From NCBI RefSeq assembly GCF_001677475.2, contig NZ_CP015229.1: DNA of 64,000 nucleotides. The stretch is one strand, 5' to 3'. Each line of letters opens with the position of its first letter. Positions within the stretch are counted from its first letter, which is position 1. The notes beneath the pieces are model-generated. The model was given only the letters and a program-made list of their open reading frames with translations, was not told where the DNA came from and searched no databases. The DNA comes from Escherichia coli (GTDB taxonomy: Bacteria > Pseudomonadota > Gammaproteobacteria > Enterobacterales > Enterobacteriaceae). A program made the translations under genes and the position numbers. This document shows positions 1-64,000 of this stretch, piece after piece.

Positions 1-163
1 ACGTTTGCTGGCGAGCGACGATTACCAACAACAGCTGGCAGAAGCCATTTACAAAGGCTTGCGCAATTATTTCCTTGCGCATCCGATGCAATCTGCGCCG
101 CAGGGGGCAACGGCACAAACGGCCAGTACGGTGACGACGCCAGATCGCACGCTGCCAAACTAA
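1..163 (+). CDS. amiB: N-acetylmuramoyl-L-alanine amidase AmiB, 3' end (partial, start upstream of window)
   Basis: Frame from position 2 reads ...PDRTLPN then TAA at 161-163; sits immediately upstream of mutL as in E. coli. Confidence 0.7.
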
Positions 164-172
164 GGACGATTG

Positions 173-2020
173 ATGCCAATTCAGGTCTTACCGCCACAAC
201 TGGCGAACCAGATTGCCGCAGGTGAGGTGGTCGAGCGACCTGCGTCGGTAGTCAAAGAACTGGTGGAAAACAGCCTCGATGCAGGTGCGACGCGTATCGA
301 TATTGATATCGAACGCGGTGGGGCGAAACTTATCCGCATTCGTGATAACGGCTGCGGTATCAAAAAAGATGAGCTGGCGCTGGCGCTGGCTCGTCATGCC
401 ACCAGTAAAATCGCCTCTCTGGACGATCTCGAAGCCATTATCAGCCTGGGCTTTCGCGGTGAGGCGCTGGCGAGTATCAGTTCGGTTTCCCGCCTGACGC
501 TCACTTCACGTACCGCAGAACAGCAGGAAGCCTGGCAGGCCTATGCCGAAGGGCGCGATATGGACGTGACGGTAAAACCGGCGGCGCATCCTGTGGGAAC
601 GACGCTGGAGGTGCTGGATCTGTTCTACAACACTCCGGCGCGGCGCAAATTCCTGCGCACTGAGAAAACCGAATTTAACCATATCGATGAGATCATCCGC
701 CGCATTGCGCTGGCGCGTTTCGACGTCACGATCAACCTGTCGCATAACGGTAAAATTGTGCGTCAGTACCGCGCAGTGCCGGAAGGCGGGCAAAAAGAAC
801 GGCGCTTAGGCGCGATTTGCGGCACCGCTTTTCTCGAACAAGCGCTGGCGATTGAATGGCAACACGGCGATCTCACCCTGCGCGGCTGGGTGGCCGATCC
901 AAATCACACCACGCCCGCACTGGCGGAAATTCAGTATTGCTACGTGAATGGTCGCATGATGCGCGATCGTCTGATCAATCACGCGATCCGCCAGGCCTGT
1001 GAAGACAAACTGGGTGCCGATCAGCAACCGGCATTTGTGCTGTATCTGGAGATCGACCCACATCAGGTGGACGTCAACGTGCATCCCGCCAAACACGAAG
1101 TGCGTTTTCATCAGTCGCGTCTGGTGCATGATTTTATCTATCAGGGCGTACTGAGCGTGCTACAACAGCAACTGGAAACGCCGCTACCGCTGGACGATGA
1201 ACCACAACCTGCACCGCGCGCTATCCCGGAAAACCGCGTGGCGGCGGGGCGCAATCATTTTGCTGAACCGGCAGTTCGTGAGCCAGTAGCTCCGCGTTAC
1301 ACTCCTGCGTCCGCCTCAGGCAGTCGTCCGGCTGCCCCCTGGCCGAATGCGCAGCCAGGCTACCAGAAACAGCAAGGTGAAGTGTATCGCCAGCTTTTGC
1401 AAACGCCCGCGCCGATGCAAAAACCAAAAGCGCCAGAACCGCAGGAACCTGCACTTGCGGCGAACAGTCAGAGTTTTGGTCGGGTACTGACTATCGTTCA
1501 TTCCGACTGTGCGTTGCTGGAGCGCGACGGCAACATTTCACTTTTAGCCTTGCCAGTGGCAGAACGTTGGCTGCGTCAGGCGCAACTGACGCCGGGTGAA
1601 GCGCCAGTTTGCGCCCAGCCGTTGCTGATTCCGCTGCGGCTAAAAGTTTCTGGCGAAGAAAAATCGGCATTAGAAAAAGCGCAGTCTGCCCTGGCGGAAT
1701 TGGGTATTGATTTCCAGTCAGATGCACAGCATGTGACCATCAGGGCCGTGCCTTTACCCTTACGCCAACAAAATTTACAAATCTTGATTCCTGAACTGAT
1801 AGGCTACCTGGCGAAGCAGTCCGTATTCGAACCTGGCAATATTGCGCAGTGGATTGCACGAAATCTGATGAGCGAACATGCGCAGTGGTCAATGGCGCAG
1901 GCCATAACCCTGCTGGCGGACGTGGAACGGTTATGTCCGCAACTTGTGAAAACGCCGCCGGGTGGTCTGTTACAATCTGTTGATTTACATCCGGCGATAA
2001 AAGCCCTGAAAGATGAGTGA
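173..2020 (+). CDS. mutL: DNA mismatch repair protein MutL
   Basis: ORF track 170..2020; ATG at 173 gives [23 protein letters not shown] (GHKL ATPase N-terminus), 615 aa. Confidence 0.95.
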
Positions 2021-2963
2021 TATCAGTAAGGCGAGCCTGCCTAAGGCGATTTTTTTGATGGGGCCGACGGCCTCCGGTAAAACGGCGTTAGCCATTGAGC
2101 TGCGTAAAATTTTACCAGTAGAGTTGATAAGCGTTGATTCTGCCCTTATTTACAAAGGGATGGATATCGGGACGGCGAAGCCGAACGCTGAAGAGTTACT
2201 CGCCGCGCCGCACCGATTGCTGGATATTCGCGATCCGTCGCAGGCTTACTCGGCTGCTGATTTTCGCCGCGATGCGCTGGCGGAAATGGCCGATATCACC
2301 GCGGCGGGGCGGATCCCACTGTTAGTGGGCGGTACGATGTTGTATTTCAAGGCATTGCTGGAAGGGTTGTCGCCGCTACCGTCGGCAGACCCGGAAGTGC
2401 GGGCCAGAATTGAGCAACAGGCGGCAGAGCAAGGTTGGGAGTCATTGCATCGTCAACTTCAGGAGGTAGATCCGGTTGCGGCAGCAAGGATTCATCCAAA
2501 TGATCCACAAAGGCTTTCCCGGGCACTGGAAGTTTTTTTCATTTCGGGTAAAACTTTAACGGAACTGACGCAAACGTCAGGAGACGCTCTACCGTATCAG
2601 GTGCATCAGTTCGCCATCGCCCCGGCGAGCCGTGAACTGCTCCATCAACGCATTGAGCAGCGTTTTCATCAGATGTTGGCTTCAGGTTTTGAAGCAGAAG
2701 TCCGGGCGCTTTTTGCCCGAGGAGATTTGCATACGGACTTGCCTTCCATTCGTTGCGTGGGTTATCGCCAGATGTGGTCTTACCTTGAAGGCGAAATCTC
2801 ATACGATGAAATGGTTTATCGAGGTGTTTGCGCCACGAGACAGTTGGCGAAGCGGCAGATAACCTGGCTGCGTGGTTGGGAAGGGGTTCACTGGCTTGAT
2901 AGTGAAAAACCAGAACAGGCGCGTGACGAAGTATTACAGGTTGTTGGTGCTATCGCAGGCTGA
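2013..2963 (+). CDS. miaA: tRNA dimethylallyltransferase
   Basis: 316-aa ORF with P-loop GPTASGKT; start overlaps mutL 3' end by 8 bp. Confidence 0.95.
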
Positions 2964-3036
2964 ATGTGTACAATTGAGATGTATCGTGCGCAATTTTTTC
3001 AGAATCGAAAGGTTCAAAGTACAAATAAGCATATAA

Positions 3037-3357
<321 letters not shown>

Positions 3358-3433
3358 GGTTTCGGGCTGTTTTTTTTACACGGGGAGCCAGCGATCCTGC
3401 GTTCCCCGCTGATCTATTTAGAGGGTTATACGC

Positions 3434-4714
3434 TTGTTTGACCGTTATGATGCTGGTGAGCAGGCGGTACTGGTACACATCTATTTTACGCAAGACAAAG
3501 ATATGGAAGACCTCCAGGAGTTTGAATCTCTGGTCTCTTCCGCCGGTGTCGAAGCATTGCAGGTGATTACCGGTAGCCGTAAAGCGCCGCACCCAAAGTA
3601 TTTTGTAGGTGAAGGTAAAGCAGTTGAAATTGCGGAAGCTGTCAAAGCGACGGGTGCTTCGGTCGTTCTTTTTGACCATGCCCTGAGCCCGGCGCAAGAG
3701 CGTAACCTGGAGCGTTTGTGCGAGTGTCGTGTTATCGACCGCACCGGCCTTATTTTAGATATTTTCGCCCAACGTGCGCGTACCCATGAGGGTAAGTTGC
3801 AGGTTGAGCTGGCGCAGCTGCGCCATCTGGCTACGCGCCTGGTGCGTGGCTGGACCCACCTTGAAAGACAGAAAGGCGGGATAGGTTTGCGTGGTCCGGG
3901 TGAAACCCAGCTCGAAACCGACCGTCGTTTGTTGCGTAATCGCATCGTGCAGATACAGTCGCGCCTGGAAAGAGTTGAAAAGCAGCGTGAGCAGGGGCGG
4001 CAATCGCGTATCAAAGCCGACGTTCCTACTGTTTCGCTGGTGGGATATACCAACGCCGGTAAATCTACCCTTTTCAATCGCATCACCGAAGCGCGGGTCT
4101 ACGCGGCAGACCAGTTGTTTGCCACCCTCGACCCGACGTTGCGGCGTATTGACGTTGCAGATGTCGGTGAAACCGTGTTGGCAGATACCGTAGGGTTTAT
4201 TCGCCACCTGCCGCACGATCTGGTGGCAGCATTTAAAGCCACGTTACAAGAGACGCGGCAAGCCACATTACTGCTGCATGTCATTGATGCGGCGGATGTG
4301 CGTGTACAAGAAAACATCGAAGCGGTGAATACGGTTCTTGAAGAGATCGACGCTCACGAGATCCCAACCCTGCTGGTGATGAACAAGATCGATATGCTGG
4401 AAGATTTCGAACCACGTATTGATCGGGACGAAGAGAACAAACCGATCCGTGTCTGGCTTTCCGCACAGACCGGAGCGGGGATACCACAGCTTTTTCAGGC
4501 TTTGACGGAGCGGCTTTCCGGCGAGGTGGCGCAGCATACATTGCGTCTGCCACCGCAGGAAGGGCGTCTGAGAAGTCGTTTTTATCAGCTTCAGGCAATA
4601 GAAAAAGAGTGGATGGAGGAGGACGGCAGCGTAAGTCTGCAAGTTCGTATGCCGATCGTTGACTGGCGTCGCCTCTGTAAACAAGAACCGGCGTTGATCG
4701 ATTACCTGATCTAA
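3434..4714 (+). CDS. hflX: GTPase HflX
   Basis: 426-aa ORF with [10 protein letters not shown]1 motif; apparent TTG start preceded by GAGGG. Confidence 0.93.
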
Positions 4715-4799
4715 CGGCGTAGCGTCTGAAGCGTGGAGTCATATCCTCTGGCGTCGAAAGACAACAGGGATCACCGCATAACAAATATGGAGCACAAAC

Positions 4800-6059
4800 A
4801 TGGCGTGGAATCAGCCCGGTAATAACGGACAAGACCGCGACCCGTGGGGAAGCAGCAAACCTGGCGGCAACTCTGAGGGAAATGGAAACAAAGGCGGTCG
4901 CGATCAAGGGCCACCTGATTTAGATGATATCTTCCGCAAACTGAGCAAAAAGCTCGGTGGTCTGGGCGGCGGTAAAGGCACCGGATCTGGCGGTGGCAGT
5001 TCATCGCAAGGCCCGCGCCCGCAGCTTGGCGGTCGTGTCGTTACCATCGCAGCGGCAGCGATTGTCATTATCTGGGCGGCCAGTGGTTTCTATACCATTA
5101 AAGAAGCCGAACGCGGCGTGGTAACACGCTTTGGTAAATTCAGCCATCTGGTTGAGCCGGGTCTGAACTGGAAACCGACGTTTATCGACGAAGTCAAACC
5201 GGTGAACGTGGAAGCCGTGCGTGAACTGGCCGCTTCTGGTGTGATGCTGACGTCGGACGAGAACGTAGTGCGCGTTGAGATGAACGTGCAGTACCGCGTC
5301 ACCAATCCGGAAAAATATCTGTATAGCGTGACCAGCCCGGATGACAGCCTGCGTCAGGCTACCGACAGCGCCCTGCGTGGGGTTATCGGTAAATACACCA
5401 TGGACCGCATTCTGACGGAAGGTCGTACCGTGATTCGTAGCGATACTCAGCGCGAACTGGAAGAGACGATTCGTCCGTATGACATGGGTATCACGCTGCT
5501 GGACGTCAACTTCCAGGCAGCTCGTCCGCCGGAAGAAGTAAAAGCGGCGTTTGACGATGCGATTGCCGCGCGTGAAAACGAACAGCAATACATTCGTGAA
5601 GCAGAAGCGTATACCAACGAAGTTCAGCCGCGTGCGAACGGTCAGGCGCAACGTATCCTCGAAGAGGCGCGTGCGTACAAGGCCCAGACCATCCTGGAAG
5701 CTCAGGGTGAAGTGGCGCGCTTTGCTAAACTTCTGCCGGAATATAAAGCCGCGCCGGAAATTACTCGCGAGCGTCTGTATATCGAGACGATGGAAAAAGT
5801 GTTGGGCAACACCCGCAAAGTGCTGGTTAACGATAAAGGTGGCAACCTGATGGTTCTGCCGTTAGACCAGATGCTGAAAGGGGGTAACGCCCCTGCGGCG
5901 AAGAGCGATAACGGTACCAGCAATCTGCTGCGTATGCCGCCAGCCTCTTCCTCCACAACCAGTGGAGCAAGCAACACGTCGTCCACCAGTCAGGGCGATA
6001 TTATGGACCAACGCCGCGCCAACGCGCAGCGTAACGACTACCAGCGTCAGGGGGAATAA
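4800..6059 (+). CDS. hflK: FtsH modulator HflK (SPFH/band 7)
   Basis: 419-aa ORF, Gly-rich N-terminus, one TM segment, SPFH domain. Confidence 0.95.
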   Translation: MAWNQPGNNGQDRDPWGSSKPGGNSEGNGNKGGRDQGPPDLDDIFRKLSKKLGGLGGGKGTGSGGGSSSQGPRPQLGGRVVTIAAAAIVIIWAASGFYTIKEAERGVVTRFGKFSHLVEPGLNWKPTFIDEVKPVNVEAVRELAASGVMLTSDENVVRVEMNVQYRVTNPEKYLYSVTSPDDSLRQATDSALRGVIGKYTMDRILTEGRTVIRSDTQRELEETIRPYDMGITLLDVNFQAARPPEEVKAAFDDAIAARENEQQYIREAEAYTNEVQPRANGQAQRILEEARAYKAQTILEAQGEVARFAKLLPEYKAAPEITRERLYIETMEKVLGNTRKVLVNDKGGNLMVLPLDQMLKGGNAPAAKSDNGTSNLLRMPPASSSTTSGASNTSSTSQGDIMDQRRANAQRNDYQRQGE

Positions 6060-6061
6060 CG

Positions 6062-7066
6062 ATGCGTAAGTCAGTTATCGCGATTATCATCATCGTGCTG
6101 GTAGTGCTTTACATGTCTGTCTTTGTCGTCAAAGAAGGTGAGCGCGGTATTACGCTGCGTTTTGGTAAGGTACTGCGTGACGATGACAACAAACCTCTGG
6201 TTTATGAGCCGGGTCTGCATTTCAAGATACCGTTCATTGAAACGGTGAAAATGCTCGACGCACGTATTCAGACCATGGACAACCAGGCCGACCGCTTTGT
6301 GACCAAAGAGAAGAAAGACCTGATCGTCGACTCTTACATCAAATGGCGCATCAGCGATTTCAGCCGTTACTACCTGGCAACGGGCGGTGGCGACATTTCG
6401 CAAGCGGAAGTGCTGTTGAAACGTAAGTTCTCTGACCGTCTGCGTTCTGAAATTGGTCGTCTGGACGTGAAAGACATCGTCACCGATTCCCGTGGTCGTC
6501 TGACCCTCGAGGTACGTGACGCGCTGAACTCCGGTTCTGCGGGTACAGAAGATGAAGTTACTACCCCGGCGGCAGATAACGCCATTGCCGAAGCGGCAGA
6601 GCGCGTAACGGCTGAGACGAAGGGCAAAGTTCCGGTCATCAACCCGAACAGTATGGCGGCGCTGGGTATTGAAGTTGTCGATGTGCGAATTAAGCAGATC
6701 AACCTGCCGACCGAAGTGTCTGAAGCAATCTACAACCGTATGCGCGCCGAGCGTGAAGCGGTAGCGCGTCGTCACCGTTCACAAGGTCAGGAAGAAGCGG
6801 AAAAACTGCGCGCGACTGCCGACTATGAAGTGACCAGAACGTTGGCTGAAGCTGAGCGTCAGGGCCGCATCATGCGTGGTGAAGGCGATGCAGAAGCAGC
6901 CAAACTGTTTGCTGATGCATTCAGTAAAGATCCGGACTTCTACGCATTTATCCGTAGCCTGCGTGCTTATGAGAACAGCTTCTCTGGCAATCAGGACGTG
7001 ATGGTCATGAGCCCGGATAGCGATTTCTTCCGCTACATGAAGACGCCGACTTCCGCAACGCGTTAA
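6062..7066 (+). CDS. hflC: FtsH modulator HflC (SPFH/band 7)
   Basis: 334-aa ORF starting 2 bp after hflK stop; N-terminal TM plus SPFH domain. Confidence 0.95.
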   Translation: MRKSVIAIIIIVLVVLYMSVFVVKEGERGITLRFGKVLRDDDNKPLVYEPGLHFKIPFIETVKMLDARIQTMDNQADRFVTKEKKDLIVDSYIKWRISDFSRYYLATGGGDISQAEVLLKRKFSDRLRSEIGRLDVKDIVTDSRGRLTLEVRDALNSGSAGTEDEVTTPAADNAIAEAAERVTAETKGKVPVINPNSMAALGIEVVDVRIKQINLPTEVSEAIYNRMRAEREAVARRHRSQGQEEAEKLRATADYEVTRTLAEAERQGRIMRGEGDAEAAKLFADAFSKDPDFYAFIRSLRAYENSFSGNQDVMVMSPDSDFFRYMKTPTSATR

Positions 7067-7095
7067 TATAACGACTGCGGTACAGGTCAATAAAG

Positions 7096-7132
7096 CCACC
7101 GCATCCTCAGGGATGTCGGTGGTTTTCTTTTT
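7096..7132 (+). terminator. Rho-independent terminator after hflC
   Basis: Inverted repeat CCACCG...CGGTGG followed by TTTTCTTTTTC. Confidence 0.5.
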
Positions 7133-7147
7133 CTATAAGGATAATCA

Positions 7148-7345
7148 ATGAATTCGACAATCTGGCTGGCGCTTGCCCTGGTTTTGGTGCTGGAAGGTTT
7201 AGGGCCGATGCTTTACCCGAAGGCATGGAAGAAGATGATCTCTGCGATGACCAATTTGCCCGATAATATTTTACGTCGTTTTGGCGGTGGACTTGTGGTT
7301 GCGGGCGTTGTGGTCTACTACATGTTGAGGAAAACGATTGGCTGA
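7148..7345 (+). CDS. yjeT: small inner-membrane protein YjeT
   Basis: 65-aa hydrophobic ORF at the K-12 position between hflC and purA. Confidence 0.8.
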   Translation: MNSTIWLALALVLVLEGLGPMLYPKAWKKMISAMTNLPDNILRRFGGGLVVAGVVVYYMLRKTIG

Positions 7346-7390
7346 ACAAAAAACAGACTGATCGAGGTCATTTTTGAGTGCAAAAAGTGC

Positions 7391-7418
7391 TGTAACTCTG
7401 AAAAAGCGATGGTAGAAT
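7391..7418 (+). promoter_or_regulatory. candidate sigma70 promoter for purA (-35 TGTAAC, -10 TAGAAT)
   Basis: Hexamers with ~16 bp spacing about 30 bp upstream of purA ATG; not experimentally anchored here. Confidence 0.3.
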
Positions 7419-7426
7419 CCATTTTT

Positions 7427-7443
7427 AAGCAAACGGTGATTTT
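7427..7443 (+). promoter_or_regulatory. PurR-box-like sequence upstream of purA
   Basis: AAGCAAACGGTGATTT, about 11/16 match to PUR box ACGCAAACGTTTTCTT. Confidence 0.25.
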
Positions 7444-7445
7444 GA

Positions 7446-8747
<1,302 letters not shown>

Positions 8748-8951
8748 TTCTGGTACGCCTGGCAGATATTTTGCCTGCCGGGCTAACAGTATGATACATT
8801 GCTGTGTCGGTTAAGCCATTACGCTATCCGACACAGTGTTAAATCCTCGCTTTTTTCCTTCCCCGAACTGAAATAAATTAGCGACACAGCTTGTGGCTGG
8901 TTTATCATCAATATAAATGTATTTTTTCCCGATTTCCCTTTTGAGGTTGAT

Positions 8952-9377
8952 GTGCAGTTAACGAGTTTCACTGATTACGGATTACGTGCGCTGATCTACA
9001 TGGCGTCATTGCCAGAAGGGCGGATGACCAGTATTTCTGAAGTGACTGACGTCTACGGCGTCTCCCGTAATCATATGGTCAAAATAATCAATCAACTTAG
9101 TCGTGCCGGCTACGTGACTGCTGTTCGTGGAAAAAATGGCGGCATTCGTCTGGGTAAACCGGCGAGTGCGATACGTATTGGTGATGTGGTGCGCGAGCTG
9201 GAGCCCTTATCGCTGGTGAATTGCAGCAGTGAGTTTTGCCACATTACACCTGCCTGTCGGTTGAAACAGGCACTTTCTAAGGCCGTGCAAAGTTTTCTTA
9301 CGGAACTGGATAACTACACGCTTGCCGATTTGGTTGAAGAGAATCAACCGCTTTATAAATTATTGCTGGTGGAGTGA
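8952..9377 (+). CDS. nsrR: NO-sensing Rrf2-family repressor NsrR
   Basis: 141-aa ORF with apparent GTG start; Rrf2 HTH and Cys residues. Confidence 0.9.
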
Positions 9378-9415
9378 CGAAAATCTTCATCAGAGATGAC
9401 AACGGAGGAACCGAG

Positions 9416-11857
9416 ATGTCACAAGATCCTTTCCAGGAACGCGAAGCTGAAAAATACGCGAATCCCATCCCTAGTCGGGAATTTATCCTCGAACATTTAA
9501 CCAAACGTGAAAAACCGGCCAGCCGTGATGAGCTGGCGGTAGAACTGCACATTGAAGGCGAAGAGCAGCTTGAAGGCCTGCGTCGCCGCCTGCGCGCGAT
9601 GGAGCGCGATGGTCAACTGGTCTTCACTCGTCGTCAGTGCTATGCGCTGCCGGAACGCCTCGACCTGGTGAAAGGTACCGTTATTGGCCACCGTGATGGC
9701 TACGGCTTTCTGCGGGTTGAAGGGCGTAAAGATGATTTGTATCTCTCCAGCGAGCAGATGAAAACCTGCATTCATGGCGATCAGGTGCTGGCGCAGCCGC
9801 TGGGCGCTGACCGTAAAGGTCGTCGTGAAGCGCGTATCGTCCGCGTACTGGTGCCAAAAACCAGCCAGATTGTTGGTCGCTACTTTACCGAAGCGGGCGT
9901 CGGCTTTGTGGTTCCTGACGACAGTCGTTTGAGCTTCGATATCTTAATCCCGCCCGATCAGATCATGGGTGCGCGGATGGGCTTTGTGGTGGTGGTTGAA
10001 CTGACCCAACGCCCGACTCGCCGTACCAAAGCGGTGGGTAAAATCGTCGAAGTGCTGGGCGACAATATGGGCACCGGCATGGCGGTTGATATCGCTCTGC
10101 GTACCCATGAAATTCCGTATATCTGGCCGCAGGCTGTTGAGCAACAGGTTGCCGGGCTGAAAGAAGAAGTGCCGGAAGAAGCAAAAGCGGGCCGTGTCGA
10201 TCTGCGCGATTTACCGCTGGTCACCATTGATGGCGAAGACGCCCGTGACTTTGACGATGCAGTTTACTGCGAGAAAAAACGCGGCGGCGGCTGGCGTTTA
10301 TGGGTCGCGATTGCCGACGTCAGCTACTATGTGCGTCCGCCAACACCGCTGGACAGAGAAGCGCGTAACCGTGGTACGTCGGTGTACTTCCCTTCGCAGG
10401 TTATCCCGATGCTGCCGGAAGTGCTCTCTAACGGTCTGTGTTCGCTCAACCCGCAGGTAGACCGCCTGTGTATGGTGTGCGAGATGACGGTTTCGTCGAA
10501 AGGCCGCCTGACTGGCTACAAATTCTATGAAGCGGTAATGAGCTCTCACGCACGTCTGACCTACACCAAAGTCTGGCATATTCTGCAGGGCGATCAGGAT
10601 CTGCGCGAGCAGTACGCCCCGCTGGTTAAGCATCTCGAAGAGTTGCATAACCTCTATAAAGTGCTGGATAAAGCCCGTGAAGAACGCGGTGGGATCTCAT
10701 TTGAGAGCGAAGAAGCGAAGTTCATTTTCAACGCCGAACGCCGTATTGAACGTATCGAACAGACCCAGCGTAACGACGCACACAAATTAATTGAAGAGTG
10801 CATGATTCTGGCGAATATCTCGGCGGCGCGTTTCGTTGAGAAAGCCAAAGAACCGGCACTGTTCCGTATTCACGATAAGCCGAGCACCGAAGCGATTACC
10901 TCTTTCCGTTCAGTGCTGGCGGAGCTGGGGCTGGAACTGCCGGGCGGTAACAAGCCGGAACCGCGTGACTACGCGGAGCTGCTGGAGTCGGTTGCCGATC
11001 GTCCTGATGCAGAAATGCTGCAAACCATGCTGCTGCGCTCGATGAAACAGGCGATTTACGATCCGGAAAACCGTGGTCACTTCGGTCTGGCATTGCAGTC
11101 CTATGCGCACTTCACTTCGCCGATTCGTCGTTATCCTGACCTGACGCTGCACCGCGCCATTAAGTATCTGCTGGCGAAAGAGCAGGGGCATCAGGGCAAC
11201 ACCACTGAAACCGGCGGCTACCATTATTCGATGGAAGAGATGCTGCAACTGGGTCAGCACTGTTCGATGGCGGAACGTCGTGCCGACGAAGCAACGCGCG
11301 ATGTGGCTGACTGGCTGAAGTGTGACTTTATGCTCGACCAGGTAGGTAACGTCTTTAAAGGCGTAATTTCCAGCGTCACTGGCTTTGGATTCTTTGTCCG
11401 TCTGGACGACTTGTTCATTGATGGTCTGGTCCATGTCTCTTCGCTGGACAATGACTACTATCGCTTTGACCAGGTAGGGCAACGCCTGATGGGTGAATCC
11501 AGCGGCCAGACTTATCGCCTGGGCGATCGCGTGGAAGTTCGCGTCGAAGCGGTTAATATGGACGAGCGCAAAATCGACTTTAGCCTGATCTCCAGCGAAC
11601 GCGCACCGCGCAACGTCGGTAAAACGGCGCGCGAGAAAGCGAAAAAAGGCGATGCAGGCAAAAAAGGCGGCAAGCGTCGTCAGGTCGGTAAAAAGGTAAA
11701 CTTTGAGCCAGACAGTGCCTTCCGCGGCGAGAAAAAACCGAAGCCGAAAGCGGCGAAGAAAGACGCGAGAAAAGCGAAAAAGCCATCGGCTAAAACGCAG
11801 AAAATAGCCGCAGCGACCAAAGCGAAGCGTGCGGCGAAGAAAAAAGTGGCAGAGTGA
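9416..11857 (+). CDS. rnr: ribonuclease R
   Basis: ATG at 9416 gives [17 protein letters not shown], 813 aa; RNB domain, S1 domain, Lys-rich basic C-terminal tail; track ORF starts 14 codons upstream. Confidence 0.93.
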
Positions 11858-11924
11858 TCATAACCCTCTTCAAACAGAAGAGGGGCAGATTGCTGACAAA
11901 ATGCGCTTTGTTCATGCCGGATGC

Positions 11925-12013
11925 GGCGTGAACGCCTTATCCGGCCTACATAATCACGCAAATTCAATATATTGCAGGAATCATGTAGGCCAGATAAGCG
12001 TAGCGCATCAGGC
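11925..12013. repeat. REP (repetitive extragenic palindromic) elements
   Basis: GCCGGATGCGGCGTGAACGCCTTATCCGGCCTACA and inverted partner. Confidence 0.6.
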
Positions 12014-12037
12014 AAAACGTAAACAACGAGTACATTA

Positions 12038-12769
12038 ATGAGCGAAATGATTTACGGCATCCACGCAGTGCAGGCCCTGCTGGAGCGCGCCCCTGAACGT
12101 TTTCAGGAAGTCTTTATTTTAAAAGGCCGTGAAGATAAACGTCTGTTACCGCTGATTCACGCCCTTGAGTCCCAGGGCGTGGTTATCCAGCTGGCAAACC
12201 GCCAATATCTCGACGAGAAAAGCGACGGTGCCGTGCATCAGGGCATTATCGCCCGTGTGAAGCCAGGACGGCAGTATCAGGAAAACGATCTGCCGGATCT
12301 GATCGCTTCGCTCGATCAACCGTTCCTGCTGATCCTCGACGGCGTAACCGATCCGCACAACCTTGGTGCGTGCCTGCGTAGCGCGGATGCCGCTGGCGTT
12401 CATGCAGTGATTGTGCCGAAAGATCGCTCCGCTCAACTCAACGCCACGGCGAAAAAAGTGGCCTGTGGTGCGGCAGAAAGCGTTCCGCTGATTCGGGTGA
12501 CTAACCTGGCGCGCACCATGCGTATGTTGCAGGAAGAGAATATCTGGATCGTCGGTACGGCAGGTGAAGCGGATCATACGCTTTATCAGAGCAAAATGAC
12601 CGGACGCCTGGCGCTGGTGATGGGCGCGGAAGGTGAAGGTATGCGTCGCCTGACCCGTGAACATTGCGACGAGTTGATCAGCATCCCAATGGCAGGAAGT
12701 GTTTCTTCGCTGAACGTTTCTGTGGCGACAGGGATTTGCTTATTTGAAGCGGTGCGTCAGCGCAGCTAA
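12038..12769 (+). CDS. rlmB: 23S rRNA Gm2251 2'-O-methyltransferase
   Basis: 243-aa SpoU/TrmH-family ORF. Confidence 0.9.
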
Positions 12770-12789
12770 TTCCTCTGAATTATGAAAAG

Positions 12790-12816
12790 CCATCCAGATT
12801 TGGATGGTTTTTTTTG
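12790..12816 (+). terminator. Rho-independent terminator after rlmB
   Basis: CCATCCA-gatt-TGGATGG followed by TTTTTTTT. Confidence 0.6.
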
Positions 12817-12894
12817 TCTATAGCTGGTAAGATAATTACGTACTGCAAATATTCATTTTATTAATATTTAAACTTAATTTATATGGAATAATAT

Positions 12895-13296
12895 ATGACA
12901 TGGAATCCGTTGGCGCTGGCGACGGCGCTGCAAACTGTACCTGAGCAAAATATTGATGTAACAAATGGCGAGAACGCATTAATTATTAAAATGAATGATT
13001 ATGGCGATTTGCAAATCAATATTCTATTTACTTCCCGCCAAATGATTATCGAAACCTTTATTTGTCCGGTAAGTAGTATCAGCAATCCAGATGAATTTAA
13101 TACCTTCTTATTAAGAAATCAGAAGATGATGCCGTTGTCATCGGTAGGGATCTCCAGCGTGCAACATGAAGAGTATTACATTGTTTTCGGTGCGTTATCG
13201 CTTAAATCTTCTCTTGAAGATATCCTGCTTGAGATAACCTCGCTGGTAGATAACGCATTGGATCTGGCTGAAATTACAGAAGAATATTCACACTAA
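12895..13296 (+). CDS. yjfI: uncharacterized protein YjfI
   Basis: 133-aa ORF in AT-rich DNA; first gene of the yjfI-yjfC cluster. Confidence 0.75.
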   Translation: MTWNPLALATALQTVPEQNIDVTNGENALIIKMNDYGDLQINILFTSRQMIIETFICPVSSISNPDEFNTFLLRNQKMMPLSSVGISSVQHEEYYIVFGALSLKSSLEDILLEITSLVDNALDLAEITEEYSH

Positions 13297-13314
13297 TTAC
13301 AAGGACAGGTATTT

Positions 13315-14013
13315 ATGGGAATTTTAAAAAGTTTATTTACGCTGGGGAAATCGTTTATATCTCAGGCGGAAGAATCCATTGAAGAAACCCAGGGCGTGCG
13401 CATGCTGGAACAGCATATTCGTGACGCTAAAGCTGAACTCGATAAAGCCGGAAAATCTCGCGTTGATCTGCTGGCGCGGGTGAAATTAAGTCACGATAAG
13501 CTGAAAGATTTACGTGAGCGCAAAGCCAGTCTGGAAGCCCGTGCGCTGGAAGCGTTAAGCAAGAACGTTAATCCGTCTTTGATTAACGAAGTTGCTGAAG
13601 AAATCGCGCGCCTTGAGAATCTCATTACCGCTGAAGAGCAAGTGTTGTCGAATCTGGAAGTCTCTCGTGATGGCGTGGAAAAAGCAGTTACAGCGACAGC
13701 GCAGCGTATCGCTCAGTTTGAGCAGCAAATGGAAGTCGTTAAAGCTACTGAAGCCATGCAGCGTGCACAACAGGCTGTAACGACCTCTACCGTTGGCGCA
13801 TCTTCCAGCGTTTCGACAGCGGCAGAATCCTTAAAACGCCTGCAAACGCGTCAGGCCGAACGTCAGGCTCGCCTGGATGCTGCCGCACAGTTGGAAAAAG
13901 TCGCAGACGGTCGCGATCTTGATGAAAAGCTGGCGGAAGCCGGAATTGGCGGTAGCAATAAAAGTAGCGCCCAGGATGTATTAGCAAGACTGCAACGCCA
14001 ACAGGGCGAGTAA
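13315..14013 (+). CDS. yjfJ: PspA/IM30-family protein YjfJ
   Basis: 232-aa coiled-coil-rich ORF typical of PspA/IM30. Confidence 0.85.
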   Translation: MGILKSLFTLGKSFISQAEESIEETQGVRMLEQHIRDAKAELDKAGKSRVDLLARVKLSHDKLKDLRERKASLEARALEALSKNVNPSLINEVAEEIARLENLITAEEQVLSNLEVSRDGVEKAVTATAQRIAQFEQQMEVVKATEAMQRAQQAVTTSTVGASSSVSTAAESLKRLQTRQAERQARLDAAAQLEKVADGRDLDEKLAEAGIGGSNKSSAQDVLARLQRQQGE

Positions 14014-14019
14014 TTTTTT

Positions 14020-14052
14020 GCCAGCCTCGCTAAAAGGCTGGCAACTATTTTA
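14020..14052 (+). terminator. stem-loop after yjfJ (possible attenuator/terminator)
   Basis: GCCAGCC-tcgctaaaa-GGCTGGC followed by weak T tract. Confidence 0.35.
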
Positions 14053-14062
14053 AGGATAAAAT

Positions 14063-14722
14063 ATGTCTGGTTTTTTCCAGCGTCTGTTTGGCAAGGATAA
14101 TAAGCCTGCTATCGCTCGCGGTCCGCTGGGACTTCATCTCAATAGTGGCTTTACGCTCGACACGTTAGCGTTTCGTTTGCTGGAAGATGAATTGCTGATT
14201 GCGCTGCCGGGTGAGGAATTTACGGTAGCCGCTGTTAGCCGCATCGATCTGGGCGGCGGTAGCCAGATTTTCCGCTACTACACTTCGGGCGATGAATTTC
14301 TGCAAATCAATACCACCGGCGGCGAAGATATTGATGACATTGATGATATCAAGCTCTTTGTCTATGAAGAGAGCTACGGTATCAGTAAAGAGAGTCACTG
14401 GCGCGAGGCGATCAACGCCAAAGCGATGGGGGCAATGACCTTAAACTGGCAGGAAAAACGCTGGCAGCGATTTTTTAACAGCGAAGAACCAGGAAATATC
14501 GAACCTATCTACATGCTGGAAAAAGTAGAAAATCAAAACCATGCCAAATGGGAGGTCCATAATTTTACCATGGGCTACCAACGGCAAGTAACCGAAGATA
14601 CTTACGAATATTTGCTGCTAAATGGTGAGGAATCTTTTAACGATCTCGGCGAGCCAGAGTGGTTATTTTCGCGCGCGTTGGGTGTCGATATCCCGCTGAC
14701 ATCACTTCATATTATTGGTTAA
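14063..14722 (+). CDS. yjfK: uncharacterized protein YjfK
   Basis: 219-aa ORF. Confidence 0.75.
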   Translation: MSGFFQRLFGKDNKPAIARGPLGLHLNSGFTLDTLAFRLLEDELLIALPGEEFTVAAVSRIDLGGGSQIFRYYTSGDEFLQINTTGGEDIDDIDDIKLFVYEESYGISKESHWREAINAKAMGAMTLNWQEKRWQRFFNSEEPGNIEPIYMLEKVENQNHAKWEVHNFTMGYQRQVTEDTYEYLLLNGEESFNDLGEPEWLFSRALGVDIPLTSLHIIG

Positions 14723-14739
14723 TTACAAGGACGTTTACA

Positions 14740-15138
14740 ATGCATATACTGGATTCACTTCTTGCCTTTAGTGCCTATTTTTTTATTGGCGTGGCTATGG
14801 TGATTATTTTTCTGTTTATCTATTCTAAAATTACACCGCACAACGAATGGCAGTTAATCAAAAACAATAATACCGCGGCGTCACTGGCGTTCAGCGGTAC
14901 ATTGTTGGGTTACGTGATCCCCTTATCCAGTGCGGCAATCAATGCGGTGAGTATTCCAGACTATTTCGCCTGGGGCGGGATCGCACTGGTGATTCAGTTA
15001 CTCGTTTTTGCTGGCGTCAGACTTTATATGCCCGCATTAAGCGAAAAAATTATTAATCACAATACCGCAGCAGGAATGTTTATGGGAACCGCCGCACTGG
15101 CTGGCGGTATTTTTAACGCAGCTTGTATGACATGGTAA
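14740..15138 (+). CDS. yjfL: inner-membrane protein YjfL
   Basis: ATG at 14740 gives MHILDSLLAFSAYFFIG, 132 aa, four hydrophobic segments; track ORF is N-extended. Confidence 0.75.
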   Translation: MHILDSLLAFSAYFFIGVAMVIIFLFIYSKITPHNEWQLIKNNNTAASLAFSGTLLGYVIPLSSAAINAVSIPDYFAWGGIALVIQLLVFAGVRLYMPALSEKIINHNTAAGMFMGTAALAGGIFNAACMTW

Positions 15139-15147
15139 TGGACGATC

Positions 15148-15786
15148 ATGGCCAGAAAACGCAAATCAAGAAATAACAGTAAAATTGGTCACGGAGCGAT
15201 CAGTCGCATTGGAAGACCGCATAATCCTTTTGAGCCGCGCCGCAATCGCTACGCACAAAAATACTTAACGTTGGTGCTAATGGGCGGTGCCGCTTTTTTA
15301 ATAGTCAAAGGATGGAGTGAAAGTAGCGATGTCGATAACGACGGCGACGGAACGTTTTACTCGACAGTGCAGGATTGTATTGATGACGGTAATAATGCAG
15401 ACATTTGTGCGCGTGGCTGGAACAATGCCAAAGCGGCATTTTATGCCGATGTTCCGAAGAATATGACTCAGCAGAATTGTCAGTCTAAGTATGAAAATTG
15501 TTACTACGACAACGTTGAACAGAGTTGGATCCCGGTTGTTTCTGGATTTTTGTTAAGCCGGGTTATTCGTAAAGATCGCGATGAGCAGTTTGTTTATAAC
15601 AGCGGCGGTTCCTCTTTTGCTTCGCGCCCCGTCTGGCGCAACACTTCCGGTGATTACTCCTGGCGCTCCGGTTCTGGCAAAAAAGAGTCCTATTCTTCGG
15701 GCGGCTTTACCACCAAAAAAGCGTCAACCGTTTCTCGCGGCGGCTATGGTCGTTCTTCCAGCGCCCGTGGGCATTGGGGAGGCTAA
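15148..15786 (+). CDS. yjfM: uncharacterized protein YjfM
   Basis: 212-aa ORF, Gly/Ser/Arg-rich C-terminus. Confidence 0.75.
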   Translation: MARKRKSRNNSKIGHGAISRIGRPHNPFEPRRNRYAQKYLTLVLMGGAAFLIVKGWSESSDVDNDGDGTFYSTVQDCIDDGNNADICARGWNNAKAAFYADVPKNMTQQNCQSKYENCYYDNVEQSWIPVVSGFLLSRVIRKDRDEQFVYNSGGSSFASRPVWRNTSGDYSWRSGSGKKESYSSGGFTTKKASTVSRGGYGRSSSARGHWGG

Positions 15787-15788
15787 TC

Positions 15789-16952
15789 ATGCTGAGACAC
15801 AACGTTCCTGTACGGCGGGATCTGGACCAGATCGCCGCTGACAACGGTTTCGACTTTCATATCATCGACAATGAAATCTATTGGGATGAGAGTCGGGCTT
15901 ACCGCTTTACCCTGCGCCAGATTGAAGAGCAGATCGAAAAACCGACTGCGGAACTGCATCAGATGTGCCTTGAGGTGGTAGATCGCTCGGTTAAAGACGA
16001 AGAGATCCTGACGCAACTGGCGATCCCTCCGTTGTACTGGGATGTGATCGCCGAAAGCTGGCGCGCACGCGATCCTTCGCTGTATGGCCGGATGGATTTT
16101 GCCTGGTGTGGCAATGCGCCGGTGAAGCTGCTGGAGTACAACGCCGATACGCCAACCTCGTTGTATGAATCGGCTTATTTCCAGTGGCTGTGGCTGGAAG
16201 ATGCCCGGCGCAGCGGCATTATTCCGCGTGATGCCGATCAGTACAATGCCATTCAGGAACGCCTGATTTCGCGCTTTAGTGAGCTTTACAGTCGGGACCC
16301 GTTTTATTTTTGCTGCTGTCAGGACACCGATGAAGACAGGAGTACCGTGCTGTACTTGCAGGACTGCGCCCAGCAGGCTGGGCAGGAGTCGCGGTTTATC
16401 TACATTGAAGATCTCGGTTTGGGCGTCGGCGGTGTGCTGACCGATCTTGATGATAATGTCATCCAGCGTGCATTTAAGCTGTATCCGCTGGAGTGGATGA
16501 TGCGTGACGATAACGGTCCGCTGCTGCGCAAGCGCCGCGAGCAATGGGTGGAGCCGTTATGGAAAAGTATCTTGAGCAACAAAGGGTTAATGCCGCTGCT
16601 TTGGCGCTTCTTTCCTGGTCATCCTAACCTTCTTGCATCCTGGTTTGAGGGCGAAAAACCGCAGATTGCCGCTGGCGAAAGCTATGTGCGTAAACCGATC
16701 TACTCACGCGAAGGCGGAAACGTCACCATTTTCGACGGTCAGAATAACGTCGTTGACCACGCTGATGGTGATTACGCCGATGAACCGATGATCTACCAGG
16801 CGTTTCAACCTCTGCCGCGATTTGGCGATAGCTACACACTCATCGGTAGTTGGATTGTCGATGATGAAGCGTGCGGAATGGGGATCCGTGAAGATAACAC
16901 GCTGATCACCAAAGACACCTCACGTTTCGTTCCGCATTACATTGCTGGATAA
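15789..16952 (+). CDS. yjfC: glutathionylspermidine-synthase-like (ATP-grasp) protein YjfC
   Basis: 387-aa ORF from MLRHNVPVRRDLDQ. Confidence 0.8.
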   Translation: MLRHNVPVRRDLDQIAADNGFDFHIIDNEIYWDESRAYRFTLRQIEEQIEKPTAELHQMCLEVVDRSVKDEEILTQLAIPPLYWDVIAESWRARDPSLYGRMDFAWCGNAPVKLLEYNADTPTSLYESAYFQWLWLEDARRSGIIPRDADQYNAIQERLISRFSELYSRDPFYFCCCQDTDEDRSTVLYLQDCAQQAGQESRFIYIEDLGLGVGGVLTDLDDNVIQRAFKLYPLEWMMRDDNGPLLRKRREQWVEPLWKSILSNKGLMPLLWRFFPGHPNLLASWFEGEKPQIAAGESYVRKPIYSREGGNVTIFDGQNNVVDHADGDYADEPMIYQAFQPLPRFGDSYTLIGSWIVDDEACGMGIREDNTLITKDTSRFVPHYIAG

Positions 16953-17035
16953 GAATGTTTTAGCAATCTCTTTCTGTCAGGAATCCATGGCAGTGACCAT
17001 ACTAATGGTGACTGCCATTGATGGAGGGAGACACA

Positions 17036-18661
17036 GTGCACTGGCAAACTCACACCGTTTTTAATCAACCTATACCATTAAATAACAGCAATTTATACCT
17101 GTCTGATGGCGCGCTCTGTGAAGCGGTAACACGTGAAGGTGCTGGCTGGGATAGCGATTTTCTAGCCAGTATTGGTCAGCAGTTAGGAACGGCTGAATCT
17201 CTTGAACTGGGGCGGCTGGCGAATGTGAATCCGCCTGAATTATTGCGCTACGATGCGCAAGGACGCCATCTGGATGATGTGCGTTTTCACCCCGCCTGGC
17301 ACCTGCTGATGCAGGCGCTATGTACCAACCGGGTGCACAATCTTGCCTGGGAAGAAGACGCTCGCTCCGGCGCATTTGTGGCGCGCGCGGCGCGTTTTAT
17401 GTTGCACGCACAGGTTGAGGCAGGGTCGTTATGTCCGATAACGATGACCTTTGCCGCCACGCCATTGCTGTTACAGATGTTACCCGCGCCGTTTCAGGAC
17501 TGGACCACGCCGCTGTTGAGCGATCGCTACGATTCTCACTTATTGCCAGGTGGGCAAAAACGCGGTTTGTTGATTGGCATGGGAATGACGGAAAAGCAGG
17601 GCGGTTCCGATGTCATGAGCAACACCACCCGCGCAGAGCGCCTGGAAGATGGCTCTTATCGGCTGGTGGGGCATAAATGGTTTTTCTCGGTGCCGCAAAG
17701 CGATGCGCATCTGGTGCTGGCGCAGACTACAGGCGGTTTGTCCTGCTTTTTTGTGCCGCGCTTTTTGCCTGACGGGCAACGCAACGCGATTCGCCTCGAG
17801 CGGCTGAAAGATAAGCTGGGGAATCGCTCTAACGCCAGCTGCGAAGTGGAGTTTCAGGATGCCATTGGCTGGTTGTTGGGGCAGGAAGGGGAAGGAATTC
17901 GTCTGATCCTGAAAATGGGTGGGATGACGCGTTTTGATTGCGCCCTGGGTAGCCATGCCATGATGCGCCGTGCATTTTCGCTGGCGATTTATCATGCACA
18001 TCAACGCCATGTTTTTGGTAATCCATTGATCCAACAGCCCCTTATGCGTCATGTCTTAAGTCGCATGGCACTTCAGCTTGAAGGGCAAACGGCGTTGCTG
18101 TTTCGTCTTGCGCGAGCGTGGGACCGGCGTGCCGATGCCAAAGAAGCCCTGTGGGCGCGTTTATTTACGCCTGCGGCGAAATTTGTGATCTGCAAACGAG
18201 GTATGCCGTTTGTGGCCGAAGCGATGGAGGTGCTGGGCGGCATTGGTTATTGCGAGGAGAGCGAGCTGCCGCGGCTTTACCGGGAGATGCCGGTAAACAG
18301 TATTTGGGAAGGTTCCGGTAATATTATGTGCCTGGATGTACTGCGCGTGCTCAATAAGCAAGCGGGTGTATACGACTTATTGTCGGAAGCATTTGTGGAA
18401 GTGAAAGGGCAGGATCGCTATTTTGATCGCGCGGTTCGTCGTTTACAGCAGCAGCTGCGTAAGCCAGCTGAAGAACTGGGGCGAGAGATTACTCATCAGC
18501 TATTCCTGCTGGGCTGCGGTGCGCAAATGTTGAAATATGCCTCTCCGCCAATGGCGCAGGCGTGGTGTCAGGTGATGTTAGATACGCGCGGCGGCGTACG
18601 GTTGTCAGAGCAGATCCAGAATGATTTATTACTGCGGGCGACGGGAGGAGTGTGTGTGTAA
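17036..18661 (+). CDS. aidB: adaptive-response acyl-CoA-dehydrogenase-like protein AidB
   Basis: 541 aa from an apparent GTG start (..HWQTHTVFNQP); acyl-CoA dehydrogenase fold. Confidence 0.9.
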   Translation: MHWQTHTVFNQPIPLNNSNLYLSDGALCEAVTREGAGWDSDFLASIGQQLGTAESLELGRLANVNPPELLRYDAQGRHLDDVRFHPAWHLLMQALCTNRVHNLAWEEDARSGAFVARAARFMLHAQVEAGSLCPITMTFAATPLLLQMLPAPFQDWTTPLLSDRYDSHLLPGGQKRGLLIGMGMTEKQGGSDVMSNTTRAERLEDGSYRLVGHKWFFSVPQSDAHLVLAQTTGGLSCFFVPRFLPDGQRNAIRLERLKDKLGNRSNASCEVEFQDAIGWLLGQEGEGIRLILKMGGMTRFDCALGSHAMMRRAFSLAIYHAHQRHVFGNPLIQQPLMRHVLSRMALQLEGQTALLFRLARAWDRRADAKEALWARLFTPAAKFVICKRGMPFVAEAMEVLGGIGYCEESELPRLYREMPVNSIWEGSGNIMCLDVLRVLNKQAGVYDLLSEAFVEVKGQDRYFDRAVRRLQQQLRKPAEELGREITHQLFLLGCGAQMLKYASPPMAQAWCQVMLDTRGGVRLSEQIQNDLLLRATGGVCV

Positions 18662-18720
18662 GCGTATACGACTGATGCGACGCTGGTTTCGATTAACTCA
18701 ATGAAATATGTGAAAATTGT

Positions 18721-18752
18721 AGGCCGGATAAGGCGCTTGCGCCGCATCCGGC
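18721..18752. repeat. REP element
   Basis: GGCCGGATAAGGCGCTTGCGCCGCATCCGGC. Confidence 0.55.
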
Positions 18753-18777
18753 ATTGTTCATTTGCTGTAGATGACAC

Positions 18778-19053
18778 TCACGCATACAGTATCGCCTGCA
18801 CGCGCCAGTTATCAGGCTGCTGGTCTTCGTACATGGTAATAATGCGGTACCATGACGCACCTTGTTCTTCGGCCTTTAACGCCACGATACGTTCCACGTC
18901 CTGCGGATCCCCTGAAATATTGCTAACTGAGATCTGACCTATTTCATTCAGGCCCGTCACGCAGTCAGCACTGGCGAATTCTGCAGACTGTGCCGTGGCG
19001 CTCGCAGGATAAGTCACTAATTGCAGCGAGGGTGAGGCAAGTAATTGTTTCAT
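18778..19053 (-). CDS. yjfN: YjfN (DUF1471/YdgH-BhsA-McbA-like small periplasmic protein)
   Basis: 91 aa from MKQLLASPSLQLVT with signal peptide; track ORF is N-extended. Confidence 0.75.
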   Translation of the reverse strand: MKQLLASPSLQLVTYPASATAQSAEFASADCVTGLNEIGQISVSNISGDPQDVERIVALKAEEQGASWYRIITMYEDQQPDNWRVQAILYA

Positions 19054-19212
19054 CGTCAGCTCCATTTTTCGTTTCCCCACATGTTGCAGGGCATTCCATC
19101 GCGGTAATAAACGCCCGAGCTTCCAGCCGGTAATTTATTGTGCACAGGTAAACGCATAGGGACGCAAAGCAATGTAAAGCTGACTATGTAAGTTGTCTGA
19201 TTTATTTACGGT

Positions 19213-19400
19213 ATATACTCGTCATACTTCAAGTTGCATGTGCTGCGCCTGCGTTCACTCACCCCAGTCACTTACTTATGTAAGCTCCTGGGGATTCACT
19301 CGCTTGTCGCGTTACTCGGCCTGAGGCCTCGCCCTTTCAGGGCCAACGCAAGCGTTGTTCAAAACGCCCCTGCCGTTTTGTCCTGCAACTCGAATTATTT
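19213..19400. repeat. ERIC/IRU element (enlarged variant)
   Basis: Contains both ERIC primer-site motifs: ATGTAAGCTCCTGGGGATTCAC and reverse complement of AAGTAAGTGACTGGGGTGAG, flanked by GCAACTTGAAGTATGACGAGTATA-like ends. Confidence 0.6.
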
Positions 19401-19724
19401 AGAGTATAAAATGGCTTGTGAATACCACTGTCCTGTCACGATGGTTTCGTCCACCATGACGACAACGTAATAATCAGCTTTTGCAGCGACAGCTTTCGCT
19501 CTGATTTCTGCTAATGCGTCATCCGGAGAACCCCGAACCATCGTGCTTACGCTACCTATTCGCTGTAACCCTTGCGTCTGGTCGCGGCGAATCTCTTGCG
19601 GATGGTCCGTTACTGGCGGTGCTGGCTGTGGCGTACCTTGCAGTGCGCTACAGGCACTTAACATCAACACCAATAATAAACTGGCAAACCGGTAAATAAC
19701 GCTATTACGTTTCCTGCTAACCAT
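19395..19724 (-). CDS. bsmA: biofilm stress and motility lipoprotein BsmA (YjfO)
   Basis: 109 aa from MVSRKRNSVIYRFASLLLVLMLSAC (lipobox LSAC). Confidence 0.75.
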   Translation of the reverse strand: MVSRKRNSVIYRFASLLLVLMLSACSALQGTPQPAPPVTDHPQEIRRDQTQGLQRIGSVSTMVRGSPDDALAEIRAKAVAAKADYYVVVMVDETIVTGQWYSQAILYSK

Positions 19725-19905
19725 AGTGTAGTGCCTTATTAATTTAACTTTGGGGGAATGTTCCCGAATTGTTACCTGGTACGCGATTTTCGAATGAAAA
19801 CGTGACGAAAGCGTAACCCACATCTCAACATTATGAACTAATACCGCCAGCAGAAACTTGTGCTAAGGATTTCTTCATGTCATACCAGACAAAAAGGAGA
19901 GACAG

Positions 19906-20655
19906 ATGATTGAAATAGAATCACGCGAGCTGGCAGATATTCCCGTTCTTCACGCTTATCCCACAGGGCAAAAAGAAACACCGTTACCATGCGTGATTTT
20001 TTATCACGGCTTTACTTCATCCAGCCTGGTGTATAGCTATTTTGCCGTCGCGTTGGCACAGGCTGGTTTGCGGGTGATTATGCCGGATGCGCCCGATCAC
20101 GGTAGCCGTTTTAGTGGCGACGCACCGCGACGGTTAAATCAATTCTGGCAAATCTTGCTACAAAGTATGCAGGAATTCACTACCTTACGTGCGGCAATAG
20201 CCGAAGAAAACTGGCTGCTTGATGACCGTCTGGCAGTCGGTGGCGCGTCGATGGGCGCGATGACGGCACTGGGGATTATCGCTCGCCACCCCACGGTGAA
20301 ATGTACCGCCAGTATGATGGGATCGGGCTATTTTACATCGCTCGCCCATTCACTGTTTCCACCGCTGATACCTGAAACGGCAGCACAGCAGAATGAATTC
20401 AATAACATTATCGCGCCGCTGGCAGAGTGGGAAGCGACAAACCACCTGGAACAACTTGGTGACAGACCTCTACTGCTGTGGCATGGCCTCGACGATGACG
20501 TTGTGCCTGCCGATGAATCACTACGTTTGCAGCAGGCCTTAAGCGAGACGGGACGGGATAAACTGCTAACCTGTTCATGGCAACCAGGCGTGCGTCACCG
20601 CATTACGCCTGAGGCGTTAGATGCTGCCGTGACATTTTTCCGCCAGCATCTTTAA
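19906..20655 (+). CDS. yjfP: alpha/beta-hydrolase esterase YjfP
   Basis: 249-aa ORF with GxSxG-type nucleophile elbow (GGASMG). Confidence 0.85.
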
Positions 20656-21407
20656 ACACGCAGAATGCTGACCCCTTGCGCTTCCAGTTGTTGCAGGATT
20701 TCCGGGTTAGCATTTTTGCCGGTGATAAGCATATCGATTTGATCGGCACGGCTAAAAAGCATTCCCGCGCGTTCGCCAATCTTACTGCTATCAACCAGTA
20801 CCACCAGTTTCCCTACCACGCTCAGCATCTTCTGCTCTGCCATTGCCGTCAGCATATCGGTTTTATACAACCCTTCTGCGGTCAGTCCTTTGCCGCTGGT
20901 AAACATCCAGTGCCCGGCATAGAGACTGTTTTCGCTGCCCTGCGGGCTTAAAGTGATGGACTGACTTTTGTTGTACTGTCCACCCATAATGATCACGCTG
21001 TCATGTTCTTGATCGATCAGGTAATTTGCCAGCGGTAGATAATTAGTGATGATTTGAACTGGCTTGCCACACATTTCCCGCCCAAGCAGAAACGCAGTGG
21101 AGCCGCAGTTGATGACTACGCTTTCGCCCGGATTAACCAGCTGCGAGGCCGCTTTAGCAATACGTACTTTTTCATCGTGATTCTGCGCCTGATGCAGATT
21201 CATCGGCGTCCAGCGCGGGCGCTGTTGGGTAATAGCTTCTGCGCCATTGCGCACTTTTTTCAGTTTGCCGCTTTCGTCAAGTTTATTGATATCGCGTCGC
21301 GCAGTAGCAGGCGAAATTCCCAGACGCTCAACGACTTTCTCAACGGTCACAAAGCCCAATTGTGCGAGCATTTCCAGGAGGATTTGATGTCTTTGTGCTT
21401 CAGTCAT
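20652..21407 (-). CDS. ulaR: DeoR-family repressor of the ula operon
   Basis: 251-aa ORF with N-terminal HTH and DeoR-type sugar-phosphate-binding C-terminal domain. Confidence 0.9.
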
Positions 21408-21514
21408 GAGCTATTCCGATAAAATTTGATTTTTTTAGATGATATTTGAAATAGCCAGGAAATACTACGCCGGATAGCGCGAACTACTCCACGCTATCCG
21501 GTATAAACGACAGA

Positions 21515-22579
21515 TTACAGGAATGACTTGAACGGCAGATCCGGTTCAATAGTGAAGCAATCATCGAAACCACGCGGATAGTGGTACTCGAAGTTGTCTT
21601 TATCCAACGGCCAGGTAAATTTGCCGCCCACCTGCCAGATAAACGGCTTGAAGCCATACTTCAGACGATCTTTTTTCATCTCCCACAGCACGCGGATTTC
21701 TTGCGGATCGGCCTGGAAGTTTGACCAGATGTCGTGGTGGAACGGGATAACCACTTTCGCATTCAGGGCTTCACCCATACGCAGCATATCGGCGCTGGTC
21801 ATTTTGTCGGTAATACCGCGCGGGTTCTCACCGTACGATCCTAACGCCACATCGATCTGATGTTCGTTACCGTGCTTCGCATAATAGTTAGAGTAGTGGG
21901 AATCGCCACTGTGATACAGGGAACCGCCAGGGGTTTTGAACAGGTAGTTTACTGCGCGATCGTCCATGCCATCTGGCAGTACGCCAGCTGCTTTTTGATC
22001 GGCAGGCAGGGTGATCAGTGCAGTACGGTCGAAAGCGTCAAGCGCATGAATTTCAATGTCTTTCACTTTTACAACATCGCCCGGTTTGACCACGATGCAA
22101 CGCTCTTTCGGTACGCCCCAGCCAATCCACAAATCAACGCAGGTTTTCGGTCCAATGAACGGTACGTCATCATCACAGTTCTGCATCACGGCAGCAGCGA
22201 CGTTAACGTCGATATGATCGTTGTGATCGTGAGTCGCCAGTACCGCGTCGATCTGGCGAATCGCAAACGGATCAAGAACAAACGGGGTGGTGCGCAGGTT
22301 TGGCTGCAGTTTTTTCACGCCAGCCATGCGCTGCATCTGGTGACCCTGTTTCATTAACGGATTACCGTGACTTTGTTTGCCAGTGCCGCACCAGAAATCA
22401 ACGCAAACGTTGGTGCCACCTTCTGATTTCAGCCAGATCCCGGTGCAGCCTAGCCACCACATCGCAAATGTGCCAGGGGCGACCTGCTCTTGTTCAATTT
22501 CTTCATTCAGCCAGCTACCCCACTCCGGGAAAGTGCTCAGGATCCAGGATTCTCGGGTGATACTTTTCACTTTACTCAT
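21515..22579 (-). CDS. ulaG: L-ascorbate-6-phosphate lactonase (metallo-beta-lactamase fold)
   Basis: 354 aa from [21 protein letters not shown]; HxHxDH motif (HDHNDH). Confidence 0.9.
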
Positions 22580-24331
<1,752 letters not shown>

Positions 24332-24346
24332 TAAGGAGTTTTGATT

Positions 24347-24652
24347 ATGACCGTACGTATTCTGGCTGTGTGTGGCAACGGACAAGGCAGTTCCATGATC
24401 ATGAAGATGAAAGTGGACCAGTTTTTAACCCAATCAAACATTGACCACACGGTAAATAGCTGCGCGGTTGGCGAATACAAAAGCGAGTTGAGCGGCGCGG
24501 ATATCATCATCGCTTCTACGCACATTGCGGGCGAAATCACCGTGACCGGCAACAAATACGTGGTTGGCGTGCGCAACATGCTCTCTCCTGCTGACTTTGG
24601 CCCGAAACTGCTGGAAGTGATCAAAGAGCATTTCCCGCAGGATGTGAAGTAA
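24347..24652 (+). CDS. ulaB: ascorbate PTS EIIB component
   Basis: 101 aa from [16 protein letters not shown]. Confidence 0.9.
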
Positions 24653-24661
24653 GGACGCGCC

Positions 24662-25126
24662 ATGAAATTACGTGATTCGCTGGCGGAAAATAAATCCATC
24701 CGCCTGCAGGCTGAAGCTGAGACATGGCAGGACGCAGTGAAAATCGGCGTTGACCTGCTGGTGGCGGCGGATGTTGTCGAGCCGCGTTACTACCAGGCGA
24801 TTCTGGATGCGGTTGAACAGCACGGTCCGTACTTTGTGCTCGCACCTGGCCTGGCAATGCCGCACGGTCGTCCGGAAGAGGGTGTTAAGAAAACCGGTTT
24901 TGCGCTGGTGACGCTGAAAAAGCCGCTGGAGTTCAACCACGAAGATAACGACCCGGTGGATATCCTCATCACTATGGCGGCGGTTGATGCCAACACCCAC
25001 CAGGAAGTGGGCATCATGCAGATCGTCAACCTGTTTGAAGATGAAGAGAATTTCGACCGTTTACGTGCCTGCCGTACCGAGCAGGAAGTACTGGATCTCA
25101 TTGACCGCACCAACGCGGCAGCTTAA
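24662..25126 (+). CDS. ulaC: ascorbate PTS EIIA component
   Basis: 154-aa ORF. Confidence 0.9.
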
Positions 25127-25139
25127 GAAGGAATTGAAA

Positions 25140-25790
25140 ATGTCATTACCGATGTTGCAAGTCGCGCTGGACAACCAGACTATGGATAGCGCCTACGAAA
25201 CCACTCGCCTGATTGCCGAAGAAGTCGACATTATCGAAGTGGGCACCATTCTGTGCGTGGGCGAAGGCGTGCGTGCGGTTCGCGATCTGAAAGCGCTTTA
25301 CCCGCACAAAATCGTTCTGGCAGACGCCAAAATTGCCGATGCGGGCAAAATCCTCTCTCGTATGTGCTTCGAAGCCAACGCTGACTGGGTGACCGTTATT
25401 TGCTGTGCGGATATCAACACCGCCAAAGGTGCTCTGGACGTTGCAAAAGAGTTTAACGGCGACGTGCAGATCGAACTGACCGGTTACTGGACCTGGGAAC
25501 AGGCGCAGCAGTGGCGCGACGCAGGCATTCAGCAGGTGGTTTATCACCGCAGCCGTGACGCACAGGCCGCAGGCGTAGCGTGGGGCGAAGCGGACATTAC
25601 CGCGATCAAACGTCTTTCCGATATGGGCTTCAAAGTGACCGTCACTGGTGGCCTGGCGCTGGAAGATCTGCCGCTGTTCAAAGGCATTCCGATTCATGTG
25701 TTTATCGCTGGTCGCAGCATCCGTGATGCCGCTTCTCCGGTTGAAGCCGCGCGTCAGTTCAAACGTTCCATCGCCGAACTGTGGGGCTAA
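25140..25790 (+). CDS. ulaD: 3-keto-L-gulonate-6-phosphate decarboxylase
   Basis: 216 aa from [16 protein letters not shown]. Confidence 0.9.
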
Positions 25791-25799
25791 GGAGCGGAT

Positions 25800-26654
25800 A
25801 TGTTGTCCAAACAAATCCCGCTTGGCATCTATGAAAAAGCGCTCCCCGCCGGGGAGTACTGGCTGGAACGGCTGCAACTGGCAAAAACGTTAGGCTTCGA
25901 TTTTGTCGAGATGTCGGTAGATGAAACGGACGATCGCCTGTCGCGCCTCGACTGGAGCCGCGAGCAGCGTCTGGCGCTGGTGAATGCGATTGTTGAAACC
26001 GGCGTGCGCGTGCCGTCCATGTGCCTTTCTGCTCATCGTCGTTTCCCGCTGGGCAGCGAAGATGACGCGGTACGGGCGCAGGGGCTGGAGATTATGCGTA
26101 AAGCTATCCAGTTCGCCCAGGACGTTGGCATTCGCGTAATCCAACTGGCGGGCTATGACGTTTACTATCAGGAAGCCAATAACGAAACGCGTCGTCGTTT
26201 CCGTGACGGCCTGAAAGAGAGCGTTGAGATGGCAAGCCGTGCGCAGGTGACGCTGGCAATGGAGATCATGGATTATCCATTGATGAACTCCATCAGCAAG
26301 GCGCTGGGCTATGCGCACTATCTCAACAACCCGTGGTTCCAGCTCTATCCGGATATCGGCAACCTGTCGGCGTGGGACAACGACGTGCAGATGGAATTGC
26401 AGGCCGGAATTGGGCATATCGTCGCGGTGCATGTGAAAGACACCAAACCAGGCGTCTTCAAAAATGTGCCATTTGGCGAAGGCGTAGTGGATTTCGAACG
26501 TTGCTTCGAAACGCTCAAACAGAGTGGCTATTGCGGGCCGTACCTGATTGAGATGTGGAGCGAAACGGCGGAAGACCCGGCGGCAGAAGTGGCGAAAGCG
26601 CGTGATTGGGTGAAAGCGCGCATGGCGAAAGCGGGCATGGGGGAGGCGGCATAA
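25800..26654 (+). CDS. ulaE: L-ribulose-5-phosphate 3-epimerase
   Basis: 284-aa TIM-barrel ORF. Confidence 0.9.
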
Positions 26655-27340
26655 TGCAAAAGCTAAAACAGCAGGTGTTTGAAGCCAACATGGATCTGCC
26701 GCGCTATGGGCTTGTGACCTTTACCTGGGGCAACGTCAGCGCTATCGACCGCGAACGCGGGCTGGTGGTGATCAAGCCCAGCGGCGTCGCCTACGAAACC
26801 ATGAAAGCAGACGATATGGTGGTGGTCGATATGAGCGGTAAGGTGGTGGAAGGGGAATATCGTCCGTCTTCCGACACCGCGACGCATCTTGAACTCTACC
26901 GTCGTTACCCGTCGCTTGGCGGCATTGTCCATACCCACTCAACTCATGCTACCGCATGGGCGCAGGCGGGGCTGGCGATCCCGGCGTTAGGCACCACGCA
27001 CGCTGACTACTTCTTTGGTGATATCCCGTGTACGCGTGGATTAAGCGAAGAAGAGGTGCAGGGTGAGTATGAACTGAACACTGGCAAAGTGATTATCGAA
27101 ACGCTGGGCAACGCCGAGCCGCTGCATACGCCGGGAATTGTGGTGTATCAGCACGGACCGTTCGCCTGGGGGAAAGATGCCTACGATGCGGTGCATAACG
27201 CGGTGGTGATGGAAGAAGTGGCGAAAATGGCGTGGATTGCGCGCAGTATTAACCCACAACTCAATCACATCGACAGCTTCCTGATGAATAAACACTTCAT
27301 GCGTAAACACGGTCCTAACGCTTATTACGGGCAGAAGTAG
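26654..27340 (+). CDS. ulaF: L-ribulose-5-phosphate 4-epimerase
   Basis: 228 aa from [20 protein letters not shown]; start overlaps ulaE stop by 1 nt. Confidence 0.9.
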
Positions 27341-27397
27341 AACACGCGCTGCGGAAATTTCCTTCCTCGGGAGATAACTGGTCTAATTCCGCAGCCG

Positions 27398-27428
27398 TTT
27401 TTCAAAAAAAGCCCCCTGCGAAGGGGGC
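27398..27428 (-). terminator. Rho-independent terminator (serves yjfY; possibly bidirectional for ulaF)
   Basis: GCCCCCTgcgaAGGGGGC hairpin flanked by A-run upstream on the + strand. Confidence 0.55.
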
Positions 27429-27468
27429 AAAGCAAACTATGGCAATGTTTCGTTGGTTATACCTGGTG

Positions 27469-27744
27469 CTAGCGATAAATATCCGCGCTGGCGTGCATAT
27501 TGCCGTTACTCCCCGGTTCCCGCATTAGAATCACGTGGTAGTACGTTGCGCCCTGCGCATCTGTCTTTTCATTTAATGCCTGACGTGCTTCACTTTCAGT
27601 GGCGAAGTTATGGTTGATATAAATCACGCCTAAGCTTTGCACATCGTCCATATTTCTGGCCTGGTGGTTATTAATTTCAATGGCTGCCCATGTATTTGCA
27701 CTTAGCAAAAGCACAGCCAGAAGGGCTAAAATACGACTGAACAT
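27469..27744 (-). CDS. yjfY: YjfY (DUF1471/YdgH-BhsA-McbA-like small periplasmic protein)
   Basis: 91 aa from MFSRILALLAVLLLSANTWA (signal peptide). Confidence 0.75.
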   Translation of the reverse strand: MFSRILALLAVLLLSANTWAAIEINNHQARNMDDVQSLGVIYINHNFATESEARQALNEKTDAQGATYYHVILMREPGSNGNMHASADIYR

Positions 27745-27949
27745 AGATACCTCCTCAACGGCTGACTTTGTGTGCTCTCCTCTGTGATGCTCTTCTGATT
27801 TAATTTTAATCAATGATAAAGAAGTTGATGGTGACCATTTCTGATGCAGTTGTTCAAAAAAACACCATGATGAAGTGTGATGAACTTCAAATCAGCGTGT
27901 TAGTACGATTTGGTGAAGGATGAGATTTATTTGTCGGCTGGCCTTGAGT

Positions 27950-28466
<517 letters not shown>

Positions 28467-28472
28467 TTTCTG

Positions 28473-29019
<547 letters not shown>

Positions 29020-29048
29020 TCGGTCACGGTCCATTAATACGACTTTGA

Positions 29049-29510
<462 letters not shown>

Positions 29511-29533
29511 TTCGTTATTCAACGAGACGTAAA

Positions 29534-29570
29534 AACGCCGACCACTGGTCGGCGTTTTGCTTTCTATTTT
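29534..29570. terminator. Bidirectional rho-independent terminator (rplI / yjfZ)
   Basis: AACGCCGACC-actg-GGTCGGCGTT flanked by A-run on the left and T-rich tract on the right. Confidence 0.65.
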
Positions 29571-29580
29571 TCGTCAGGTA

Positions 29581-30375
29581 TTAGTTTCGCAAGTAGATCC
29601 ATTCACCATTCTCTTGTGTCCATAATTCAGGATGGTTTGCTGGCGTTAGATGCATACGATCACTCCTTATGTCTCGGTCCTGCGGCACTCGCTCGAAACC
29701 CAAACCCGAGTAGATTGCTGCTGAACTTGATAAGGAACGCAGACCAATTTTCAAATCATGGGGTAAATCAGAATACGCGTTTAGCAATGCAGCAATGATG
29801 AATCCGAGGGCATTAGAAACGCCTGTAACAGTGCGAAGTTGGTCGATATAAAGATCGATTGTTGGTAGTTCAGATGACCAGCAATTAGGCATTTGGGCAG
29901 GAAGGGTTACAACGTATCCTATCGTTTGGCCGGTATAGTCTGGAGTACCATAACCTGGACCCAAAACAACCTCGTGTATTGTGTATTTACTGTTGGGTTC
30001 GAAGGATTCGACATCTTGCAATAAATATTTCAGTTCTGCGGTTAACCTCGCACCCGCGTAAGCTTTATTGTATTTCTGGGCGTGAATATTATCTAATGTA
30101 GCTTCATGGTTCCATCCAAAAGAATTATCACCATTCATTGTTATTCCATCGTAAGCATTACACCTCGTCGCTAACTTATTGAATGCTTGCCAGCCTGAGA
30201 GATCTAGTTTGTGGATCTCAACAGTATGTCTGCCATCGCAATTATGGTCTCTTCCACGATTTGAAAGTAATGTAGCGCGTGCGTATTGATGAAATTTTAA
30301 TTTTACTGGTTTGTCGGTGGACGAAAAACGGGGTGAATATGCAGGAAATGAATAAATAGTGGTTGGTAATGTCAT
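29581..30375 (-). CDS. yjfZ: uncharacterized protein YjfZ
   Basis: 264-aa ORF convergent with rplI, matching K-12 position and length from memory; no motif recognised. Confidence 0.6.
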   Translation of the reverse strand: MTLPTTIYSFPAYSPRFSSTDKPVKLKFHQYARATLLSNRGRDHNCDGRHTVEIHKLDLSGWQAFNKLATRCNAYDGITMNGDNSFGWNHEATLDNIHAQKYNKAYAGARLTAELKYLLQDVESFEPNSKYTIHEVVLGPGYGTPDYTGQTIGYVVTLPAQMPNCWSSELPTIDLYIDQLRTVTGVSNALGFIIAALLNAYSDLPHDLKIGLRSLSSSAAIYSGLGFERVPQDRDIRSDRMHLTPANHPELWTQENGEWIYLRN

Positions 30376-30645
30376 TGTATCGTTGCCTGTTTAATGTTTT
30401 TATAAATATCTCAGCTGAATGTTTACAGAATAAAGAATCGATATTAATAAAAATAAGTTTGTTTTCTGAAGTAGTGAAAATAGCGGATGGTGAAAGATAT
30501 TAATATCAAAAATCGCTCATTGTGGATATAACGATGCAGCAGGGAGGGGGGATATGATTGACAACGCGTTGGTAAGCGAGGTTCGATAACTCAAGCTTCT
30601 TTAAAAACGCCATAACCTCAATTATAGCGTTTTTATTTAAAATAA

Positions 30646-31923
30646 TTAGTGGGTAGCTAACTGTACTTGTGGTTCTTCATCTTTAACTTTGATAAGCGTC
30701 CACAACGCAATAGCACCAATAATGTCAAAGAAAGCCAGGGCAATAAAGAACGGCGCGAAGCCGATAATGTGAACGAATGCCCCGATGAACAGGTTGAAAA
30801 TCAACTGACCGCTCCACGCACAGGCTCCTGCCATACCCACTGCGGTAGCTACTTCGTCCTTTTTGAACAGATCGCCACCCAGAGTTGCTGCTACAGTAGA
30901 AAGACATTGATGCGAGAACGCGCCAATACTAATCAGTAATACGGCAATGTAGGGATTTTCGACAATACTCACCAGACCAATCGTCATCATAATGACGGCT
31001 GCAATAGTGAAGGTAATTCTTCGTGAGTTAATTAAACTCACGCCGCGATCGTGGAAGAACTTCGCGACAAAACCACTGGCTAAACAGCCGAGATCGCCCA
31101 GCAGGAAAGGCAGCCAGACGAACATGGCAATTTCTTTCAGGCTAAAATGCAGCGTTTCGACGAAGAAAATCGGCACCCAGAAGTTAATGGTTCCCCATGC
31201 CGGGTCTGCGAGAAAACGCGCGATGCCAATCCCCCAGAAATTACGTTGGCTGAGGATATGCTTGATTGACGTTTTTTCTTTCTTATCTGTTTTAAGATGC
31301 TGTTCTTGCCCTGATTCAATATAGTGGCGCTCTTCATCAGAAAGGCGTTTGGCATCTTTCGGATCTTTATAACAAAAGAACCAAAATAAAGCCGCGAGCA
31401 AAGCAAGGCTACCTGAAACAATAAACGCAAATTGCCAGCTATGAAACATAATGCACCAGGCAATCAACGGTGGAGCAAGCATCGCGCCGAGTGAGGTGCC
31501 CATATTGAAAACACCTGTCGCCACGCCACGCTCTTTTGCCGGAAACCATGTTGATGCGGTTTTTACACCTGCCGGAATTGCCGACGCTTCGCTGAAACCC
31601 ATCAGGGCGCGCATAAATGCCAGACCTGACCATGTTCCGGTTAGTGCATGGCCCATTGTCGCCAGGCCCCAAATTGCGGCACATATCGCAAAACTTAACT
31701 TCAGACCTACGGTATCAATAAAGAAGCCCATTACCGGTTGCCCTAATGTATAGGCCAACTGGAATGCACTGACAATCCATGAATATTGTTCTTTGGTTAT
31801 TCCGGTTGTCTCCATAATCGTTGGAGCCGCAATACCTAACGCCGTTCTGTCCAGATAATTGATTACAGTGATAAAGCATACGAGGGCAATCATATGCCAT
31901 CGATAATTCTTTATTTTATTCAT
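30646..31923 (-). CDS. MFS transporter, anion:cation symporter (ACS) type (hexuronate/galactonate/tartrate-permease-like)
   Basis: 425 aa, about 12 hydrophobic segments, N-terminal INYLDRTALGIAAP motif; AAGG SD 7 nt upstream. Confidence 0.75.
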   Translation of the reverse strand: MNKIKNYRWHMIALVCFITVINYLDRTALGIAAPTIMETTGITKEQYSWIVSAFQLAYTLGQPVMGFFIDTVGLKLSFAICAAIWGLATMGHALTGTWSGLAFMRALMGFSEASAIPAGVKTASTWFPAKERGVATGVFNMGTSLGAMLAPPLIAWCIMFHSWQFAFIVSGSLALLAALFWFFCYKDPKDAKRLSDEERHYIESGQEQHLKTDKKEKTSIKHILSQRNFWGIGIARFLADPAWGTINFWVPIFFVETLHFSLKEIAMFVWLPFLLGDLGCLASGFVAKFFHDRGVSLINSRRITFTIAAVIMMTIGLVSIVENPYIAVLLISIGAFSHQCLSTVAATLGGDLFKKDEVATAVGMAGACAWSGQLIFNLFIGAFVHIIGFAPFFIALAFFDIIGAIALWTLIKVKDEEPQVQLATH

Positions 31924-32015
31924 TTTTAAACCTTTTAATTATATTAATAAACCCTGGTTGTTGGTATTTCCATGTAATAGGCAATAAAAATCAGGTACAG
32001 AGAAAATATTGAAAA

Positions 32016-34088
32016 TTATTGTGTGTAAATGTCTCCCTTTAAAAAGTCTGGCCAGTTTTTTTCAAAGTAAATACCGTTAATACACGGTTGCATACGTAAA
32101 GACTTTACTTCGGTAATAAAAGAACCTTGCGAATATTGAATTGTTAATTTGTGATTTTTATCTTCAGCGAGTTCAGAGCGAAAACGCCATTCTTCTTTTA
32201 CGCCGCGACGAGTTTGTGGTAGGCATTTGCCTTGTGGATCAATAACCATCCGCGCCCCACGACTGCCGCCACCAGCATCAATATAATGCGTTAATTGTGT
32301 TAATACCGCGGCAGAAGTCAGCGCCATATGCCGCCACATAAACAGCTCGGAAACTTCACCCACATGTTTGATTGCCAATCCATGCCGTTGGACAAATTCG
32401 TTCAATAGCAGGGCATCGCGAGTGGCGCGTCGGACTTTATCGGCATGGCAAATAAATCCCGCATAGTCAGACATTCGTGCCTGAATTTTTTCTCTCACAA
32501 CCGACAACGGCATCCCGGTCCCGTTATCGTGCGCCTGAGTAATGATCTCTCTTATAGAAGCCAGTGCCGGAGCTGCCAGCTGTGCTATATCTCCATCAAT
32601 ATTCCGCTTTTGCGTGCAACCAATAAAACGTGCCAGACGCACGGCAAAAACCTGCCCGGCATTCAATGCCGCACCACCAGGGCGAGTGACGCCGTGTGTG
32701 CCAGCAACTTCCCCCACTGCAAAACAACCGGGCAGAGATGTTTGTCCCCAGATATCCACTTCAATGCCGCCATTCATATGCTGATTATTCATGGCAAACT
32801 GCAATGGCTGCGTGGTGAGATCGTAACCGTGCATCTTATACAGCGAGATAGACAGCGGATTCATTCGTTGCAGTCGTTCGATGGGCGATGGCGCCAGGGC
32901 GTCGTTATTTTCCAGATACGCGCGAACGTCGTCGTCCAGTCGTTCTAATGAGAATGGCAGGTCACCCGGCACAGGTTCAGGATTGCGATTGAAATCCATA
33001 AATACCTGACGCCCTGATTGCTGCTCTTGCGCCACCGCCATATCTAACAAGCTGGAGCCAAAATCCATTACCCGCGTGGCGTGGAACGGCCACTGATAGC
33101 CTTTACGGAAGATGTTTGAAGCCAGCTCCTGGGTGGTGCGATAGTAATCTGCGAGGAAGTTATACTCGTTGCCCTCGGCATCCACGGAATAGATATATGG
33201 GATCACTTGTACATAGGTGCCGGACAAATTCCACGGAAACGTGCTGCGCGGCGTGCCTATACCAAACTGGCTTTCGGTCAGATTAGTTAGTGTCAGGCCT
33301 TCCTCCAGCGCCAGCCCCAGCGAGCCAAAACATTTGTGTGGGTACACACTGTCGCGATAAAGCTCGCCCGGCCCGCCTGTTGCCAGTACCACATTGGGCG
33401 CAGTCACAATTGCCAGCCCCCACGGGTTATGGGCGCGGGAACCGGTTGCGAGGATAGCCCCGGCCACACGATCTTCGCCGTTTTCACCGCGTTGATGCAG
33501 CAGTTTAATCACCGTTGCACTGGTCAACAGTGGGATGGCGAGGCGCTGCACTTCTTCGAGCAATACTTTCACCATCAGACGAGAAGTGCGCGGCCCACAG
33601 GAGGTTGCGCGTCCGGCTTCGTCATGGTCGGTCTGATAACGGAGAATTGCACCATAGCGATCTTCCGGTAATTCCAGACCGAGATATTGCAGCCCGCCAA
33701 GGGTATGTAGGGAACCGACCGCTTCGACATACGCCGTGTCGTGATCCATCGCACCGCCGCTCGCCAGTGCTTCAGCAAGTTTTGCGAAGTTATCGCCGTT
33801 GCCCGCCGTTGCGGCGGTAAACAGCGTCTGTTTATCGGAACCGGAGCAGGCCGATGTTCCCATGTATAACCCGGCGGTGGCGATTAGCACATTTTGCTGG
33901 CGACGTTTCAGTTCAACCGCCGCACGTAATCCTGCCGCGCCGCTACCAACGACCAGAGCATCTGTTTGCCAGAGCGGGTAATCAACACCGTCCACCGTGA
34001 CAATTGACGTTGGCTCTGCTGACACAAAACCCTTCGGGAAAGTGACGTGCGTCAGCGCATCGAGGATGGCGTCATCAGTCTGGCTCAT
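32016..34088 (-). CDS. FAD-dependent oxidoreductase, fumarate-reductase/succinate-dehydrogenase flavoprotein-like, with extra C-terminal region
   Basis: 690 aa; N-terminal dinucleotide fold VVGSGAAGLRAAVEL; start overlaps upstream gene stop (ATGA). Confidence 0.7.
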   Translation of the reverse strand: MSQTDDAILDALTHVTFPKGFVSAEPTSIVTVDGVDYPLWQTDALVVGSGAAGLRAAVELKRRQQNVLIATAGLYMGTSACSGSDKQTLFTAATAGNGDNFAKLAEALASGGAMDHDTAYVEAVGSLHTLGGLQYLGLELPEDRYGAILRYQTDHDEAGRATSCGPRTSRLMVKVLLEEVQRLAIPLLTSATVIKLLHQRGENGEDRVAGAILATGSRAHNPWGLAIVTAPNVVLATGGPGELYRDSVYPHKCFGSLGLALEEGLTLTNLTESQFGIGTPRSTFPWNLSGTYVQVIPYIYSVDAEGNEYNFLADYYRTTQELASNIFRKGYQWPFHATRVMDFGSSLLDMAVAQEQQSGRQVFMDFNRNPEPVPGDLPFSLERLDDDVRAYLENNDALAPSPIERLQRMNPLSISLYKMHGYDLTTQPLQFAMNNQHMNGGIEVDIWGQTSLPGCFAVGEVAGTHGVTRPGGAALNAGQVFAVRLARFIGCTQKRNIDGDIAQLAAPALASIREIITQAHDNGTGMPLSVVREKIQARMSDYAGFICHADKVRRATRDALLLNEFVQRHGLAIKHVGEVSELFMWRHMALTSAAVLTQLTHYIDAGGGSRGARMVIDPQGKCLPQTRRGVKEEWRFRSELAEDKNHKLTIQYSQGSFITEVKSLRMQPCINGIYFEKNWPDFLKGDIYTQ

Positions 34089-35626
34089 GCGTCCTCCATT
34101 GGCGTAAACAGGCTACTTTCCATCAGGCGCGGCTGGTTGATAATTGGACGGAAAGCCATGAACGGCAGAATGTCGCGGTCAATCTCCACGCCCGGCGCGA
34201 TTTCAATTAATTCAACGCCTTCTGCCGTTAACTGAAACACCGCGCGTTCAGTGATATACAACACTTCCTGACCGCTGTGCTGTGCGTAGGCGGCGCTAAA
34301 AGTGATTTTTTCCACCTGAGTAACCAGTTTAGGGATTTGACCTGACTGGGCGATATGCAAGCCATCTGGCGTTACATCAATCTTGCTGCCTTTGGCGTCG
34401 AACGTGCCGCAGAACACCACCTTACGGGCGTTTTGCGCAATTTCGAGAAATCCGCCGGGGCCAATCAGATTGCCATTGAGATGGGAGACGTTGACGTTAC
34501 CGTACTGATCCATCTCTCCCATGCCGAGGAAGGTGATATCGATCCCTCCGCCACTGTAGAACTCAAATTGATCGAGTGATGGAATAATGGCATCGGCGTT
34601 GCGGGCGCAGCCGAAAAACGCATCATCCAGCATCATACCGTTATGCACGCCTTGCTCGACGCTCAGCCATAAACTTTGGTAAGGCACGCCTTCGCGCAGC
34701 GCTACTCCTGGAATGCCGCCGGGAATACCAAAGCCAAAGTTGGTTGAAGCGCCAGCTACCAGTTCGCGTGCTGCCCGACGGGCAATCAGGCGACGTACCG
34801 GATGACTAACCAGTTCAATAGCGTCGTTAGAACTCAGACGGCGATGTTGGCCGCTGATGGTCAGGTCGTAACCGCCAAGATAGGTTTGTGGCTGTTCGCG
34901 GTGTTCAACGATGCCATCAACCAGAATGCCCGGTAATTTGACTCGGCGTGGTTCAATCGCGCCAGCTTCCAGCACATCGCGTACCTGTACAAACACTTTG
35001 CCGCCGCTGTTGTGTGCTGCCAGCGCCATGGAATAGCTATCCATATCAATCGCTTCTTCTTCAAGGCTGACGTTGCCCCGAGGATCGGCATAAGTGCCAC
35101 GCAAAATCGCGTAATCGACTTTGAAAGGGCGATAACGAAGTTTGGTTTCACCGTCGATTTCAATCAGTTCTACCAGGTCGTCGGTAGTGCATTCATTCGA
35201 CTTACCGCCGCCATTGCGTGGATCAACAAACGATCCCAGCCCAACGTGGGTAAAAAGCCCCGGACGTCCGGCGCCGATCTCCCGTAGCAGTGCCTGAATC
35301 ACGCCACCAGGAAAACAATAGGCTTCAATCGCGTTATTTTTTACCAGCGCCTGCATTTTGGGTGACCAGGTAAAGTGTCCGGCAATAATGCGTTTGAGCA
35401 TTTCAGCATGAGCGAAGCGGTTCGTGCCTTTGCAGTCGCGATCGCCAATGCCCAGCGAGTGGATTAATGTCAGATCGCGCGGGTGTCCGGTTTGCAGGAA
35501 GCGCGCTTCAATGGCTGCCAGAATATGGTCGGCTTCCACCATGCCGCCGCCGTTACCGCTAATGGCAATGGTTGCGCCATCCTGAATTTGCGCCGCCAGT
35601 GCCTCGGCGGTTGTTATCTTACGCAT
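34085..35626 (-). CDS. CoA-transferase, family I-like (YdiF/propionate-CoA-transferase-like)
   Basis: 513 aa; overall resemblance to two-domain family I CoA-transferases; assignment by eye, needs HMM confirmation. Confidence 0.6.
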   Translation of the reverse strand: MRKITTAEALAAQIQDGATIAISGNGGGMVEADHILAAIEARFLQTGHPRDLTLIHSLGIGDRDCKGTNRFAHAEMLKRIIAGHFTWSPKMQALVKNNAIEAYCFPGGVIQALLREIGAGRPGLFTHVGLGSFVDPRNGGGKSNECTTDDLVELIEIDGETKLRYRPFKVDYAILRGTYADPRGNVSLEEEAIDMDSYSMALAAHNSGGKVFVQVRDVLEAGAIEPRRVKLPGILVDGIVEHREQPQTYLGGYDLTISGQHRRLSSNDAIELVSHPVRRLIARRAARELVAGASTNFGFGIPGGIPGVALREGVPYQSLWLSVEQGVHNGMMLDDAFFGCARNADAIIPSLDQFEFYSGGGIDITFLGMGEMDQYGNVNVSHLNGNLIGPGGFLEIAQNARKVVFCGTFDAKGSKIDVTPDGLHIAQSGQIPKLVTQVEKITFSAAYAQHSGQEVLYITERAVFQLTAEGVELIEIAPGVEIDRDILPFMAFRPIINQPRLMESSLFTPMEDA

Positions 35627-35635
35627 ACAATTTCC

Positions 35636-36412
35636 TTAGTGATTATGGAAGCTCACGCTACTTTTTTCGGCAAATGCCTGCGTCGCCTGCTGGCAATCCT
35701 GAGTGGCGGACATTAATCCAGCCAGTAACTGGTGTGGGTATTCAGCGTGTTTATTTTCCAGTGCCAGAATCAGCTGCTTAATATGCGCCAGTGCCACCGG
35801 ACCACATTTTTCCAGCTGCGCTAACTGGTTCGCCATCCAGCTTTCCACCTGTTCTTTTTCTACTACTTCATCAATTAAATTCGCCGCCTGGGCTTCATGC
35901 GCCGTCAGACGTTTACCTAGCATCAGCATCTGGCGACCGACCACTGGGCCGACCTGATTAATCACGCGTTCAATGCCCATCCAGCCAGGCACCATGCCGA
36001 GCATGACTTCCGGGTTAGAAAATTTCGCGCTGGGGCGAGCGATTCGAATATCGCAGCACAAGGCAAGTTCAATACCGCCGCCGATGGTATGACCGTTGAG
36101 ATTCGCAACCGTTAATTGCGGTAAATTGCGCAGGCGATTAAAAACGTCATTGCCGCGTTTAATCCATTTTCTGCCCATATCTAATGGCGAATAGGCCGAC
36201 CACGATTTAATATCACCGCCCGCACAAAAGAATTTATCGCCGATTGCCGTTAATTCGACTAATCGTAATGTGGTGTCGTTTTCAATTTCATTTAAATAAT
36301 GGTCGAGAGATTCAATCATCTCTTCGTTAATAGCATGACATTTCTCTTCACGGTTCAACGTCAGGCGGCAGGAAGCCGCCGCTCTGCTGAACAGAACGGG
36401 TTGGTCACTCAT
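35636..36412 (-). CDS. enoyl-CoA hydratase/isomerase (crotonase fold)
   Basis: 258 aa; crotonase signatures FCAGGDIKSW and GGGIELALCCD, plus PE motif (SNPEVMLGMVPG). Confidence 0.8.
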   Translation of the reverse strand: MSDQPVLFSRAAASCRLTLNREEKCHAINEEMIESLDHYLNEIENDTTLRLVELTAIGDKFFCAGGDIKSWSAYSPLDMGRKWIKRGNDVFNRLRNLPQLTVANLNGHTIGGGIELALCCDIRIARPSAKFSNPEVMLGMVPGWMGIERVINQVGPVVGRQMLMLGKRLTAHEAQAANLIDEVVEKEQVESWMANQLAQLEKCGPVALAHIKQLILALENKHAEYPHQLLAGLMSATQDCQQATQAFAEKSSVSFHNH

Positions 36413-36421
36413 GATTATTCC

Positions 36422-37264
36422 TTAGCAATAATTCGCGATGCGATCGACGCTAATATCCAGCGTGTTGTTAATATCTTTCTGCCACCAGTACGGTGAGAAT
36501 ATTTCCAGTTCAATAGCGCCATTAAATCCGGCGTTTTCAACCAGTCGACGAATTGACGGAATATTTATCACGCCATCTCCCGGCATTCCCCGGTCATTGA
36601 CCAGATCGGTGGTCGGCACTAACCAGTCGGAAACATGAAACGCGAGAATACGTTTTCCGGCGCGCAGGAGCTGGCTGGCCAGATCCGGATCCCACCAGAC
36701 ATGGTAAACATCCACAGCCACGCCGAGGCCAAATTCGCCATCGGGATCGAGTTCATCACACCAGTCCAGCGCCTGGCGTAACGTGCACAGGCAAGAGCGA
36801 TCGGCGGCGGTCATTGGGTGCAGTGGCTCCAGCGCAATCGGCACGCCAACGTCTTTCGAATGTGGCAGTAACTGGCGTATCCCTTGTTTCACCTGTTCCC
36901 GTGCTTCATACAGATCTTTTGTGCCCTGCGGTAACCCGCCAACCACCTGCATATAACAGGCGGCGTTCAGCACCGCTGCGTCGTCCAGCGCCCGGCGGTT
37001 ATCATCAATTGCCAGTTTGCGTTCCGCCAGCGTCGGCGCGGTGTAGTAGGTGCTACGGCATAAACCGGAAACGCGCATGTTATTGACGGCAAGCTGGCGG
37101 GCGATCTGCTGAAGATCTTCACCCTGCAACTCTCTGCGCCAGGGGGCGATCGCACCGATACCGCGTGCGGCACAGGCATCAATAATGGCGGGTAGCGGCG
37201 TTTTATAGCCCAGTGTTGCGGTATTGATACTGAATAAATCCGGGCGTTGTAACAGATCTCTCAT
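36422..37264 (-). CDS. xylose-isomerase-like TIM-barrel protein (sugar phosphate isomerase/epimerase or dehydratase family)
   Basis: 280 aa; resemblance to AP-endonuclease-2/xylose-isomerase-like TIM barrels by eye; needs HMM confirmation. Confidence 0.55.
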   Translation of the reverse strand: MRDLLQRPDLFSINTATLGYKTPLPAIIDACAARGIGAIAPWRRELQGEDLQQIARQLAVNNMRVSGLCRSTYYTAPTLAERKLAIDDNRRALDDAAVLNAACYMQVVGGLPQGTKDLYEAREQVKQGIRQLLPHSKDVGVPIALEPLHPMTAADRSCLCTLRQALDWCDELDPDGEFGLGVAVDVYHVWWDPDLASQLLRAGKRILAFHVSDWLVPTTDLVNDRGMPGDGVINIPSIRRLVENAGFNGAIELEIFSPYWWQKDINNTLDISVDRIANYC

Positions 37265-37273
37265 GATTCAGCC

Positions 37274-38065
37274 TCAGAAGCGCGGCATACTTAAGCCGCC
37301 GTCGATGGCGACCGCCTGACCACAGGTGTAAATCAGTTTACCTTCCGCCATCGCGCGGACGGTGGAGGCAATATCAGCCGGATAACCCCAACGTCCCCAC
37401 GGCACCAGACCTTTGGCAATCAGTTCGTCGTAATAAGCCGTTGCTGGAATAGTCATATCGGTTTTGATGAGACCAGGGCGCACTTCATAGACGCCAATTT
37501 GTTCGTTGCAAAGGCGAGCAGCAAACAGACGAGCAGCGGCAGAAACGGCGGTTTTGGCAATTGTGTATTCGCCGCGATTCATCGCCAGCATGATGGCGTT
37601 GATGGAACTGACAAAAATAATTGAGCGGTGCGGGAATTCTGTTTCTGGTTTTGGCTGTGCGAGCAGACGTTTACTGAATGCCTGTGCAAGGAAGAACGGT
37701 GCGCGGGTGTTAATGGCAATATTTTGGTCGAAGCTGTCTGGTTCCAGGTCGAGAAGGTCACCGCGTTTTTTCACTGAAATGCCTGCGTTGTTGAGCAGGC
37801 AGTCCAGACGTCCCCACTGGTTTTGCGCTGCGTCGAGCATCTCTTCATGCAGGGAGAGATCGCCAACATCGGCAGGGAAGCAAATCACTTCCACGCCTTC
37901 CGCCAGACATTCTTGTTGTGTGACATGTAATTTTTCAACGCTATCGGCATCCGGACGATCATTAATCAGCAGATTAAATCCGCCACGCGCAAGCTCCAGC
38001 GCACAGCCCTTTCCAATACCACGAGCGGCTCCGGTAATCACGGCAACAGGACGAGTGGATTTCAT
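37274..38065 (-). CDS. short-chain dehydrogenase/reductase (SDR)
   Basis: 263 aa; TGAARGIGKG cofactor motif, NNAG, catalytic Ser and YxxxK (YTIAK). Confidence 0.85.
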   Translation of the reverse strand: MKSTRPVAVITGAARGIGKGCALELARGGFNLLINDRPDADSVEKLHVTQQECLAEGVEVICFPADVGDLSLHEEMLDAAQNQWGRLDCLLNNAGISVKKRGDLLDLEPDSFDQNIAINTRAPFFLAQAFSKRLLAQPKPETEFPHRSIIFVSSINAIMLAMNRGEYTIAKTAVSAAARLFAARLCNEQIGVYEVRPGLIKTDMTIPATAYYDELIAKGLVPWGRWGYPADIASTVRAMAEGKLIYTCGQAVAIDGGLSMPRF

Positions 38066-38133
38066 ACAATAGCTCTCTTTTTTTGAATTTTGTTTCCTTA
38101 GTGATGATTAGCTTGCGACTGGAGGATAAAAAG

Positions 38134-38155
38134 ATCAACCATCTAGTTGGTTGAT
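38134..38155. promoter_or_regulatory. candidate TetR-family operator (perfect 8-6-8 palindrome)
   Basis: ATCAACCA-tctagt-TGGTTGAT in the 212-bp divergent intergenic region between the SDR operon and the TetR gene. Confidence 0.45.
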
Positions 38156-38277
38156 ATGCGATGACGATCACAGGACATTTGATAACCTGATGAAAGTACA
38201 AGTTTTTGCCCTTTTTTCTGAAGCTGAAATCAAATCAGGTTATGATAGTCACCACGAAGAGGTCGTGGGGAAGCGTT

Positions 38278-38925
38278 ATGTATATTGATACCAGCAACGT
38301 ACAGAGCCTGAAGGAAAAGCTGCTGTTATGCGCGGTTAATGAATTTGCCGAATATGGTTATGAAGGGGCCAGGGTCGATAATATTGTTAAGTCTGCGGGG
38401 TGTAGTAAACAGACGGTTTATCACCACTTTGGTAATAAAGAAAATTTATTTATTGAAGTACTGGAATATACCTGGAACGATATTCGAAAAAAAGAAAAGG
38501 CCCTTGATTTCTCAGATCTTCCGCCACAAAAAGCCATTGAGAAAATTATTGATTTTACATGGGATTATTATATTGCTAATCCCTGGTTTTTAAAAATTGT
38601 GCATAGTGAAAATCAAAGTAAAGGTGTGCATTATGCAAAATCACAGCGTCTCTTAGAAATTAACCATGCGCACTTGCAGTTAATGGAATCCTTATTGGAG
38701 GAAGGGAAGAAACACAATATTTTTAAGCCAGATATCGACCCATTGCAGGTGAATATTAATATTGCTGCGCTTGGGGGATATTATTTGATCAACCAGCATA
38801 CGCTTGGCCTGGTTTATCACATCAGTATGGTTTCACCCCAGGCACTGGAAGCCAGACGTAAGGTCATCAAAGAGACGCTCCTTAGCTGGCTTTTGGTTGA
38901 CCCCTCATCTACCGCGCACGAATAA
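38278..38925 (+). CDS. TetR/AcrR-family transcriptional regulator
   Basis: 215 aa from ATG 38278 (GGGGAAG SD upstream); N-terminal [31 protein letters not shown]; track ORF is N-extended. Confidence 0.8.
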
Positions 38926-39547
38926 AACTGCCATCCGGCTGACGGGTAAACAGGACCTGTTGATTATTCCCCGTATCAATGGTTAAGCCCGTCACCACGC
39001 CGCTGGCGTTCTGGCGGATTTTCACCATCTGCCCGTTTTGCAAATTACTCAGCGGCTTATCCGCGCCTTCTACCTGCGCCATTGCATAGACATCGGTAGC
39101 GGGCAGTCCGTGGTCGCGGAACAGCTGCGCCATCGTTTTACCGGGTTCGACACGGTAAGAGCGCCATTGATTATCAATTCCGCTATCTGGCTGGAATGGT
39201 TGCGTTTGGGTGGTTTGCGGCTGCTCTTCTGGCTGGCCTTCCTGTATTGGTTCTGGAGCGACCGGGGCCACCTGATCAGGATCATTTTGTGGCGTAACTA
39301 GCTGCGCCCGCAGCTGTTCTTCTGTCGGCAGTTGTGATTGCGACTGAATATCTAACTGCGCTTCACGCGTCACCACCGGCGCGTTGGGCGTATCATCAGA
39401 TGGAAGCAGAAATCCGACCACCAATACAATGGCGGCAATAATGATCCCCCGACGATGCATCGGCGGCAGCGGGTCCATGAAGCGAAAATTGTCCGGCGCG
39501 TGCCAGACTTTCTCCAGGGTTGGTTTTAGTTCAAAGCGCCCGGGCAT
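38909..39547 (-). CDS. ytfB: OapA/LysM-domain cell-division protein YtfB
   Basis: 212 aa from [18 protein letters not shown], strong AGGAGG SD; Pro/Gln-rich linker and C-terminal OapA-like domain. Confidence 0.85.
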
Positions 39548-39764
39548 GGTTTCCTCCTGCTCCGCGTCTTGTTCCTCAATCATAGCCTATGAATAAGCTA
39601 ACGCTATGATGTCCGTGGTAAACCCGCCTTTATTATATTCATACGGGATATTGCTATTGTTTCTTTTTCCCCGGGATTTGTCATCATTCCCGCGACAAAG
39701 TTTTACCCAAAGAAGTGTGGCTGATATGCTGCCCGCTACTTTATACCCTAAGAAAGGAAATACG

Positions 39765-40385
39765 ATGACCACCCCAACTTTTGACACCATCGAAGCGCAA
39801 GCAAGCTACGGCATTGGTTTGCAGGTAGGGCAACAACTGAGTGAATCTGGCCTGGAAGGGCTGCTGCCAGAAGCACTGGTTGCAGGCATTGCTGATGCGC
39901 TGGAAGGCAAACATCCGGCTGTTCCGGTTGATGTGGTGCACCGCGCGCTGCGTGAAATCCACGAACGCGCCGATGCCGTTCGTCGTCAGCGTTTCCAGGC
40001 GATGGCTGCTGAAGGTGTGAAATACCTGGAAGAAAACGCCAAAAAAGAAGGTGTAAATAGCACCGAATCTGGCCTGCAATTCCGCGTGATCAACCAGGGT
40101 GAAGGCGCAATTCCGGCACGTACCGACCGCGTTCGTGTTCATTACACCGGAAAACTGATCGACGGCACCGTGTTTGACAGCTCCGTCGCTCGCGGCGAGC
40201 CAGCTGAATTCCCGGTTAACGGCGTGATCCCTGGCTGGATTGAAGCACTGACTCTGATGCCGGTAGGTTCTAAATGGGAACTGACTATCCCGCAGGAACT
40301 GGCATATGGCGAGCGTGGCGCAGGCGCGTCCATCCCTCCGTTCAGCACCCTGGTGTTTGAAGTCGAACTGCTGGAAATCCTCTAA
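39765..40385 (+). CDS. fklB: FKBP-type peptidyl-prolyl cis-trans isomerase
   Basis: 206 aa from [20 protein letters not shown] domain at C-terminus. Confidence 0.9.
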
Positions 40386-40692
40386 GCAGCGCATTCTGTT
40401 CCCCTCGAGCCAGAGGGGAGCAGGCATTCAGCAATAAACCCTTCAGTTTGCCAAACGGCGCTATTTTGTGTTGCAAAGACCCCGTAAGCGTGTATTTTTG
40501 TGAGCTGTTTCGCGTTATCACCGTGATATGACACTCACTTTAAACATAAAATTAACATTAGATCTAAATCTTAGTATTCATCCCGCGTATTGTTACCTAA
40601 TATCGATGAGTCCCGATACAGATTCGTCGTATCATAGACTGACTAAAGGCCGTAGAGCCTGAACAACACAGACAGGTACAGGAAGAAAAAAC

Positions 40693-42105
40693 ATGGTAGA
40701 TCAGGTAAAAGTCGTTGCCGATGATCAGGCTCCGGCTGAACAGTCGCTACGGCGCAATCTCACAAACCGACATATTCAGCTTATTGCCATTGGCGGTGCC
40801 ATTGGCACAGGGTTGTTTATGGGGTCCGGCAAAACGATTAGCCTTGCCGGGCCGTCGATCATTTTCGTTTATATGATCATTGGTTTTATGCTCTTTTTCG
40901 TGATGCGGGCAATGGGGGAATTGCTGCTTTCGAATCTGGAATACAAATCTTTTAGTGACTTCGCTTCCGATTTACTCGGGCCGTGGGCAGGATATTTCAC
41001 CGGCTGGACTTACTGGTTCTGCTGGGTTGTAACCGGTATGGCAGACGTGGTGGCGATCACGGCTTATGCTCAGTTCTGGTTCCCCGATCTCTCCGACTGG
41101 GTCGCCTCGCTGGCGGTGATAGTGCTGCTGCTGACGCTCAACCTCGCCACCGTGAAAATGTTCGGTGAGATGGAGTTCTGGTTTGCGATGATCAAAATCG
41201 TCGCCATTGTGTCGCTGATTGTCGTCGGCCTGGTCATGGTGGCGATGCACTTTCAGTCACCGACCGGTGTGGAAGCGTCATTCGCGCATTTGTGGAATGA
41301 CGGCGGCTGGTTCCCGAAAGGTTTAAGTGGCTTCTTTGCCGGATTCCAGATAGCGGTTTTCGCTTTCGTGGGGATTGAGCTGGTAGGTACAACAGCTGCG
41401 GAAACCAAAGATCCAGAGAAATCACTGCCACGCGCGATTAACTCAATTCCGATCCGTATCATTATGTTCTACGTCTTCGCGCTGATTGTGATTATGTCCG
41501 TGACGCCGTGGAGTTCGGTAGTCCCGGAGAAAAGCCCGTTTGTTGAACTGTTCGTGTTGGTGGGTCTGCCTGCTGCCGCCAGCGTGATCAACTTTGTGGT
41601 GCTGACCTCTGCCGCTTCTTCCGCTAACAGCGGCGTCTTCTCTACCAGTCGTATGCTGTTTGGTCTGGCGCAGGAAGGTGTGGCACCGAAAGCGTTCGCT
41701 AAACTCTCTAAGCGCGCAGTACCCGCGAAAGGGCTGACCTTCTCTTGTATCTGTCTGCTCGGCGGCGTGGTGATGCTGTATGTGAATCCCAGCGTGATTG
41801 GCGCGTTTACGATGATTACAACCGTTTCCGCGATTCTGTTTATGTTCGTCTGGACGATTATCCTTTGCTCGTACCTGGTGTATCGCAAACAGCGTCCGCA
41901 CCTGCATGAGAAATCAATCTACAAGATGCCGCTCGGCAAGCTGATGTGCTGGGTATGTATGGCATTCTTTGTGTTCGTGGTCGTGCTGCTGACACTGGAA
42001 GATGATACCCGCCAGGCGCTGCTGGTTACCCCGCTGTGGTTTATCGCTCTGGGGCTGGGCTGGTTGTTTATTGGTAAGAAGCGGGCTGCTGAACTGCGGA
42101 AATAA
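40693..42105 (+). CDS. cycA: D-serine/D-alanine/glycine APC-family transporter
   Basis: 470-aa polytopic membrane ORF. Confidence 0.93.
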   Translation: MVDQVKVVADDQAPAEQSLRRNLTNRHIQLIAIGGAIGTGLFMGSGKTISLAGPSIIFVYMIIGFMLFFVMRAMGELLLSNLEYKSFSDFASDLLGPWAGYFTGWTYWFCWVVTGMADVVAITAYAQFWFPDLSDWVASLAVIVLLLTLNLATVKMFGEMEFWFAMIKIVAIVSLIVVGLVMVAMHFQSPTGVEASFAHLWNDGGWFPKGLSGFFAGFQIAVFAFVGIELVGTTAAETKDPEKSLPRAINSIPIRIIMFYVFALIVIMSVTPWSSVVPEKSPFVELFVLVGLPAAASVINFVVLTSAASSANSGVFSTSRMLFGLAQEGVAPKAFAKLSKRAVPAKGLTFSCICLLGGVVMLYVNPSVIGAFTMITTVSAILFMFVWTIILCSYLVYRKQRPHLHEKSIYKMPLGKLMCWVCMAFFVFVVVLLTLEDDTRQALLVTPLWFIALGLGWLFIGKKRAAELRK

Positions 42106-42120
42106 CCGCATTATCATGCT

Positions 42121-42145
42121 GGATGGCGCAATGCCATCCAGCTTT
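42121..42145. terminator. Bidirectional terminator between convergent cycA and ytfE
   Basis: GGATGGCgcaaTGCCATCC hairpin followed by AGCTTTT. Confidence 0.55.
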
Positions 42146-42149
42146 TAGA

Positions 42150-42812
42150 TCACTCACCCGCCAGTGCGCGCGGGAACAGCACATTATTTTCCAGACTAAT
42201 GTGATCCATCAGGTCATCAATCAATTCATTGATACCGTTATACATCGCTTTCCAGGTGGTGCAGGCTTCCGGCGGCGGTGTGACATTATTGGTGGTGTGT
42301 TTAATCACTTCCAGCAGTTCGCCCGCTTCATCGTGCTCGCTTTCCATTACGCTGATTGGCCCCATTGCCTGGCTGCCCATGCCTTGTTTGATCATCGGGA
42401 AGAGGATCTGCTCTTCTTTCATCATGTGGCTGGAAAGCTCTTCATGCAGCATAGTCAGGTATTTTGTCAGCCCTTTTGGCACGCTCGGTTTGTCGGCGTG
42501 AACGCGCTCGACTTTAGTCGCTTGCAGGATCAGCTCCGGCAGTTGCTCGCGGTGACGATCGTGGTAGCGCACGATGATATGGTCGATGATTTCTGCCAGC
42601 GGGGCGCTACGCCAGTCTTTCTCAATCGGTTGTTCAGCAAGCTTTGCCAGCTCAGCTTCAATGACCTCAACATCCAGCTCTTTACGTGCCGCCGCACGCG
42701 CCAGCGTTTGCTTACCGCCGCAGCAGTAATCCATATCATATTTACGAAACAGCGCTGAAGCGCGAGGAATAGAGAGCGCCAGTTCACCTAAAGGTTGGTC
42801 GCGATAAGCCAT
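42150..42812 (-). CDS. ytfE: iron-sulfur cluster repair di-iron protein YtfE (RIC)
   Basis: 220-aa ORF with hemerythrin-like His/Glu residues. Confidence 0.9.
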
Positions 42813-42919
42813 AGCTGATACCTCATTCTTAATAAGATAAGATGTATTTTAAATGCATCTTTAAGGCGAATGCTATAACCCTTACGTAGCAGAGGCTTAT
42901 TTAACTCACAGCCAGCATG

Positions 42920-43894
42920 TCAACTTTCTGAGACAGATTCAGTTAAAGGTTTTTCCGGTTTTGCTCTGACTGCAATGACCACGCCAACCACTAACAGCGC
43001 GATACCGCTCAGCGTCATCAGCGGCGGCATTTGCTGGCGGAGTAAAAAGGTGTACAGCAAACCTGCCAGTGTTTCGAAAACAATCAGCGGCCCGAGAATC
43101 ACTGTCGGTAATCGCTGGCTGGCGACGTTCCAGCAGAGTGCGCCGACCCATGAGCAAAGCACGGCTATCGCAATCATCAGACTAATAAACACCAGCGGGC
43201 GGGGGCCAAAGGGTAGGGAGAAGTCCGGCGTTTGCGTATTCAGCCAGTAACAAGCGACGAGATAGCCGATAAGTGAAACCGGCAGTGTGACCAGCGCCTG
43301 CGCCGTTGCCCACATCATCGGATGTTTGTCGGGATTTTCCCGCAGCCAGCGGGCGTTGCGCAGGGCATACCATGCCCAGCAGACCACGGAAACTAACGCC
43401 AGCACGATGCCAGAGGTATAACGTGCCCAGTCAAAATCGGGGAGTCCGTGGTTTAACTCAGCAATATTCACGCACGCCAGGCCGATGCCAATACAAATCA
43501 GTGCCGGGGCGAGTCTTCCCCACGCGAGTTTGCCGTCGCGCTGGCTATAAAGCAGATTGGCAAAGACAGGAATCACCACCGGCAGGGTGCCGATAATCAT
43601 CGTGGAAACAGGCGCGCCAGTACGTTGAATGGCACTGGCAAGGCAGAAGTAATAAATGAGGTTGCCCATCATAGTGAGCATCAAGGCGGTAAGCCAGTCC
43701 CGACGCGCCAACTGACGCAAACGCACGCGTCCCAGCCAGGCAATGGGTAGCGCAATTAACCCTAACGCCAGATAACGCCCCATCGACTGCAACATCGCCG
43801 GGTATTCCGGCACAATCAACGGCCCGACAAAAATAAGCCCCCACATCAACCCTGCTAACAGGGCGTACAGCACGCCGCTAATCATTACTGGCAT
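42920..43894 (-). CDS. ytfF: EamA/DMT-family inner-membrane transporter YtfF
   Basis: About 10 hydrophobic segments; start could be ATG 43894 or 43885. Confidence 0.8.
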   Translation of the reverse strand: MPVMISGVLYALLAGLMWGLIFVGPLIVPEYPAMLQSMGRYLALGLIALPIAWLGRVRLRQLARRDWLTALMLTMMGNLIYYFCLASAIQRTGAPVSTMIIGTLPVVIPVFANLLYSQRDGKLAWGRLAPALICIGIGLACVNIAELNHGLPDFDWARYTSGIVLALVSVVCWAWYALRNARWLRENPDKHPMMWATAQALVTLPVSLIGYLVACYWLNTQTPDFSLPFGPRPLVFISLMIAIAVLCSWVGALCWNVASQRLPTVILGPLIVFETLAGLLYTFLLRQQMPPLMTLSGIALLVVGVVIAVRAKPEKPLTESVSES

Positions 43895-43992
43895 CCATTG
43901 ATCTGTCAGAAGAAAGTTCAGGAAGCAGACATGATTGCTCCCGGCATCCCGTCATTATCAGAGAGGATGCGGGAGGATGCCACTTTAATTAA

Positions 43993-44853
43993 CTAGTTAT
44001 TAACATTAAAAAGATTGCTTACGCTTTCGGCTAACGTTGTCGTCGGGCGACCAATCAGTTTACTCAGCGTTTTGCTGTCATCAAACAGACCGCCTTTTGA
44101 CGCGCCAACGTCAGAATCCGCCAGCATATCCGCCAGTCCGTCGGGCAGTCCGACGCTTTTCAGCGCAGCGGCGAAATCGGCTTCGCTCAGATTTTGATAG
44201 GTAACCTGTTTGCCGCTCTGTTTGGTCAGCTCTGCCGCTAACTGTGTCAACGTCCAGGCGCTGTCGCCCGCCAGTTCGTAAACCTTGCCTTCGTGACCGG
44301 CTTCGCTAATCACGCGCGAGGCAGCGGCTGCATAATCTGCCCGCGTTGCTGAGGCAATTTTGCCATTGCCCGCCGCACCGATAAATACGCCGTGTTCCAC
44401 TGCTGCCGGGGCGCTGGCGAGGTAGTTTTCGGTGTACCAGCCGTTGCGCAGAAGGGTGTAAACGATGCCAGAATCAGCCAGCATTTTCTCCGTCTCGATG
44501 TGCTCATCGGCGAGGCCGAGCGGGGAGGTATCTGCATGTAGCAGGCTGGTATAAGCGATAAATTTCACGCCAGCCGTCTTTGCGGCATTAATAACATTAC
44601 GATGCTGCGGGGCACGTTGACCCACTTCGCTGGAAGAGATCAGCAGTAGTTTTTCCACTCCCTGAAGTGCAGATGTCAGTGCGGCTTCATCGCCGTAGTC
44701 AGCCTGACGCACGGTAATGCCTTGTGCTGCCAGGGCCTGGGCTTTTGCCGGATTACGAACGATAGCCACTATTTGGCTGGCAGGAACAGTTTTCATCAAG
44801 GATTCAATAACATAGTGACCAAGTTGGCCAGTGGCACCAGTAATAGCGATCAT
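43993..44853 (-). CDS. qorB: NmrA-like NAD(P)H:quinone oxidoreductase
   Basis: 286-aa ORF with N-terminal Rossmann motif ITGATGQLG. Confidence 0.85.
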   Translation of the reverse strand: MIAITGATGQLGHYVIESLMKTVPASQIVAIVRNPAKAQALAAQGITVRQADYGDEAALTSALQGVEKLLLISSSEVGQRAPQHRNVINAAKTAGVKFIAYTSLLHADTSPLGLADEHIETEKMLADSGIVYTLLRNGWYTENYLASAPAAVEHGVFIGAAGNGKIASATRADYAAAASRVISEAGHEGKVYELAGDSAWTLTQLAAELTKQSGKQVTYQNLSEADFAAALKSVGLPDGLADMLADSDVGASKGGLFDDSKTLSKLIGRPTTTLAESVSNLFNVNN

Positions 44854-44941
44854 GGGAAGTCTCCATCGTTTTGTCTTGTGTTTAAATACGCTAACACCTA
44901 AACTTACTTTTAGTAAGTACGCACAAAAAGGTAAGTATGAA

Positions 44942-45322
44942 ATGAGTCAGGTTAGCCTGTCGCAACAACTGAAAGAGGGAAATCTCTTTGCGGAACAGTG
45001 CCCGTCGCGCGAGGTGTTGAAACACGTCACCAGCCGTTGGGGGGTATTGATTCTGGTGGCGCTACGCGAAGGCACTCATCGCTTTAGCGACCTGCGGCGC
45101 AAAATGGGCGGGGTGAGTGAAAAGATGCTTGCGCAGTCGTTACAGGCGCTAGAGCAGGATGGTTTTCTTAACCGTATAGCGTATCCGGTGGTGCCGCCGC
45201 ATGTGGAATATAGCCTCACGCCGTTGGGCGAGCAGGTGAGCGAAAAGGTTGCTGCACTGGCGGACTGGATTGAGTTGAATTTGCCCGAGGTGTTGGCGGT
45301 GCGGGATGAACGTGTGGCATAA
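44942..45322 (+). CDS. ytfH: HxlR-type transcriptional regulator YtfH
   Basis: 126 aa from MSQVSLSQQLKEG; divergent from qorB. Confidence 0.85.
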   Translation: MSQVSLSQQLKEGNLFAEQCPSREVLKHVTSRWGVLILVALREGTHRFSDLRRKMGGVSEKMLAQSLQALEQDGFLNRIAYPVVPPHVEYSLTPLGEQVSEKVAALADWIELNLPEVLAVRDERVA

Positions 45323-45323
45323 C

Positions 45324-45420
45324 TGCCGGATGCGCTGCGCTTATCTGGTCTACGGTGCATGGCTTGTAGGGCGGATAAGATGCGCCAGCATCGCATCCGC
45401 CAATAAATGCCGGATGCGGT
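45324..45420. repeat. REP elements
   Basis: GCCGGATGCGCTGCGCTTATCTGG and GGCGGATAAGATGCGCCAGCATCGCATCCGCC. Confidence 0.55.
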
Positions 45421-45450
45421 TGATGATTTATAGGCCGAAAAAGAAGTGTA

Positions 45451-47394
45451 TTACTTACTCAAATCCACCTGATAAATCGCAAACCCGATATCATCGGTCG
45501 CGACTTTATTCATCGGATATTGCCCTTTCTCTTTAATAAACGCTGCGGCTTTATCTGATGGAGAGGTTTCGAAACGGATATCCAGTTTCTTATCGCCAGC
45601 AATCGGTGCTAAACGCCAGTTGTTATCTGCCGCCGGGTGAATTTCCCCCGCACGTTTCGACTCATCAGCAATCCACGCTGCCAGCACCGAGCGGTTCTCA
45701 TCCGGTGAAGCAAAAGCGATATGGCTGTCGCCCGTACCAGCAAATTTGCCGCCGTAAGCGCGATAGTTATTGGTGGCAACGAGGAACATGGCGTTCGGAT
45801 CAATGGGTTTACCGTTAAAGGTCAGGTTCTTAATCCGCTCTGCATTGGCATTAACCACCTGACATTCACCGTCATAACGGGCGGGTTGGGTAACATCAAT
45901 CTGATAATTCACACCATCAATAACATCAAAGTTATAAGTGCGGAAACCATCCCAGTTGATGAGTGACTGTGGTTTCGTGCTGTTAGGATCAATCTGGTTA
46001 AACTGTCCGGCGGAGCACTCCAGCCACTCTTTCACCTCTTTACCGCTGGCTTTCACCACAATCAGCGTATTGGGGTAGAGATAAAGATCGGCGGCATTAC
46101 GGAAGGTCAACTGGCCTTTTTCCACCTCCACATAGCTTGCCGGGTCATTTTTGCGACCACCAACTTTAAACGGTGCGGCAGCTGAAAGCACCGGCAGTTT
46201 TGCCAGATCCGGATCGCCCTGAATGTAATGTTCGACATACGCTTTTTGCGCGTTGTTCACGACTTGCACGGTCGGATCGTCCTGCACCAGCGCCAGATAG
46301 CTATACATATTGTCGGCAGATTTACCGATTGGCTTGCTGACAAACTGGCGTGTGGCATCGTGATCGGCTTTGAGTGTTTCTACCAGCTTGCTATCTTCCG
46401 CCGCGAGGGATTTTTTATTAGCGATGTCGTAAATCGGCCGTGCTTCCGCTTTCGCCTGCATCACCTGCCATTTACCGCTGTCATTACTGAGTTACAAGTC
46501 GACCACACCAAGATGATCGCCCCACATGCCCGGCATTACCGCCGGAACACCATTCAGCGTGCCTTTCGCGATATCAGCCCCTTCGATATCAGCAAAATCT
46601 TTACCTGGGAAAACGGCGTGAGCATGGCCAAACATAATGGCGTTAACGCCCGGAATTTCACTGAGGTAATAAACTGAGTTTTCCGCCATCACTTTATACG
46701 GATCGGCAGACAGCCCGGAATGCGCCAGAACGACAACGAGATCGGCACCTTTCTCACGCATTTCAGGCACGTATTTGCGCACAGTTTCTGTTATATCGTT
46801 AACGGTGACTTTGCCGGACAAATTGGCTTTATCCCACCCCATAATCTGCGGCGGCACCACGCCAATATAGCCAATCTTTAACGTCTGTTTTTTTCCGTCT
46901 TTATCGACCACTTCGGTGTCTTTAATTAAATACGGTGTAAACATGGGCTGTTTGGTTTTTGCGTCGATGACGTTGGCATTTACATAAGGGAATTTCGCTC
47001 CCGCCAGCGCATTTTTCAGGTAATCCAGACCGTAGTTAAACTCGTGGTTGCCAAGCGTGCCGACGGTATAGTCCAGCGTATTTAATGCCTTATAGACCGG
47101 GTGAATATCGCCTGCTTTTAAACCTTTCGCCGACATGTAATCTGCCAGCGGACTCCCCTGAATCAAATCGCCGTTATCGACCAGTACGCTGTTTTTCACT
47201 TCATTGCGGGCATCGTTAATCAGGCTTGCGGTACGTACCAGTCCGAATTTTTCCGTAGCGGTGTCTTTGTAATAATCGAAATCCATCATGTTGCTATGCA
47301 GATCAGTGGTTTCCATGATACGCAGATCGACCGTCGCTGCATTTACACTGGCGGCAATCAGCGTGGCCAGGAGCGTTGCGCTAAACTTAATCAT
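45451..47394 (-). pseudogene. cpdB: 2',3'-cyclic-nucleotide 2'-phosphodiesterase/3'-nucleotidase, interrupted by one in-frame TAA
   Basis: Track ORFs 46492..47403 and 45451..46464 are in the same frame; together 647 codons with one TAA at 46492-46494 (..[17 protein letters not shown]..). Confidence 0.8.
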
Positions 47395-47583
47395 CAGGGA
47401 CATCCTTTTATCATCGGGAATACGAAAGAAAAGGGAGAATAAACGTCTTACTTATAGAACAGTGAAGAATGCCACAATTTTACGCTTTGAAAATGATGAC
47501 ACTATCACAGTTGGCGCATTCATTAACGATAGGGTATAAGTAAAACAATAAGTTAACACCGCTCACAGAGACGAGGTGGAGAA

Positions 47584-64000: not shown

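Follow-up and report, generated by a model that had tools for sequence, protein, structure and literature searches.

The closest described system to the interval studied here is the purA promoter of Escherichia coli K-12, for which RegulonDB lists two PurR operators; the two are the same locus with no sequence difference, and the K-12 promoter is characterized by weak PurR control, a pair of low-scoring operators, and ChIP-chip occupancy with adenine. The canonical PurR operators (those of purF, purL, purMN, purHD, and others) are 16-bp near-palindromes (ACGCAAACGTTTGCGT), and purA is similar to them with respect to the presence of a central CpG and an A-G-AAAC half-site, and to an overlap of the promoter or start region. 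The distal purA box, at 16.5 bits, is within the canonical range (9.5–24), but unlike the canonical operators it sits within a coding sequence, ~90 bp before the start; the proximal box differs from them in having one conforming half, its right half being the Shine-Dalgarno sequence. The location of the distal box in the yjeT coding sequence is reminiscent of the purB operator, which acts as a roadblock, in that the distal box could, by analogy, block upstream transcripts, and purA resembles purR, which has two downstream sites, in carrying two separated weak sites. Unlike the purB and purR operators, however, the distal purA site belongs to another gene and precedes the main purA promoter.

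Control of purA by purR is reportedly two- to threefold and exerted through a pair of operators in the 5′ flank; a 1994 study is said to have found that each is necessary in vivo. A further control of purA, approximately twofold, is said in the same study to be independent of purR and not to be conferred by the 5′ flank. The published operator pair is probably 7328–7343 and 7427–7442 of the window (the whole 64,000-nucleotide stretch of E. coli DNA that was analyzed).

In ChIP-chip experiments the purA region was bound by PurR only with adenine (log2 1.19, at 4,402,483), and no motif was reported for purA at P < 1e-4 (Cho et al., 2011). The ChIP-chip position corresponds to window position 7222, at a resolution that cannot separate the two boxes. 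In a 2008 modeling paper the “two PurA operators” rank lowest in strength among 21 known PurR sites, and PurR control of purA is called controversial; a 2012 paper refers to two PurR sites annotated at purA in RegulonDB; and a 2024 review describes purA as an exception without a PUR box, repressed by MarA instead. The secondary literature is thus divided on whether purA has any PUR box, which makes a check of the assignment useful.

Genomic Context

Comparison with K-12 MG1655 (NC_000913.3, 4404000–4404800) revealed base-for-base identity over window positions 7190–7562, and K-12 experimental data therefore carry over base for base. Over the 801 bases around the interval, many E. coli chromosomes show 100% identity, and in these the region is annotated as hflC-yjeT-purA. 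The purA coding sequence (7449–8747, + strand), which encodes adenylosuccinate synthetase (432 residues), is given by both the open reading frame list and RefSeq annotation; its ATG at 7449 corresponds to 4404687 in NC_000913.3. The adjoining upstream gene, yjeT (7148–7345, + strand; 65 residues, DUF2065), is likewise present in the open reading frame list and in the RefSeq annotation of identical E. coli sequence, and is separated from purA by an intergenic region of 103 bp. No terminator was predicted between yjeT and purA, and a terminator comprising a hairpin and a T-run was predicted after hflC (~7093–7130). The yjeT ATG (7148) is within ~18 nt of this hflC terminator, with TATAAG and GATAAT directly upstream of the ATG. 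The interval 7391–7443 is the ordinary, already studied E. coli purA promoter with its short leader; the regulation of purA by PurR and MarA in K-12 is textbook material, and the locus is already known.

Core Promoter and Transcription Start

The initial annotation had proposed a purA promoter followed by a weak PurR box, and all of its elements are present upstream of purA where it had placed them: TGTAAC (7391–7396), a spacer of exactly 16 nt (7397–7412), TAGAAT (7413–7418), and AAGCAAACGGTGATTT (7427–7442). TAGAAT has the A at position 2 and the T at position 6 that are required of a σ70 −10 element. It is preceded by TGg (7410–7412), which the initial annotation did not mention, and the two together form an extended −10 element, TGGTAGAAT (TGgTAGAAT, 7410–7418, + strand). 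With both strands of the 64 kb counted, there are only six matches to the pattern TGNTANAAT, the purA copy being 31 nt before the ATG, and among the promoter elements and the proximal box it is the extended −10 alone that stands beyond chance on sequence statistics.

The −35 region (7390–7396, + strand) is weak. It can be read as TGTAAC (7391–7396) with a 16-bp spacer, which matches TTGACA at 2/6 positions, or as CTGTAA (7390–7395) with a 17-bp spacer, which is a slightly better fit (3/6), although neither register is good. The designation of TGTAAC as a −35 element did not hold up: the hexamer varies freely between species, and a consensus promoter scan of 6800–7800 reported no promoter. An extended −10 promoter does not require a TTGACA-like −35, and the purA promoter is of the extended −10 type with a poor −35.

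Upstream of the −35 region is an A-tract, CAAAAAGTG (7381–7389, + strand; −46 to −38), that resembles a proximal UP-element subsite, with 8/9 positions matching the consensus AAAAAARNR; this tract may have an UP-like role. Downstream, an 8-nt discriminator, CCATTTTT (7419–7426, + strand), separates the −10 element (−14 to −9) from the start. In its A-tract (−46 to −38), 8-nt discriminator, C two bases past the −10, and start 9 nt after the −10, the purA promoter is similar to rrnB P1; it differs from rrnB P1 in its extended −10, its poor −35, and its AT-rich discriminator.

Transcription start sites were obtained from Table S2 of a 2025 MarA study (PMC12052159), which uses U00096.2 coordinates and draws on a compilation of 28,107 sites (Warman et al., 2021). 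The list contains two + strand starts upstream of purA, 4402688 and 4402589 (PMC12052159). The offset to the window was fixed by two 15-mers with printed centers in the same table, GGTGATTTTGAAAAA (centered at 4402703, window 7442) and ACATGTTGAGGAAAA (centered at 4402588, window 7327). The start at U00096.2 4402688 is A7427 (+ strand), which is 9 nt past TAGAAT, precedes the ATG by 22 nt, and is the first base of the proximal box. This position supports the promoter call: in the comparison with the mapped K-12 start, which here is taken from a single, permissive high-throughput list, the listed start fits TAGAAT. The second listed start, A7328 (+ strand; U00096.2 4402589), is of uncertain status and is the first base of the distal box. 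No convincing −10 for this start could be read from the sequence, with TCTACT having no A at −11 and TACTAC no T at −7, and no hexamer at a suitable spacing combining these two bases. Both listed starts, which are 99 bp apart, thus coincide with the first base of a PUR box.

The conservation of these elements was analyzed in one scan of species-representative genomes using a degenerate PurA N-terminus pattern, which yielded 120 loci (55 Enterobacterales, 61 Vibrionaceae, and 4 others). TA[GA]AATYC is observed at the same place in 116/121 Enterobacterales and Vibrionaceae sequences. The longer element TGnTAGAATCC(A/T)TTTTTAA is essentially invariant in both orders, again in 116/121 sequences, with the discriminator varying only between A and T at 7421. 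At a fixed distance of 20 nt from the −10 there is an A-run followed by CTG (AAAAAGTGCTG in enterics, AAAAAATGACTG in vibrios). Free variation is seen in the spacer and in the stretch from yjeT to the A-run. TGTAAC is conserved no further than TG (TGTATA, TGATCA, TGAATC, and TGAAAC occur in its place), CTG is all that is kept in the −35 region, and the mean number of TTGACA matches across species is 2.6 at a 16-bp and 2.83 at a 17-bp spacing. The invariance of the −10 region across two bacterial orders, together with the start listed 9 nt past TAGAAT, bears out the promoter call.

These observations suggest that σ70 RNA polymerase would recognize the promoter via the extended −10 TGgTAGAAT, aided by the A-tract at −46 to −38 and with a weak contribution of the −35. 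Transcription would then proceed from A7427, giving a 22-nt leader with the Shine-Dalgarno sequence GGTGA (7435–7439, + strand), which is 9 nt before the ATG at 7449, is invariant in enterics, and overlaps the right half of the proximal box.

Candidate MarA Site

MarA is reported to repress purA via a backward marbox over the −35 region. A marbox-like sequence, ACAGCACTTTTTGCACTCAA, overlaps the −35 on the − strand (7374–7393) and is a candidate for this repression site. In a comparison by hand with the marbox consensus AYnGCACnnWnnRYYAAAYn, its GCAC element is perfect and 9/14 specified positions match. Like the backward marbox reported by Schneiders et al. (2004), the GCAC-bearing 20-mer on the − strand lies over the −35, the difference being that only 9/14 positions match. 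The sequence fits the repression by MarA that has been reported for purA. A second GTGC is located 8 nt upstream, at 7379–7382. purA is a curated, high-quality MarA target that was not seen by ChIP-seq, and a 2025 screen employing a 15-nt marbox definition chose other 15-mers, centered at window 7327 and 7442 (PMC12052159).

The Proximal PUR-like Box

The proximal box AAGCAAACGGTGATTT (7427–7442, +1 to +16) is a candidate low-affinity PurR operator or half-operator. It had been put forward as an 11/16 match to the PUR box; comparison with the consensus ACGCAAACGTTTTCNT gives 11/16 only when the N position is counted. Matches at this level number 158 in the window versus 142 ± 12 in Markov simulations, with ~0.22 expected in the 103-bp intergenic region. 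We also scored the box with a symmetrized PurR position weight matrix built from 28 ChIP-derived motifs, the training sites of which score 9.45–24 bits (Table 1 in Cho et al., 2011). The proximal box scores 3.7 bits, below the weakest ChIP-derived motif (9.45 bits); it ranks about 125–147 in the window, and such a score occurs once per 877 bp.

The two halves of the box are very different. The left half, AAGCAAAC, scores 10.1 bits, where the median of real half-sites is 9.0. The right half, GGTGATTT, scores −6.4 bits, which is below all 56 real half-sites (minimum 3.4); it has a T at position 14, where C is present in 53/56 real half-sites, and it is the Shine-Dalgarno GGTGA. The assignment of a proximal PurR box is therefore borne out in part: the 11/16 match and the central CG are there, whereas the right half (−6.4 bits) and the total (3.7 bits) lie outside the range of bound sites. 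On its sequence the proximal box would be at best a low-affinity half-operator. It may, we infer, be one of the two published purA operators. Searches of the full texts of papers for both 16-mers (AAGCAAACGGTGATTT and AGGAAAACGATTGGCT), on either strand, gave no match.

The central CG of the proximal box (C7434/G7435) is kept in most enterics, and the sole position of the box that varies in enterics, 7433 (A, T, or C), is the most degenerate position of real half-sites. In Rosenbergiella, Morganella, and the vibrios, AGCAAnC is kept and the central CG is lost. In enterics, conservation of this box cannot be attributed to PurR, since the whole leader is invariant there, also in genomes without the distal box (Cedecea-like and Serratia).

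The Distal PUR Box

The best match to the PurR matrix in the window, ranking first of ~128,000 positions in the 64 kb, is a second box, AGGAAAACGATTGGCT (7328–7343), that the initial annotation had not included. It scores 16.5 bits and lies at −99 to −84 relative to the start at 7427, in the last codons of yjeT. Within 260 nt upstream of the purA ATG the next best scores after it are 3.7 bits (the proximal box) and −6.3 bits. Further upstream, CGGATAGCGATTTCTT (7014–7029, inside hflC and 435 nt upstream) scores 7.4–9.5 bits, above the proximal box. Elsewhere in the window, the PurR matrix also matches GCGCCAGCGTTTGCTT (42698–42713, 14 bits) and AGGTCACCGTTGGCGT (54656–54671, 11.5–14.3 bits).

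The distal box is retained at 10–17 bits in ~40 Enterobacteriaceae species despite changes in the C-terminal residues of YjeT, where it is found with the endings RKTIG, TKTIG, TKTVG, TKTIN, TKSLN, and RRTFA. Analysis of synonymous fixation in the last six yjeT codons of 49 species shows TTG in 49/49, the rare AGG in 25/25, AAA in 37/37, ACG in 38/38, ATT in 33/33, and GGC in 38/39. Equal fixation is seen in just one of the 22 degenerate yjeT codon columns from −33 to −11, most of which have third-position entropies of 1–2.4 bits. This pattern provides strong evidence, as judged from sequence comparison, of DNA-level constraint at 7324–7343, consistent with a functional operator, and the distal box is probably the higher-affinity purA operator. 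The frozen stretch comprises the last ~10 yjeT codons (7314–7345), of which ~12 nt upstream (ATC TAC TAC ATG) are not accounted for by the box.

In every enteric genome with both boxes, the distal one is 98–99 bp from the proximal one despite heavy sequence divergence in between, with the exception of one genome (L048), in which the spacing is 87 bp, about one helical turn less. The distance from yjeT to purA is equally constant (100–104 bp) in species without the distal box. PurR looping between the boxes was considered and not adopted: PurR is a dimer without a tetramerization domain, and the intergenic length is just as constant where the distal box is absent.

Possible Modes of PurR Action

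We consider it probable, though well short of certain, that 7391–7443 comprises a σ70 core promoter and a 22-nt leader on which PurR acts weakly, via the distal box and the half-operator at +1 to +16. The weak PurR control of purA that had been suggested from the sequence is supported by ChIP-chip binding with adenine and by the two weak operators reported, but the box on which the suggestion relied is only a half-site, and the better box had been missed.

The mode of action of each operator can be inferred as follows. Weak control, two- to threefold as reported, would be exerted through two operators, a better one at −99 to −84 and a poorer one at +1 to +16. PurR with hypoxanthine or guanine, bound at +1 to +16, may sterically hinder the binding or escape of polymerase, with the low affinity of this site resulting in a small regulatory effect. 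For the distal site, possible roles are an increase in local occupancy or a block to transcripts entering from yjeT. A conflict between operator and ribosome-binding site within the same bases would lead both to the degenerate right half of the proximal box and to a small regulatory range.

An alternative with a real, if minority, chance of being correct is that the proximal box is non-functional, a chance half-site made up of the first transcribed bases and the Shine-Dalgarno sequence, and that PurR acts only through 7328–7343, e.g. by blocking transcripts from yjeT or from the start at 7328 in a manner analogous to the purB roadblock. The matrix scores are consistent with this alternative, with 11/16 matches occurring at chance frequency, the right half of the proximal box at −6.4 bits, and its total of 3.7 bits far below the weakest ChIP-derived motif at 9.45. 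The conservation data point the same way: the distal box is under DNA-level selection, and the leader is equally conserved where that box is absent and partly so in vibrios without a PUR box. Of the two boxes, the distal one is closer to the ChIP position (window 7222), and the listed start at 7328 coincides with its first base. Transcripts leaving yjeT would meet no predicted terminator before purA, and purB provides an established case of a PurR roadblock within transcribed DNA. Conversely, two purA operators have been reported and RegulonDB lists two sites; the proximal box is the only other CG-centered candidate within 260 nt of the ATG; and a site at −99 to −84 cannot alone occlude a promoter that starts at 7427. 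Both sites are also said to be needed in vivo.

Leader Conservation and Possible PurR-Independent Control

Conservation of the promoter region extends into the leader. The start of the leader, AGCAAnC, is kept from Enterobacterales to Vibrionaceae, although the gene upstream of purA differs. The core promoter and leader are kept in vibrios as well, most of which lack a PUR box in the 260 nt before the ATG. The depth of conservation of the promoter and leader (7381–7448) is unusual for non-coding DNA.

We regard it as doubtful, and assign a low probability to the proposal, that a second, PurR-independent control, acting through promoter kinetics or the leader, accounts for how deeply the −10, discriminator, and leader are conserved and is the main constraint on 7410–7448. 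Candidates for such a control are sensitivity to ppGpp/DksA, the concentration of the initiating ATP, or a translational effect, and each of these would fit both views of the proximal box. The retention of TGnTAGAATCC(A/T)TTTTTAA and AGCAAnC in vibrios, mostly without a PUR box within 260 nt, is consistent with a control of this type, as is the rrnB P1-like geometry of the promoter (an A-tract from −46 to −38, a C two bases past the hexamer, and a start 9 nt after the −10). The reported ~twofold purR-independent regulation of purA is, moreover, said to be unexplained. The 5′ flank, however, is reported not to confer that regulation, and the discriminator is AT-rich, unlike those of classic stringently repressed promoters. 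A literature search on purA promoter kinetics, ppGpp, and DksA found nothing relevant. Nor did the leader give signs of a structured element: an Rfam search of 6900–7700 (E ≤ 1) returned no family match, and for neither the short nor the long leader was the fold better than that of shuffled sequences (z-scores −0.41 and −0.74).

The discriminator CCATTTTT (7419–7426) is the exact reverse complement of AAAAATGG (7445–7452), which covers the purA start codon; pairing between the two is possible only in transcripts starting upstream of 7427. This 8-bp complementarity is probably coincidental, since the A/T polymorphism at 7421 breaks a pair and cannot be compensated.

Finally, it is highly improbable that TAGAAT is not the main purA promoter and that transcription comes chiefly from the start at 7328 or from hflKC-yjeT read-through, as, although a second start is listed at 7328 and the stretch between yjeT and purA has no predicted terminator, the start listed at 7427 is rightly placed for TAGAAT, the extended −10 is conserved in two orders while vibrios have no yjeT upstream, the start at 7328 has no convincing −10, and a terminator follows hflC.

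Implications for purA Regulation

With respect to the E. coli locus, the results have little significance beyond correct annotation. The comparative picture that emerges is of a deeply conserved extended −10 promoter, with a strong PUR box in the 3′ end of yjeT and a mere half-site at the start point. The frozen yjeT codons provide an example of an operator constraining the coding sequence of a neighboring gene. The reach of the conservation into vibrios hints that purR-independent control could sit in the core promoter or leader. It is unlikely, though plausible, that in Enterobacteriaceae PurR control of purA is exerted mainly via the box in the yjeT codons, with the proximal box a by-product of a promoter and leader conserved for another reason. 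If this were true, the promoter and leader might be conserved for a kinetic or translational control that does not depend on PurR, possibly the unexplained second arm of purA regulation.

Follow-up and report, generated by a model that had tools for sequence, protein, structure and literature searches.

Two genes with YdgH/BhsA/McbA-like products (PF07338), bsmA and yjfN, lie on the minus strand of the window, by which we mean the whole 64-kb stretch of DNA that was analysed. An enlarged ERIC element was found between them, overlapping the 3' end of bsmA; the initial annotation had placed it there and the gene coordinates agree. The minus strand is the conventional ERIC orientation and also the sense of the bsmA mRNA. 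The features of the locus are listed below in window coordinates.

18778–19053, minus strand: yjfN coding sequence, downstream of the element and on the same strand as bsmA (name from RefSeq orthologues).
19202–19213, minus strand: fossil of the original bsmA end, TAC CGT AAA TAA, Tyr-Arg-Lys-stop (from alignments of filled and empty sites).
19214–19408, minus strand: whole ERIC/IRU including both TA, 195 bp (junctions set by empty-site alignments).
19216–19406: element proper without the flanking TA.
19214–19215, no strand: left TA, presumed copy of the target-site duplication (filled versus empty alignments).
19407–19408, no strand: right TA, the other presumed copy and the last two bases of the bsmA Leu codon TTA (filled versus empty alignments).
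19214–19238: left terminal inverted repeat, TATACTCGTCATACTTCAAGTTGCA; in bsmA-sense RNA it forms the 3' side of the basal helix.
19384–19408: right terminal inverted repeat, TGCAACTCGAATTATTTAGAGTATA; in bsmA-sense RNA it forms the 5' side of the basal helix and includes the bsmA stop codon.
19258–19299, minus strand: central ERIC core, 42 of 42 positions matched.
19311–19380, minus strand: 70-nt insert of four hairpins, here called C-type (from canonical versus interrupted copies, covariation and two covariance models, R1 at 97.3 bits and RF02902 at 33.0 bits).
19395–19406, minus strand: ERIC-encoded bsmA end, TAC TCT AAA TAA, Tyr-Ser-Lys-stop (from sequence, alignments and translation).
19395–19724, minus strand: coding sequence of the biofilm gene bsmA, 109 aa (name from RefSeq orthologues).

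The 42-nt core GTGAATCCCCAGGAGCTTACATAAGTAAGTGACTGGGGTGAG, a search pattern that we take to represent the ERIC1R/ERIC2 primer sites, was present on the minus strand with 0 mismatches, while 0 occurrences were expected in shuffled sequences. It occurs as a single copy within the window. The two terminal inverted repeats are 25 nt each and 80% complementary. After removal of the 72-nt internal stretch 19311–19382, the remaining 123 nt were compared with canonical 127-bp E. coli ERICs and gave a best match of 95.3% identity (E 6e-49). This de-inserted element had matches in essentially every E. coli genome, at a median of 10 places per genome. The window ERIC could be aligned end to end with the independent copies at ybhI-ybhJ, preT-yeiS and prfH (alignment A2), which answers the call of the initial annotation for an alignment to the ERIC consensus. 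Because of the exact core, the identity over the whole element and the end-to-end alignment, we concluded that 19214–19408 is a genuine ERIC/IRU miniature inverted-repeat element. A chance resemblance, which had been named in advance as the outcome that would overturn the annotation, has no point in its favour against an exact 42-nt core and about 95% whole-element identity, and is excluded.

The core motifs reported in the initial annotation were thus present, and the element is indeed longer than the consensus of about 127 bp. The enlargement consists of the 70 nt at 19311–19380, which stand in place of the 'CT' in the canonical GTCGC-CT-TCCTGCAAC of the right arm, and the length is accounted for as 127 - 2 + 70 = 195 bp. 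The span first assigned, 19213–19400, does contain the ERIC, but its right boundary had to be moved 8 nt further right, to 19408.

ERICs, also known as IRU or RU-1, were described in Enterobacteriaceae by Sharples & Lloyd (1990) and Hulton et al. (1991), and have been reviewed in PMC2229807 and PMC3184786. The window copy resembles other ERICs in its core, terminal inverted repeats, TA termini, long-hairpin fold, multi-copy dispersal and transcribed gene-side location. It differs from a typical copy in its length (195 versus 127 bp), in its presence at a site left vacant by K-12 and nearly every E. coli, and in a coding overlap of 12 nt. By this overlap with the bsmA end it also departs from the strictly intergenic location by which ERICs are recognised. 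Its position does not exclude membership, because intragenic exceptions have been documented, namely RU-1 (ERIC) sequences fused to coding sequence at the 3' ends of genes (Delihas 2007, PMC2759123). The ERIC of the window is in our view an ordinary element of the known interrupted type, and its enlargement is a known variant. Interruptions of about 70 nt in ERICs are said to have been reported by Sharp and Leach in 1996, by Cromie, Collins and Leach in 1997 and by Sharp in 1997, and the 1997 reports reportedly describe interruptions that keep the RNA folding. Compared with ERICs carrying such internal insertions, the window copy likewise has, at a fixed place inside the element, a self-folding insert of some 70 nt, and nothing essential differs.

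The target site was reconstructed from alignments of filled and empty alleles. Read in bsmA sense, the empty allele of K-12 is GCC ATT TTG TAC CGT AAA TAA ATCAGAC, and the filled allele is GCC ATT T-TA-[ TAC TCT AAA TAA TTCGAG ... GACGAGTA ]-TA-TAC CGT AAA TAA ATCAGAC. The junctions can accordingly be written GCCATTT-TA-[ TACTCTAAATAA...GACGAGTA ]-TA-TACCGTAAATAA. The alignments fit an arrangement X-TA-[element]-TA-Y, which we counted as a duplication of TA. At 16 of the 18 other distinct ERIC loci examined TA was also found at both ends. A TA target duplication has been reported for ERICs in a passage of PMC2759123 that cites De Gregorio and Wilson & Sharp. From the sequences, the junctions at bsmA fit such a duplication provided that TTA was the Leu codon before the insertion. 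None of 5,420 empty sites of E. coli showed the TTA TAC that this requires; all of them read TTG TAC, and TTA at this Leu codon was seen only next to TAT, namely in E. albertii and part of the Citrobacter and Salmonella loci. The ERIC would have inserted at a TA where the Leu codon of bsmA meets the Tyr codon, four codons before the gene end, presumably in an ancestor of some non-coli Escherichia lineages.

The consequence of this position is that the last codons of bsmA lie inside the element: the stop codon at 19395–19397, Lys at 19398–19400, Ser at 19401–19403 and Tyr at 19404–19406. The coding overlap comprises 12 nt of element sequence, enough for three sense codons and the stop, and in addition the TA that belongs to the Leu codon. 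The initial annotation had stated that the right end of the element reaches the bsmA stop codon. The overlap as such stands, but its extent was underestimated, as the element itself supplies Tyr-Ser-Lys-stop and ends only at 19408. Through the insertion the fossil of the original gene end came to lie 193 bp further downstream. This old end, TACCGTAAATAA, and the ERIC end TACTCTAAATAA are identical at 10 of 12 positions, and the C-terminus of BsmA reads ...QAILYSK and not ...QAILYRK, the sole change being Arg108 to Ser with the length kept at 109 aa. In the intragenic fusions of Delihas (2007, PMC2759123) an ERIC likewise gives C-terminal codons and the stop to a conserved gene; there the protein is extended by tens of ERIC residues, whereas at bsmA the replacement is length-neutral and one residue is changed.

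We then compared the occupancy of this site among genomes. The genome of the window is itself outside the collection of complete E. coli genomes that was searched (5,426). In this collection the site was filled in two genomes, D8 and SW07096, and empty, with the ...YRK* end intact, in the other 5,424 including K-12, in which the locus is 193 bp shorter. The source of D8 was Panamanian river water, that of SW07096 wastewater in the Galapagos. The comparison with other strains that had been suggested as a check therefore revealed a polymorphic site, and bsmA is not a standard ERIC locus of E. coli. Among bsmA loci taken from 80 GTDB species representatives, the site was filled in L010 (labelled E. 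coli SCPM-O-B-8794), L011 (E. whittamii) and L012 (Escherichia sp. E1V33). Filled sites were found only in the window, D8, SW07096 and these three representatives, which we count as non-coli Escherichia, and all of the filled sites end in ...YSK*. The site was empty and the gene ended in ...YRK* in Citrobacter, Enterobacter, Klebsiella and Kluyvera, among others, as well as in Escherichia sp. MOD1-EC7003, and in Salmonella the site is empty and the end is ...YRQ*. E. albertii is empty in its DNA (TAT CGT AAA TAA), yet has premature stops in bsmA. As the outgroups are empty and a fossil gene end stands beside the element, the insertion is the derived state.

The relationship of the window to these genomes was followed by sequence identity. 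Over 15 kb its best identity in the complete E. coli collection was 97.9%, to ST2747 strains, and over 2.7 kb it was 92-93.5% identical to L010-L012. We concluded from these values that the window originates from a divergent Escherichia lineage. In the flanks of the element the window differs from K-12 at 4 of 278 positions and from E. whittamii at 7 of 273, and the ERICs of the window and of E. whittamii differ at 1 of 192 positions. The flanks of D8 showed no difference from Escherichia sp. E1V33 in 273 positions and 10 differences from K-12 in 281. Given this pattern in D8, either recombination has transferred the filled allele or D8 itself is atypical. For the filled allele of the window, both vertical descent and import by a short recombination tract are possible from the sequences.

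Insertions into coding sequence normally vanish. The insertion at bsmA probably persisted because the end of the ERIC re-creates the end of the gene, and this near-silent re-creation is the most likely explanation for its survival inside a coding sequence. It is the stop-rich end of ERIC that makes a near-silent landing in the last codons of a gene possible. A general preference of ERIC for targets resembling its own end was considered as an alternative origin of the match at 10 of 12 positions and was rejected: averaged over 18 distinct loci, 3.7 of 12 positions matched, the same as in the permuted control. The match at bsmA is better read as the survivorship of an insertion that was nearly silent. 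The match could instead reflect microhomology-assisted integration. An independent parallel was found at a metagenome locus (L138), where the ERIC end gives Leu-Tyr-Pro-Lys-stop (TTA TAC CCT AAA TAA) to an ORF of 365 codons, with frame and offset identical to those at bsmA. Long ORFs ending within 30 nt of the 'TAAATAA' end of an ERIC were found at 9 of 26 loci, versus 3 of 23 at the other end, a difference that is not significant in this small sample.

The RNA of the element, folded with a few flanking bases in bsmA sense, had a minimum free energy of -85 kcal/mol, compared with -57.2 +/- 4.2 for shuffled sequences (z -6.66). For the opposite strand -70.2 kcal/mol was obtained (z -3.99). The stable stem-loop that had been predicted for the ERIC transcript is therefore strong on both strands. 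In the minimum-free-energy structure the terminal repeats pair as a basal helix, and the last four codons of bsmA and the UAA lie in its 5' strand. A search for intrinsic terminators (GC-rich stem followed by a T-run) found none on the bsmA strand between 18650 and 19950. With no such terminator between bsmA and yjfN, co-transcription through the element is plausible, and by its position the element is plausibly transcribed as the bsmA 3' UTR or as bsmA-yjfN intercistronic RNA.

The influence on mRNA stability named in the initial annotation goes back to experiments in Yersinia and applies to bsmA by analogy. In the model of De Gregorio et al. (2005), as reviews describe it, ribosomes that block the formation of the hairpin lay open a site for RNase E in the 3' terminal repeat, and degradation of the upstream transcript follows; the effect on the upstream transcript depends on the orientation of the ERIC. 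As in the stop-overlapping ERICs of Yersinia, the bsmA element is co-oriented with the upstream gene, its TAAATAA end meets that gene, the stop codon (19395–19397) is located in the terminal repeat helix and the downstream gene is on the same strand, co-transcription being suggested by position. The two cases differ in the genus, and the bsmA case is known from its sequence, with a putative RNase E site. The configuration fits the Yersinia model, because a ribosome terminating at 19395–19397 would cover practically all of the 5' side of the basal helix. If the element acts on bsmA at all, its most likely effect is of this kind: ribosomes that terminate within the 5' terminal repeat would hold the basal helix open, which would expose the AU-rich 3' terminal repeat to RNase E and would lower the bsmA mRNA relative to the empty allele. 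By analogy, an RNase E effect of this kind on bsmA mRNA is possible, but we consider it rather doubtful.

The C-type insert was found at the identical ERIC position in the copies at iscX-pepB, ybhM, rfaJ-waaO (partly deleted) and upstream of uhpA, and a similar insert is present in 1,467 of the 5,426 complete E. coli genomes. In PT62 and RM9088 the ERIC at ybhM contains three inserts and measures 344 bp. A scan of metagenomes, for which the insert/terminal-repeat junction served as anchor, yielded 61 loci. From 25 distinct full-length inserts we prepared an alignment (A3), which was anchored on the ERIC flanks, so that the sampled sequences are related. The aligned inserts form four consecutive hairpins with 22 pairs, and 96.6% of the cells are paired. 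Among these 25 homologues 10 of the 22 pairs were altered on both sides. The covariation was 0.213, compared with 0.011-0.052 when the pairing partners were slid, and the observed value was reached in 0 of 500 shuffles. RNAalifold independently recovered four identical hairpins. Among the G-U pairs 13 favoured the bsmA-sense strand and 5 the other, weak evidence in that 7 of these came from a single pair.

A covariance model built from C-type inserts (R1) scored 97.3 bits on the window copy and approx. 54 bits on a second insert, the A-type, located in the other arm of the ERIC. By this match the A-type and the C-type belong to one family. Both have one orientation relative to the whole ERIC, despite their position in opposite arms of the palindrome. 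The A-type is present in ybhM and in the orthologous bsmA copies of D8, SW07096, L010 and L012, which accordingly carry two inserts (A- and C-type), and is absent from the window, with its single C-type insert, and from E. whittamii; in the latter two the corresponding arm has the canonical uninterrupted sequence. Its presence and absence at an orthologous ERIC therefore indicate that the module comes or goes as a unit. Two further candidates were rejected. The central B-type insert of the ybhM ERIC is not a member of the family, as R1 gave no match at E <= 1. A tRNA-like origin, considered because of the GTTCAAATCC motif in the A-type, was not supported by ARAGORN, which found nothing in 19100–19500.

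A relationship of the insert to the Rfam family RF02902 was also detected. RF02902 (AaHKsRNA22, Aggregatibacter sRNA 22) has been described as a stand-alone sRNA of a Pasteurellaceae species, and PMC5909427, probably its source study, makes no mention of repeats or ERIC. On the bsmA-sense strand of the window insert the RF02902 model scored 33.0 bits (E 0.001), which is below the gathering score of 39.8; the insert at iscX-pepB reached 45.3 bits and is above it. The insert resembles RF02902 in its succession of short hairpins, whose order and strand agree, and the E. coli homologue at iscX-pepB passes the gathering score. It differs in the sub-threshold score of the window copy and in that the Rfam family is not described as part of an ERIC. 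One copy of the module, at 2843–2933 of locus L140, scored 65.8 bits and had no recognisable ERIC around it.

Taken together, the locus very probably represents an ERIC with one 70-nt module that inserted at a TA in the end of bsmA and is most likely a near-neutral passenger. The passenger is the default reading for the function of the element, and a rival to it is that the ERIC is kept as an adaptive post-transcriptional regulator of bsmA, possibly also of yjfN, for mRNA stability or for the bsmA/yjfN stoichiometry. Such a role would agree with the stop codon within the basal helix, the configuration studied in Yersinia, with insert hairpins held by compensatory changes across the family, and with the retention of the element in at least four diverged Escherichia lineages, where 1-8 differences in about 192 nt of element compare with 5-7 in 273 nt of flank. 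However, these element values are not clearly better than those of flanks that are themselves very conserved, and the element is missing in nearly all E. coli and in every outgroup, while bsmA shows no sign of depending on it. We therefore regard a selected regulator as unlikely. An intrinsic transcription terminator between bsmA and yjfN would be another function for a very stable hairpin directly after a coding sequence, but the bsmA strand has no terminator-like site in 18650–19950 and the basal helix is followed by ACCGUAAAUAAAUC and not by a U-tract, which makes a terminator highly improbable. With regard to the history of the site, the ERIC could be ancestral to E. coli and its sister clades and have been lost in E. 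coli by precise excision or by conversion to the empty allele. The filled allele does occur in lineages about 7% diverged from the window (L010-L012) and also in an E. coli-like background, the window flanks being closest to K-12. Against this, E. albertii, Escherichia sp. MOD1-EC7003, Citrobacter, Salmonella, Enterobacter and Klebsiella are all empty, the empty alleles retain the conserved gene-end sequence at the site, the fossil TAC CGT AAA TAA beside the element shows that the empty state came first, and the flanks of D8 point to recombinational transfer. An ancestral ERIC is thus very unlikely, somewhat less so than a terminator.

The nature of the insert can be read in a further way, as more than a length variant, namely a separate mobile or functional structured-RNA module of the RF02902 family, specific in site and orientation and nested in the ERIC. 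One family at two ERIC sites in a single orientation, the variable presence of the A-type at the orthologous bsmA ERIC, four hairpins kept by compensatory change, the iscX-pepB copy above the RF02902 gathering score and the L140 copy outside a recognisable ERIC all speak for it. On the other side, neither machinery for transposition nor a target duplication nor an autonomous copy was identified, the junctions are not entirely neat, as 1-2 nt are replaced, the G-U strand asymmetry is weak, and the alignment was anchored on ERIC flanks, so that related sequences were sampled. Moreover, interruptions of ERIC that keep the fold were reportedly known already in 1997. We hold the nested module as a tentative possibility, with the weight of probability against it. 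If it were true, the enlargement of ERICs would be a nested-element phenomenon common to Enterobacterales and Pasteurellaceae, and within the window the 70-nt module would belong functionally to the bsmA 3' UTR.

For annotation, the bsmA end is ERIC-derived in the lineage of the window (Arg108Ser, same length), the spacer between bsmA and yjfN exceeds that of K-12 by 193 bp, and a fossil stop lies downstream of the element. Knowledge of ERIC as a kind of element is left unchanged by this case, which concerns an ordinary element in a rare and tidy position. The link between the insert and RF02902, together with the covariation, is a small new lead on the nature of ERIC interruptions. The filled and empty alleles of bsmA form a clean pair, in which ERIC appears to have been mobile within Escherichia and to have duplicated TA on insertion. 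With its stop-rich end an ERIC can settle among the final codons of a gene and leave the protein almost unaltered, and the metagenome contig provides a second, independent example. Outside Yersinia, the ERIC at bsmA offers a natural setting in which to test the model of RNase E action coupled to translation.

Internal inserts were not limited to one per ERIC copy, as seen in two E. coli genomes, PT62 and RM9088, in which one ERIC contained three different internal inserts:

L004 600-970, and L005: 344-bp ERIC with three different internal inserts, between a DUF3969 gene and ybhM (PT62, RM9088)

In this element the A-type insert was located in the left arm, the distinct B-type insert beside the core and the C-type insert (the type of the bsmA ERIC) in the right arm, and all three shared the common end TTT(G/A)TC. 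Shortened elements were detected as well. A 76-bp 'mini-ERIC' at approx. 10075-10150 of comparison locus L121 consisted of only the two terminal repeats and one insert hairpin, and looks like the product of a palindrome-mediated internal deletion; comparable central deletions were found in the E. coli ERICs between rfaJ and waaO and upstream of uhpA. A copy of the four-hairpin module was also present at L140 2843-2933 (the same locus as L153 4235-4325), scoring 65.8 bits with R1, the covariance model built from C-type inserts, and 32.5 bits with RF02902. It was surrounded by GC-rich, REP-containing DNA, in which neither the terminal repeats nor the core of an ERIC could be recognised.

ERICs were also found at the ends of other genes. 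In a metagenome contig (L138, minus strand, at approx. 7911 of the reverse complement) the Leu-Tyr-Pro-Lys-stop of a 365-codon ORF was derived from the ERIC end, in a frame and with an offset identical to those at bsmA. In E. coli, between ybhI and ybhJ (L091 236-260), a canonical 127-bp ERIC began right after the ybhI stop codon (…GCTGTAA/ATATTCTCG, the slash marking the boundary), but here the gene was faced by the opposite ERIC end to that at bsmA. In E. albertii NBRC 107761 the bsmA frame was cut short by a premature stop that follows codon 42, with another TAG near the 3' end, and this representative therefore appears to carry bsmA as a pseudogene.

At the bsmA ERIC itself two features were recorded:

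19394-19422, minus strand: sigma-70-like site, TTCACA-17-AATAAT, 10 of 12 matches, straddling the bsmA/ERIC junction
19234-19470, plus strand: 78-aa ORF through the ERIC, antisense to bsmA, including ...NSNYLEY

The -10 hexamer of the sigma-70-like site was ERIC sequence, whereas the empty site of K-12 had AATAAA instead. Such a site would be directed into the ERIC, towards yjfN; the count of such sites in the region was not above chance expectation. The ...NSNYLEY stretch corresponds to the 'RU-1' reading frame described by Delihas (2007, PMC2759123). The 78-aa ORF is probably not a gene.

Just downstream of aidB we observed a REP-like palindrome, GGCCGGATAAGGCGCTTGCGCCGCATCCGGC, at 18722-18759 (also 18722-18796, minus strand), whose partial match to Rfam naRNA4 scored 37.1 bits, short of that family's gathering score (59.5). 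The same palindrome was carried by D8, an E. coli strain with a filled bsmA site.

The ERIC sits immediately upstream of a conserved block in the spacer that precedes yjfN (approx. 19090-19190). This block, AGTCAGCTTTACATTGCTTTGCG(T/C)CCCTATGCGTTTACCTGTGC, was near-invariant across Escherichia, Citrobacter and Salmonella, and such conservation of sequence suggests that the spacer contains a conserved promoter or leader element of yjfN.

Follow-up and report, generated by a model that had tools for sequence, protein, structure and literature searches.

yjfZ, an Escherichia-restricted gene beside an accessory operon of E. coli, probably stands outside that operon and may encode a highly divergent GNAT-like protein

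The window, i.e., the whole 64,000-nt stretch of Escherichia coli DNA analyzed here, carries a single minus-strand gene between rplI and an accessory operon, with a long AT-rich spacer on its 5′ side and a short gap on its 3′ side (Table 1). An initial annotation had described this gene as a 264-aa ORF convergent to rplI and named it yjfZ. The length and orientation are as described (the ORF begins with ATG), and the name holds as well, since K-12 b4204 shares 97.3% identity with the region, which is annotated as yjfZ in all matching genomes. The window ORF is the known E. coli yjfZ, and both gene and locus are already catalogued. The protein had also been reported to lack recognizable motifs, which is correct for functional motifs and not for family membership, as YjfZ matches Pfam DUF2686 (PF10887) at 503.3 bits (E = 1.9e-151), with residues 5–264 aligned to profile positions 17–285, i.e., at full length and far above the gathering score of 25 bits. 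This family consists of two paralogues, YjfZ and YjiC, and all 16 aligned relatives match it. Other than DUF2686, no YjfZ match was obtained in Pfam, NCBIfam, PADLOC, PHROGs, or PDB sequences, the last of these searched both by phmmer and by profile. Annotation of the operon was taken from a 99.6% identical genome, with the coordinate offset checked on ytfB.

Table 1 Features at and around yjfZ, in window coordinates.
Feature	Position	Strand	Remarks
rplI (ribosomal protein L9)	29061-29510	plus	Convergent with yjfZ; last gene of rpsF-priB-rpsR-rplI; identical protein across genomes
Perfect 13+13-nt inverted repeat	29532-29558	both	Sole hairpin in the 70-bp rplI/yjfZ gap
yjfZ CDS	29581-30375	minus	ATG start, 264 aa; Pfam DUF2686 (YjfZ/YjiC family); GC 42.4%
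Predicted GNAT-like core	29641-30234	minus	Residues ~48-245
yjfZ-linked 5′ region	30376-30544	minus	169 bp, 30.2% GC; kept beside yjfZ whatever lies further upstream
Candidate -10 TATAAA with TAAACA 15 nt upstream	30399-30404	minus	24-29 nt before the ATG; direct sequence reading
Palindrome-related copy, GATATTAATAAAAATAA	30440-30456		
Second candidate promoter, TTCAGA-18-TAATAT	30470-30441	minus	
Perfect palindrome, GATATTAATATC	30496-30507		Overlaps Box 1
Box 1, AATGAGCGATTTTTGATA	30504-30521	minus	146 nt upstream of the yjfZ ATG; candidate regulatory site
Operon-linked distal part of the spacer	30545-30645	minus	Missing from K-12-type genomes; K-12 homology stops at 30544
MFS hairpin and U-run	30602-30635	minus	~10 nt after the MFS stop; putative intrinsic terminator of the accessory operon
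MFS transporter	30646-31923	minus	Last gene of the accessory operon; outside the yjfZ unit
FAD oxidoreductase	32016-34088	minus	Accessory operon (remaining genes 32016-38065)
CoA transferase	34085-35626	minus	Accessory operon
Enoyl-CoA hydratase	35636-36412	minus	Accessory operon
Sugar-phosphate isomerase	36422-37264	minus	Accessory operon
Ketoacyl reductase	37274-38065	minus	Accessory operon
Divergent TetR gene	38278-38925	plus	Beside the accessory operon

On the 3′ side, the yjfZ stop lies 22 nt from the inverted repeat in the gap to rplI. The repeat folds strongly on both strands (plus, −23.1 kcal/mol, z = −5.5; minus, −22.1 kcal/mol, z = −4.6), with no shuffle folding equally well, and AAAAACGCCGACCACTGGTCGGCGTTTTG (29531–29559) reads as a G+C-rich hairpin set between an A-run and a T-run, consistent with a bidirectional Rho-independent terminator. 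Because a U-run follows the hairpin on each strand, a bidirectional reading is reasonable, and the fold energies together with these U-runs support the earlier proposal that rplI and yjfZ would share one terminator. Its retention in genomes without yjfZ suggests that it primarily serves rplI. Rfam returned no family in the yjfZ spacer, and just sub-threshold terminator-like matches at the rplI hairpin.

On the 5′ side, the AT-rich region (30376–30645) measures exactly the 270 bp first reported, and its GC content (32.6% vs 51.2% for the whole window) is within the lowest 1.2% of all 270-bp windows. This spacer is a composite: 30376–30544 travels with yjfZ, while 30545–30645, including the putative MFS terminator, travels with the operon. 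Across six alleles, the proximal 165 nt are nearly invariant, and GATATTAATATC and GATATTAATAAAAATAA are both invariant. The hairpin that had been attributed to the MFS gene was recovered by folding within the spacer: its two 14-nt arms are 93% complementary, form an A/U-rich stem with three G–C pairs only (−15.6 kcal/mol, z = −3.8), and are followed by UUUUU. A simple terminator scan missed this hairpin because it runs the stem on into the U-run.

Candidate promoter hexamers for yjfZ came from direct reading of the sequence and a relaxed scan, and a stricter promoter scan returned no sigma-70 site anywhere in the spacer. Box 1 recurs upstream of yjiC in both E. coli and E. albertii (one mismatch in 18 nt, 0/1000 shuffles). 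A further sequence, TCGATATTAA at ~30438–30447, closely resembles tCGATAAATT, the nucleation motif of H-NS. By genomic SELEX, the K-12 yjfZ/ytfA spacer binds both RpoD (sigma-70) holoenzyme and H-NS in vitro (PMC3946193), which suggests that yjfZ is probably mostly off. The 169-bp yjfZ-linked region presumably contains the yjfZ promoter and an H-NS target, and we infer that H-NS silences yjfZ in the strain of the window. The yjfZ hexamers printed in that publication (TTGATT-15-GATCAT) were set aside, as they are the same as those of the yjfY row above and were not noticed when the spacer was read by eye.

The relationship between yjfZ and the operon, initially left open, was evaluated across 5,426 complete E. 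coli genomes, and this comparison favors independence. yjfZ occurs in 2,538 of these genomes and the MFS gene in 1,692; the two lie side by side as in the window in ~287, the complete spacer is found in 287, and ~1,400 genomes have the operon and no yjfZ. K-12 carries yjfZ only, E. coli B the operon only, and the window both, with a further TRAP-transporter variant of the locus carrying neither yjfZ nor the MFS gene. By these counts, and by E. coli B and K-12, yjfZ is not co-inherited with the operon. What separates the two is a 270-bp gap that contains a hairpin with a U-run and a region bound by RNA polymerase in K-12. As yjfZ and the operon are mostly found apart and the spacer is composite, yjfZ is best described as an independent unit, a description with which the hairpin and RpoD binding in K-12 agree. 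Past 30544, K-12 homology returns where remnants of the reductase and TetR genes are left. By this three-way comparison, the K-12 locus is a deletion derivative of the window arrangement, and the K-12 ytfA pseudogene and the adjoining 102 bp are the residue of a TetR-regulated catabolic operon of 8 kb, which the window preserves intact.

Next, we considered the distribution and origin of the gene. Searches of 5.8 billion and 1.84 billion proteins brought up sequences exclusively from Escherichia/Shigella, and matches in 100,044 species genomes came just from E. albertii (in the yjiC position) and one contaminant contig. [quoted passage not shown] The gene is an orphan restricted to Escherichia. 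Phage sequences contained no yjfZ match, the yjfZ flanks contained no repeats except for a 10-nt chance match between the two terminator arms, and all “plasmid” matches were non-mobilizable records of 0.37–4.9 Mb, several with chromosomal gene names, which we take for mislabelled chromosomal sequence. A mobile-element origin was rejected on these grounds, and yjfZ looks like an old within-genus duplicate more than a recent import.

Structure prediction, initially proposed as a check on this protein, yielded a GNAT-like order of secondary structure elements in an AF2 model of residues 36–264 (pLDDT 53.8, pTM 0.51): β1, α1, an inserted hairpin, α2, β2–β4, α3, β5, α4, and β6. This low-confidence model combines a predicted GNAT core topology with 3-D similarity to solved GNATs; it was the only one of five to exceed pLDDT 39, and the alignment comprises about five clades. 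In a poorer full-length model, GNATs already ranked top among alpha/beta matches. Residues 1–45 are S/T/P-rich and without a confident model. For profile comparison, ElaA alone as the hhalign GNAT target gave nothing, an ElaA-seeded protein search returned close relatives only (at least 77% identity), and a viral scan returned no ElaA relatives; a GNAT profile was therefore made from 11 K-12 paralogues. Against this profile, the DUF2686 family scored 24.2 (P = 0.007, probability only 5.5%, 76 columns), above 400/400 shuffles and 139 non-GNAT decoy proteins, yet below every true-GNAT control (28–99). The register of this alignment is that of the AF2 model (β3 to α4, including the “..Y..lGFe” motif). 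With the single YjfZ sequence the hhalign alignment was out of register, and single-sequence ranking within a mini-database of 150 proteins gave no useful order. None of the 16 family members matched Pfam GNAT models (Acetyltransf_1, _7, _8, _10, and others) at E values up to 10, and a PDB sequence search returned no GNAT match for YjfZ.

Motif A (Q/R-x-x-G-x-G/A, in the pyrophosphate-binding β4–α3 loop) has its counterpart in T182-V-T-G185-V-S187, with non-canonical first and last positions; no stretch of the family is more conserved than this loop, and its central Gly is invariant. At the positions aligned with the catalytic Glu/Tyr of RimI, YjfZ has Arg and Tyr, and YjiC has Glu and His. 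Separately, R-G-x-x-H-N-x-D-G (residues 40–48), located before the GNAT core and with no GNAT counterpart, was also rated as the family’s best-conserved motif. Overall, on evidence of moderate strength at best, YjfZ probably adopts a very divergent GNAT (acyl-CoA acyltransferase) fold, an assignment that is an unproven and modest addition to a known gene. Its activity might, speculatively, be acyl transfer from acyl-CoA to the amine of some substrate.

This picture can be challenged at three points, namely the activity of the protein, its separation from the operon, and whether the gene has a function. YjfZ may be a real protein and no acyltransferase, i.e., either a GNAT-like binding scaffold that has lost catalysis (e.g., regulatory or biofilm-related) or a different fold pressed into a GNAT shape by AlphaFold. 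Such a protein would account for the low model confidence, the missing canonical motif A, candidate catalytic residues that differ between paralogues, the low hhalign probability, and the location of R-G-x-x-H-N-x-D-G outside the core; in addition, yjiC is labelled “biofilm” in one paper, with an 11-fold, LexA-independent induction by AZT (PMC11228462). We regard this reading as rather unlikely. Less probable still is that yjfZ is a functional last gene of the operon, expressed by read-through past a weak MFS hairpin and contributing an acyl-CoA-using protein to the same CoA-dependent pathway. The gene does lie directly downstream of the operon; with the two on the same strand, some read-through from the MFS gene to yjfZ may occur in strains of this type. 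A strict scan did not call the MFS hairpin, which is A/U-rich, the CoA transferase and enoyl-CoA hydratase would thematically suit an acyl-CoA-dependent transferase, and the window arrangement is ancestral to that of K-12. Against this, the operon is adjacent in only ~287 of the 2,538 genomes with yjfZ and occurs without it in ~1,400 others, the yjfZ ORF and its upstream 165 nt stay intact after operon deletion, the K-12 spacer suffices to bind RNA polymerase, and the paralogue yjiC carries the same upstream box in an unrelated context (uxuR/iraD).

Whether yjfZ is instead a decaying, functionless relic, i.e., a silenced yjiC duplicate in the course of being lost from the species, can be assessed from its sequence diversity. 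The dN/dS of yjfZ is ~0.25 (7 alleles), several-fold above most flanking genes (0–0.075 in ula, yjfY, ytfB, fklB, cycA, and ytfE; priB reaches 0.29, but from one synonymous and one non-synonymous difference only). yjfZ is missing from 53% of complete genomes, and its evolution outpaces that of its neighbors, so any function must be dispensable. These two patterns would also be expected of a relic, as would the low GC content, the H-NS-bound K-12 spacer, the many truncated fragments in protein databases, and the IS elements inserted around yjfZ in some strains. However, the dN/dS of 0.25 lies clearly under 1, the 264-codon frame is complete in all seven alleles sampled, 2,523 of 2,538 occurrences span at least 80% of the gene, and the upstream region is conserved beyond neutral expectation. 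yjfZ is under purifying but relaxed selection, and we consider it improbable that the gene is a mere relic.

Taken together, we lean, by slightly more than an even chance, towards yjfZ being an Escherichia-only monocistronic gene that stands outside the operon, is repressed by H-NS, and encodes a divergent GNAT-fold product. Transcription of the operon would then stop at the 30602–30635 hairpin, and yjfZ would be transcribed alone from its own promoter within 30376–30544, with its transcript ending at the hairpin shared with rplI. The gene would be mostly silent under H-NS and turned on by some signal, possibly via the 18-nt box common with yjiC, to produce a protein whose S/T/P-rich N-terminus is disordered and leads into a very divergent GNAT fold.

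In itself, this finding matters little: the gene is one of the catalogued K-12 y-genes, and its locus shows no more than ordinary variation of the accessory genome. Placing yjfZ outside the operon nevertheless averts a false guilt-by-association annotation, and the predicted GNAT fold provides a testable biochemical handle (acyl-CoA binding) for a “domain of unknown function” family. Users of species markers should be aware that just 47% of complete E. coli genomes carry yjfZ, and that a water-quality qPCR assay published for “YjfZ” in fact targets its paralogue yjiC. A broader possibility, which we consider less likely than not, is that DUF2686 constitutes an unrecognized, Escherichia-only family of GNAT acyltransferases, whose paralogues share the 18-nt box and stay repressed by H-NS until stress is signalled; one paper reports that inhibition of replication induces yjiC 11-fold. 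If so, the S/T/P-rich N-terminus and RGxxHNxDG would confer specificity for a new substrate or partner, and E. coli would possess a lineage-specific, conditional protein or metabolite acylation missed by annotation pipelines.

Among known systems, the closest is the paralogue YjiC (b4325; E. coli and E. albertii), 42% identical to YjfZ over residues 40–262 and likewise a full-length match to the same Pfam family. Like yjfZ, yjiC is a single gene of ~40% GC with a very AT-rich upstream region that contains the same 18-nt box, and its K-12 spacer is reported to be H-NS-bound, the yjiC/iraD spacer having been described as a promoter island (PMC3661553). The paralogues differ in site (uxuR/iraD for yjiC, rplI/ytfB for yjfZ), in frequency (the yjiC probe sequence is found in 4,399/5,426 genomes vs 2,538 for yjfZ), in range (an orthologue of yjiC exists in E. 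albertii, whereas E. coli and Shigella were the only sources of yjfZ), and in sequence, with N-terminal 40 residues that diverge and contain an 8-residue indel.

Structures nearest to the predicted YjfZ model are BH2621 (2qml), SidF (7qf6), NcdE, and the MbtK-like and DfoC siderophore N-acyltransferases, along with AAC(6′) enzymes and the tRNA-acetylating toxins AtaT, TacT, and 7byy. Compared to GNATs, the modelled YjfZ domain is larger (~200 aa), has a hairpin inserted between α1 and α2, and is preceded by a 45-aa N-terminal extension bearing the family’s own RGxxHNxDG. No siderophore genes lie near yjfZ, and GNAT toxin–antitoxin modules (TacAT, AtaRT, KacAT) have a small co-transcribed upstream antitoxin gene, none of which adjoins yjfZ. 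Finally, unlike H-NS-silenced low-GC genes of enterobacteria, yjfZ is without mobile-element context and without phage or plasmid relatives, but it resembles them in base composition (42% GC for the gene and 30–33% for the promoter region vs 51% around), in its patchy distribution within the species, and in the binding of its K-12 spacer by H-NS in vitro.

The window is E. coli chromosome. Around yjfZ, identity is 99.6% to strain ChlosBP-23-1 and 97% to K-12, and the gene order is ula operon, yjfY, rpsF-priB-rpsR-rplI, yjfZ, the six-gene accessory operon with its divergent TetR gene, ytfB, fklB, and cycA. The initial annotation had placed a 264-aa gene convergent to rplI, a bidirectional terminator shared by the two, and an AT-rich 5′ region enclosing the hairpin that ends the MFS gene, and each of these elements was recovered (see table). 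The inverted repeat between rplI and yjfZ is flanked by an A-run and, at its opposite end, by a T-run, and folds strongly as RNA from either strand (−23.1 kcal/mol for plus, −22.1 kcal/mol for minus; 0 of 200 shuffles fold as well on either strand). Since this hairpin is kept unchanged in genomes without yjfZ, it appears to be the terminator of rplI, also used by yjfZ. The spacer between yjfZ and the MFS gene is matched in AT-richness by only 1.2% of 270-bp windows (mean of the whole stretch, 51.2% GC), and the MFS hairpin within it folds at −15.6 kcal/mol (z −3.8).

Features of the yjfZ locus and other observations in the window
Feature	Position	Strand	Detail
yjfZ	29581-30375	-	ATG start, 264 codons
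rplI	stop ends at 29510	+	
Inverted repeat, rplI/yjfZ gap	29532-29558		perfect 13+13 nt, the only one in the 70-bp gap
Spacer yjfZ/MFS gene	30376-30645		exactly 270 bp, 32.6% GC
MFS hairpin	30602-30635		14+14 nt, ~10 nt past the MFS stop codon, then UUUUU
10-mer TAAAAACGCC	29530-29539 and 30602-30611		left arms of the rplI and MFS terminators
Candidate promoter TTCAGA-18-TAATAT	30470-30441		weak; relaxed scan and direct reading
Candidate promoter TAAACA-15-TATAAA	ending 30399		weak; relaxed scan and direct reading
18-nt box AATGAGCGATTTTTGATA	30504-30521	-	146 nt 5′ of the yjfZ ATG
Gap, FAD oxidoreductase/MFS genes	31924-32015		92 bp, ~27% GC; the remaining genes of the operon are contiguous or overlapping
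Most AT-rich stretch of the window	48253-48653		minimum 25.9% GC per 270 bp, exceeding the yjfZ spacer
RpsF leader	27989-28073		above Rfam gathering score
ES239 sRNA	47395-47517		above Rfam gathering score
STnc450 sRNA	52089-52146	-	above Rfam gathering score
naRNA4	63672-63749		above Rfam gathering score
ulaE	25800-26654		intact 284-codon ORF; annotated pseudogene (internal stop) in ChlosBP-23-1, elsewhere 99.6% identical (L001 8399-9253)

Because both terminators share this 10-mer, a short direct repeat flanks the yjfZ segment on both sides. E. coli B carries a separate, sequence-diverged hairpin beside its MFS gene in addition to the rplI hairpin, and the repeat therefore does not explain the yjfZ indel and is probably due to chance. 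The gap upstream of the MFS gene may contain a promoter internal to the operon, or a site through which the transporter is regulated.

yjfZ and the operon are found in four combinations between rplI and ytfB: the window has both, K-12 has yjfZ and the pseudogene ytfA without the operon, E. coli B has the operon immediately 3′ of rplI without yjfZ, and in a further variant, also without yjfZ, a TRAP transporter replaces the MFS gene. In KBN10P04869, a three-gene TRAP transporter directly follows rplI (L004 5223-8067), and then a FAD-dependent oxidoreductase gene, partial as it runs off the end of the examined stretch. Among 5,426 complete E. coli genomes, 2,538 contained yjfZ (at least 80% of the gene covered in 2,523 of these) and 1,692 the MFS gene, while the window arrangement occurred in ~5%. 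By subtraction, ~1,400 genomes carry the operon without yjfZ and ~1,480 lack both yjfZ and the MFS gene; the latter may represent the TRAP-type locus. The spacer itself is composite: its yjfZ-proximal 160–195 bp were present in 2,519 genomes and the whole spacer in only 287. Six alleles of yjfZ taken from different contexts are nearly invariant over the 165 nt upstream of the ATG and differ everywhere beyond. In E. coli B, 42 unrelated bp replace window positions 29567-30642.

Homology to K-12 is continuous from rplI through yjfZ up to 30544, next includes a 102-bp ketoacyl-reductase remnant (37875-37976, 78% identity), and picks up again at 38523, within the TetR gene. K-12 therefore derives from the window arrangement by two deletions (30545-37874 and 37977-38522; K-12 locus L002, 6141-6649), the window representing the ancestral, complete arrangement relative to K-12. 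The K-12 pseudogene ytfA is the 3′ portion of the TetR gene, preceded by the 102-bp remnant. In other strains, IS609 (tnpA and insQ/TnpB) lies within the TetR remnant. Strain MSB1_4I, with an IS4 between the rplI terminator and yjfZ and an internal stop in the MFS gene (L023 1088-2434 and 3608-4885), is an example of decay still under way at this locus.

In K-12, genomic SELEX located a site for RpoD holoenzyme alone in the yjfZ/ytfA spacer, and likewise an H-NS site (PMC3946193). A second study lists an FlhDC site (SELEX peak) near yjfZ (PMC9962212). Taken together, the locus types, genome counts, composite spacer, and SELEX sites indicate that yjfZ is an independent unit, controlled by a 169-bp region of its own (30376-30544), with the operon terminator upstream. 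In window-type strains, partial read-through from the operon into yjfZ may occur across that terminator, as the two are co-directional and the MFS hairpin includes only three G-C pairs.

A strict scan detected no sigma-70 promoter in the spacer, and the two candidates tabulated are weak. The 18-nt box, a more telling feature, recurs with one mismatch 171 nt 5′ of the ATG of the paralogue yjiC in K-12, and with one further change in E. albertii yjiC, while the yjfZ and yjiC upstream regions have diverged outside of it; 0 of 1,000 shuffles gave as good a match. It overlaps a perfect palindrome (GATATTAATATC), a second, partial copy of which lies 56 bp away. We infer that this candidate regulatory site was retained in both paralogues since their duplication. 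The yjiC/iraD spacer has been described as an H-NS-bound ‘promoter island’ (PMC3661553), and AZT is reported to induce yjiC 11-fold in a LexA-independent manner (PMC11228462).

The 264-codon frame was kept in 7 of 7 alleles from diverse strains, with pairwise dN/dS of 0.12–0.34 (pooled 0.25) and one outlier pair at 0.59, based on just three differing sites. Between the window and K-12, yjfZ (42.4% GC) displayed a dN/dS of 0.26 versus 0–0.075 for most flanking genes; the value for priB, 0.29, rests on two differences only. yjfZ is thus under purifying, though relaxed, selection, in keeping with an accessory gene that is dispensable.

The protein had been considered to lack recognisable motifs, which holds outside of a single family: the full length of YjfZ matches Pfam DUF2686 (503 bits), with zero matches to NCBIfam models, PDB sequences, or PADLOC and PHROG families, and none of 16 relatives matched another Pfam family at E up to 10. 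DUF2686 is a very small family and comprises two groups, YjfZ and YjiC (276 aa), which are 42% identical. Across 5.8 billion proteins (word-indexed search) and 1.84 billion representatives (exhaustive HMMER scan), relatives were restricted to Escherichia and Shigella, two additional matches being dismissed as repeat-protein artefacts. A scan of 100,044 species (one genome each) yielded only two loci. In E. albertii, the gene adjoins uxuR, uxuB, uxuA, and gntP, i.e., the yjiC position, with neighbours inferred from ORF sizes and order compared with K-12. The other, a 1,283-bp ‘Collinsella sp.’ contig (JAIJJM010000835.1) from a metagenome bin, encodes yjfZ, is 98% identical to E. coli and almost certainly contamination. 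No phage relatives were found, and all ‘plasmid’ matches were non-mobilizable records of 0.37–4.9 Mb, interpreted here as wrongly labelled sequence from chromosomes.

A published qPCR assay for ‘YjfZ’ is presented as specific for E. coli (PMC11057252). Allowing up to 3 mismatches, its primers and probe do not match yjfZ of either the window or K-12; translation of the probe gives TSALDEIYGG, a YjiC sequence (K-12 yjiC: L024 4991-5821), and the probe matches annotated yjiC in 4,399 of the 5,426 genomes. Since true yjfZ is found in only 47% of them, it does not qualify as a signature gene for E. coli as a whole. Existing annotation already covers the gene, its name, its Pfam family, and the rplI terminator, and variation at the locus is ordinary accessory-genome structure; these findings are unlikely to surprise a specialist and decide no long-standing question. 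In the literature searched, we found no link between DUF2686 and acetyltransferases, and a single paper named the family at all.

By eye, the C-terminal half of the family alignment resembles the Gcn5-related N-acetyltransferase (GNAT) superfamily (...IDLYIDQLRTVTGVSNALGFIIAALLNAY...IGLRSL...AAIYSGLGFERV). For the structure prediction proposed in the initial annotation, the AF2 input was cleared of frameshifted sequences and trimmed by its first 35 residues; one of five new models displayed, with moderate confidence (pLDDT 53.8, pTM 0.51), a GNAT-like order of beta, alpha, hairpin, alpha, beta, beta, beta, alpha, beta, alpha, beta. Structure comparison scored this model against BH2621 (2qml; 8.5, over 142 residues), SidF (7.8), a bacterial acetyltransferase toxin (7byy; 7.5), AAC(6′) enzymes (7.5 and 7.1), NcdE (7.4), LasI (6.9), AtaT (6.9), Gcn5 (6.7), TacT3 (6.5), RimJ (6.4), and RimL (6.1). 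Using hhalign, we compared 12 clean DUF2686 members with an alignment of 11 K-12 GNATs (ElaA, RimI, RimJ, RimL, SpeG, PhnO, YjaB, YhhY, YjgM, YpeA, and YhbS). The match (score 24.2, P 0.007, probability 5.5%, 76 columns) places YjfZ residues 149–230 on GNAT beta3 to alpha4, in register with the AF2 elements. This score was reached by 0 of 200 column and 0 of 200 block shuffles (maximum 21.3), and by 0 of 139 non-GNAT proteins against the same profile (maximum 23.6). True GNATs outside the profile scored 28–99 (ElaA family alignment, 45), so that DUF2686 is weaker than every real GNAT tested, and with single sequences hhalign detected no GNAT similarity of YjfZ. GNAT membership is thus found at the fold level, in a moderate-confidence model, and not at the sequence level; of the possible readings, a GNAT-like fold has the best support and is reasonably likely.

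Residues 1–25 of YjfZ (window 30301-30375; MTLPTTIYSFPAYSPRFSST...) and of YjiC (MSMPLSNALQSQIITD...) are both Ser/Thr/Pro/Asn-rich without acidic residues, and are unstructured in AlphaFold; as no more than a lead, they resemble type III secretion signals, alongside the FlhDC peak near yjfZ noted above. No antitoxin-like gene lies upstream of yjfZ, and the likeness to tRNA-acetylating toxins is therefore at the fold level only. The family's most distinctive motif, R40-G-x-x-H-N-x-D-G48, precedes the core and has no counterpart in GNATs. Overall, YjfZ is a probable, very divergent GNAT-fold protein by its predicted structure. With respect to a possible catalytic activity, YjfZ has T-V-T-G-V-S where the canonical pyrophosphate loop reads Q/R-x-x-G-x-G/A, and the positions aligned with Glu103 and Tyr115, the catalytic residues of RimI, are occupied by Arg/Tyr in YjfZ and Glu/His in YjiC.

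Follow-up and report, generated by a model that had tools for sequence, protein, structure and literature searches.

In the 64,000-nucleotide stretch of Escherichia coli DNA analysed here (the window), a TetR-family regulator, five enzymes and a permease are encoded side by side, which raises the question of what compound this locus takes up and degrades. The original prediction could map the gene set onto no named pathway, and our homology and literature searches led to the same answer. No function assignment for the locus was found in the literature, among NCBIfam equivalogs or among solved structures, and for none of the operon's enzymes is there a close relative that has been characterised. 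We estimate a probability of roughly 0.5 that the locus is an operon, controlled by TetR and probably CRP, that degrades a sugar acid taken up by the cell, most probably a six-carbon compound resembling a hexuronate, by steps including thioester-assisted (de)hydration. If true, this would represent a route for sugar acid breakdown hitherto undescribed.

Structure and conservation of the locus

An ORF check of the window placed all seven ORFs exactly at the predicted coordinates, with no internal stops (Table 1), and RefSeq gives identical lengths for the genes of E. coli 536 and ChlosBP-23-1. HMM, Pfam and PDB comparisons upheld the family name initially given to each protein. Within the tight block of five enzyme genes, the FAD and CoA-transferase genes overlap by 4 nt, which suggests translational coupling, and 9-nt gaps separate the others; the MFS gene begins 92 nt beyond the last enzyme gene. 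Decay of the ORFs was not found: the genes are intact, catalytic motifs are retained, and dN/dS values against other E. coli alleles are 0.01-0.13 for each gene. All seven are under purifying selection.

Table 1. Genes and predicted regulatory sites of the locus (positions in the window).
Feature	Position	Strand	Basis
MFS organic-anion permease, 425 aa, ACS/SLC17-like	30646..31923	-	ORF, TIGR00893, PDB matches
Cytoplasmic FAD flavoprotein, 690 aa, SdhA/FrdA/NadB superfamily	32016..34088	-	PF00890, AF2 model
Fused family I CoA-transferase, 513 aa, YdiF/Pct-like	34085..35626	-	PDB 2ahu, YdiF alignment
Crotonase-family enoyl-CoA hydratase/dehydratase, 258 aa	35636..36412	-	Sub-threshold crotonase HMMs, PDB 5zai
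Xylose-isomerase-like TIM barrel, 280 aa	36422..37264	-	PF01261, PDB 3qc0/3ju2/7vpf, AF2
Classical SDR oxidoreductase, 263 aa	37274..38065	-	NF009386, SDR motifs
22-bp palindrome ATCAACCAtCTAGtTGGTTGAT, probable TetR operator	38134..38155	.	Cross-genus conservation
CRP-like site TGCGA-N6-TCACA	38157..38172	.	Consensus only
TetR/AcrR-family regulator, 215 aa	38278..38925	+	ORF, RefSeq gene length, Pfam of orthologues

The five-enzyme core is carried by 3114 of 5426 complete E. coli genomes (~57%). Klebsiella oxytoca and some Salmonella harbour the locus at the identical rplI–ytfB site, and in K. oxytoca and S. enterica the order between ytfB and rplI is TetR, SDR-TIM-ECH-CoAT-FAD-permease (ECH, crotonase; CoAT, CoA-transferase). 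The enzymes are 78-93% identical to their Klebsiella and Salmonella counterparts, and the MFS permease, in the same position, 50-51%. In K-12, where the order is rplI-yjfZ-ytfA-ytfB, as given in the original prediction, ytfA is an annotated pseudogene that matches the 3' part of the TetR gene of the window, and is the stump of this regulator. Given the shared chromosomal site in Klebsiella and Salmonella and the presence of the core in 57% of complete E. coli genomes, K-12 is therefore a deletion derivative. The label 'accessory' in the original prediction is misleading on the same grounds, and the locus is not an island specific to one strain; it is best regarded as an ancestral enterobacterial operon.

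Regulatory region

The TetR gene is divergent from the operon, as had been proposed. Its ATG at 38278 agrees with the RefSeq gene length, and its 3' end overlaps that of ytfB by 17 nt. TetR orthologues carry PF00440 and TetR_C_29, and the protein has many TetR matches in the PDB. The palindrome, invariably located between the TetR and SDR genes, is mismatched at no more than one position in E. coli, Klebsiella oxytoca and Salmonella and at 3 in E. albertii; Pseudescherichia, Phytobacter and Mangrovibacter have a related core ahead of the SDR gene. We regard it as the probable operator of the TetR protein. The CRP-like site abuts the palindrome, and the block is conserved in a seven-sequence alignment; Klebsiella and Salmonella match TGTGA perfectly in the left half of the site. 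Both elements are kept across three genera, and the operon is probably under cAMP-CRP control.

Enzymes of the SDR-TIM-flavoprotein core

The TIM barrel protein matched PF01261 (E=8e-38) and, among solved structures, 3qc0/3ju2 (S. meliloti SMc04130; 3e-86) and 7vpf (6e-61), all titled 'putative sugar isomerase' in a family without assigned function. Its AF2 model (pLDDT 95.8) superimposes on 3qc0 with a Foldseek TM of 0.92, and E146, D185, H210 and E252, which occupy the positions where metal is usually bound, do not vary among 28 homologues. The sole NCBIfam match was IolO (29 bits). IolI and the QuiC1-type TIM/HPPD fusion 5hmq, a 3-dehydroshikimate dehydratase, were more distant structural neighbours by Foldseek. 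The SDR scored 418 bits against NF009386 (cut-off 250), whose name '3-ketoacyl-ACP reductase' is a label without experimental backing, and possesses the motifs TGAARGIG, NNAG, S153 and Y167xxxK171. Its nearest solved relatives are the uncharacterised SDRs 4da9 and 4one from S. meliloti and Brucella. KduD was considered and rejected as its identity (TIGR01832, 116 bits; cut-off 339).

The flavoprotein matched PF00890 (E=2e-28) and scored far under every NCBIfam equivalog cut-off (e.g. TfrA, 124 against 718). In its AF2 model (pLDDT 90.6) the best folds were FrdA/SdhA (TM 0.65-0.78). It shares with these proteins and NadB a four-domain fold and a carboxylate-pocket His/Arg pair, the NadB counterparts of His437 and Arg469 lying within the motifs 'AHYTCGG' and 'GANRMASNSL'. 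Its FAD site is non-covalent, like that of NadB, and alignment showed no His at the covalent-FAD position. It is only 15-19% identical to these relatives, has a capping domain unrelated in sequence and lacks the His of 'QFHPT', which reads QFG (residues 274-276). It also differs from FrdA/SdhA in the absence of an Fe-S subunit, no gene for such a partner being present at the locus. Signal peptide, cytochrome, FMN-binding and NADH domains are all absent. The family comprises 418 clusters at 50% identity (E<1e-30), and the protein belongs to an orphan branch, large and uncharacterised, of the SdhA/FrdA/NadB superfamily.

Homologues with 53-60% identity have sugar-catabolic neighbours in other bacteria (neighbour genes in 80 loci were called by a crude longest-ORF script), and orthologues at 53-58% are common within sugar-uptake operons of Rhizobium and Rhodobacteraceae. 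SDR-Gfo/Idh/MocA-TIM-(MFS)-FAD is the arrangement in Pseudescherichia, Phytobacter, Lentisphaeria, Opitutia and one beta-proteobacterium, and in Phycisphaerae the order is SDR-Eda-BNR_4-FAD-KdgK. Rhizobium plasmid pRCCGE531c carries CoAT-ECH-ALDH-ABC-GMC-GMC-Gfo-FAD-sugar kinase as a single co-directional run, with a KdgK-like kinase (250 bits) and an ABC binding protein that matches 4r2b with 554 bits and has the 'glucose-binding protein' 2b3b among its relatives.

CoA-transferase and crotonase

The CoA-transferase matched PDB 2ahu (YdiF) at 8e-114 and shares 39% identity with the YdiF of K-12, its Glu324 aligning with Glu333, the catalytic residue of YdiF. The original proposal that CoA is supplied by transfer, not by ligation, is upheld, the enzyme being YdiF-like and of family I. 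It does not qualify as a FadX equivalog (NCBIfam score 382, cut-off 750). The crotonase gave many sub-threshold NCBIfam matches to crotonases, and its best solved match was the 3-hydroxypropionyl-CoA dehydratase 5zai (138 bits). The two catalytic glutamates of canonical hydratases, E144 and E164 in rat ECH, have their counterparts in GGGIE115L and NPE135. With their catalytic residues or metal ligands in place, the SDR, crotonase, CoA-transferase and TIM barrel appear competent.

The notion of a single five-gene CoA-ester block did not hold. SDR, TIM and FAD genes often occur together without any CoA enzyme (Brenneria, metagenomes, several phyla), whereas CoA-transferase and crotonase make up a separate pair that has joined this core in several lineages; alpha-, beta- and delta-proteobacteria all have examples in which it recurs with the flavoprotein. 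Two of the loci, one beta- and one delta-proteobacterial (L018 and L084), combine the pair with an AcrC-like acyl-CoA dehydrogenase and ETF, which fits the handling of a small 3-hydroxy acid fragment, not the sugar acid itself.

Uptake systems

At this locus, 1659 E. coli genomes carry the MFS permease and 1468 (~27% of complete genomes) a TRAP DctQMP system; a metagenomic relative has the gene set TetR-SDR-FAD-TIM-TRAP. The MFS protein scored 315 bits against TIGR00893 (cut-off 395), and among solved proteins it comes closest to DgoT, the D-galactonate symporter of E. coli (142 bits), followed by sialin and VGLUT. In the PDB, the TRAP binding protein has its best matches, with scores of 195-245 bits, in 4ovr, 4x8r, 4n8y, 4n15, 4n91, 4mij/4mhf and 4x04. 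Among these, the ligand of 4X8R is glucuronate and that of 4N8Y galacturonate (PMC11668362), while 4N91 binds glucuronate and 4MHF both glucuronate and galacturonate (PMC7660916). At scores of 195-245 bits against hexuronate binders, the TRAP ligand could be another cyclic or polyhydroxy acid. In E. coli, MFS and TRAP are two anion importers that replace one another, and the predicted uptake of an anion stands.

Proposed pathway and alternatives

The substrate and the sequence of steps are inferred as follows. Release of the TetR repressor from the palindrome would switch on the operon in a substrate-dependent manner, and the acid would be imported. The family I CoA-transferase would load the acid, or a close product, onto CoA; the crotonase would exploit the acidified alpha-proton for a dehydration or hydration at the alpha-beta bond, and the CoA would then be handed to the next substrate molecule, following the logic of the carnitine CaiB/CaiD pair. 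The SdhA-like flavoprotein would oxidise the C-H adjoining the carboxylate, and the metal-dependent TIM barrel and SDR would carry out keto-isomerisation and keto-reduction. The product would be a 2-keto-3-deoxy acid of the KDG type, converted to pyruvate and glyceraldehyde-3-phosphate by the KdgK and Eda of the cell, encoded outside the window. This end point is proposed because kinase and aldolase genes are seen in other phyla, none being present at the E. coli locus, and the scheme gives the flavoprotein no indispensable role. Of the substrates initially suggested (hydroxy- or keto-carboxylates, cyclitol or hydroaromatic acids, sugar acids), sugar acids are clearly the best supported, by the TRAP relatives and the neighbour clusters of the flavoprotein. 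E. coli has full glucuronate and galacturonate pathways, and plain hexuronates are therefore unlikely to be the true substrates.

A route resembling beta-oxidation, the main reading of the original prediction, would import a non-sugar carboxylate, attach CoA by transfer, desaturate with the flavoprotein, hydrate with the crotonase, form the 3-keto compound with the SDR and leave cleavage to housekeeping thiolases. The locus does encode a CoA-transferase nearest YdiF and Staphylococcus FadX, an SDR and a crotonase with both catalytic glutamates, its TetR is weakly similar to fatty-acid regulators, and the acyl-CoA dehydrogenase and ETF in L018 and L084 point the same way. However, characterised SdhA/NadB-class flavoproteins are known to act on free acids, not acyl-CoAs, the core occurs without CoA enzymes, the remaining flavoprotein contexts are all sugar-catabolic, the TIM barrel is left roleless and a thiolase is absent from the locus. 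We consider this route rather unlikely. Compared with the substrates suggested originally, a plain fatty-acid-like series of hydration and redox steps has the least support.

We hold it improbable, to a somewhat greater degree, that the substrate is a carbocyclic polyhydroxy acid (quinate, shikimate or a related cyclitol carboxylate), oxidised to a ketone by the SDR, dehydrated by the TIM barrel in the manner of 3-dehydroshikimate dehydratase or inosose enzymes, desaturated by the flavoprotein and processed as a ring carboxyl-CoA by the CoA enzymes. Such ring acids resemble pyranuronates and are compatible with the TRAP and MFS evidence; Gfo/Idh/MocA neighbours weakly match inositol dehydrogenase, and ydiF, encoding the closest characterised CoA-transferase, adjoins ydiB and aroD in K-12. 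The TIM barrel evidence (IolI, 5hmq, IolO) cuts both ways, as the likeness to IolI, QuiC1 and IolO is remote (15-20% identity, 29 bits). The KdgK-like kinase and Eda of related clusters indicate open-chain keto-deoxy acids, the Rhizobium binding protein is of the glucose type, and enzymes for aromatic-ring or cyclohexane-carboxyl-CoA are absent nearby. An anaerobic electron sink for growth in the gut, in which the FrdA-like flavoprotein reduces an enoate derived from an unsaturated or hydroxy acid via CoA esters, seems very unlikely. Its layout formally parallels caiTABCDE (transporter, CoA-transferase, crotonase, flavin reductase), the flavoprotein fold is closest to FrdA, and members of the SdhA/FrdA/NadB superfamily act as enoate reductases in gut anaerobes. 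On the other hand, the flavoprotein lacks the signal peptide and redox partners listed above, Rhizobium and Rhodobacteraceae, in which orthologues are common, are aerobes, and a CRP-type site suits carbon-source catabolism more than respiration.

Comparison with known systems

The sugar-acid route proposed here would share with caiTABCDE a transporter specific for its substrate, activation by CoA transfer and not by a ligase, a crotonase that works on the thioester and a flavoprotein, all in one operon, together with recycling of CoA from product to substrate. In E. coli cai, CaiB is a family III transferase, CaiD a crotonase and CaiA an acyl-CoA dehydrogenase, whereas our locus has a family I transferase and an SdhA/NadB-like flavoprotein, lacks a ligase and CaiE, and carries the SDR and TIM barrel in addition. 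The acrylate/reductive 3-hydroxypropionate module, made up of Pct/YdiF, 3-hydroxypropionyl-CoA dehydratase and acryloyl-CoA reductase, likewise has a YdiF/Pct-type transferase adjoining a short-chain crotonase, but the locus has no acyl-CoA reductase, and its CoAT-ECH pair lies inside a sugar-type cluster with anion uptake. The proposed end of the pathway resembles the KduI/KduD-KdgK-Eda route for 5-keto-4-deoxyuronate, with aldose-ketose isomerisation, SDR reduction to KDG, kinase and aldolase, and related clusters carry a KdgK-like kinase and Eda as this route does. KduI is a cupin, whereas the isomerase candidate here is the TIM barrel; the SDR is not KduD, and kinase and aldolase are absent from the locus. 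In the deoxyribonate pathway of Klebsiella michiganensis, a sugar acid enters through an MFS transporter and is degraded via acyl-CoA intermediates, with a CoA-transferase and a hydroxyacyl-CoA dehydrogenase taking part (PMC6365646). That cluster, at a different locus, includes a CoA-synthetase, thiolase, lactonase and glycerate kinase, unlike ours, and lacks a crotonase, a TIM barrel and a flavoprotein of the SdhA type (PMC6365646). It nevertheless provides an enterobacterial precedent for the breakdown of sugar acids through CoA thioesters (PMC6365646).

Organization and distribution of the operon

The original prediction had recognized seven open reading frames between yjfZ and ytfB. Their coordinates proved exact, each frame is open in the window sequence, and the same gene lengths are annotated by RefSeq in E. 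coli 536 and ChlosBP-23-1. The enzyme genes are tightly arranged, with gaps of 9 nt separating those for the SDR, the xylose-isomerase-like TIM barrel, the crotonase and the CoA-transferase, and with the CoA-transferase gene overlapping that of the flavoprotein by 4 nt. The permease gene follows 92 nt further on. The TetR gene runs divergently from the operon and shares 17 nt at its 3' end with ytfB. In K-12, the corresponding interval holds only yjfZ and ytfA, the latter annotated as a pseudogene and matching the 3' part of the TetR gene. The flank on the rplI side varies among strains: the window and K-12 have yjfZ (DUF2686) there, strain 536 has an HTH regulator and a frameshifted toxin of the HipA family, and Klebsiella and Salmonella have an EamA transporter. 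Single proteins with both CoA_trans and FAD_binding_2 domains are found in some E. coli records (P0008, 1078 aa; P0029, 1043 aa), and presumably arose from read-through or a frameshift at the 4-nt gene overlap.

Coordinates of the operon, its flanks and related regions
Feature	Sequence	Coordinates
Flanks including rplI, yjfZ and fklB	window	28000-30500 and 39500-41000
yjfZ	window	29581-30375
Seven-gene operon	window	30646-38925
MFS permease gene	window	30646-31923
Enzyme genes, segment compared among alleles	window	32500-38000
22-bp palindrome	window	38134-38155
TGCGA-N6-TCACA	window	38157-38172
cycA, divergent patch	window	41000-42000
TRAP genes in place of the MFS gene	E. coli NZ_CP027586.1	2897009-2900630
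Second TRAP binding-protein gene	~1000 E. coli genomes	near 731000
Operon remnant	Shigella boydii GCA_031665775.1	3400-14800
ydi region	K-12 (L095)	4513-16678

The same gene order, from ytfB to rplI, was found in Klebsiella oxytoca and some Salmonella enterica, with enzymes 78-93% identical to those of E. coli. Among 5426 complete E. coli genomes, the enzyme core (at least 80% coverage) was present in 3114, the entire locus including the MFS gene in 1659, and the TRAP binding-protein gene in 1468. When compared with three E. coli alleles, every gene displayed a dN/dS of 0.01-0.13 at a dS of 0.12-0.35; decay of the frames in most genomes, which the original prediction had raised as grounds for its own rejection, is therefore not observed. 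The locus is neither an island nor decayed.

Losses did occur in particular lineages. K-12 and O157 retain TetR fragments alone, O157 with IS609 in addition. In O157-type genomes (EDL933 and others), the TetR remnant is split by this IS200/IS605 element, which comprises tnpA and a gene for the RNA-guided endonuclease TnpB. In Shigella boydii, TetR and SDR are intact and the TIM barrel is reduced to 207 aa; the remnant is flanked by IS elements, and in place of the remaining genes there are several transposase genes, of the IS630 type and others. Matches to the 207-aa TIM barrel had pointed to a second, paralogous locus. We rejected this candidate, as the matches represent the same locus truncated among IS elements in S. 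boydii and some E. coli.

We also noticed that the enzyme genes of the window are 86-96% identical in DNA sequence to those of all 3152 carrier complete E. coli genomes (best about 94-95%), and that rplI, yjfZ and fklB in the flanks are 99-100% identical. The differences in the enzyme genes are almost wholly synonymous, with a dS of 0.2-0.35 compared with 0.02 for fklB. Divergent enzyme genes between near-identical flanks thus indicate that an otherwise ordinary E. coli background carries an allele of the operon that is both rare and old. The best identity of 95% had suggested a non-coli Escherichia as the source of the window; this was dropped, as the flanks are 99% identical to E. coli. A divergent patch is present in cycA as well.

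In terms of regulation, orthologues of the TetR protein carry PF00440 and TetR_C_29, with many TetR matches in the PDB. The divergent intergenic region contains a 22-bp palindrome and an adjoining TGCGA-N6-TCACA element. When seven sequences from Escherichia, Klebsiella and Salmonella were aligned, the longest conserved stretch was the one made up of these two elements; in the latter two genera, the left half of the TGCGA-N6-TCACA element reads as a perfect TGTGA. We read the palindrome as a putative TetR operator and the adjoining element as a putative CRP site. A related palindrome core lies ahead of the SDR gene in Pseudescherichia, Phytobacter and Mangrovibacter.

Primary structures of the enzymes

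The SDR possesses all of the classical motifs (TGAARGIG at residue 11, NNAG at 92, S153 and Y167xxxK171). It passes NF009386 with 418 bits against a cut-off of 250, a family whose product name is without experimental basis, and falls below the equivalog for KduD, 2-dehydro-3-deoxy-D-gluconate 5-dehydrogenase (TIGR01832, 116 bits against 338.85). The TIM barrel belongs to PF01261 (E=8e-38), and its model superposes on 3qc0 with a TM of 0.92. The Glu-Asp-His-Glu metal site (E146, D185, H210 and E252) is invariant in 28 homologues. Structures of this family, from S. meliloti (SMc04130; 3qc0/3ju2) and Paenibacillus (7vpf), bear titles that state just 'putative sugar isomerase'. We had considered 7vpf as a source of function and dropped it, since its PDB title reads only 'novel putative sugar isomerase'.

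The crotonase retains both hydratase glutamates (GGGIE115L and NPE135), which by motif we take to correspond to E144 and E164 of rat ECH. It matched multiple crotonase profiles, none of them above an NCBIfam equivalog cut-off, and among solved structures it matched a 3-hydroxypropionyl-CoA dehydratase best. The CoA-transferase is a member of family I (YdiF/Pct/SCOT), matching 2ahu at 8e-114 and sharing 39% identity with K-12 YdiF. Glu324 aligned with Glu333 of YdiF, within 'SVEQG'/'TVETG', the latter residue being reportedly catalytic according to the YdiF structure paper. The enzyme scored below the Staphylococcus FadX equivalog (NF052271, 382 bits against a cut-off of 750).

The 690-aa flavoprotein was recognized by PF00890, and every NCBIfam equivalog cut-off lies far above its scores, the highest being 124 for TfrA (cut-off 718) and 107 for NadB (cut-off 639). 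None of its relatives in the PDB is nearer than 15-19% identity. In a confident model (pLDDT 90.6), it adopts the four-domain architecture of FrdA/SdhA. In a profile alignment, the protein keeps the His/Arg pair at the positions of NadB 'AHYTCGG' and 'GANRMASNSL'; it carries QFG in place of QFHPT, so that the 'HPT' His is absent, and its capping domain remained unaligned. The His of the covalent-FAD motif is also missing, and the locus holds no gene for an Fe-S subunit. The scores and the missing 'HPT' His rule out a fumarate reductase/succinate dehydrogenase or an L-aspartate oxidase, and from the sequence and the modelled fold we place the protein only as a member of the FrdA/SdhA/NadB superfamily. 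A KstD-like desaturase was also considered. The fold search grouped the protein with FrdA, SdhA, NadB and AprA, with no 3-ketosteroid dehydrogenase in the top 50. The predicted fold lends no support to a KstD-like enzyme, although desaturation of this type may be chemically feasible. The family is spread over hundreds of sequence clusters (418 at 50% identity with E<1e-30) in Proteobacteria and the Planctomycetes-Verrucomicrobia group.

Two uptake systems

The MFS permease scored 315 bits against the ACS subfamily TIGR00893 (cut-off 395). Its nearest solved relative is the D-galactonate symporter DgoT (142 bits), followed by SLC17 sialin and VGLUT. The Escherichia permease shares only 50-51% identity with that of Klebsiella or Salmonella, compared with the 78-93% of the adjoining enzymes, and its gene has either been replaced or evolved much faster than the other operon genes. 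In other E. coli strains, genes for TRAP DctQ, DctM and DctP follow the flavoprotein gene at the place of the MFS gene. The transporter genes behave as a swappable cassette, MFS or TRAP. The break point falls at the flavoprotein gene's 3' end, and the final ~80 codons of that gene differ as well (82% identity bin). In NZ_CP027586.1, the one strain inspected, the TRAP large permease gene is split by IS1. A second TRAP binding-protein gene, at another chromosomal position, resembles that of the locus over a short stretch (79-81% identity).

The TRAP binding protein, which is not encoded in the window, gave 4ovr, 4x8r, 4n8y, 4n15, 4n91, 4mij/4mhf and 4x04 as its top PDB matches (195-245 bits). 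We presume that those of the matches not described in the following sentences are also hexuronate binders. The ligand is glucuronate in 4X8R and galacturonate in 4N8Y (PMC11668362). Glucuronate is likewise bound by 4N91, and both acids by 4MHF (PMC7660916). Both the MFS and the TRAP systems probably carry organic anions.

Gene neighbourhoods of the flavoprotein family

We scored the neighbours in 80 genomic loci and several contigs around flavoprotein homologues, using a longest-ORF script by which single calls are approximate. Among relatives in the 53-60% identity class, Brenneria displayed the order TetR-SDR-TIM-FAD-transporter and a metagenomic relative TetR-SDR-FAD-TIM-TRAP (FAD denoting the flavoprotein), while SDR-Gfo/Idh/MocA-TIM-(MFS)-FAD was found in Pseudescherichia, Phytobacter, Mangrovibacter, a Lentisphaeria genome, Opitutia and a beta-proteobacterium. 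In the same class, Rhizobiales and Rhodobacteraceae combine the flavoprotein gene with those for LacI, two GMC oxidoreductases, a levoglucosan-dehydrogenase-like Gfo, a KdgK-like kinase and a sugar ABC transporter. More distant relatives (36-41%) in Phycisphaerae occur in SDR-Eda aldolase-BNR_4-FAD-KdgK clusters. One beta- and one delta-proteobacterial locus contain CoA-transferase-crotonase and TIM-FAD pairs along with TRAP, an AcrC-like acyl-CoA dehydrogenase and ETF. PfkB and LacI neighbours in a single metagenomic contig had been uninformative until they were set beside this survey. From these contexts we conclude that the SDR, TIM barrel and flavoprotein form a core working without CoA enzymes, among sugar-oxidising and KDG-type genes, and that the CoA-transferase and crotonase are a second module, joined to this flavoprotein repeatedly in separate lineages.

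On the annotated Rhizobium plasmid pRCCGE531c, the genes form one co-directional run, CoA-transferase-crotonase-aldehyde dehydrogenase-ABC-GMC-GMC-Gfo-FAD-sugar kinase, in which the first three genes overlap and the kinase is KdgK-like. The binding protein of this run matched 4r2b with 554 bits and is related to proteins named glucose-binding. The Rhizobium operon would import a glucose-like neutral sugar. The choline-dehydrogenase-like GMC and the aldehyde dehydrogenase beside the CoA-transferase and crotonase would fit conversion of a primary alcohol to an acid, followed by CoA transfer, and the enterobacterial operon would skip this oxidation stage by importing an acid.

Proposed route and alternatives

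In known sugar-acid pathways, alpha-beta (de)hydration is carried out by metal-dependent dehydratases or lyases. We consider it possible, with a probability of about 0.3, that most E. coli strains, K. oxytoca and some Salmonella harbour an undescribed hexuronate-like route in which the CoA-transferase and crotonase perform this (de)hydration, and that the flavoprotein family catalyses a new sugar or sugar-acid oxidation. Since E. coli has routes for glucuronate and galacturonate, we expect the substrate to be not a plain uronate but a stereoisomer or modified form of one, or else a keto or deoxy acid related to it. The acid would be imported and CoA transferred onto it, the crotonase would take out or add water at the alpha-beta bond, and the CoA would be returned to fresh substrate. 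The flavoprotein might oxidise the C-H beside the carboxylate, after which the TIM barrel would isomerise the product and the SDR reduce a keto group, yielding perhaps a 2-keto-3-deoxy acid for the cell's own KdgK and Eda. What we observed is only that the parts are present and seem competent, and in which gene contexts they occur; the order of the steps, the exact reaction of the flavoprotein and the end product are guesses.

The operon could also carry out a fatty-acid-like series on the CoA ester of a non-sugar acid. This would leave the TIM barrel idle and fits neither the sugar contexts nor a core that occurs free of CoA enzymes, and we regard it as improbable. Quinate, shikimate or another carbocyclic acid is weakly suggested as the substrate by the remote similarity of the TIM barrel to IolI and QuiC1, and would be compatible with the transporter evidence, but it leaves the KdgK and Eda neighbours unexplained. 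Taking into account that the flavoprotein is without an electron-input domain, and that close orthologues are found in sugar-uptake operons of Rhizobium and Rhodobacteraceae, which are aerobes, a cai-like reductive role is unlikely.

Comparison with known systems

No function is assigned to the locus by an NCBIfam equivalog, a solved structure or the literature searched, whose journal coverage was partial. A functional study of yjfZ/ytfA was likewise not found in that literature, and the one paper that mentions ytfA scores it as present or absent. Although E. coli is the best-annotated organism, the operon was missed by the K-12-centred functional literature because the reference strain does not have it. 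The carriers, more than half of the complete E. coli genomes, include the uropathogenic strain 536 and strain 2012EL-2448, presumably an O104:H4-type outbreak strain. Strong purifying selection, two uptake systems and disruption by IS elements in Shigella make up the pattern expected of a gut nutrient-niche determinant. With the substrate named, strain-level metabolic models would gain a pathway, and a first function would be available for a large flavoprotein family and for the 'putative sugar isomerase' family with its three orphan crystal structures.

By its architecture, we rate the locus as an ordinary regulated catabolic operon, though one with an unassigned pathway and an orphan flavoprotein family. 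None of the seven proteins matched, in NCBIfam, the known hexuronate routes, whether the isomerase route (UxaC/UxuAB/UxaAB) or the oxidative one (Udh/Gci). Identity with the deoxyribonate acyl-CoA cluster of Klebsiella michiganensis was rejected, as the gene set differs; that cluster contains a CoA-synthetase, a thiolase and a glycerate kinase (PMC6365646). In K-12, YdiF, the closest characterised relative of the CoA-transferase, is encoded in the region ydiN-ydiB-aroD-ydiF-ydiO ... ydiQRST-fadK, together with quinate/shikimate dehydrogenase, 3-dehydroquinate dehydratase, an MFS transporter, acyl-CoA dehydrogenase and ETF genes. This region is another poorly understood pairing of CoA enzymes with ring or sugar-acid enzymes.

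Follow-up and report, generated by a model that had tools for sequence, protein, structure and literature searches.

Within the 64-kb stretch of Escherichia coli DNA analysed here (the window), an AT-rich tract extends from just past the rplI terminator to about position 32,260, as judged by base composition. It contains yjfZ, a 270-bp spacer, an MFS gene, a 92-bp gap and the final 77 codons of a flavoprotein gene. We consider it probable that this tract represents the transporter end of an operon, with contents that can be exchanged, and that the operon was seated between rplI and ytfB before Escherichia, Klebsiella and Salmonella split. The tract is composed of two independently variable pieces, a yjfZ cassette (29564-30601) and an MFS-A cassette (30602 to ~32258), and the shift in GC, the break in homology and the recombination breakpoint of this strain coincide at 32,250-32,290.

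On its left, the variable slot is bounded by the intrinsic terminator of rplI, located by a terminator scan at 29532..29558 on the plus strand; homology to TRAP-type and B2-type loci stops at 29563 (BLAST end-points versus L004 and L005). The yjfZ cassette (29564..30601, minus strand) consists of yjfZ (29581-30375; DUF2686) and its upstream region; its position is taken by a hipBA-like pair in strain 536 and is empty in TRAP-type strains. The spacer (30376..30645) contains the yjfZ upstream region and the terminator of the MFS gene, the predicted operon terminator (30602..30635, minus strand), a 15-bp hairpin followed by a U-run immediately past the MFS stop codon (inverted repeat I4; RNA fold −15.6 kcal/mol, z = −4.3). 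This predicted terminator closes the MFS-A cassette at its distal end, the sequence being homologous to strain 536 again from 30602 on. K-12 keeps the yjfZ-proximal 169 bp of the spacer, the K-12-type deletion starting after 30544. From the terminator the MFS-A cassette continues with the gene of the ExuT-like transporter (30646..31923, minus strand; 425 aa, ACS/hexuronate-transporter-like MFS; Pfam MFS_1), the 92-bp gap (31924..32015) and the flavoprotein tail (32016..32249, minus strand), which is made up of the last 77 codons plus stop, past the motif GGGSRGAR (aa 606-613).

On the other side of the junction (32250..32290) lies the shared enzyme block (32250..38065, minus strand), supported by Pfam, composition and synteny, with the flavoprotein body (to 34088) and the genes for a CoA-transferase (34085-35626), an enoyl-CoA hydratase (ECH; 35636-36412), a TIM-barrel isomerase/epimerase-like protein (36422-37264) and an SDR (37274-38065), all on the minus strand. 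A divergent control region (38066-38277) and the gene of a TetR-family regulator (38278-38925) follow on the plus strand (38066..38925); the ytfA gene of K-12 is a 3' remnant of this regulator gene, which in every variant is inherited together with the enzyme block. The truncation that yjfC seemed to have was an artefact of BLAST; its frame is open over 387 codons.

The GC content of the whole window is 51.2%, that of the tract 42.4% and that of the enzyme block 53.5% (32259-38065). The original prediction of an AT-richer transporter end was therefore borne out: a two-breakpoint scan statistic returned an AT-rich interval at 29481-32200 (42.1% GC) with an LLR of 46.9, the maximum in the null of 20 block shuffles being 31.0, and 0.5% of the windows of the same length match the AT-richness of the tract. 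Recursive binary GC segmentation did not find a breakpoint near the locus; it is blind to it because a nested low-GC island gains little per single split. The limits first proposed, 30646-32400 (44.6% GC), have to be shifted on both sides. The right edge moves to ~32,200-32,260, since 32259-32400 has a GC content of 48.6%, and on the left the tract reaches further, through yjfZ (GC 42.4%; GC3 36.0%, the lowest in the window). The 270-bp spacer is, as had been claimed, very AT-rich: with 32.6% GC it ranks third in AT-richness among 30 spacers (median 43.4%), the 92-bp gap with 25.0% GC ranking second. The other genes of the enzyme block have GC contents of 53.9% (CoA-transferase), 49.0% (ECH), 55.2% (TIM-barrel protein) and 52.9% (SDR). 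The control region (38.7% GC) and the TetR gene (39.8% GC) form a second AT-rich tract.

Measured against 50 flanking genes (GC 51.8 ± 4.0%, GC3 56.5 ± 7.0%), the MFS gene taken alone is a modest compositional outlier that is not significant: its GC is 46.6% (z = −1.3; 5 of the 50 are lower) and its GC3 48.0% (z = −1.2; 7 of the 50 are lower). Nor did the CAI, calculated with 30 ribosomal and translation genes of K-12 (L012) as the reference set, reveal a difference between the MFS gene (0.39) and the enzyme genes (0.38-0.49). GC3 of the MFS gene is nonetheless below that of the pooled enzyme block (0.480 versus 0.552; z = −2.7, p = 0.007). By compositional tests of the kind that had been called for, the claim nearly fails for the MFS gene alone, with CAI flat; the shift at the 3' end of the flavoprotein gene is strong. 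These figures could be read as meaning that there are no modules at all and that the low GC stems from the amino acids of a membrane protein and from weak expression at the distal end of the operon; the MFS gene is just 1.3 SD under its flanking genes, its CAI is equal, and its GC1 (49%) is as low as in other membrane proteins, e.g., ulaA (49%). This reading is highly improbable. At synonymous sites the MFS gene has 48% GC, far below the GC3 of 0.63-0.71 found in the window's other four genes for membrane proteins; the shift sits within the gene of a soluble enzyme, exactly at the homology break; and alternative cassettes exist. The comparative data already refute this reading.

Within the flavoprotein gene the change in composition is abrupt. 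The last 234 nt have a GC content of 36.8% and a GC3 of 28.6%, the body 54.8% and 55.5%, respectively; for the 3' 385 nt the GC content is 42.6%, versus 55.1% for the remainder of the gene. The GC3 difference of the terminal 78 codons (−0.259) is below the lowest value (−0.205) among 1,912 control windows of the same size from other long genes. The junction shows in nucleotide and protein alignments: the nucleotide identity between MFS-type and TRAP-type loci is at least 97% as far down as ~32,275 and ~55% below, and the GC shift falls together with this homology break at ~32,250-32,275. In identity matrices of ~13 proteins and a dozen loci, the body of the flavoprotein groups by genus, whereas tail and transporter group by cassette type. 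For example, the flavoprotein of the E. coli TRAP type is 97% identical to that of the window in the body and 49% in the tail, and the flavoproteins of Klebsiella-like P0079 and of P0032 are 95% identical in the body and 42% in the tail. In all homologues conservation of the flavoprotein is lowest in the tail, so that part of the contrast between body and tail reflects weak constraint and not history.

The enzyme block was found in ~3,115 of 5,426 complete E. coli genomes (about 57%). In the same 5,426 genomes MFS-A is present in 1,670, a TRAP transporter in 1,446, and a second MFS (MFS-B) with a MaoC dehydratase in 2, a variant without ECH; the three counts add up to 3,118, in agreement with the number of enzyme-block carriers. 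At this site strain cq9 has the TRAP transporter (dctQMP), strain 536 the hipBA-like pair and MFS-A, and K-12 a deletion remnant; yjfZ together with MFS-A is carried by, e.g., ChlosBP-23-1 and AW1.7. yjfZ occurs in only 2,523 of the 5,426 genomes, so that it belongs to the variable tract and is not the core neighbour as which it had been treated. The window is 99.3-99.9% identical to strain ChlosBP-23-1 at 28,000-32,200 and 92-95% in the enzyme block (divergence profile), the near-identity to this strain of its own lineage ending at 32,250-32,290. The identity of the enzyme block to any complete genome does not exceed 94.1%, which might suggest a source other than E. coli. This was rejected, as any two E. 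coli strains compared are 92-96% identical there and the exact proteins are present in NCBI as E. coli (ANO92158.1).

Exact-protein look-ups led to the same locus in Klebsiella and Salmonella, at the same chromosomal position, with the same swap point and the same transporter dimorphism. These loci were not among the matches listed in a search of genome contigs with the flavoprotein alignment; the matches listed there (L016-L093) were, beyond E. coli and E. albertii, mostly relatives of 37-64% identity, the weakest being 36% identical. MFS-A is found at the same site in E. albertii and E. marmotae, with tails 88-91% identical, and in a Klebsiella-like genome (89% aa identity). Between the window and the Klebsiella-like genome the third-position identity of the MFS-A cassette is ~49%, equal to that of the flavoprotein body, which argues that the cassette is old; between genera, cassette genes and enzyme genes are equally diverged at third positions, which are saturated. 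The GC content of MFS-A is 46.6% in the window and 46.9% in the Klebsiella-like host, and in every host GC3 of the cassette is 3-27 points (mostly 8-20) under that of the enzyme block. These sequence comparisons support the view that the cassettes are old alternative haplotypes, whose AT-richness would not be left over from a recent import.

Acquired DNA in E. coli is typically AT-rich, as is the tract. One could therefore envisage that the MFS gene and its surroundings were recently imported by horizontal transfer from a low-GC donor (Providencia- or Orbaceae-like) and have kept an unadapted composition. The closest relatives of MFS-A outside Escherichia (80-85% aa identity) include transporters of low-GC Providencia (gene GC 40%) and Gilliamella (37%), and E. 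coli's own ExuT is merely 48% identical to it. We regard such an import as unlikely: the cross-genus divergence largely refutes it, MFS-A being shared at the same site by E. albertii, E. marmotae and the Klebsiella-like genome, and an integrase, a tRNA or a flanking direct repeat was not found. Specifically, apart from yjfZ and the MFS gene the tract has no ORF, and so no integrase or transposase, there is no tRNA within the 64-kb window, and the tract borders show no meaningful direct repeats. The tract was also compared with a classical mobile genomic island. Its composition is atypical (42.4% versus 51.2% GC), yet integrase, tRNA and flanking repeats are missing, for which reason its reading as such an island was rejected, and the occurrence of the same cassette types at the same site in three genera speaks against recent acquisition. 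The suggestion that modules of different ancestry are joined here consequently stands in so far as the slot holds alternative cassettes, homology breaks at the GC shift, and the genealogies of body and tail differ; the cassettes being old, it does not extend to a recent import. Furthermore, AT-richness alone is not diagnostic of separate ancestry because the TetR gene, which is just as AT-rich, is inherited along with the enzyme block.

The old-cassette explanation would work as follows. Cassettes would be exchanged by homologous recombination, with one crossover in or beyond the rplI terminator region and the other within the flavoprotein body, at the furthest downstream in the stretch that codes for GGGSRGAR. 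This stretch would be the last strongly conserved one ahead of a weakly constrained C-terminal subdomain that may be too diverged to recombine. The alternative cassettes (the dctQMP TRAP transporter, or the second MFS with MaoC) each have their own version of the flavoprotein tail. Recombination would hold the enzyme block similar within a genus, and the cassettes would retain separate, old genealogies. AT-richness would then be a persistent property of the operon end, since in every host the cassette has a lower GC3 than the enzyme block. Candidate causes are H-NS binding, weak codon selection and a reduced rate of recombination, with less GC-biased conversion.

Pfam, an AlphaFold model and Foldseek assign to the flavoprotein an FAD_binding_2 domain and a four-domain fold, in which residues 614-690 form a discrete beta-rich C-terminal subdomain (AlphaFold model). 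As in the SdhA/FrdA/L-aspartate oxidase family, to whose SdhA/FrdA members the fold matches over its full length (Foldseek E ~1e-27, TM-score 0.6-0.78), the tail corresponds to the small C-terminal subdomain. In contrast to this family the flavoprotein is merely 14-18% identical to its members, and the operon encodes no iron-sulfur or membrane-anchor subunit (Pfam over the operon genes); NCBIfam scores are far under every equivalog cut-off. When the transporter type was predicted from the tail type for four further loci, the prediction held in three; the tail of the fourth, Salmonella P0025, is unlike any other and gave no assignment. Tail type and cassette type are imperfectly coupled, because the E. 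coli TRAP-type tail resembles Klebsiella TRAP-type tails weakly (55%) and the MFS-B-type tail of Salmonella is no match for those of E. coli (39-42%). It is doubtful, though conceivable, that there is a functional match between the subdomain (aa 614-690) and the type of transporter, e.g., by docking or by tuning substrate choice. Tail and transporter would then be one selected unit, maintained as a long-lived polymorphism in Escherichia, Klebsiella and Salmonella, and the AT-richness would arise from less recombination of the non-homologous alleles and hence less GC-biased gene conversion.

A further possibility, which we put forward tentatively and hold less probable than not, is that H-NS coats the AT-rich transporter end and the TetR/promoter side, keeps the operon off and may thereby maintain the AT-richness. 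The tract has 42% GC with spacers of 25-33% GC. The yjfZ-ytfA spacer of K-12, which retains 30376-30544 of the window, is listed with an H-NS site identified by in-vitro genomic SELEX (Table 1 in PMC3946193), and five near-matches to the H-NS motif cluster at 38342-38552 in the TetR 5' region. However, the SELEX evidence was obtained in vitro, the spacer of K-12 arose by deletion, and the high-affinity motif TCGATAAATT is not enriched, with 4 near-matches in the 2.7-kb tract versus ~3.6 expected from the window-wide rate. The locus resembles systems under xenogeneic silencing of AT-rich DNA by H-NS (Navarre et al., 2006, as cited in PMC3946193) in that it is AT-rich with very AT-rich spacers and in that the homologous spacer of K-12 has been listed as bound by H-NS in vitro; it differs from silenced foreign DNA in that it is not recently foreign. 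H-NS binding is compatible with the cassette explanation and not exclusive of it.

As for the function of the operon, literature searches on the locus and on the MFS gene found nothing. MFS-A (Pfam MFS_1, E = 3e-62) scores 315 bits with TIGR00893, for which the cut-off is 395 bits. It is 85% identical in amino acid sequence to a Providencia and 83% to a Gilliamella transporter encoded in uxaC-uxuB-uxuA-gntR clusters, 48% to E. coli ExuT and 50% to the MFS that K. oxytoca has at this site. Proteins that bind glucuronate or galacturonate are among the best PDB matches of the TRAP DctP (ligands: PMC11668362, PMC7660916). From the uxaC-uxuAB neighbourhoods of the MFS-A relatives and the DctP matches to hexuronate-binding proteins, both transporter types point to one putative substrate class, hexuronate-like sugar acids. 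A comparable case of non-orthologous transporter displacement in sugar-acid pathways is Salmonella, where hexuronates are taken up by the MFS ExuT and the TRAP transporter STM3169-3171 (PMC7660916). The present locus likewise has an ExuT-like MFS and a hexuronate-type TRAP as alternatives for its putative substrate, but unlike the co-resident Salmonella systems they are allelic alternatives at one operon end in a single species, in 1,670 versus 1,446 genomes.

Chromosomal hot spots of E. coli (the hotspots of the pan-genome) hold alternative gene cassettes. The slot is like them in its conserved flanks (rplI terminator, ytfB), its alternative AT-rich contents and its K-12 deletion form; it is unlike them in having no integrase, tRNA or border repeat, in that one border lies within coding sequence, and in that slot and cassette types are common to Klebsiella and Salmonella. 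The tract is an ordinary kind of mosaic, though a well resolved one, in which a mapped cassette boundary replaces a vague compositional impression. yjfZ has reportedly been proposed as a universal qPCR marker for E. coli; it is not universal in the species. The locus is a clean example that AT-richness need not imply recent import, and that a splice point can fall at a domain boundary within an enzyme gene. For an operon of ~57% of complete E. coli genomes, the ExuT-like MFS or hexuronate-type TRAP transporter at its end provides a testable lead to the substrate class.

With the annotation of strain ChlosBP-23-1 transferred to it, the window spans the chromosome from amiB to ytfR; in it, seven minus-strand genes lie between rplI and ytfB: yjfZ (29581-30375) and, identified via Pfam, the genes for an MFS transporter (30646-31923), a 690-aa FAD-dependent oxidoreductase, here called the flavoprotein (32016-34088), a fused CoA-transferase (34085-35626), an enoyl-CoA hydratase (ECH; 35636-36412), a xylose-isomerase-like TIM-barrel protein (36422-37264) and an SDR (37274-38065). 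A TetR-family regulator gene (38278-38925; Pfam) is divergent from these. The exact flavoprotein and CoA-transferase sequences are filed at NCBI as E. coli proteins (ANO92158.1 and ANO92159.1). Elsewhere in the window cpdB (45451-47394, minus strand) is probably a pseudogene, as codon 301 of its 647 is an in-frame stop, and ytfQ is broken into fragments 60267-60677 and 63070-63639 by an IS21-family element (approximately 60680-63070) with a 499-aa transposase-like ORF (60766-62265) and an IstB-like ATPase (62262-63017).

The original prediction held that the MFS gene and the flavoprotein 3′ end (30646-32400), as well as the spacer toward yjfZ, are AT-rich, and saw in this either modules of different ancestry or an H-NS-bound, silenced region. 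The compositional difference was confirmed: the GC content is 46.6% in the MFS gene, 32.6% in the 270-bp spacer and 42.6% over the final 385 nt of the flavoprotein gene (remainder 55.1%), versus 49.0-55.2% in the enzyme genes and 51.2% in the window. Compared with 50 flanking genes, the MFS gene alone is a modest outlier (GC z = −1.3, GC3 z = −1.2), so that for this gene the predicted contrast with its neighbors nearly fails, and no difference was found in its codon adaptation index (reference: 30 K-12 ribosomal and translation genes). At third positions, however, the GC content of the MFS gene (48%) is lower than in the enzyme genes pooled (55.2%; p = 0.007) and far under the 63-71% of the window's four other membrane-protein genes. 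The shift within the flavoprotein gene is strong: GC3 is 28.6% in the last 234 nt, past the motif GGGSRGAR (aa 606-613), vs. 55.5% upstream, a contrast matched by no 78-codon window in the window's other long genes. A two-breakpoint scan placed the AT-rich interval at 29481-32200 (42.1% GC, LLR 46.9; maximum LLR 31.0 in 20 block shuffles). The tract therefore ends at about 32,200-32,260 rather than at 32,400 and includes yjfZ, which has the lowest GC3 in the window; its two spacers rank second and third most AT-rich among 30. The window's most AT-rich interval lies between cysQ and ytfJ (48301-49540; 34.4% GC, LLR 71.8) and contains a 303-aa ORF (48536-49447) with no Pfam match.

The AT-rich tract matches a slot whose structure varies between strains. 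Of 5,426 complete E. coli genomes, about 3,115 carry the enzyme block (flavoprotein body to SDR gene), which is combined with the window's MFS type (MFS-A) in 1,670, with a TRAP transporter (dctP-dctM-dctQ) in place of the MFS in 1,446, and with a different MFS plus a MaoC dehydratase, without ECH, in two; the three counts total 3,118, in line with the number of enzyme-block carriers. The gene yjfZ is found in 2,523 genomes (yjfZ DNA in 2,538) and together with MFS-A, in the window's arrangement, in approximately 289. TRAP-type loci lack it, and so does B2 strain 536, which has a hipBA-like pair in its place. In 2024 yjfZ was put forward as a qPCR marker conserved in, and specific to, E. coli/Shigella; in one of the strains tested there yjfZ copies were about 3 logs fewer (PMC11057252).

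The third architecture, seen in two E. coli loci and a Salmonella locus (L101), lacks the crotonase-type ECH; its MFS (MFS-B) is 76% identical to that of the window and is followed by the MaoC-type dehydratase, which appears to be a non-orthologous substitute for the hydratase. The CoA-transferase allele of this architecture is AT-rich (46% GC, GC3 38%). In K-12 the yjfZ-proximal 169 bp of the spacer are followed by an SDR remnant of about 100 nt (78% identity to window 37875-37976) and by ytfA. Since ytfA corresponds to the final 402 nt (3′ end) of the gene for the TetR regulator, with the SDR remnant alongside (L013, 3088-3596), K-12 holds a decayed deletion form of the locus.

On the left, homology between architectures stops at 29563, just past the rplI terminator, and homology to the B2 type resumes at 30602, the base of a predicted 15-bp terminator hairpin after the MFS stop codon. 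On the right, MFS-type and TRAP-type DNA share about 55% identity up to approximately 32,250 and at least 97% from approximately 32,275; the proteins follow the same pattern up to GGGSRGAR and are then about 49% identical. By these borders the MFS-A cassette extends from 30602 to about 32258 and comprises the terminator, the MFS gene, a 92-bp gap and the last 77 flavoprotein codons. The same boundary also appears in the window strain's own history: its identity to the best match, ChlosBP-23-1, is 99.3-99.9% from about 28,000 to about 32,200 and only 92-95% in the enzyme block, with the switch at about 32,290. In a protein collection the window's exact MFS protein occurs on more than 1,000 contigs, the exact flavoprotein on 41. 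E. coli strains differ unusually strongly in the enzyme block (92-96% identity for any pair among five strains; for that of the window, 32259-38065, at best 94.1% to any of the 3,115 carrier genomes), whereas the flanking genes, mostly 96-100% identical, are far less diverged; for the TRAP cassette, identity is 99% or more in 1,381 genomes.

Strong conservation of the flavoprotein ends with the GGGSRGAR block, everything downstream being the least conserved part in every homologue. In an AlphaFold model (pLDDT 87, pTM 0.91) the entire protein has an SdhA/FrdA-like fold, in which residues 614-690 form a separate beta-rich C-terminal subdomain that comes after a long helix and the motif loop. 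Homologous recombination between haplotypes could reach the GGGSRGAR block and would be stopped beyond it, where the tail is diverged and the transporter genes are non-homologous; splicing at this domain boundary should also yield a chimera that is structurally tolerated. No mobile-element hallmarks were found at the slot. Some E. coli genomes have an ISEcp1-blaCTX-M-15 unit inside the matched stretch of the locus, and strain AW1.7 has an IS1 inside the yjfZ/MFS stretch.

The locus occupies the same chromosomal position (rplI ... ytfB-fklB-cycA) in Klebsiella and Salmonella taxa. One Klebsiella species has the TRAP transporter, with a DctM 94% identical to that of E. coli; Klebsiella oxytoca has a third MFS type (MFS-C), 50% identical to the window MFS; and Salmonella enterica has either the K. 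oxytoca-type MFS or the MFS-B/MaoC type. In the flavoprotein body the sequences cluster by genus, with identities of 92-97% inside Escherichia and of 80-84% to Klebsiella and Salmonella; in the tail they cluster by cassette type, the MFS-A tails of E. coli, E. albertii and E. marmotae being 88-91% identical. Four additional loci served to check whether the tail predicts the transporter. As predicted, a Klebsiella-like protein whose tail is of the TRAP type had TRAP genes downstream; one with a 95%-identical body and another tail had an MFS-A-type transporter (89% identical to the window MFS); and a Salmonella protein with a tail like that of K. oxytoca had the K. oxytoca-type MFS. In the Salmonella MFS-B/MaoC locus the tail differs from those of the E. 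coli loci of this type, which indicates that the coupling is not perfect.

Compared like with like between genera, nucleotide identity is approximately 70-82% for cassette genes (dctQ lowest, 69.6%) vs. 75-84% for enzyme genes, and third-position identity 45-56% vs. 46-63%. Because the cassettes are about as diverged between genera as the enzyme genes, they are old, and the proposed different ancestry holds as separate genealogies, not as recent foreign import. Flavoprotein homologues (37-64% identity) are widespread, those among the matches listed coming from Rhodobacteraceae, Rhizobiales, Planctomycetota and Lentisphaerota; an SDR gene is often adjacent to them and a TIM-barrel gene sometimes, without CoA-transferase and hydratase, so that the flavoprotein and SDR, with or without the TIM-barrel protein, look like a conserved core.

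All cassette types are AT-richer than the enzyme block in each host examined. In E. coli the GC content is 41-45% for TRAP, 40-41% for MFS-B and 42-43% for MaoC, vs. 49-55% for the enzyme genes of TRAP and MFS-A loci and 50-54% for those of MFS-B/MaoC loci (CoA-transferase excepted); in Klebsiella it is 39-49% (TRAP) and 47-52% (MFS) vs. 53-59%; and in Salmonella 42-48% (MFS) vs. 52-56% in the MFS-C locus (L100) and 47-51% in the MFS-B/MaoC locus (L101). The MFS-A gene of E. coli has 46.6% GC and that of a Klebsiella-like genome 46.9%, although third positions are saturated with changes; this speaks for an offset that is maintained, not for one left by unfinished amelioration. It may stem from less recombination and so less GC-biased conversion, from weak selection on codons at the far end of the operon, or from constraints linked to H-NS. 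AT-richness has to be read with caution, since the TetR gene is equally AT-rich (39.8%) yet inherited together with the enzyme block in all variants.

As to H-NS, the K-12 yjfZ-ytfA spacer, within which window 30376-30544 is kept, is listed as harbouring an H-NS site by genomic SELEX (Shimada et al., 2014; PMC3946193, Table 1). A motif scan revealed no enrichment of near-matches to the high-affinity motif in the AT-rich tract; five near-matches to TCGATAAATT (two mismatches each) lie within 210 bp (38342-38552) of the TetR gene, toward its 5′ end. Binding of the tract by H-NS is a plausible candidate reading, compatible with the cassette explanation.

The window MFS is 85 and 83% identical to transporters from Providencia rettgeri and Gilliamella apis, respectively, whose genes sit inside uxaC-uxuB-uxuA-gntR hexuronate clusters; to E. 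coli ExuT the identity is only 48%. The best PDB matches of the TRAP-cassette DctP are TRAP binding proteins (E = 1e-58 to 1e-72), among them 4X8R (glucuronate-bound), 4N8Y (galacturonate), 4N91 and 4MHF, which bind glucuronate or galacturonate, and 4N15, the modelling template for the glucuronate-binding STM3169. Since two non-homologous transporters indicate one substrate class, the similarities suggest, as a lead only, that the operon substrate is a hexuronate-like sugar acid. A literature search found no paper on the operon.

The feature is of an ordinary kind, a cassette polymorphism through recombination at a slot conserved in the chromosome, and is well resolved here. Its unusual traits are the similar numbers of E. 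coli genomes with the MFS and with the TRAP form, cassette types common to three genera, and a junction at a domain boundary within the gene of an enzyme.

Follow-up and report, generated by a model that had tools for sequence, protein, structure and literature searches.

We tentatively propose that the window, by which we mean the whole 64,000-nt stretch of Escherichia coli DNA analysed, carries a TetR-repressed six-gene operon that could serve the catabolism of a hydroxylated carboxylic acid. The operon lies on the minus strand, from 38065 to 30646, and encodes in this order a short-chain dehydrogenase/reductase (SDR), a TIM barrel, a crotonase, a CoA-transferase, a flavoprotein and an MFS protein. 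The features are:

38206-38925, plus strand: divergent TetR/AcrR-family regulator, with weak NCBIfam TetR-family matches
38134-38155, no strand: 22-bp palindrome, ATCAACCATCT/AGTTGGTTGAT, an inverted repeat and candidate TetR operator
37274-38065, minus strand: SDR, 263 aa, first of the six genes
36422-37264, minus strand: xylose-isomerase-like TIM barrel (AP_endonuc_2), SMc04130 family, 280 aa
35636-36412, minus strand: enoyl-CoA hydratase (ECH) of crotonase fold, 258 aa
34085-35626, minus strand: family I CoA-transferase (CoAT), YdiF type, fused alpha/beta, 513 aa
32016-34088, minus strand: flavoprotein, 690 aa, cytoplasmic, SdhA/FrdA/NadB fold, uncharacterised subfamily
30646-31923, minus strand: transporter of the MFS, anion:cation symporter type, 425 aa, last of the six genes

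The first-pass annotation had singled out the flavoprotein, CoA-transferase and crotonase genes. Its three open reading frames on the minus strand (32016-34088, 34085-35626 and 35636-36412) were correctly called, but the trio is not self-contained, being part of a tightly packed operon of six genes. The CoA-transferase and flavoprotein genes overlap by 4 nt and 9-nt gaps separate the other enzyme genes, which indicates co-translation; a 92-nt gap lies upstream of the MFS gene. The TetR gene probably starts at the ATG at 38278, giving a protein of 215 aa that matches the E. coli annotation, and the regulator is annotated TetR/AcrR in L001. Lying between the divergently transcribed SDR and TetR genes, the palindrome is conserved in place across loci of E. 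coli, E. albertii and Mangrovibacter, and the operon is probably repressor-controlled, with TetR as its putative regulator.

The operon was found in ~31% of complete E. coli genomes and is absent from ~69%; in K-12 the locus is deleted and the ytfA pseudogene is a remnant of the TetR gene. Gene order is unchanged across E. coli, E. albertii and CFT073, E. marmotae-like alleles retain the arrangement too, and Klebsiella and Salmonella have close homologues of the flavoprotein. Our literature search found no published function for the six-gene operon. The same set, matched by position and gene count, is c5298-c5303 of CFT073, directly after rplI, which has been listed, only as an uncharacterised gene set, under "SAC 18, 3-ketoacid metabolism" (PMC2831201).

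Fold and active site of the flavoprotein

The flavoprotein matches Pfam FAD_binding_2 over residues 43-475 (E 2e-28) and carries the motif VVGSGAAGLRAAVEL at residues 45-59. Fold prediction and fold search, as suggested at first pass, yielded an AlphaFold2 model of the 690-aa protein (pLDDT 93) whose top PDB folds were FrdA and SdhA (Foldseek E 1e-31, TM 0.8 on FrdA), and hhalign against FrdA gave a probability of 99.4 and E 4e-21. These matches uphold the earlier placement in the fumarate-reductase/aspartate-oxidase superfamily and identify the C-terminus as a diverged SdhA/FrdA C-terminal part. The AT-rich DNA described for the last ~100 residues is indeed present but is confined to the final ~60 codons (residues 631-690, GC 0.33-0.34 versus 0.47-0.66 upstream), and the C-terminus is not devoid of motifs, as had been thought, since the ESRGAH motif of FrdA/NadB is present, as GGGSRG at residues 606-611. 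Its remainder aligns loosely to the FrdA C-terminal domain and is conserved throughout the family.

With FrdA, SdhA and NadB the flavoprotein has in common the four-part fold, the dinucleotide-binding motif and the ESRG-type motif; however, identity is ~17%, the TEGCRGEGG segment is missing, there is no Fe-S partner, and the motifs GSDKQT, WNLSG and KGYQWP are invariant and specific to its own family. The His/Arg carboxylate clamp, H437 and R469, is invariant in the family and equivalent to H355/R390 of FrdA and H351/R386 of NadB. At other active-site positions G276 replaces FrdA H232 (the second-carboxylate or motif II His), S345/S346, a Ser invariant within the family, replaces the catalytic R287, and GSDKQT takes the place of the covalent-FAD His. 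The catalytic-acid Arg (FrdA R287, Fcc3 R402) is common to every characterised enoate reductase of the superfamily. An ordinary fumarate reductase was rejected on the loss of these three residues, and NadB on scores of 99-107 bits against models with cut-offs of 450-640; no curated NCBIfam family was reached. Homologues formed 418 clusters (50% identity, E<=1e-30), none with a characterised member, and strict anaerobes are among their hosts. The retained clamp points to a free carboxylate: a C-C/C=C redox reaction beside a carboxylate is plausible, and the substrate is most likely a free acid rather than an acyl-CoA.

Predicted partner enzymes and transporter

The CoA-transferase matches E. 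coli YdiF (PDB 2AHU) over its full length (E 8e-114). YdiF, a family I acetate/short-chain acyl-CoA:acetoacetate CoA-transferase (PDB 2AHU/2AHV), shares the fused alpha/beta architecture and the GGF motif, found here as GPGGF, but it is a paralogue and not an orthologue, the ydiF gene being located in a different operon. The earlier family I assignment thus stands, and the catalytic glutamate is not missing: Glu324, in SVEQG, aligns with YdiF Glu333. The sole curated equivalog matched was FadX, at 382 bits against a cut-off of 750. The crotonase, likewise correctly identified at first pass, matches short-chain enoyl-CoA hydratases (E 1e-39 to 1e-26) and has both catalytic glutamates in place, Glu115 and Glu135, within GGGIELAL and NPEV. 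Its best PDB matches are the 3-hydroxypropionyl-CoA dehydratase 5ZAI (E 3e-39) and the crotonase 5Z7R, and all its NCBIfam matches were under cut-off.

The SDR passes NCBIfam NF009386 with 419 bits (cut-off 250), a model bearing only the generic name "3-ketoacyl-ACP reductase", and the PDB entries nearest to it, 4DA9 and 4ONE, are both uncharacterised. The TIM barrel matches PDB 3JU2/3QC0 (E 3e-86); in a family-profile search the inosose isomerase IolI (2e-17) was its nearest characterised relative, ahead of ketose 3-epimerases and the dehydroshikimate dehydratase QuiC1 (1e-3). The MFS protein, annotated "MFS transporter" in E. coli, matches the D-galactonate transporter subfamily TIGR00893 of NCBIfam (E 6e-94), under cut-off.

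Gene neighbourhoods of the flavoprotein homologues

We compared 90 homologous loci, 49 in branch A, which includes E. coli, and 41 in branch B. The partners encoded were SDR, Gfo/Idh/MocA, TIM-barrel, GMC and OYE enzymes, together with KDG-kinase-like and aldolase-like genes, and a CoA-transferase or crotonase was near the flavoprotein in only ~5/90 loci; its usual company is thus sugar/cyclitol-type enzymes and not CoA enzymes. The trio does not hold as a functional unit either, because the conserved partners are the SDR and TIM barrel, which had been omitted at first pass, plus Gfo/Idh/MocA. For example, Brenneria has TetR|SDR-TIM-FAD-MFS, Succinatimonas-like contigs have TetR-SDR-FAD-TIM-TRAP, a betaproteobacterium has GFO-TIM-SDR-FAD and a Lentisphaeria genome has TIM-GFO-SDR-FAD. 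In Pseudescherichia, Phytobacter and Mangrovibacter the sister operon, TetR|SDR-GFO-TIM-MFS-FAD, has neither CoAT nor ECH and carries Gfo/Idh/MocA between the SDR and TIM-barrel genes; that this gene occupies the same operon slot as CoAT and ECH may be coincidence. CoA-linked variants recur independently, in a betaproteobacterium (ECH, MaoC, ACAD and EtfBA), a Desulfobacterales genome (CoAT, MaoC and ACAD) and a Devosia genome (CoAT and ECH). The transporters of the nearest relatives are organic-anion types throughout (ACS-MFS, AAHS-MFS and TRAP).

Branch B differs in its OYE genes, which adjoin the flavoprotein gene in 6 loci and lie a few kb away in 11 further ones (18/41 loci within 7 kb), and a distant homologue, P0148, is a natural OYE-flavoprotein fusion. 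Of the 49 branch-A loci, none encodes an OYE, an FMN_bind protein, a cytochrome or an Fe-S partner near the flavoprotein, and an electron-input partner for it, whether donor or acceptor, is also missing from the E. coli operon. Substrates may differ between the homologues of the two branches (36-60% identity).

A candidate pathway and its alternatives

In the proposed pathway, the acid would be taken up by the MFS symporter, the SDR would oxidise a secondary alcohol to a ketone, and the IolI-like metal-dependent TIM barrel would isomerise, epimerise or beta-eliminate beside that ketone. The flavoprotein would bind the free carboxylate through His437/Arg469 and, with its FAD bound non-covalently and another acid/base in place of the fumarate-reductase arginine, catalyse a two-electron C-C/C=C step, either desaturation or saturation. 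SDR, TIM barrel and flavoprotein would form the ancient core, onto which Escherichia would have added the YdiF-type CoA-transferase and enoyl-CoA hydratase, a pair that would (de)hydrate the CoA thioester of the enoate or beta-hydroxy acid so formed, the CoA being recycled as with CaiB/CaiD. Operon packing, gene order, core conservation, organic-anion transporters, the clamp, the recurring CoA variants and the palindrome argue for this scheme; the order of steps is suggested by family chemistry only. Exit to central metabolism is unexplained, since thiolase, lyase and kinase are all absent from the operon.

The E. coli carnitine operon caiTABCDE likewise combines a transporter, a CoA-transferase, a crotonase and a flavin oxidoreductase in a catalytic CoA cycle. 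The likeness is one of logic, with homology confined to the crotonase fold: CaiB belongs to the family III transferases and CaiA to the acyl-CoA dehydrogenases, and neither an SDR nor a TIM barrel is encoded in the cai operon. The oxidise-then-eliminate pathways for levoglucosan (LgdA/LgdB1) and inositol (IolG/IolE) pair Gfo/Idh/MocA with a TIM barrel, as do the homologue neighbours, whose Gfo/Idh/MocA proteins match levoglucosan dehydrogenase and IolG models, though far under family cut-offs. However, these pathways have no SdhA-fold flavoprotein, and the transporters of the operon and its relatives are anion types.

Alternatively, the flavoprotein could replace an acyl-CoA dehydrogenase in a beta-oxidation-like route after CoA-transferase activation, the crotonase hydrating, the SDR converting 3-hydroxyacyl-CoA to 3-ketoacyl-CoA and housekeeping thiolases cleaving. 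All beta-oxidation activities but thiolase can be assigned to operon genes, the SDR passes a "3-ketoacyl reductase" model, the CoA-transferase is of the acetate/3-ketoacid type, the label given to c5298-c5303 agrees, and a flavoprotein with no reductant partner fits a dehydrogenase. Nevertheless, we consider this route unlikely: SDR and flavoprotein are conserved jointly at many loci with no CoA enzyme nearby, the TIM barrel is given no role, the clamp suggests a free carboxylate, and to our knowledge no SdhA-fold enzyme acts on an acyl-CoA.

The enoate reductase module suggested at first pass would have the CoA-transferase activate a hydroxy acid, the crotonase dehydrate it and the flavoprotein provide an electron sink by reducing the C=C bond of the enoyl-CoA or released enoate, in the manner of the acrylate, caffeate or carnitine pathways. 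This is consistent with the FrdA/SdhA fold, the 3-hydroxypropionyl-CoA dehydratase as the hydratase's best solved relative and the occurrence in strict anaerobes. The OYE neighbours of branch B and the P0148 fusion recall, moreover, the soluble NADH reductases of fumarate (K. pneumoniae FRD), acrylate (V. harveyi ARD) and cinnamate (V. ruber Crd), which share the FAD_binding_2 catalytic module and have an OYE module. Those enzymes, however, keep the catalytic Arg and an FMN_bind domain with covalent FMN, neither of which the flavoprotein family has, and no OYE is encoded in the E. coli operon. The invariant Ser, the lack of an electron-input partner and the rarity of CoA enzymes in the neighbourhoods make an enoyl-CoA substrate unlikely; motif II His is a Gly, and SDR and TIM barrel are left unexplained. 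We therefore retain redox chemistry beside a carboxylate as plausible, do not favour enoyl-CoA reduction, and regard the module as a whole as quite improbable.

Finally, it is very unlikely that the genes form no single pathway, whether through insertion of CoA-transferase and crotonase into an older SDR-TIM-flavoprotein operon for an unrelated purpose or through decay: the closest non-Escherichia operons without these two genes, the K-12 deletion, the patchy occurrence and a mosaic identity of 87% to 99% to other E. coli alleles would fit, but all six ORFs are intact, with the CoA-transferase and hydratase catalytic residues present, spacing and arrangement are kept, and homologues from three other phyla or classes again have CoA enzymes nearby.

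Layout and regulation of the operon

Six genes on the minus strand form one operon, transcribed from 38065 to 30646, with a TetR gene divergent to it.

Genes of the operon in order of transcription, followed by the divergent regulatory gene
37274-38065, minus strand: SDR, first gene
36422-37264, minus strand: AP_endonuc_2 TIM barrel, second gene
35636-36412, minus strand: crotonase, third gene
34085-35626, minus strand: CoA-transferase, fourth gene
32016-34088, minus strand: flavoprotein, fifth gene
30646-31923, minus strand: MFS transporter, sixth gene
38206-38925, divergent to the six-gene operon: TetR gene

Spacers between the enzyme genes measure 9 nt, the stop of the CoA-transferase gene and the start of the flavoprotein gene overlap by 4 nt, and 92 nt precede the MFS gene. 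The first-pass annotation had proposed that the CoA-transferase, the crotonase and the flavoprotein together make up an enoate reductase module. The three genes are real and had been correctly identified, as their open reading frames lie at the listed positions and match YdiF, short-chain hydratases and FAD_binding_2, respectively. The trio is nevertheless not the functional unit: it is the middle of the six-gene operon, in which the conserved unit consists of the SDR, the TIM barrel, the flavoprotein and an organic-anion transporter, with a TetR repressor, and the CoA-transferase and hydratase are an addition of the Escherichia lineage.

The divergent promoter region holds a near-perfect palindrome of 22 bp (38134-38155), kept in the E. 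coli, E. albertii and Mangrovibacter loci, and this palindrome is a good candidate for the operator and would be useful in a search for the inducer. It was also flagged by the terminator scan, where it reads as a minus-strand hairpin with a T-run after it; overall, the promoter and terminator scans gave no excess over shuffled controls. The MFS gene is bracketed by two sharply AT-rich stretches (30250-30700 and 31750-32200, GC 0.29-0.34), the one being the yjfZ-MFS intergenic region and the other the spacer between the MFS and flavoprotein genes plus the end of the latter.

Database entries for E. coli list the exact operon proteins under generic names. Some E. coli records join the CoA-transferase (PF01144) and the flavoprotein in one protein (P0008, 1078 aa; P0029, 1043 aa), and these long proteins probably arise from a frameshift or from read-through where the two genes overlap by 4 nt.

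Fold and active site of the flavoprotein

In the 690-aa flavoprotein Pfam identified FAD_binding_2 (PF00890) only, and the NCBIfam matches (TfrA, NadB, SdhA/FrdA) were all four- to tenfold under their cut-offs. The AlphaFold2 model, for which 53 family members were used, was confident (pLDDT 93, pTM 0.94), and its best PDB matches were FrdA and SdhA (Foldseek E 1e-31, about 17% identity), with APS/PAPS reductases and NadB next, in keeping with the superfamily to which the protein had been assigned at first reading. Profile comparison with E. coli FrdA (hhalign) gave a probability of 99.4, so that an FrdA/SdhA-type fold was found by Pfam, Foldseek and hhalign. A Foldseek search of AFDB50 returned only unnamed “FAD-binding proteins”, and no signal peptide, FMN_bind domain or cytochrome domain was found in the protein.

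The C-terminus had been described as motif-free and encoded by AT-rich DNA over its last 100 or so residues. Both points needed correction, since the AT-rich part covers only the last ~60 codons and the GGGSRG just before it is what FrdA and NadB have as their ESRGAH motif. The residues that follow can be aligned loosely with the C-terminal domain of FrdA, and the tail is kept across the whole family, with E676 invariant and F675 and W679 nearly so. Searched by themselves, the C-terminal 95 residues matched no PDB fold (best E 1.5), which we attribute to their being small and diverged. A novel C-terminal domain was considered and withdrawn in view of the ESRG motif in the FrdA/NadB alignments and the loose match to the FrdA C-terminal domain.

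The active site was compared with those of the enoate and fumarate reductases FrdA, Fcc3, UrdA, ARD and Crd, using the superfamily motif scheme of Bertsova et al. (bioRxiv 10.1101/2022.01.20.477176), according to which the substrate-protonating Arg (FrdA R287, Fcc3 R402, NadB R290) occurs in all characterised fumarate, urocanate, methacrylate and acrylate reductases. The carboxylate clamp of Motif I is present, H437 and R469 being invariant in 53 sequences (equivalent to Fcc3 His504/Arg544 and FrdA H355/R390). The catalytic-acid Arg is not, its position being taken by the invariant S345/S346 of a “GSS” motif, and no Arg is invariant in the family among residues 170-405. Also missing from the flavoprotein are the His/Thr pair of Motif II and the Glu and Arg of the proton path (FrdA H232, T244, E245, R248): an invariant G276 occupies the position of FrdA H232, and (F/R)WNLSGTY stands in for the TEGCRGEGG segment. 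At the position of the covalent-FAD histidine the family has the motif GSDKQT. Judged from these alignments, the active site breaks with the rules by which substrates of fumarate-reductase-like enzymes are predicted, and the protein falls outside the residue-level definition of the known enoate reductases. The enoate-reductase proposal stands as to the kind of reaction, redox chemistry at a C=C/C-C bond near a carboxylate; an enoyl-CoA substrate is unlikely.

Three more familiar identities were weighed. An ordinary L-aspartate oxidase, which the first-pass annotation had named as an outcome that would overturn its proposal, does not fit: the NadB matches scored 99-107 bits against cut-offs of 450-640, R290 is replaced by Ser and H244 by Gly, and nadB lies elsewhere in E. 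coli. TcuA was not among the 25 best NCBIfam matches and no tcuB- or tcuC-like genes occur at the locus, and KstD was absent from the PDB sequence matches and from the top 50 Foldseek matches. The flavoprotein is a new variation on a very familiar fold.

Partner enzymes, gene neighbourhoods and possible chemistry

The CoA-transferase (513 aa) aligns over residues 6-508 with residues 17-518 of YdiF (E 8e-114), the alpha and beta domains being fused. A CoA-transferase lacking its catalytic glutamate had also been named as grounds for rejecting the proposed module, and this is not the case, as Glu324 (SVEQG) aligns with YdiF Glu333 (TVETG). The latter we take from the YdiF structures to be the catalytic residue, which forms the enzyme-CoA thioester. 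For the crotonase the hallmark of a hydratase was taken to be two catalytic glutamates, as Glu144 and Glu164 of rat ECH; its Glu115 (GGGIELAL) and Glu135 (NPEV), 20 residues apart, align with their equivalents in 5ZAI and 5Z7R. Its nearest solved relatives are short-chain hydratases, 3-hydroxypropionyl-CoA dehydratase first, and it could be placed in no curated hydratase family, the best NCBIfam match scoring 149.5 bits where 394 are required and no equivalog being reached. The TIM barrel, of the SMc04130 subfamily, is homologous over its full length to 3JU2 and 3QC0 (E 3e-86; family profile 1e-112), solved relatives without known function. Its nearest characterised relative by family profile is the inosose isomerase IolI (2e-17), with weaker matches to ketose 3-epimerases (about 1e-7) and the dehydroshikimate dehydratase QuiC1 (1e-3). 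An assignment as dehydroshikimate dehydratase is unsupported, there being no single-sequence match beside that profile match to QuiC1.

The flavoprotein family comprises 418 clusters at 50% identity (E<=1e-30), ranging over Enterobacterales, Rhizobiales, Rhodobacterales, Planctomycetota, Lentisphaerota, clostridia, spirochaetes and one Asgard archaeon, and no characterised member was found in it. We compared the neighbours within 7 kb at 90 loci, divided into branch A (at least 44% identity to the query, 49 loci) and branch B (below 44%, 41 loci). Branch A loci carry genes for Gfo/Idh/MocA proteins (24 of 49), GMC oxidoreductases (19), SDRs (15), TIM barrels (15) and TetR regulators (10), with crotonase at five, CoA-transferase at four and OYE at none. 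The neighbours counted in branch B are SDR (24 of 41), OYE (18; at six of these loci it adjoins the flavoprotein gene directly or overlaps it), KDPG-aldolase-like (14) and KDG-kinase-like genes (12). Among distant relatives the flavoprotein is fused to or translationally coupled with OYE (Oxidored_FMN), as in the natural OYE-flavoprotein fusion P0148 and at the compared loci L006, L074, L086, L091 and L092. The Phycisphaerae OYE carries a fused GltD-like NAD(P)H domain of its own and has a BNR_4 protein and KDG-kinase-like and KDPG-aldolase-like genes as neighbours.

The nearest loci outside Escherichia include the Brenneria operon (TetR divergent to SDR, TIM barrel, FAD protein and an aromatic-acid-type MFS transporter), Succinatimonas-like contigs (TetR, SDR, FAD, TIM, TRAP) and those of Pseudescherichia, Phytobacter and Mangrovibacter (TetR divergent to SDR, GFO, TIM, MFS and FAD). 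The sister operon of the Pseudescherichia type is without the CoA-transferase and hydratase genes and has the Gfo/Idh/MocA gene between those of the SDR and the TIM barrel. CoA chemistry near flavoprotein homologues is recurrent but rare, as at a betaproteobacterial locus (ECH, TRAP, MaoC, acyl-CoA dehydrogenase, EtfBA, TIM, FAD), a Desulfobacterales locus (two SDRs, MaoC, CoA-transferase, acyl-CoA dehydrogenase, FAD) and in Devosia (CoA-transferase, ECH and aldehyde dehydrogenase beside LacI-GFO-FAD-PfkB).

From the observed gene identities we infer the steps of a mechanism, of which the most economical would run as follows. The SDR would turn an alcohol into a ketone, beside which the TIM barrel would catalyse a metal-assisted isomerisation or elimination; the flavoprotein would then perform a two-electron C-C/C=C step on a free acid gripped by H437 and R469, and the CoA thioester of the product would be hydrated or dehydrated and the CoA recycled. 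The direction of the flavin step is indicated differently by the two branches. No electron-input partner (Fe-S subunit, cytochrome, FMN_bind or OYE) was found in the operon nor at any of the 49 branch A loci, which suggests a dehydrogenase, whereas the pairing and fusion with OYE in branch B suggest a reductase.

As to the substrate, one improbable proposal is that the flavoprotein represents a new functional class in the succinate-dehydrogenase fold, one that would saturate or desaturate the rings of keto-cyclitol carboxylates with a Ser-containing, Arg-less active site. Its substrates would be hydroaromatic acids derived from quinate or shikimate, of plant and dietary origin; the ketone would come from the SDR and be isomerised or dehydrated by the IolI-like TIM barrel, and a CoA-transferase and hydratase, which E. 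coli B2, Klebsiella and Salmonella would have acquired in addition, would process the product further. This is hinted at by the aromatic-acid-type and TRAP transporters of the nearest relatives, by the closeness of the TIM barrel to IolI and its faint relation to dehydroshikimate dehydratase, by the IolG-like Gfo/Idh/MocA neighbours and by a quinate-induced cluster of P. putida with a roughly similar make-up. The latter, lig1/lig2 with its “FAD-binding oxidoreductases”, is likened to the operon by description only and serves as a lead. The acyl-CoA deoxyribonate pathway of Klebsiella michiganensis was rejected, as its published gene set (CoA synthetase, hydroxyacyl-CoA dehydrogenase, thiolase, glycerate kinase) differs.

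Distribution and allelic history of the island

The operon is authentic, intact, widely distributed and uncharacterised. The island was found in 1659 of 5426 complete E. coli genomes, about a third, including that of the uropathogen CFT073, with up to ~95% identity to the window allele and always generic annotation, and the flavoprotein has close homologues in Klebsiella and Salmonella. Literature searches (yjfZ/ytfB, SMc04130, the CFT073 loci, quinate/Klebsiella fitness) revealed no functional study of the operon and a single listing, from 2010, in which c5298-c5303 figures as a gene set for “3-ketoacid metabolism” that is uncharacterised (PMC2831201). Judged by its position and its number of genes, this CFT073 set is the island. 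That the operon was never studied was helped by its loss from K-12. It is so far less a surprise than an informative gap in annotation, and the evidence falls short of categorical novelty. If its substrate were identified, a nutrient or electron-sink pathway distinguishing gut and extra-intestinal E. coli lineages would be gained, along with new chemistry in a fold that is very well known.

The window is E. coli chromosomal DNA, in which the island lies between yjfZ and ytfB. K-12 lacks the island; its flanks, with ulaEF, yjfY, rpsF-priB-rpsR-rplI and yjfZ to one side and ytfB, fklB and cycA to the other, match K-12 at 98% identity. In K-12 MG1655 the whole operon is gone (window 30544-38523 against 2588-2694 of L087, the K-12 locus), and what is left are ytfA, a pseudogene consisting of the 3' part of the TetR gene, and ~100 bp from the 5' end of the SDR gene at 78% identity. 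These remnants imply that the locus is ancestral and was deleted in K-12, not acquired by the window strain. Compared with the best complete E. coli genome (window 30400-38800 against L001), identity is mosaic, with 99% for the MFS gene and likewise for the AT-rich 3' end of the flavoprotein gene, 87-88% at 33400-34000 in the 5' part of the latter and 90-98% elsewhere. Together with the K-12-like flanks, this pattern of identity suggests recombination between divergent island alleles. In CFT073 the island directly follows rplI, and at 45028-46791 of that locus (L093) the place of yjfZ between rplI and the island is taken by an HTH gene and a hipA-like toxin gene that is frameshifted.

Follow-up and report, generated by a model that had tools for sequence, protein, structure and literature searches.

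The operon and its junctions

Within the window (the whole 64-kb stretch of E. coli DNA analysed here), the minus strand carries six consecutive open reading frames that, judged by Pfam, NCBIfam and PDB searches, code for a short-chain dehydrogenase/reductase (SDR), a TIM barrel, a crotonase, a CoA-transferase, a flavoprotein and an MFS transporter. The SDR (37274-38065; 263 residues) matches Pfam adh_short_C2 with an E-value of 1.7e-41, as well as NCBIfam PRK12745. The second gene (36422-37264) encodes a xylose-isomerase-like TIM barrel of 280 residues (Pfam AP_endonuc_2, E = 6.4e-38), the nearest PDB entries to which are 3QC0 and 3JU2, from the uncharacterised SMc04130 (E about 3e-86); the third (35636-36412) encodes a crotonase, or enoyl-CoA hydratase, of 258 residues (Pfam ECH_1, E = 3.7e-46), whose closest solved structures in a PDB search are short-chain enoyl-CoA hydratases. 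These are followed by a fused, YdiF-like family-I CoA-transferase of 513 residues (34085-35626; Pfam CoA_trans; PDB 2AHU, YdiF, E = 8e-114) and by an FAD flavoprotein of the FrdA/NadB superfamily (32016-34088; 690 residues; Pfam FAD_binding_2, E = 8e-29). The flavoprotein shows weak similarity to NadB and FrdA in the PDB (best E = 1e-9) and belongs to a family of 418 cluster representatives at E <= 1e-30. The gene for the MFS transporter (30646-31923) lies downstream of the flavoprotein gene, after a gap of 92 bp; its product is placed in the anion:cation symporter (D-galactonate-type) family by Pfam MFS_1 and NCBIfam TIGR00893, the match to the latter scoring 315 bits, which is under that model's cutoff. 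Divergently from the operon, the plus strand carries a gene for a TetR/AcrR-family regulator (38278-38925; Pfam TetR_N and TetR_C_29) with a RefSeq orthologue in E. coli; its length of 215 residues is counted from the ATG of the E. coli annotation.

A sequence-only reading of this DNA had drawn attention to the junctions between the five enzyme genes, and the coordinates and sequences that it gave are all borne out. The first three gaps are exactly 9 bp long, as it had claimed: the junction of the SDR and TIM-barrel genes reads TGAggctgaatcATG (spacer 37265-37273, minus strand), that of the TIM-barrel and crotonase genes TAAggaataatcATG (spacer 36413-36421, minus strand), and that of the crotonase and CoA-transferase genes TAAggaaattgtATG (spacer 35627-35635, minus strand). 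Because nine is a multiple of three, the SDR, TIM-barrel, crotonase and CoA-transferase genes share one reading frame; the first spacer contains a second in-frame TGA. The CoA-transferase stop codon indeed overlaps the flavoprotein start codon as ATGA, over 4 bp (34085-34088, minus strand), with a Shine-Dalgarno sequence (SD), GGAGGA, inside the CoA-transferase coding sequence. The upstream stop codons had also been said to adjoin the SD; the relation is closer still, the stop codon being itself the 5' end of the SD, which reads TGAGG at the first junction and TAAGGA at the second and third. UAAGGA is fully complementary to the 3'-terminal 6 nt of 16S rRNA, and it (or UGAGG at the first junction) would pair with the 3' tail of that molecule. 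An SD that starts with the stop codon and lies 5-7 nt before the AUG entails a gap of about 9 nt, and thus accounts for both the equal spacing and the letters that the junctions have in common. The SD ends 5-6 nt before the ATG at the 9-bp junctions, and 3-6 nt before it over all four. The two TAAGGA junctions had been called near-identical, which is accurate for the stop codon, the GGAA of the SD and the ATG, where all of the matching bases lie (10 of 15), but not for the spacer, in which none of the 5 bases match.

In several genera the six-gene locus is flanked by ytfB on one side and by rplI/yjfZ on the other. Taken in the order SDR>TIM barrel, TIM barrel>crotonase, crotonase>CoA-transferase and CoA-transferase>flavoprotein, the gaps are 9/9/9/-4 in all four Escherichia species examined (E. 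coli, E. whittamii and E. albertii are tabulated), 9/9/10/-4 in Klebsiella oxytoca and Salmonella enterica, and 8/9/33/-14 in Entomohabitans. TGAGG at the first junction is kept in eight of eight relatives, and so is TAAGGA at the second, where the spacer bases vary. Overall, only one junction, in Entomohabitans, departs from the invariant stop-plus-SD cores, whereas the spacer bases drift; this argues for selection on the stop codon, the SD and their approximate spacing, and not for 'exactly 9'. The strict 9/9/9 pattern in the four Escherichia species could nevertheless reflect a tighter selection on spacing than 'about 9'. Beyond this clade the context of the flavoprotein gene changes, and the junctions found there range from 4 to 133 bp. 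In distant taxa the gene occurs with those for an SDR, a TIM barrel and a TRAP or MFS transporter, with those for a CoA-transferase and a crotonase in the opposite order, or with those for GMC and GFO-type oxidoreductases. The five enzymes are thus no indivisible unit.

Transcription and translation across the junctions

A spacer of 9 bp is too short for a promoter or a terminator. Between positions 30000 and 39700, promoter-like sites show no excess over shuffled sequence (11 versus 13.0 ± 2.6), terminator-like sites are not above expectation (16 versus 11.9 ± 4.0), and an Rfam scan at E <= 1 returned no match. In the region that separates the TetR and SDR genes, scanning for the sigma-70 consensus gave no convincing match; weak promoter-like matches lie within the SDR gene (37938-37909) and just upstream of the MFS gene (32043-32015). 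The divergent promoter region does contain an inverted repeat, the 23-bp palindrome ATCAACCAACTAGATGGTTGATC (38133-38155). Mean identity of the TetR-SDR intergenic region over four genera is only 46%, and yet the palindrome hardly varies between Escherichia, Klebsiella, Salmonella and Entomohabitans, with a single base different in the last, which makes it a strong candidate for the operator. A TetR-family gene adjoining the operon and a palindromic candidate operator in the promoter region are the arrangement of TetR-repressed catabolic operons. The locus resembles these on both counts, as its regulator gene is divergent and the conserved 23-bp palindrome lies between that gene and the operon. 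With no room for a promoter or terminator in the spacers, and with this conserved palindrome ahead of the first gene, a single regulated transcript most likely runs through at least the five enzyme genes. Transcription from the SDR gene to the MFS transporter gene would probably start at one promoter under the control of the divergent TetR repressor, which would bind the palindrome.

Both kinds of junction seen here, 9-bp spacers with the stop codon in the SD and ATGA overlaps, have already been described from E. coli operons across the genome. K-12 has an excess of spacers of 9-13 bp, and in that strain 56 gene pairs have a spacer of exactly 9 bp, 48 of them with an SD; TAA is favoured at 9-10 bp as it can pair with the 3'-AUU-5' of the 16S tail, and a TGAGG pattern is likewise described, mainly for spacers of 7-8 bp (Palleja et al. 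2009, PMC2784483). Junctions of +9 to +12 nt account for 203 of 2,987 same-strand pairs; transcripts have been characterised for 201 of these, and in 194 cases the pair lies on a polycistronic one (Huber et al. 2023, PMC10666635). All three 9-bp junctions of the operon show the features of this class: the gap itself, an SD in the spacer and a stop codon that contributes to it, through TAA in two cases and through the TGAGG variant in one, with the SD at a normal distance from the ATG and the genes in an apparent polycistronic unit (compare PMC2784483, PMC10666635). We see no essential difference between them and other junctions of this class, except that TGAGG here stands in a 9-bp spacer and that three consecutive junctions of identical length are mildly unusual.

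How ribosomes would reach the downstream genes can be judged from the SDs and from the predicted folding of the mRNA. An SD of its own precedes each of these genes, and the energy of its duplex with the 16S tail is -5.6 kcal/mol for the TIM barrel, -6.0 kcal/mol for both the crotonase and the CoA-transferase, and -9.3 kcal/mol for the flavoprotein. The energy needed to open the region from -15 to +5 around each start, computed with a thermodynamic model in a context of -100 to +60, was compared with a background of 200 random positions in the same mRNA (9.1 ± 3.4 kcal/mol). It is low at the starts of the TIM barrel (6.1 kcal/mol, 18th percentile), the crotonase (5.6 kcal/mol, 15th percentile) and the CoA-transferase (6.1 kcal/mol, 18th percentile), and high at that of the flavoprotein (12.45 kcal/mol, 82nd percentile). 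At the three 9-bp junctions the ribosome-binding sites are thus predicted to be open, and not sequestered as in coupling by RNA unfolding, so that independent initiation is possible there. Accessible sites with their own SDs are the profile of independent initiation, which the authors of the native-pair study also deem 'more likely' for the +9 to +12 (+10) class (PMC10666635). Most likely, the TIM-barrel, crotonase and CoA-transferase sites would be used mainly by newly binding ribosomes, to which ribosomes terminating 12 nt upstream would add at most partial help.

Coupling by termination-reinitiation is established for junctions with a stop/start overlap of -4 or -1, or with no more than a few nt between the two genes. 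Of the four junctions, only that between the CoA-transferase and flavoprotein genes belongs to this class, the other three being at +9. Its strong SD in RNA predicted to be structured is the classic profile of coupling, and it is the only junction that is likely to be coupled. Translation of the flavoprotein would depend strongly on translation upstream, by termination-reinitiation or by unfolding. In its overlap and in the strong SD within the upstream gene, it is like the ATGA (-4) coupled pairs described by Huber et al. (2019, PMC6728339) and Huber et al. (2023), and the overlap is kept in Escherichia, Klebsiella and Salmonella; this likeness applies to one junction only. Subunits of heteromeric complexes are especially common among ATGA pairs; what the CoA-transferase and flavoprotein genes share with them is the architecture of the junction.

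Taken together, these features are, we believe with good confidence, best explained by ordinary SD-led junctions in one polycistronic catabolic operon. The sequence-only reading had gone further, and had taken the 9-bp junctions and the ATGA overlap to point to obligate co-expression and stoichiometric coupling of all five enzymes; in such a chain of obligate coupling, a single stream of ribosomes would hold the enzymes at fixed, equal ratios. Part of this stands, in that the genes are likely to be co-expressed from one transcript. In favour of coupling, none of the four junctions has room for transcription signals of its own, and the spacing does not vary within Escherichia and varies little in Klebsiella and Salmonella. 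Moreover, the footprint of a ribosome terminating at +9 nt covers the next AUG, so that some reinitiation or steric interplay at these junctions is unavoidable. A 2025 review likewise states that, where genes lie this close, the next start site is blocked by the terminating ribosome, and that the efficiency of coupling is highest at small distances and drops as the distance grows (PMC12548453). That the coupling is obligate, or that it sets stoichiometry, is unsupported: the genes have SDs of their own that differ in strength, the folding model predicts accessible sites at the 9-bp junctions, and one junction has widened to 33 bp in Entomohabitans. Reinitiation in native E. coli pairs, furthermore, is lower by 5-70% already at +2 nt and by 40-80% at +14 nt, and is nearly gone at +38 nt (PMC10666635). 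Elsewhere, the flavoprotein gene is found with only the SDR and TIM-barrel genes, or with only the CoA-transferase and crotonase genes, and in other orders. Nor was a natural fusion of the CoA-transferase to the flavoprotein found beyond deletion variants, or any sign of a complex among the tests run; two candidate fusions from E. coli, P0008 and P0029, proved to be shortened deletion variants, and a third, P0148, consists of an OYE-type FMN domain, and no CoA-transferase, fused to the FAD domain. We therefore regard a chain of obligate coupling as unlikely.

Coupling of a different kind may be at work, although this is improbable. Being in frame, strictly conserved and built with the stop codon inside the SD, the +9 junctions might serve as a dedicated coupling device, in which pairing between the SD and the anti-SD would hold the post-termination ribosome and allow it to restart 12 nt downstream. 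If so, translation upstream would set the output of each downstream enzyme far more tightly than present models of the +10 class allow.

The 9-bp junction as a general feature

There are seven occurrences of TAAGGA-N6-ATG in the window, where shuffled sequence would give 0.31; this is far from random, as befits a general functional signal. Five of the seven matches are true 9-bp stop-to-start junctions, two of them in this operon; the others join amiB to mutL (161), ulaB to ulaC (24650) and ulaD to ulaE (25788), so that the motif marks a generic class of junction. The ulaABCDEF operon, whose genes and regulator, UlaR, are unrelated to those studied here, combines the two TAAGGA-N6-ATG junctions with a -1 overlap at ulaE>ulaF, and its other junctions measure 13 and 15 bp. 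The annotation of the homologous 49 kb in E. coli contains 20 same-strand junctions no longer than 50 bp, and 6 of these measure exactly 9 bp; outside this operon the figure is 3 of 16.

The equal gaps could also be an artefact of the choice of start codons, or plain chance, and so carry no signal. In favour of such a view, the 9/9/9 run was picked out post hoc, and 9 bp is the commonest positive spacer, so that runs are to be expected (PMC2784483 and the local annotation). By our estimate, the chance of three exact 9s is about 7e-3 at the local frequency of 3/16, and about 6e-5 if some 4% of short junctions genome-wide have this spacer, a frequency for which about 1,450 short junctions were assumed in all. 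An artefact of annotation is hard to reconcile with the start sites, since every open reading frame of the operon begins at the first start codon past an in-frame stop, leaving no possibility of an upstream extension, and since the starts agree with the RefSeq annotation of the E. coli orthologues and with alignments at residue 1 in other genera. The absence of any signal is at odds with stop-plus-SD cores that are conserved where the surrounding sequence varies. Chance or artefact as the whole explanation is thus very unlikely; the run of three consecutive 9s is a mild coincidence among junctions that are functional.

That the junctions are copies of a single linker, repeated by duplication, recombination or cassette-like assembly, is hardly credible and was rejected, for although two of them have TAAGGAA...ATG and their length in common, their identity is limited to the stop codon, the SD and the start codon with no match in the spacer, the motif recurs between the unrelated genes of the amiB-mutL and ula junctions, and across genera the spacer drifts while the functional bases stay, as expected of convergent constraint and not of shared descent.

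In any event, the equal short gaps and the common letters of the junctions are no evidence of stoichiometric coupling, and their value is that of a calibration point. As a discovery the junctions matter little; the operon in which they lie is the more useful subject.

Distribution and possible role of the operon

The operon is present at a coverage of at least 80% in 3,098 of 5,426 complete E. coli genomes (about 57%). K-12 has lost it, as the K-12 pseudogene ytfA, which corresponds to the C-terminal 133 residues of the TetR regulator at 98% identity, is a remnant of the operon's regulator. Searches of the literature by flanking genes, protein accessions, related PDB codes and product names found no paper on the operon, which its deletion in K-12 would explain.

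The PDB matches gave no substrate: those of the TIM barrel are uncharacterised structural-genomics entries only, those of the SDR and the crotonase are generic, and those of the flavoprotein are the weak ones to NadB and FrdA. Some indications come from the gene content. The type of transporter, an anion:cation symporter of the MFS here and a TRAP transporter in distant relatives, points to a carboxylate as the substrate. Inspection of its sequence shows that the crotonase retains both catalytic glutamates, and the presence of such a crotonase together with a CoA-transferase suggests that the substrate may be activated as a CoA thioester.

What the locus offers is an uncharacterised six-gene operon with its own TetR regulator, one of whose products is a flavoprotein from a large, unstudied family. 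Separately from the coupling device, but as part of the same improbable reading, it may encode a CoA-dependent pathway not described before, which would act on a hydroxy-carboxylate or a keto-carboxylate in E. coli strains other than K-12.

Junctions and reading frame of the enzyme genes

Because every gap measures 9 nt, the genes for the SDR, TIM-barrel, crotonase and CoA-transferase proteins are in one reading frame (window 35627-38065). The spacer between the SDR and TIM-barrel genes holds an additional in-frame TGA. The remaining two 9-nt spacers, TIM barrel to crotonase and crotonase to CoA-transferase, carry no in-frame stop, so that readthrough of the TAA codon would fuse the adjacent enzymes. 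TAAGGA-N6-ATG, the stop codon, SD and start motif of two of the operon's junctions, also forms 9-bp junctions elsewhere in the window, between amiB and mutL (161-175), ulaB and ulaC (24650-24664) and ulaD and ulaE (25788-25802); at 7136 and 14051 it represents SD and start sites without a long ORF upstream in that frame.

Flavoprotein and transporter

The 690-aa flavoprotein (window 32016-34088) belongs to a large uncharacterised family, with 418 cluster representatives at E <= 1e-30, which has members in Proteobacteria, Planctomycetota, Lentisphaerota and Verrucomicrobiota (locus records L005-L088). Its gene partners differ, and include the SDR and TIM barrel, the CoA-transferase and crotonase, GMC/GFO oxidoreductases, a PfkB kinase and a flavodoxin. 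The nearest solved structures are those of NadB/FrdA, with matches no better than about 1e-9. In some E. coli, a single ORF joins the N-terminus of the CoA-transferase to the flavoprotein (protein records P0008, 1078 aa, and P0029, 1043 aa). A functional fusion is disfavoured, since both ORFs are shorter than the two proteins summed; for the same reason, they look like the outcome of an internal deletion spanning the ATGA junction between the two genes.

The MFS transporter gene (window 30646-31923) has a GC content of about 0.43, compared with about 0.54 in the enzyme genes. Moreover, the Escherichia transporter is only 50-51% identical to those of Klebsiella or Salmonella, whereas the enzymes are 78-92% identical. 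This points to a replacement of the transporter gene in one of the lineages. In Entomohabitans teleogrylli (locus record L004), a gene for a MaoC-type dehydratase follows the transporter gene (L004:12657-13136). A reverse-transcriptase (RVT_1) gene and three large unannotated ORFs, adjoining rpsF in the same species (L004:15914-20076), may constitute a defence island.

Regulator and candidate operator

A 23-bp palindrome, ATCAACCAACTAGATGGTTGATC, lies between the TetR and SDR genes (38133-38155) and is conserved across genera; it is nearly unchanged in Escherichia, Klebsiella, Salmonella and Entomohabitans, the last differing at one base, within an intergenic region that is otherwise diverged among the four. 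The palindrome is the probable operator of TetR. About 12 nt upstream of it there is a conserved GTGATC. The TetR gene itself is low in GC (about 0.44), and its 3' end overlaps that of the convergent ytfB by 17 bp (window 38909-38925), an overlap that K-12 retains, there between ytfA and ytfB.

Loss, interruption and divergence in E. coli

The K-12 pseudogene ytfA (L089:2695-3096, in the K-12 locus record) corresponds to the C-terminal 133 residues of the operon's TetR regulator (window 38278-38925), with 98% identity. Since ytfA is a C-terminal remnant of this regulator, the whole operon has been deleted in K-12. At a coverage of at least 80%, the operon is present in 3,098 of the 5,426 complete E. 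coli genomes. An ISEcp1 element with blaCTX-M-15 interrupts the locus in strains 2021CK-00607 and N4220121, where the match is divided between two segments over a span of about 12 kb. Best identity to any complete E. coli genome is 95.4% for the operon region (window 30600-39600) and reaches 97.7% for the flanking core genes from cycA to cpdB (window 40000-46000); the operon allele in the window is more diverged than the neighbouring core genes.
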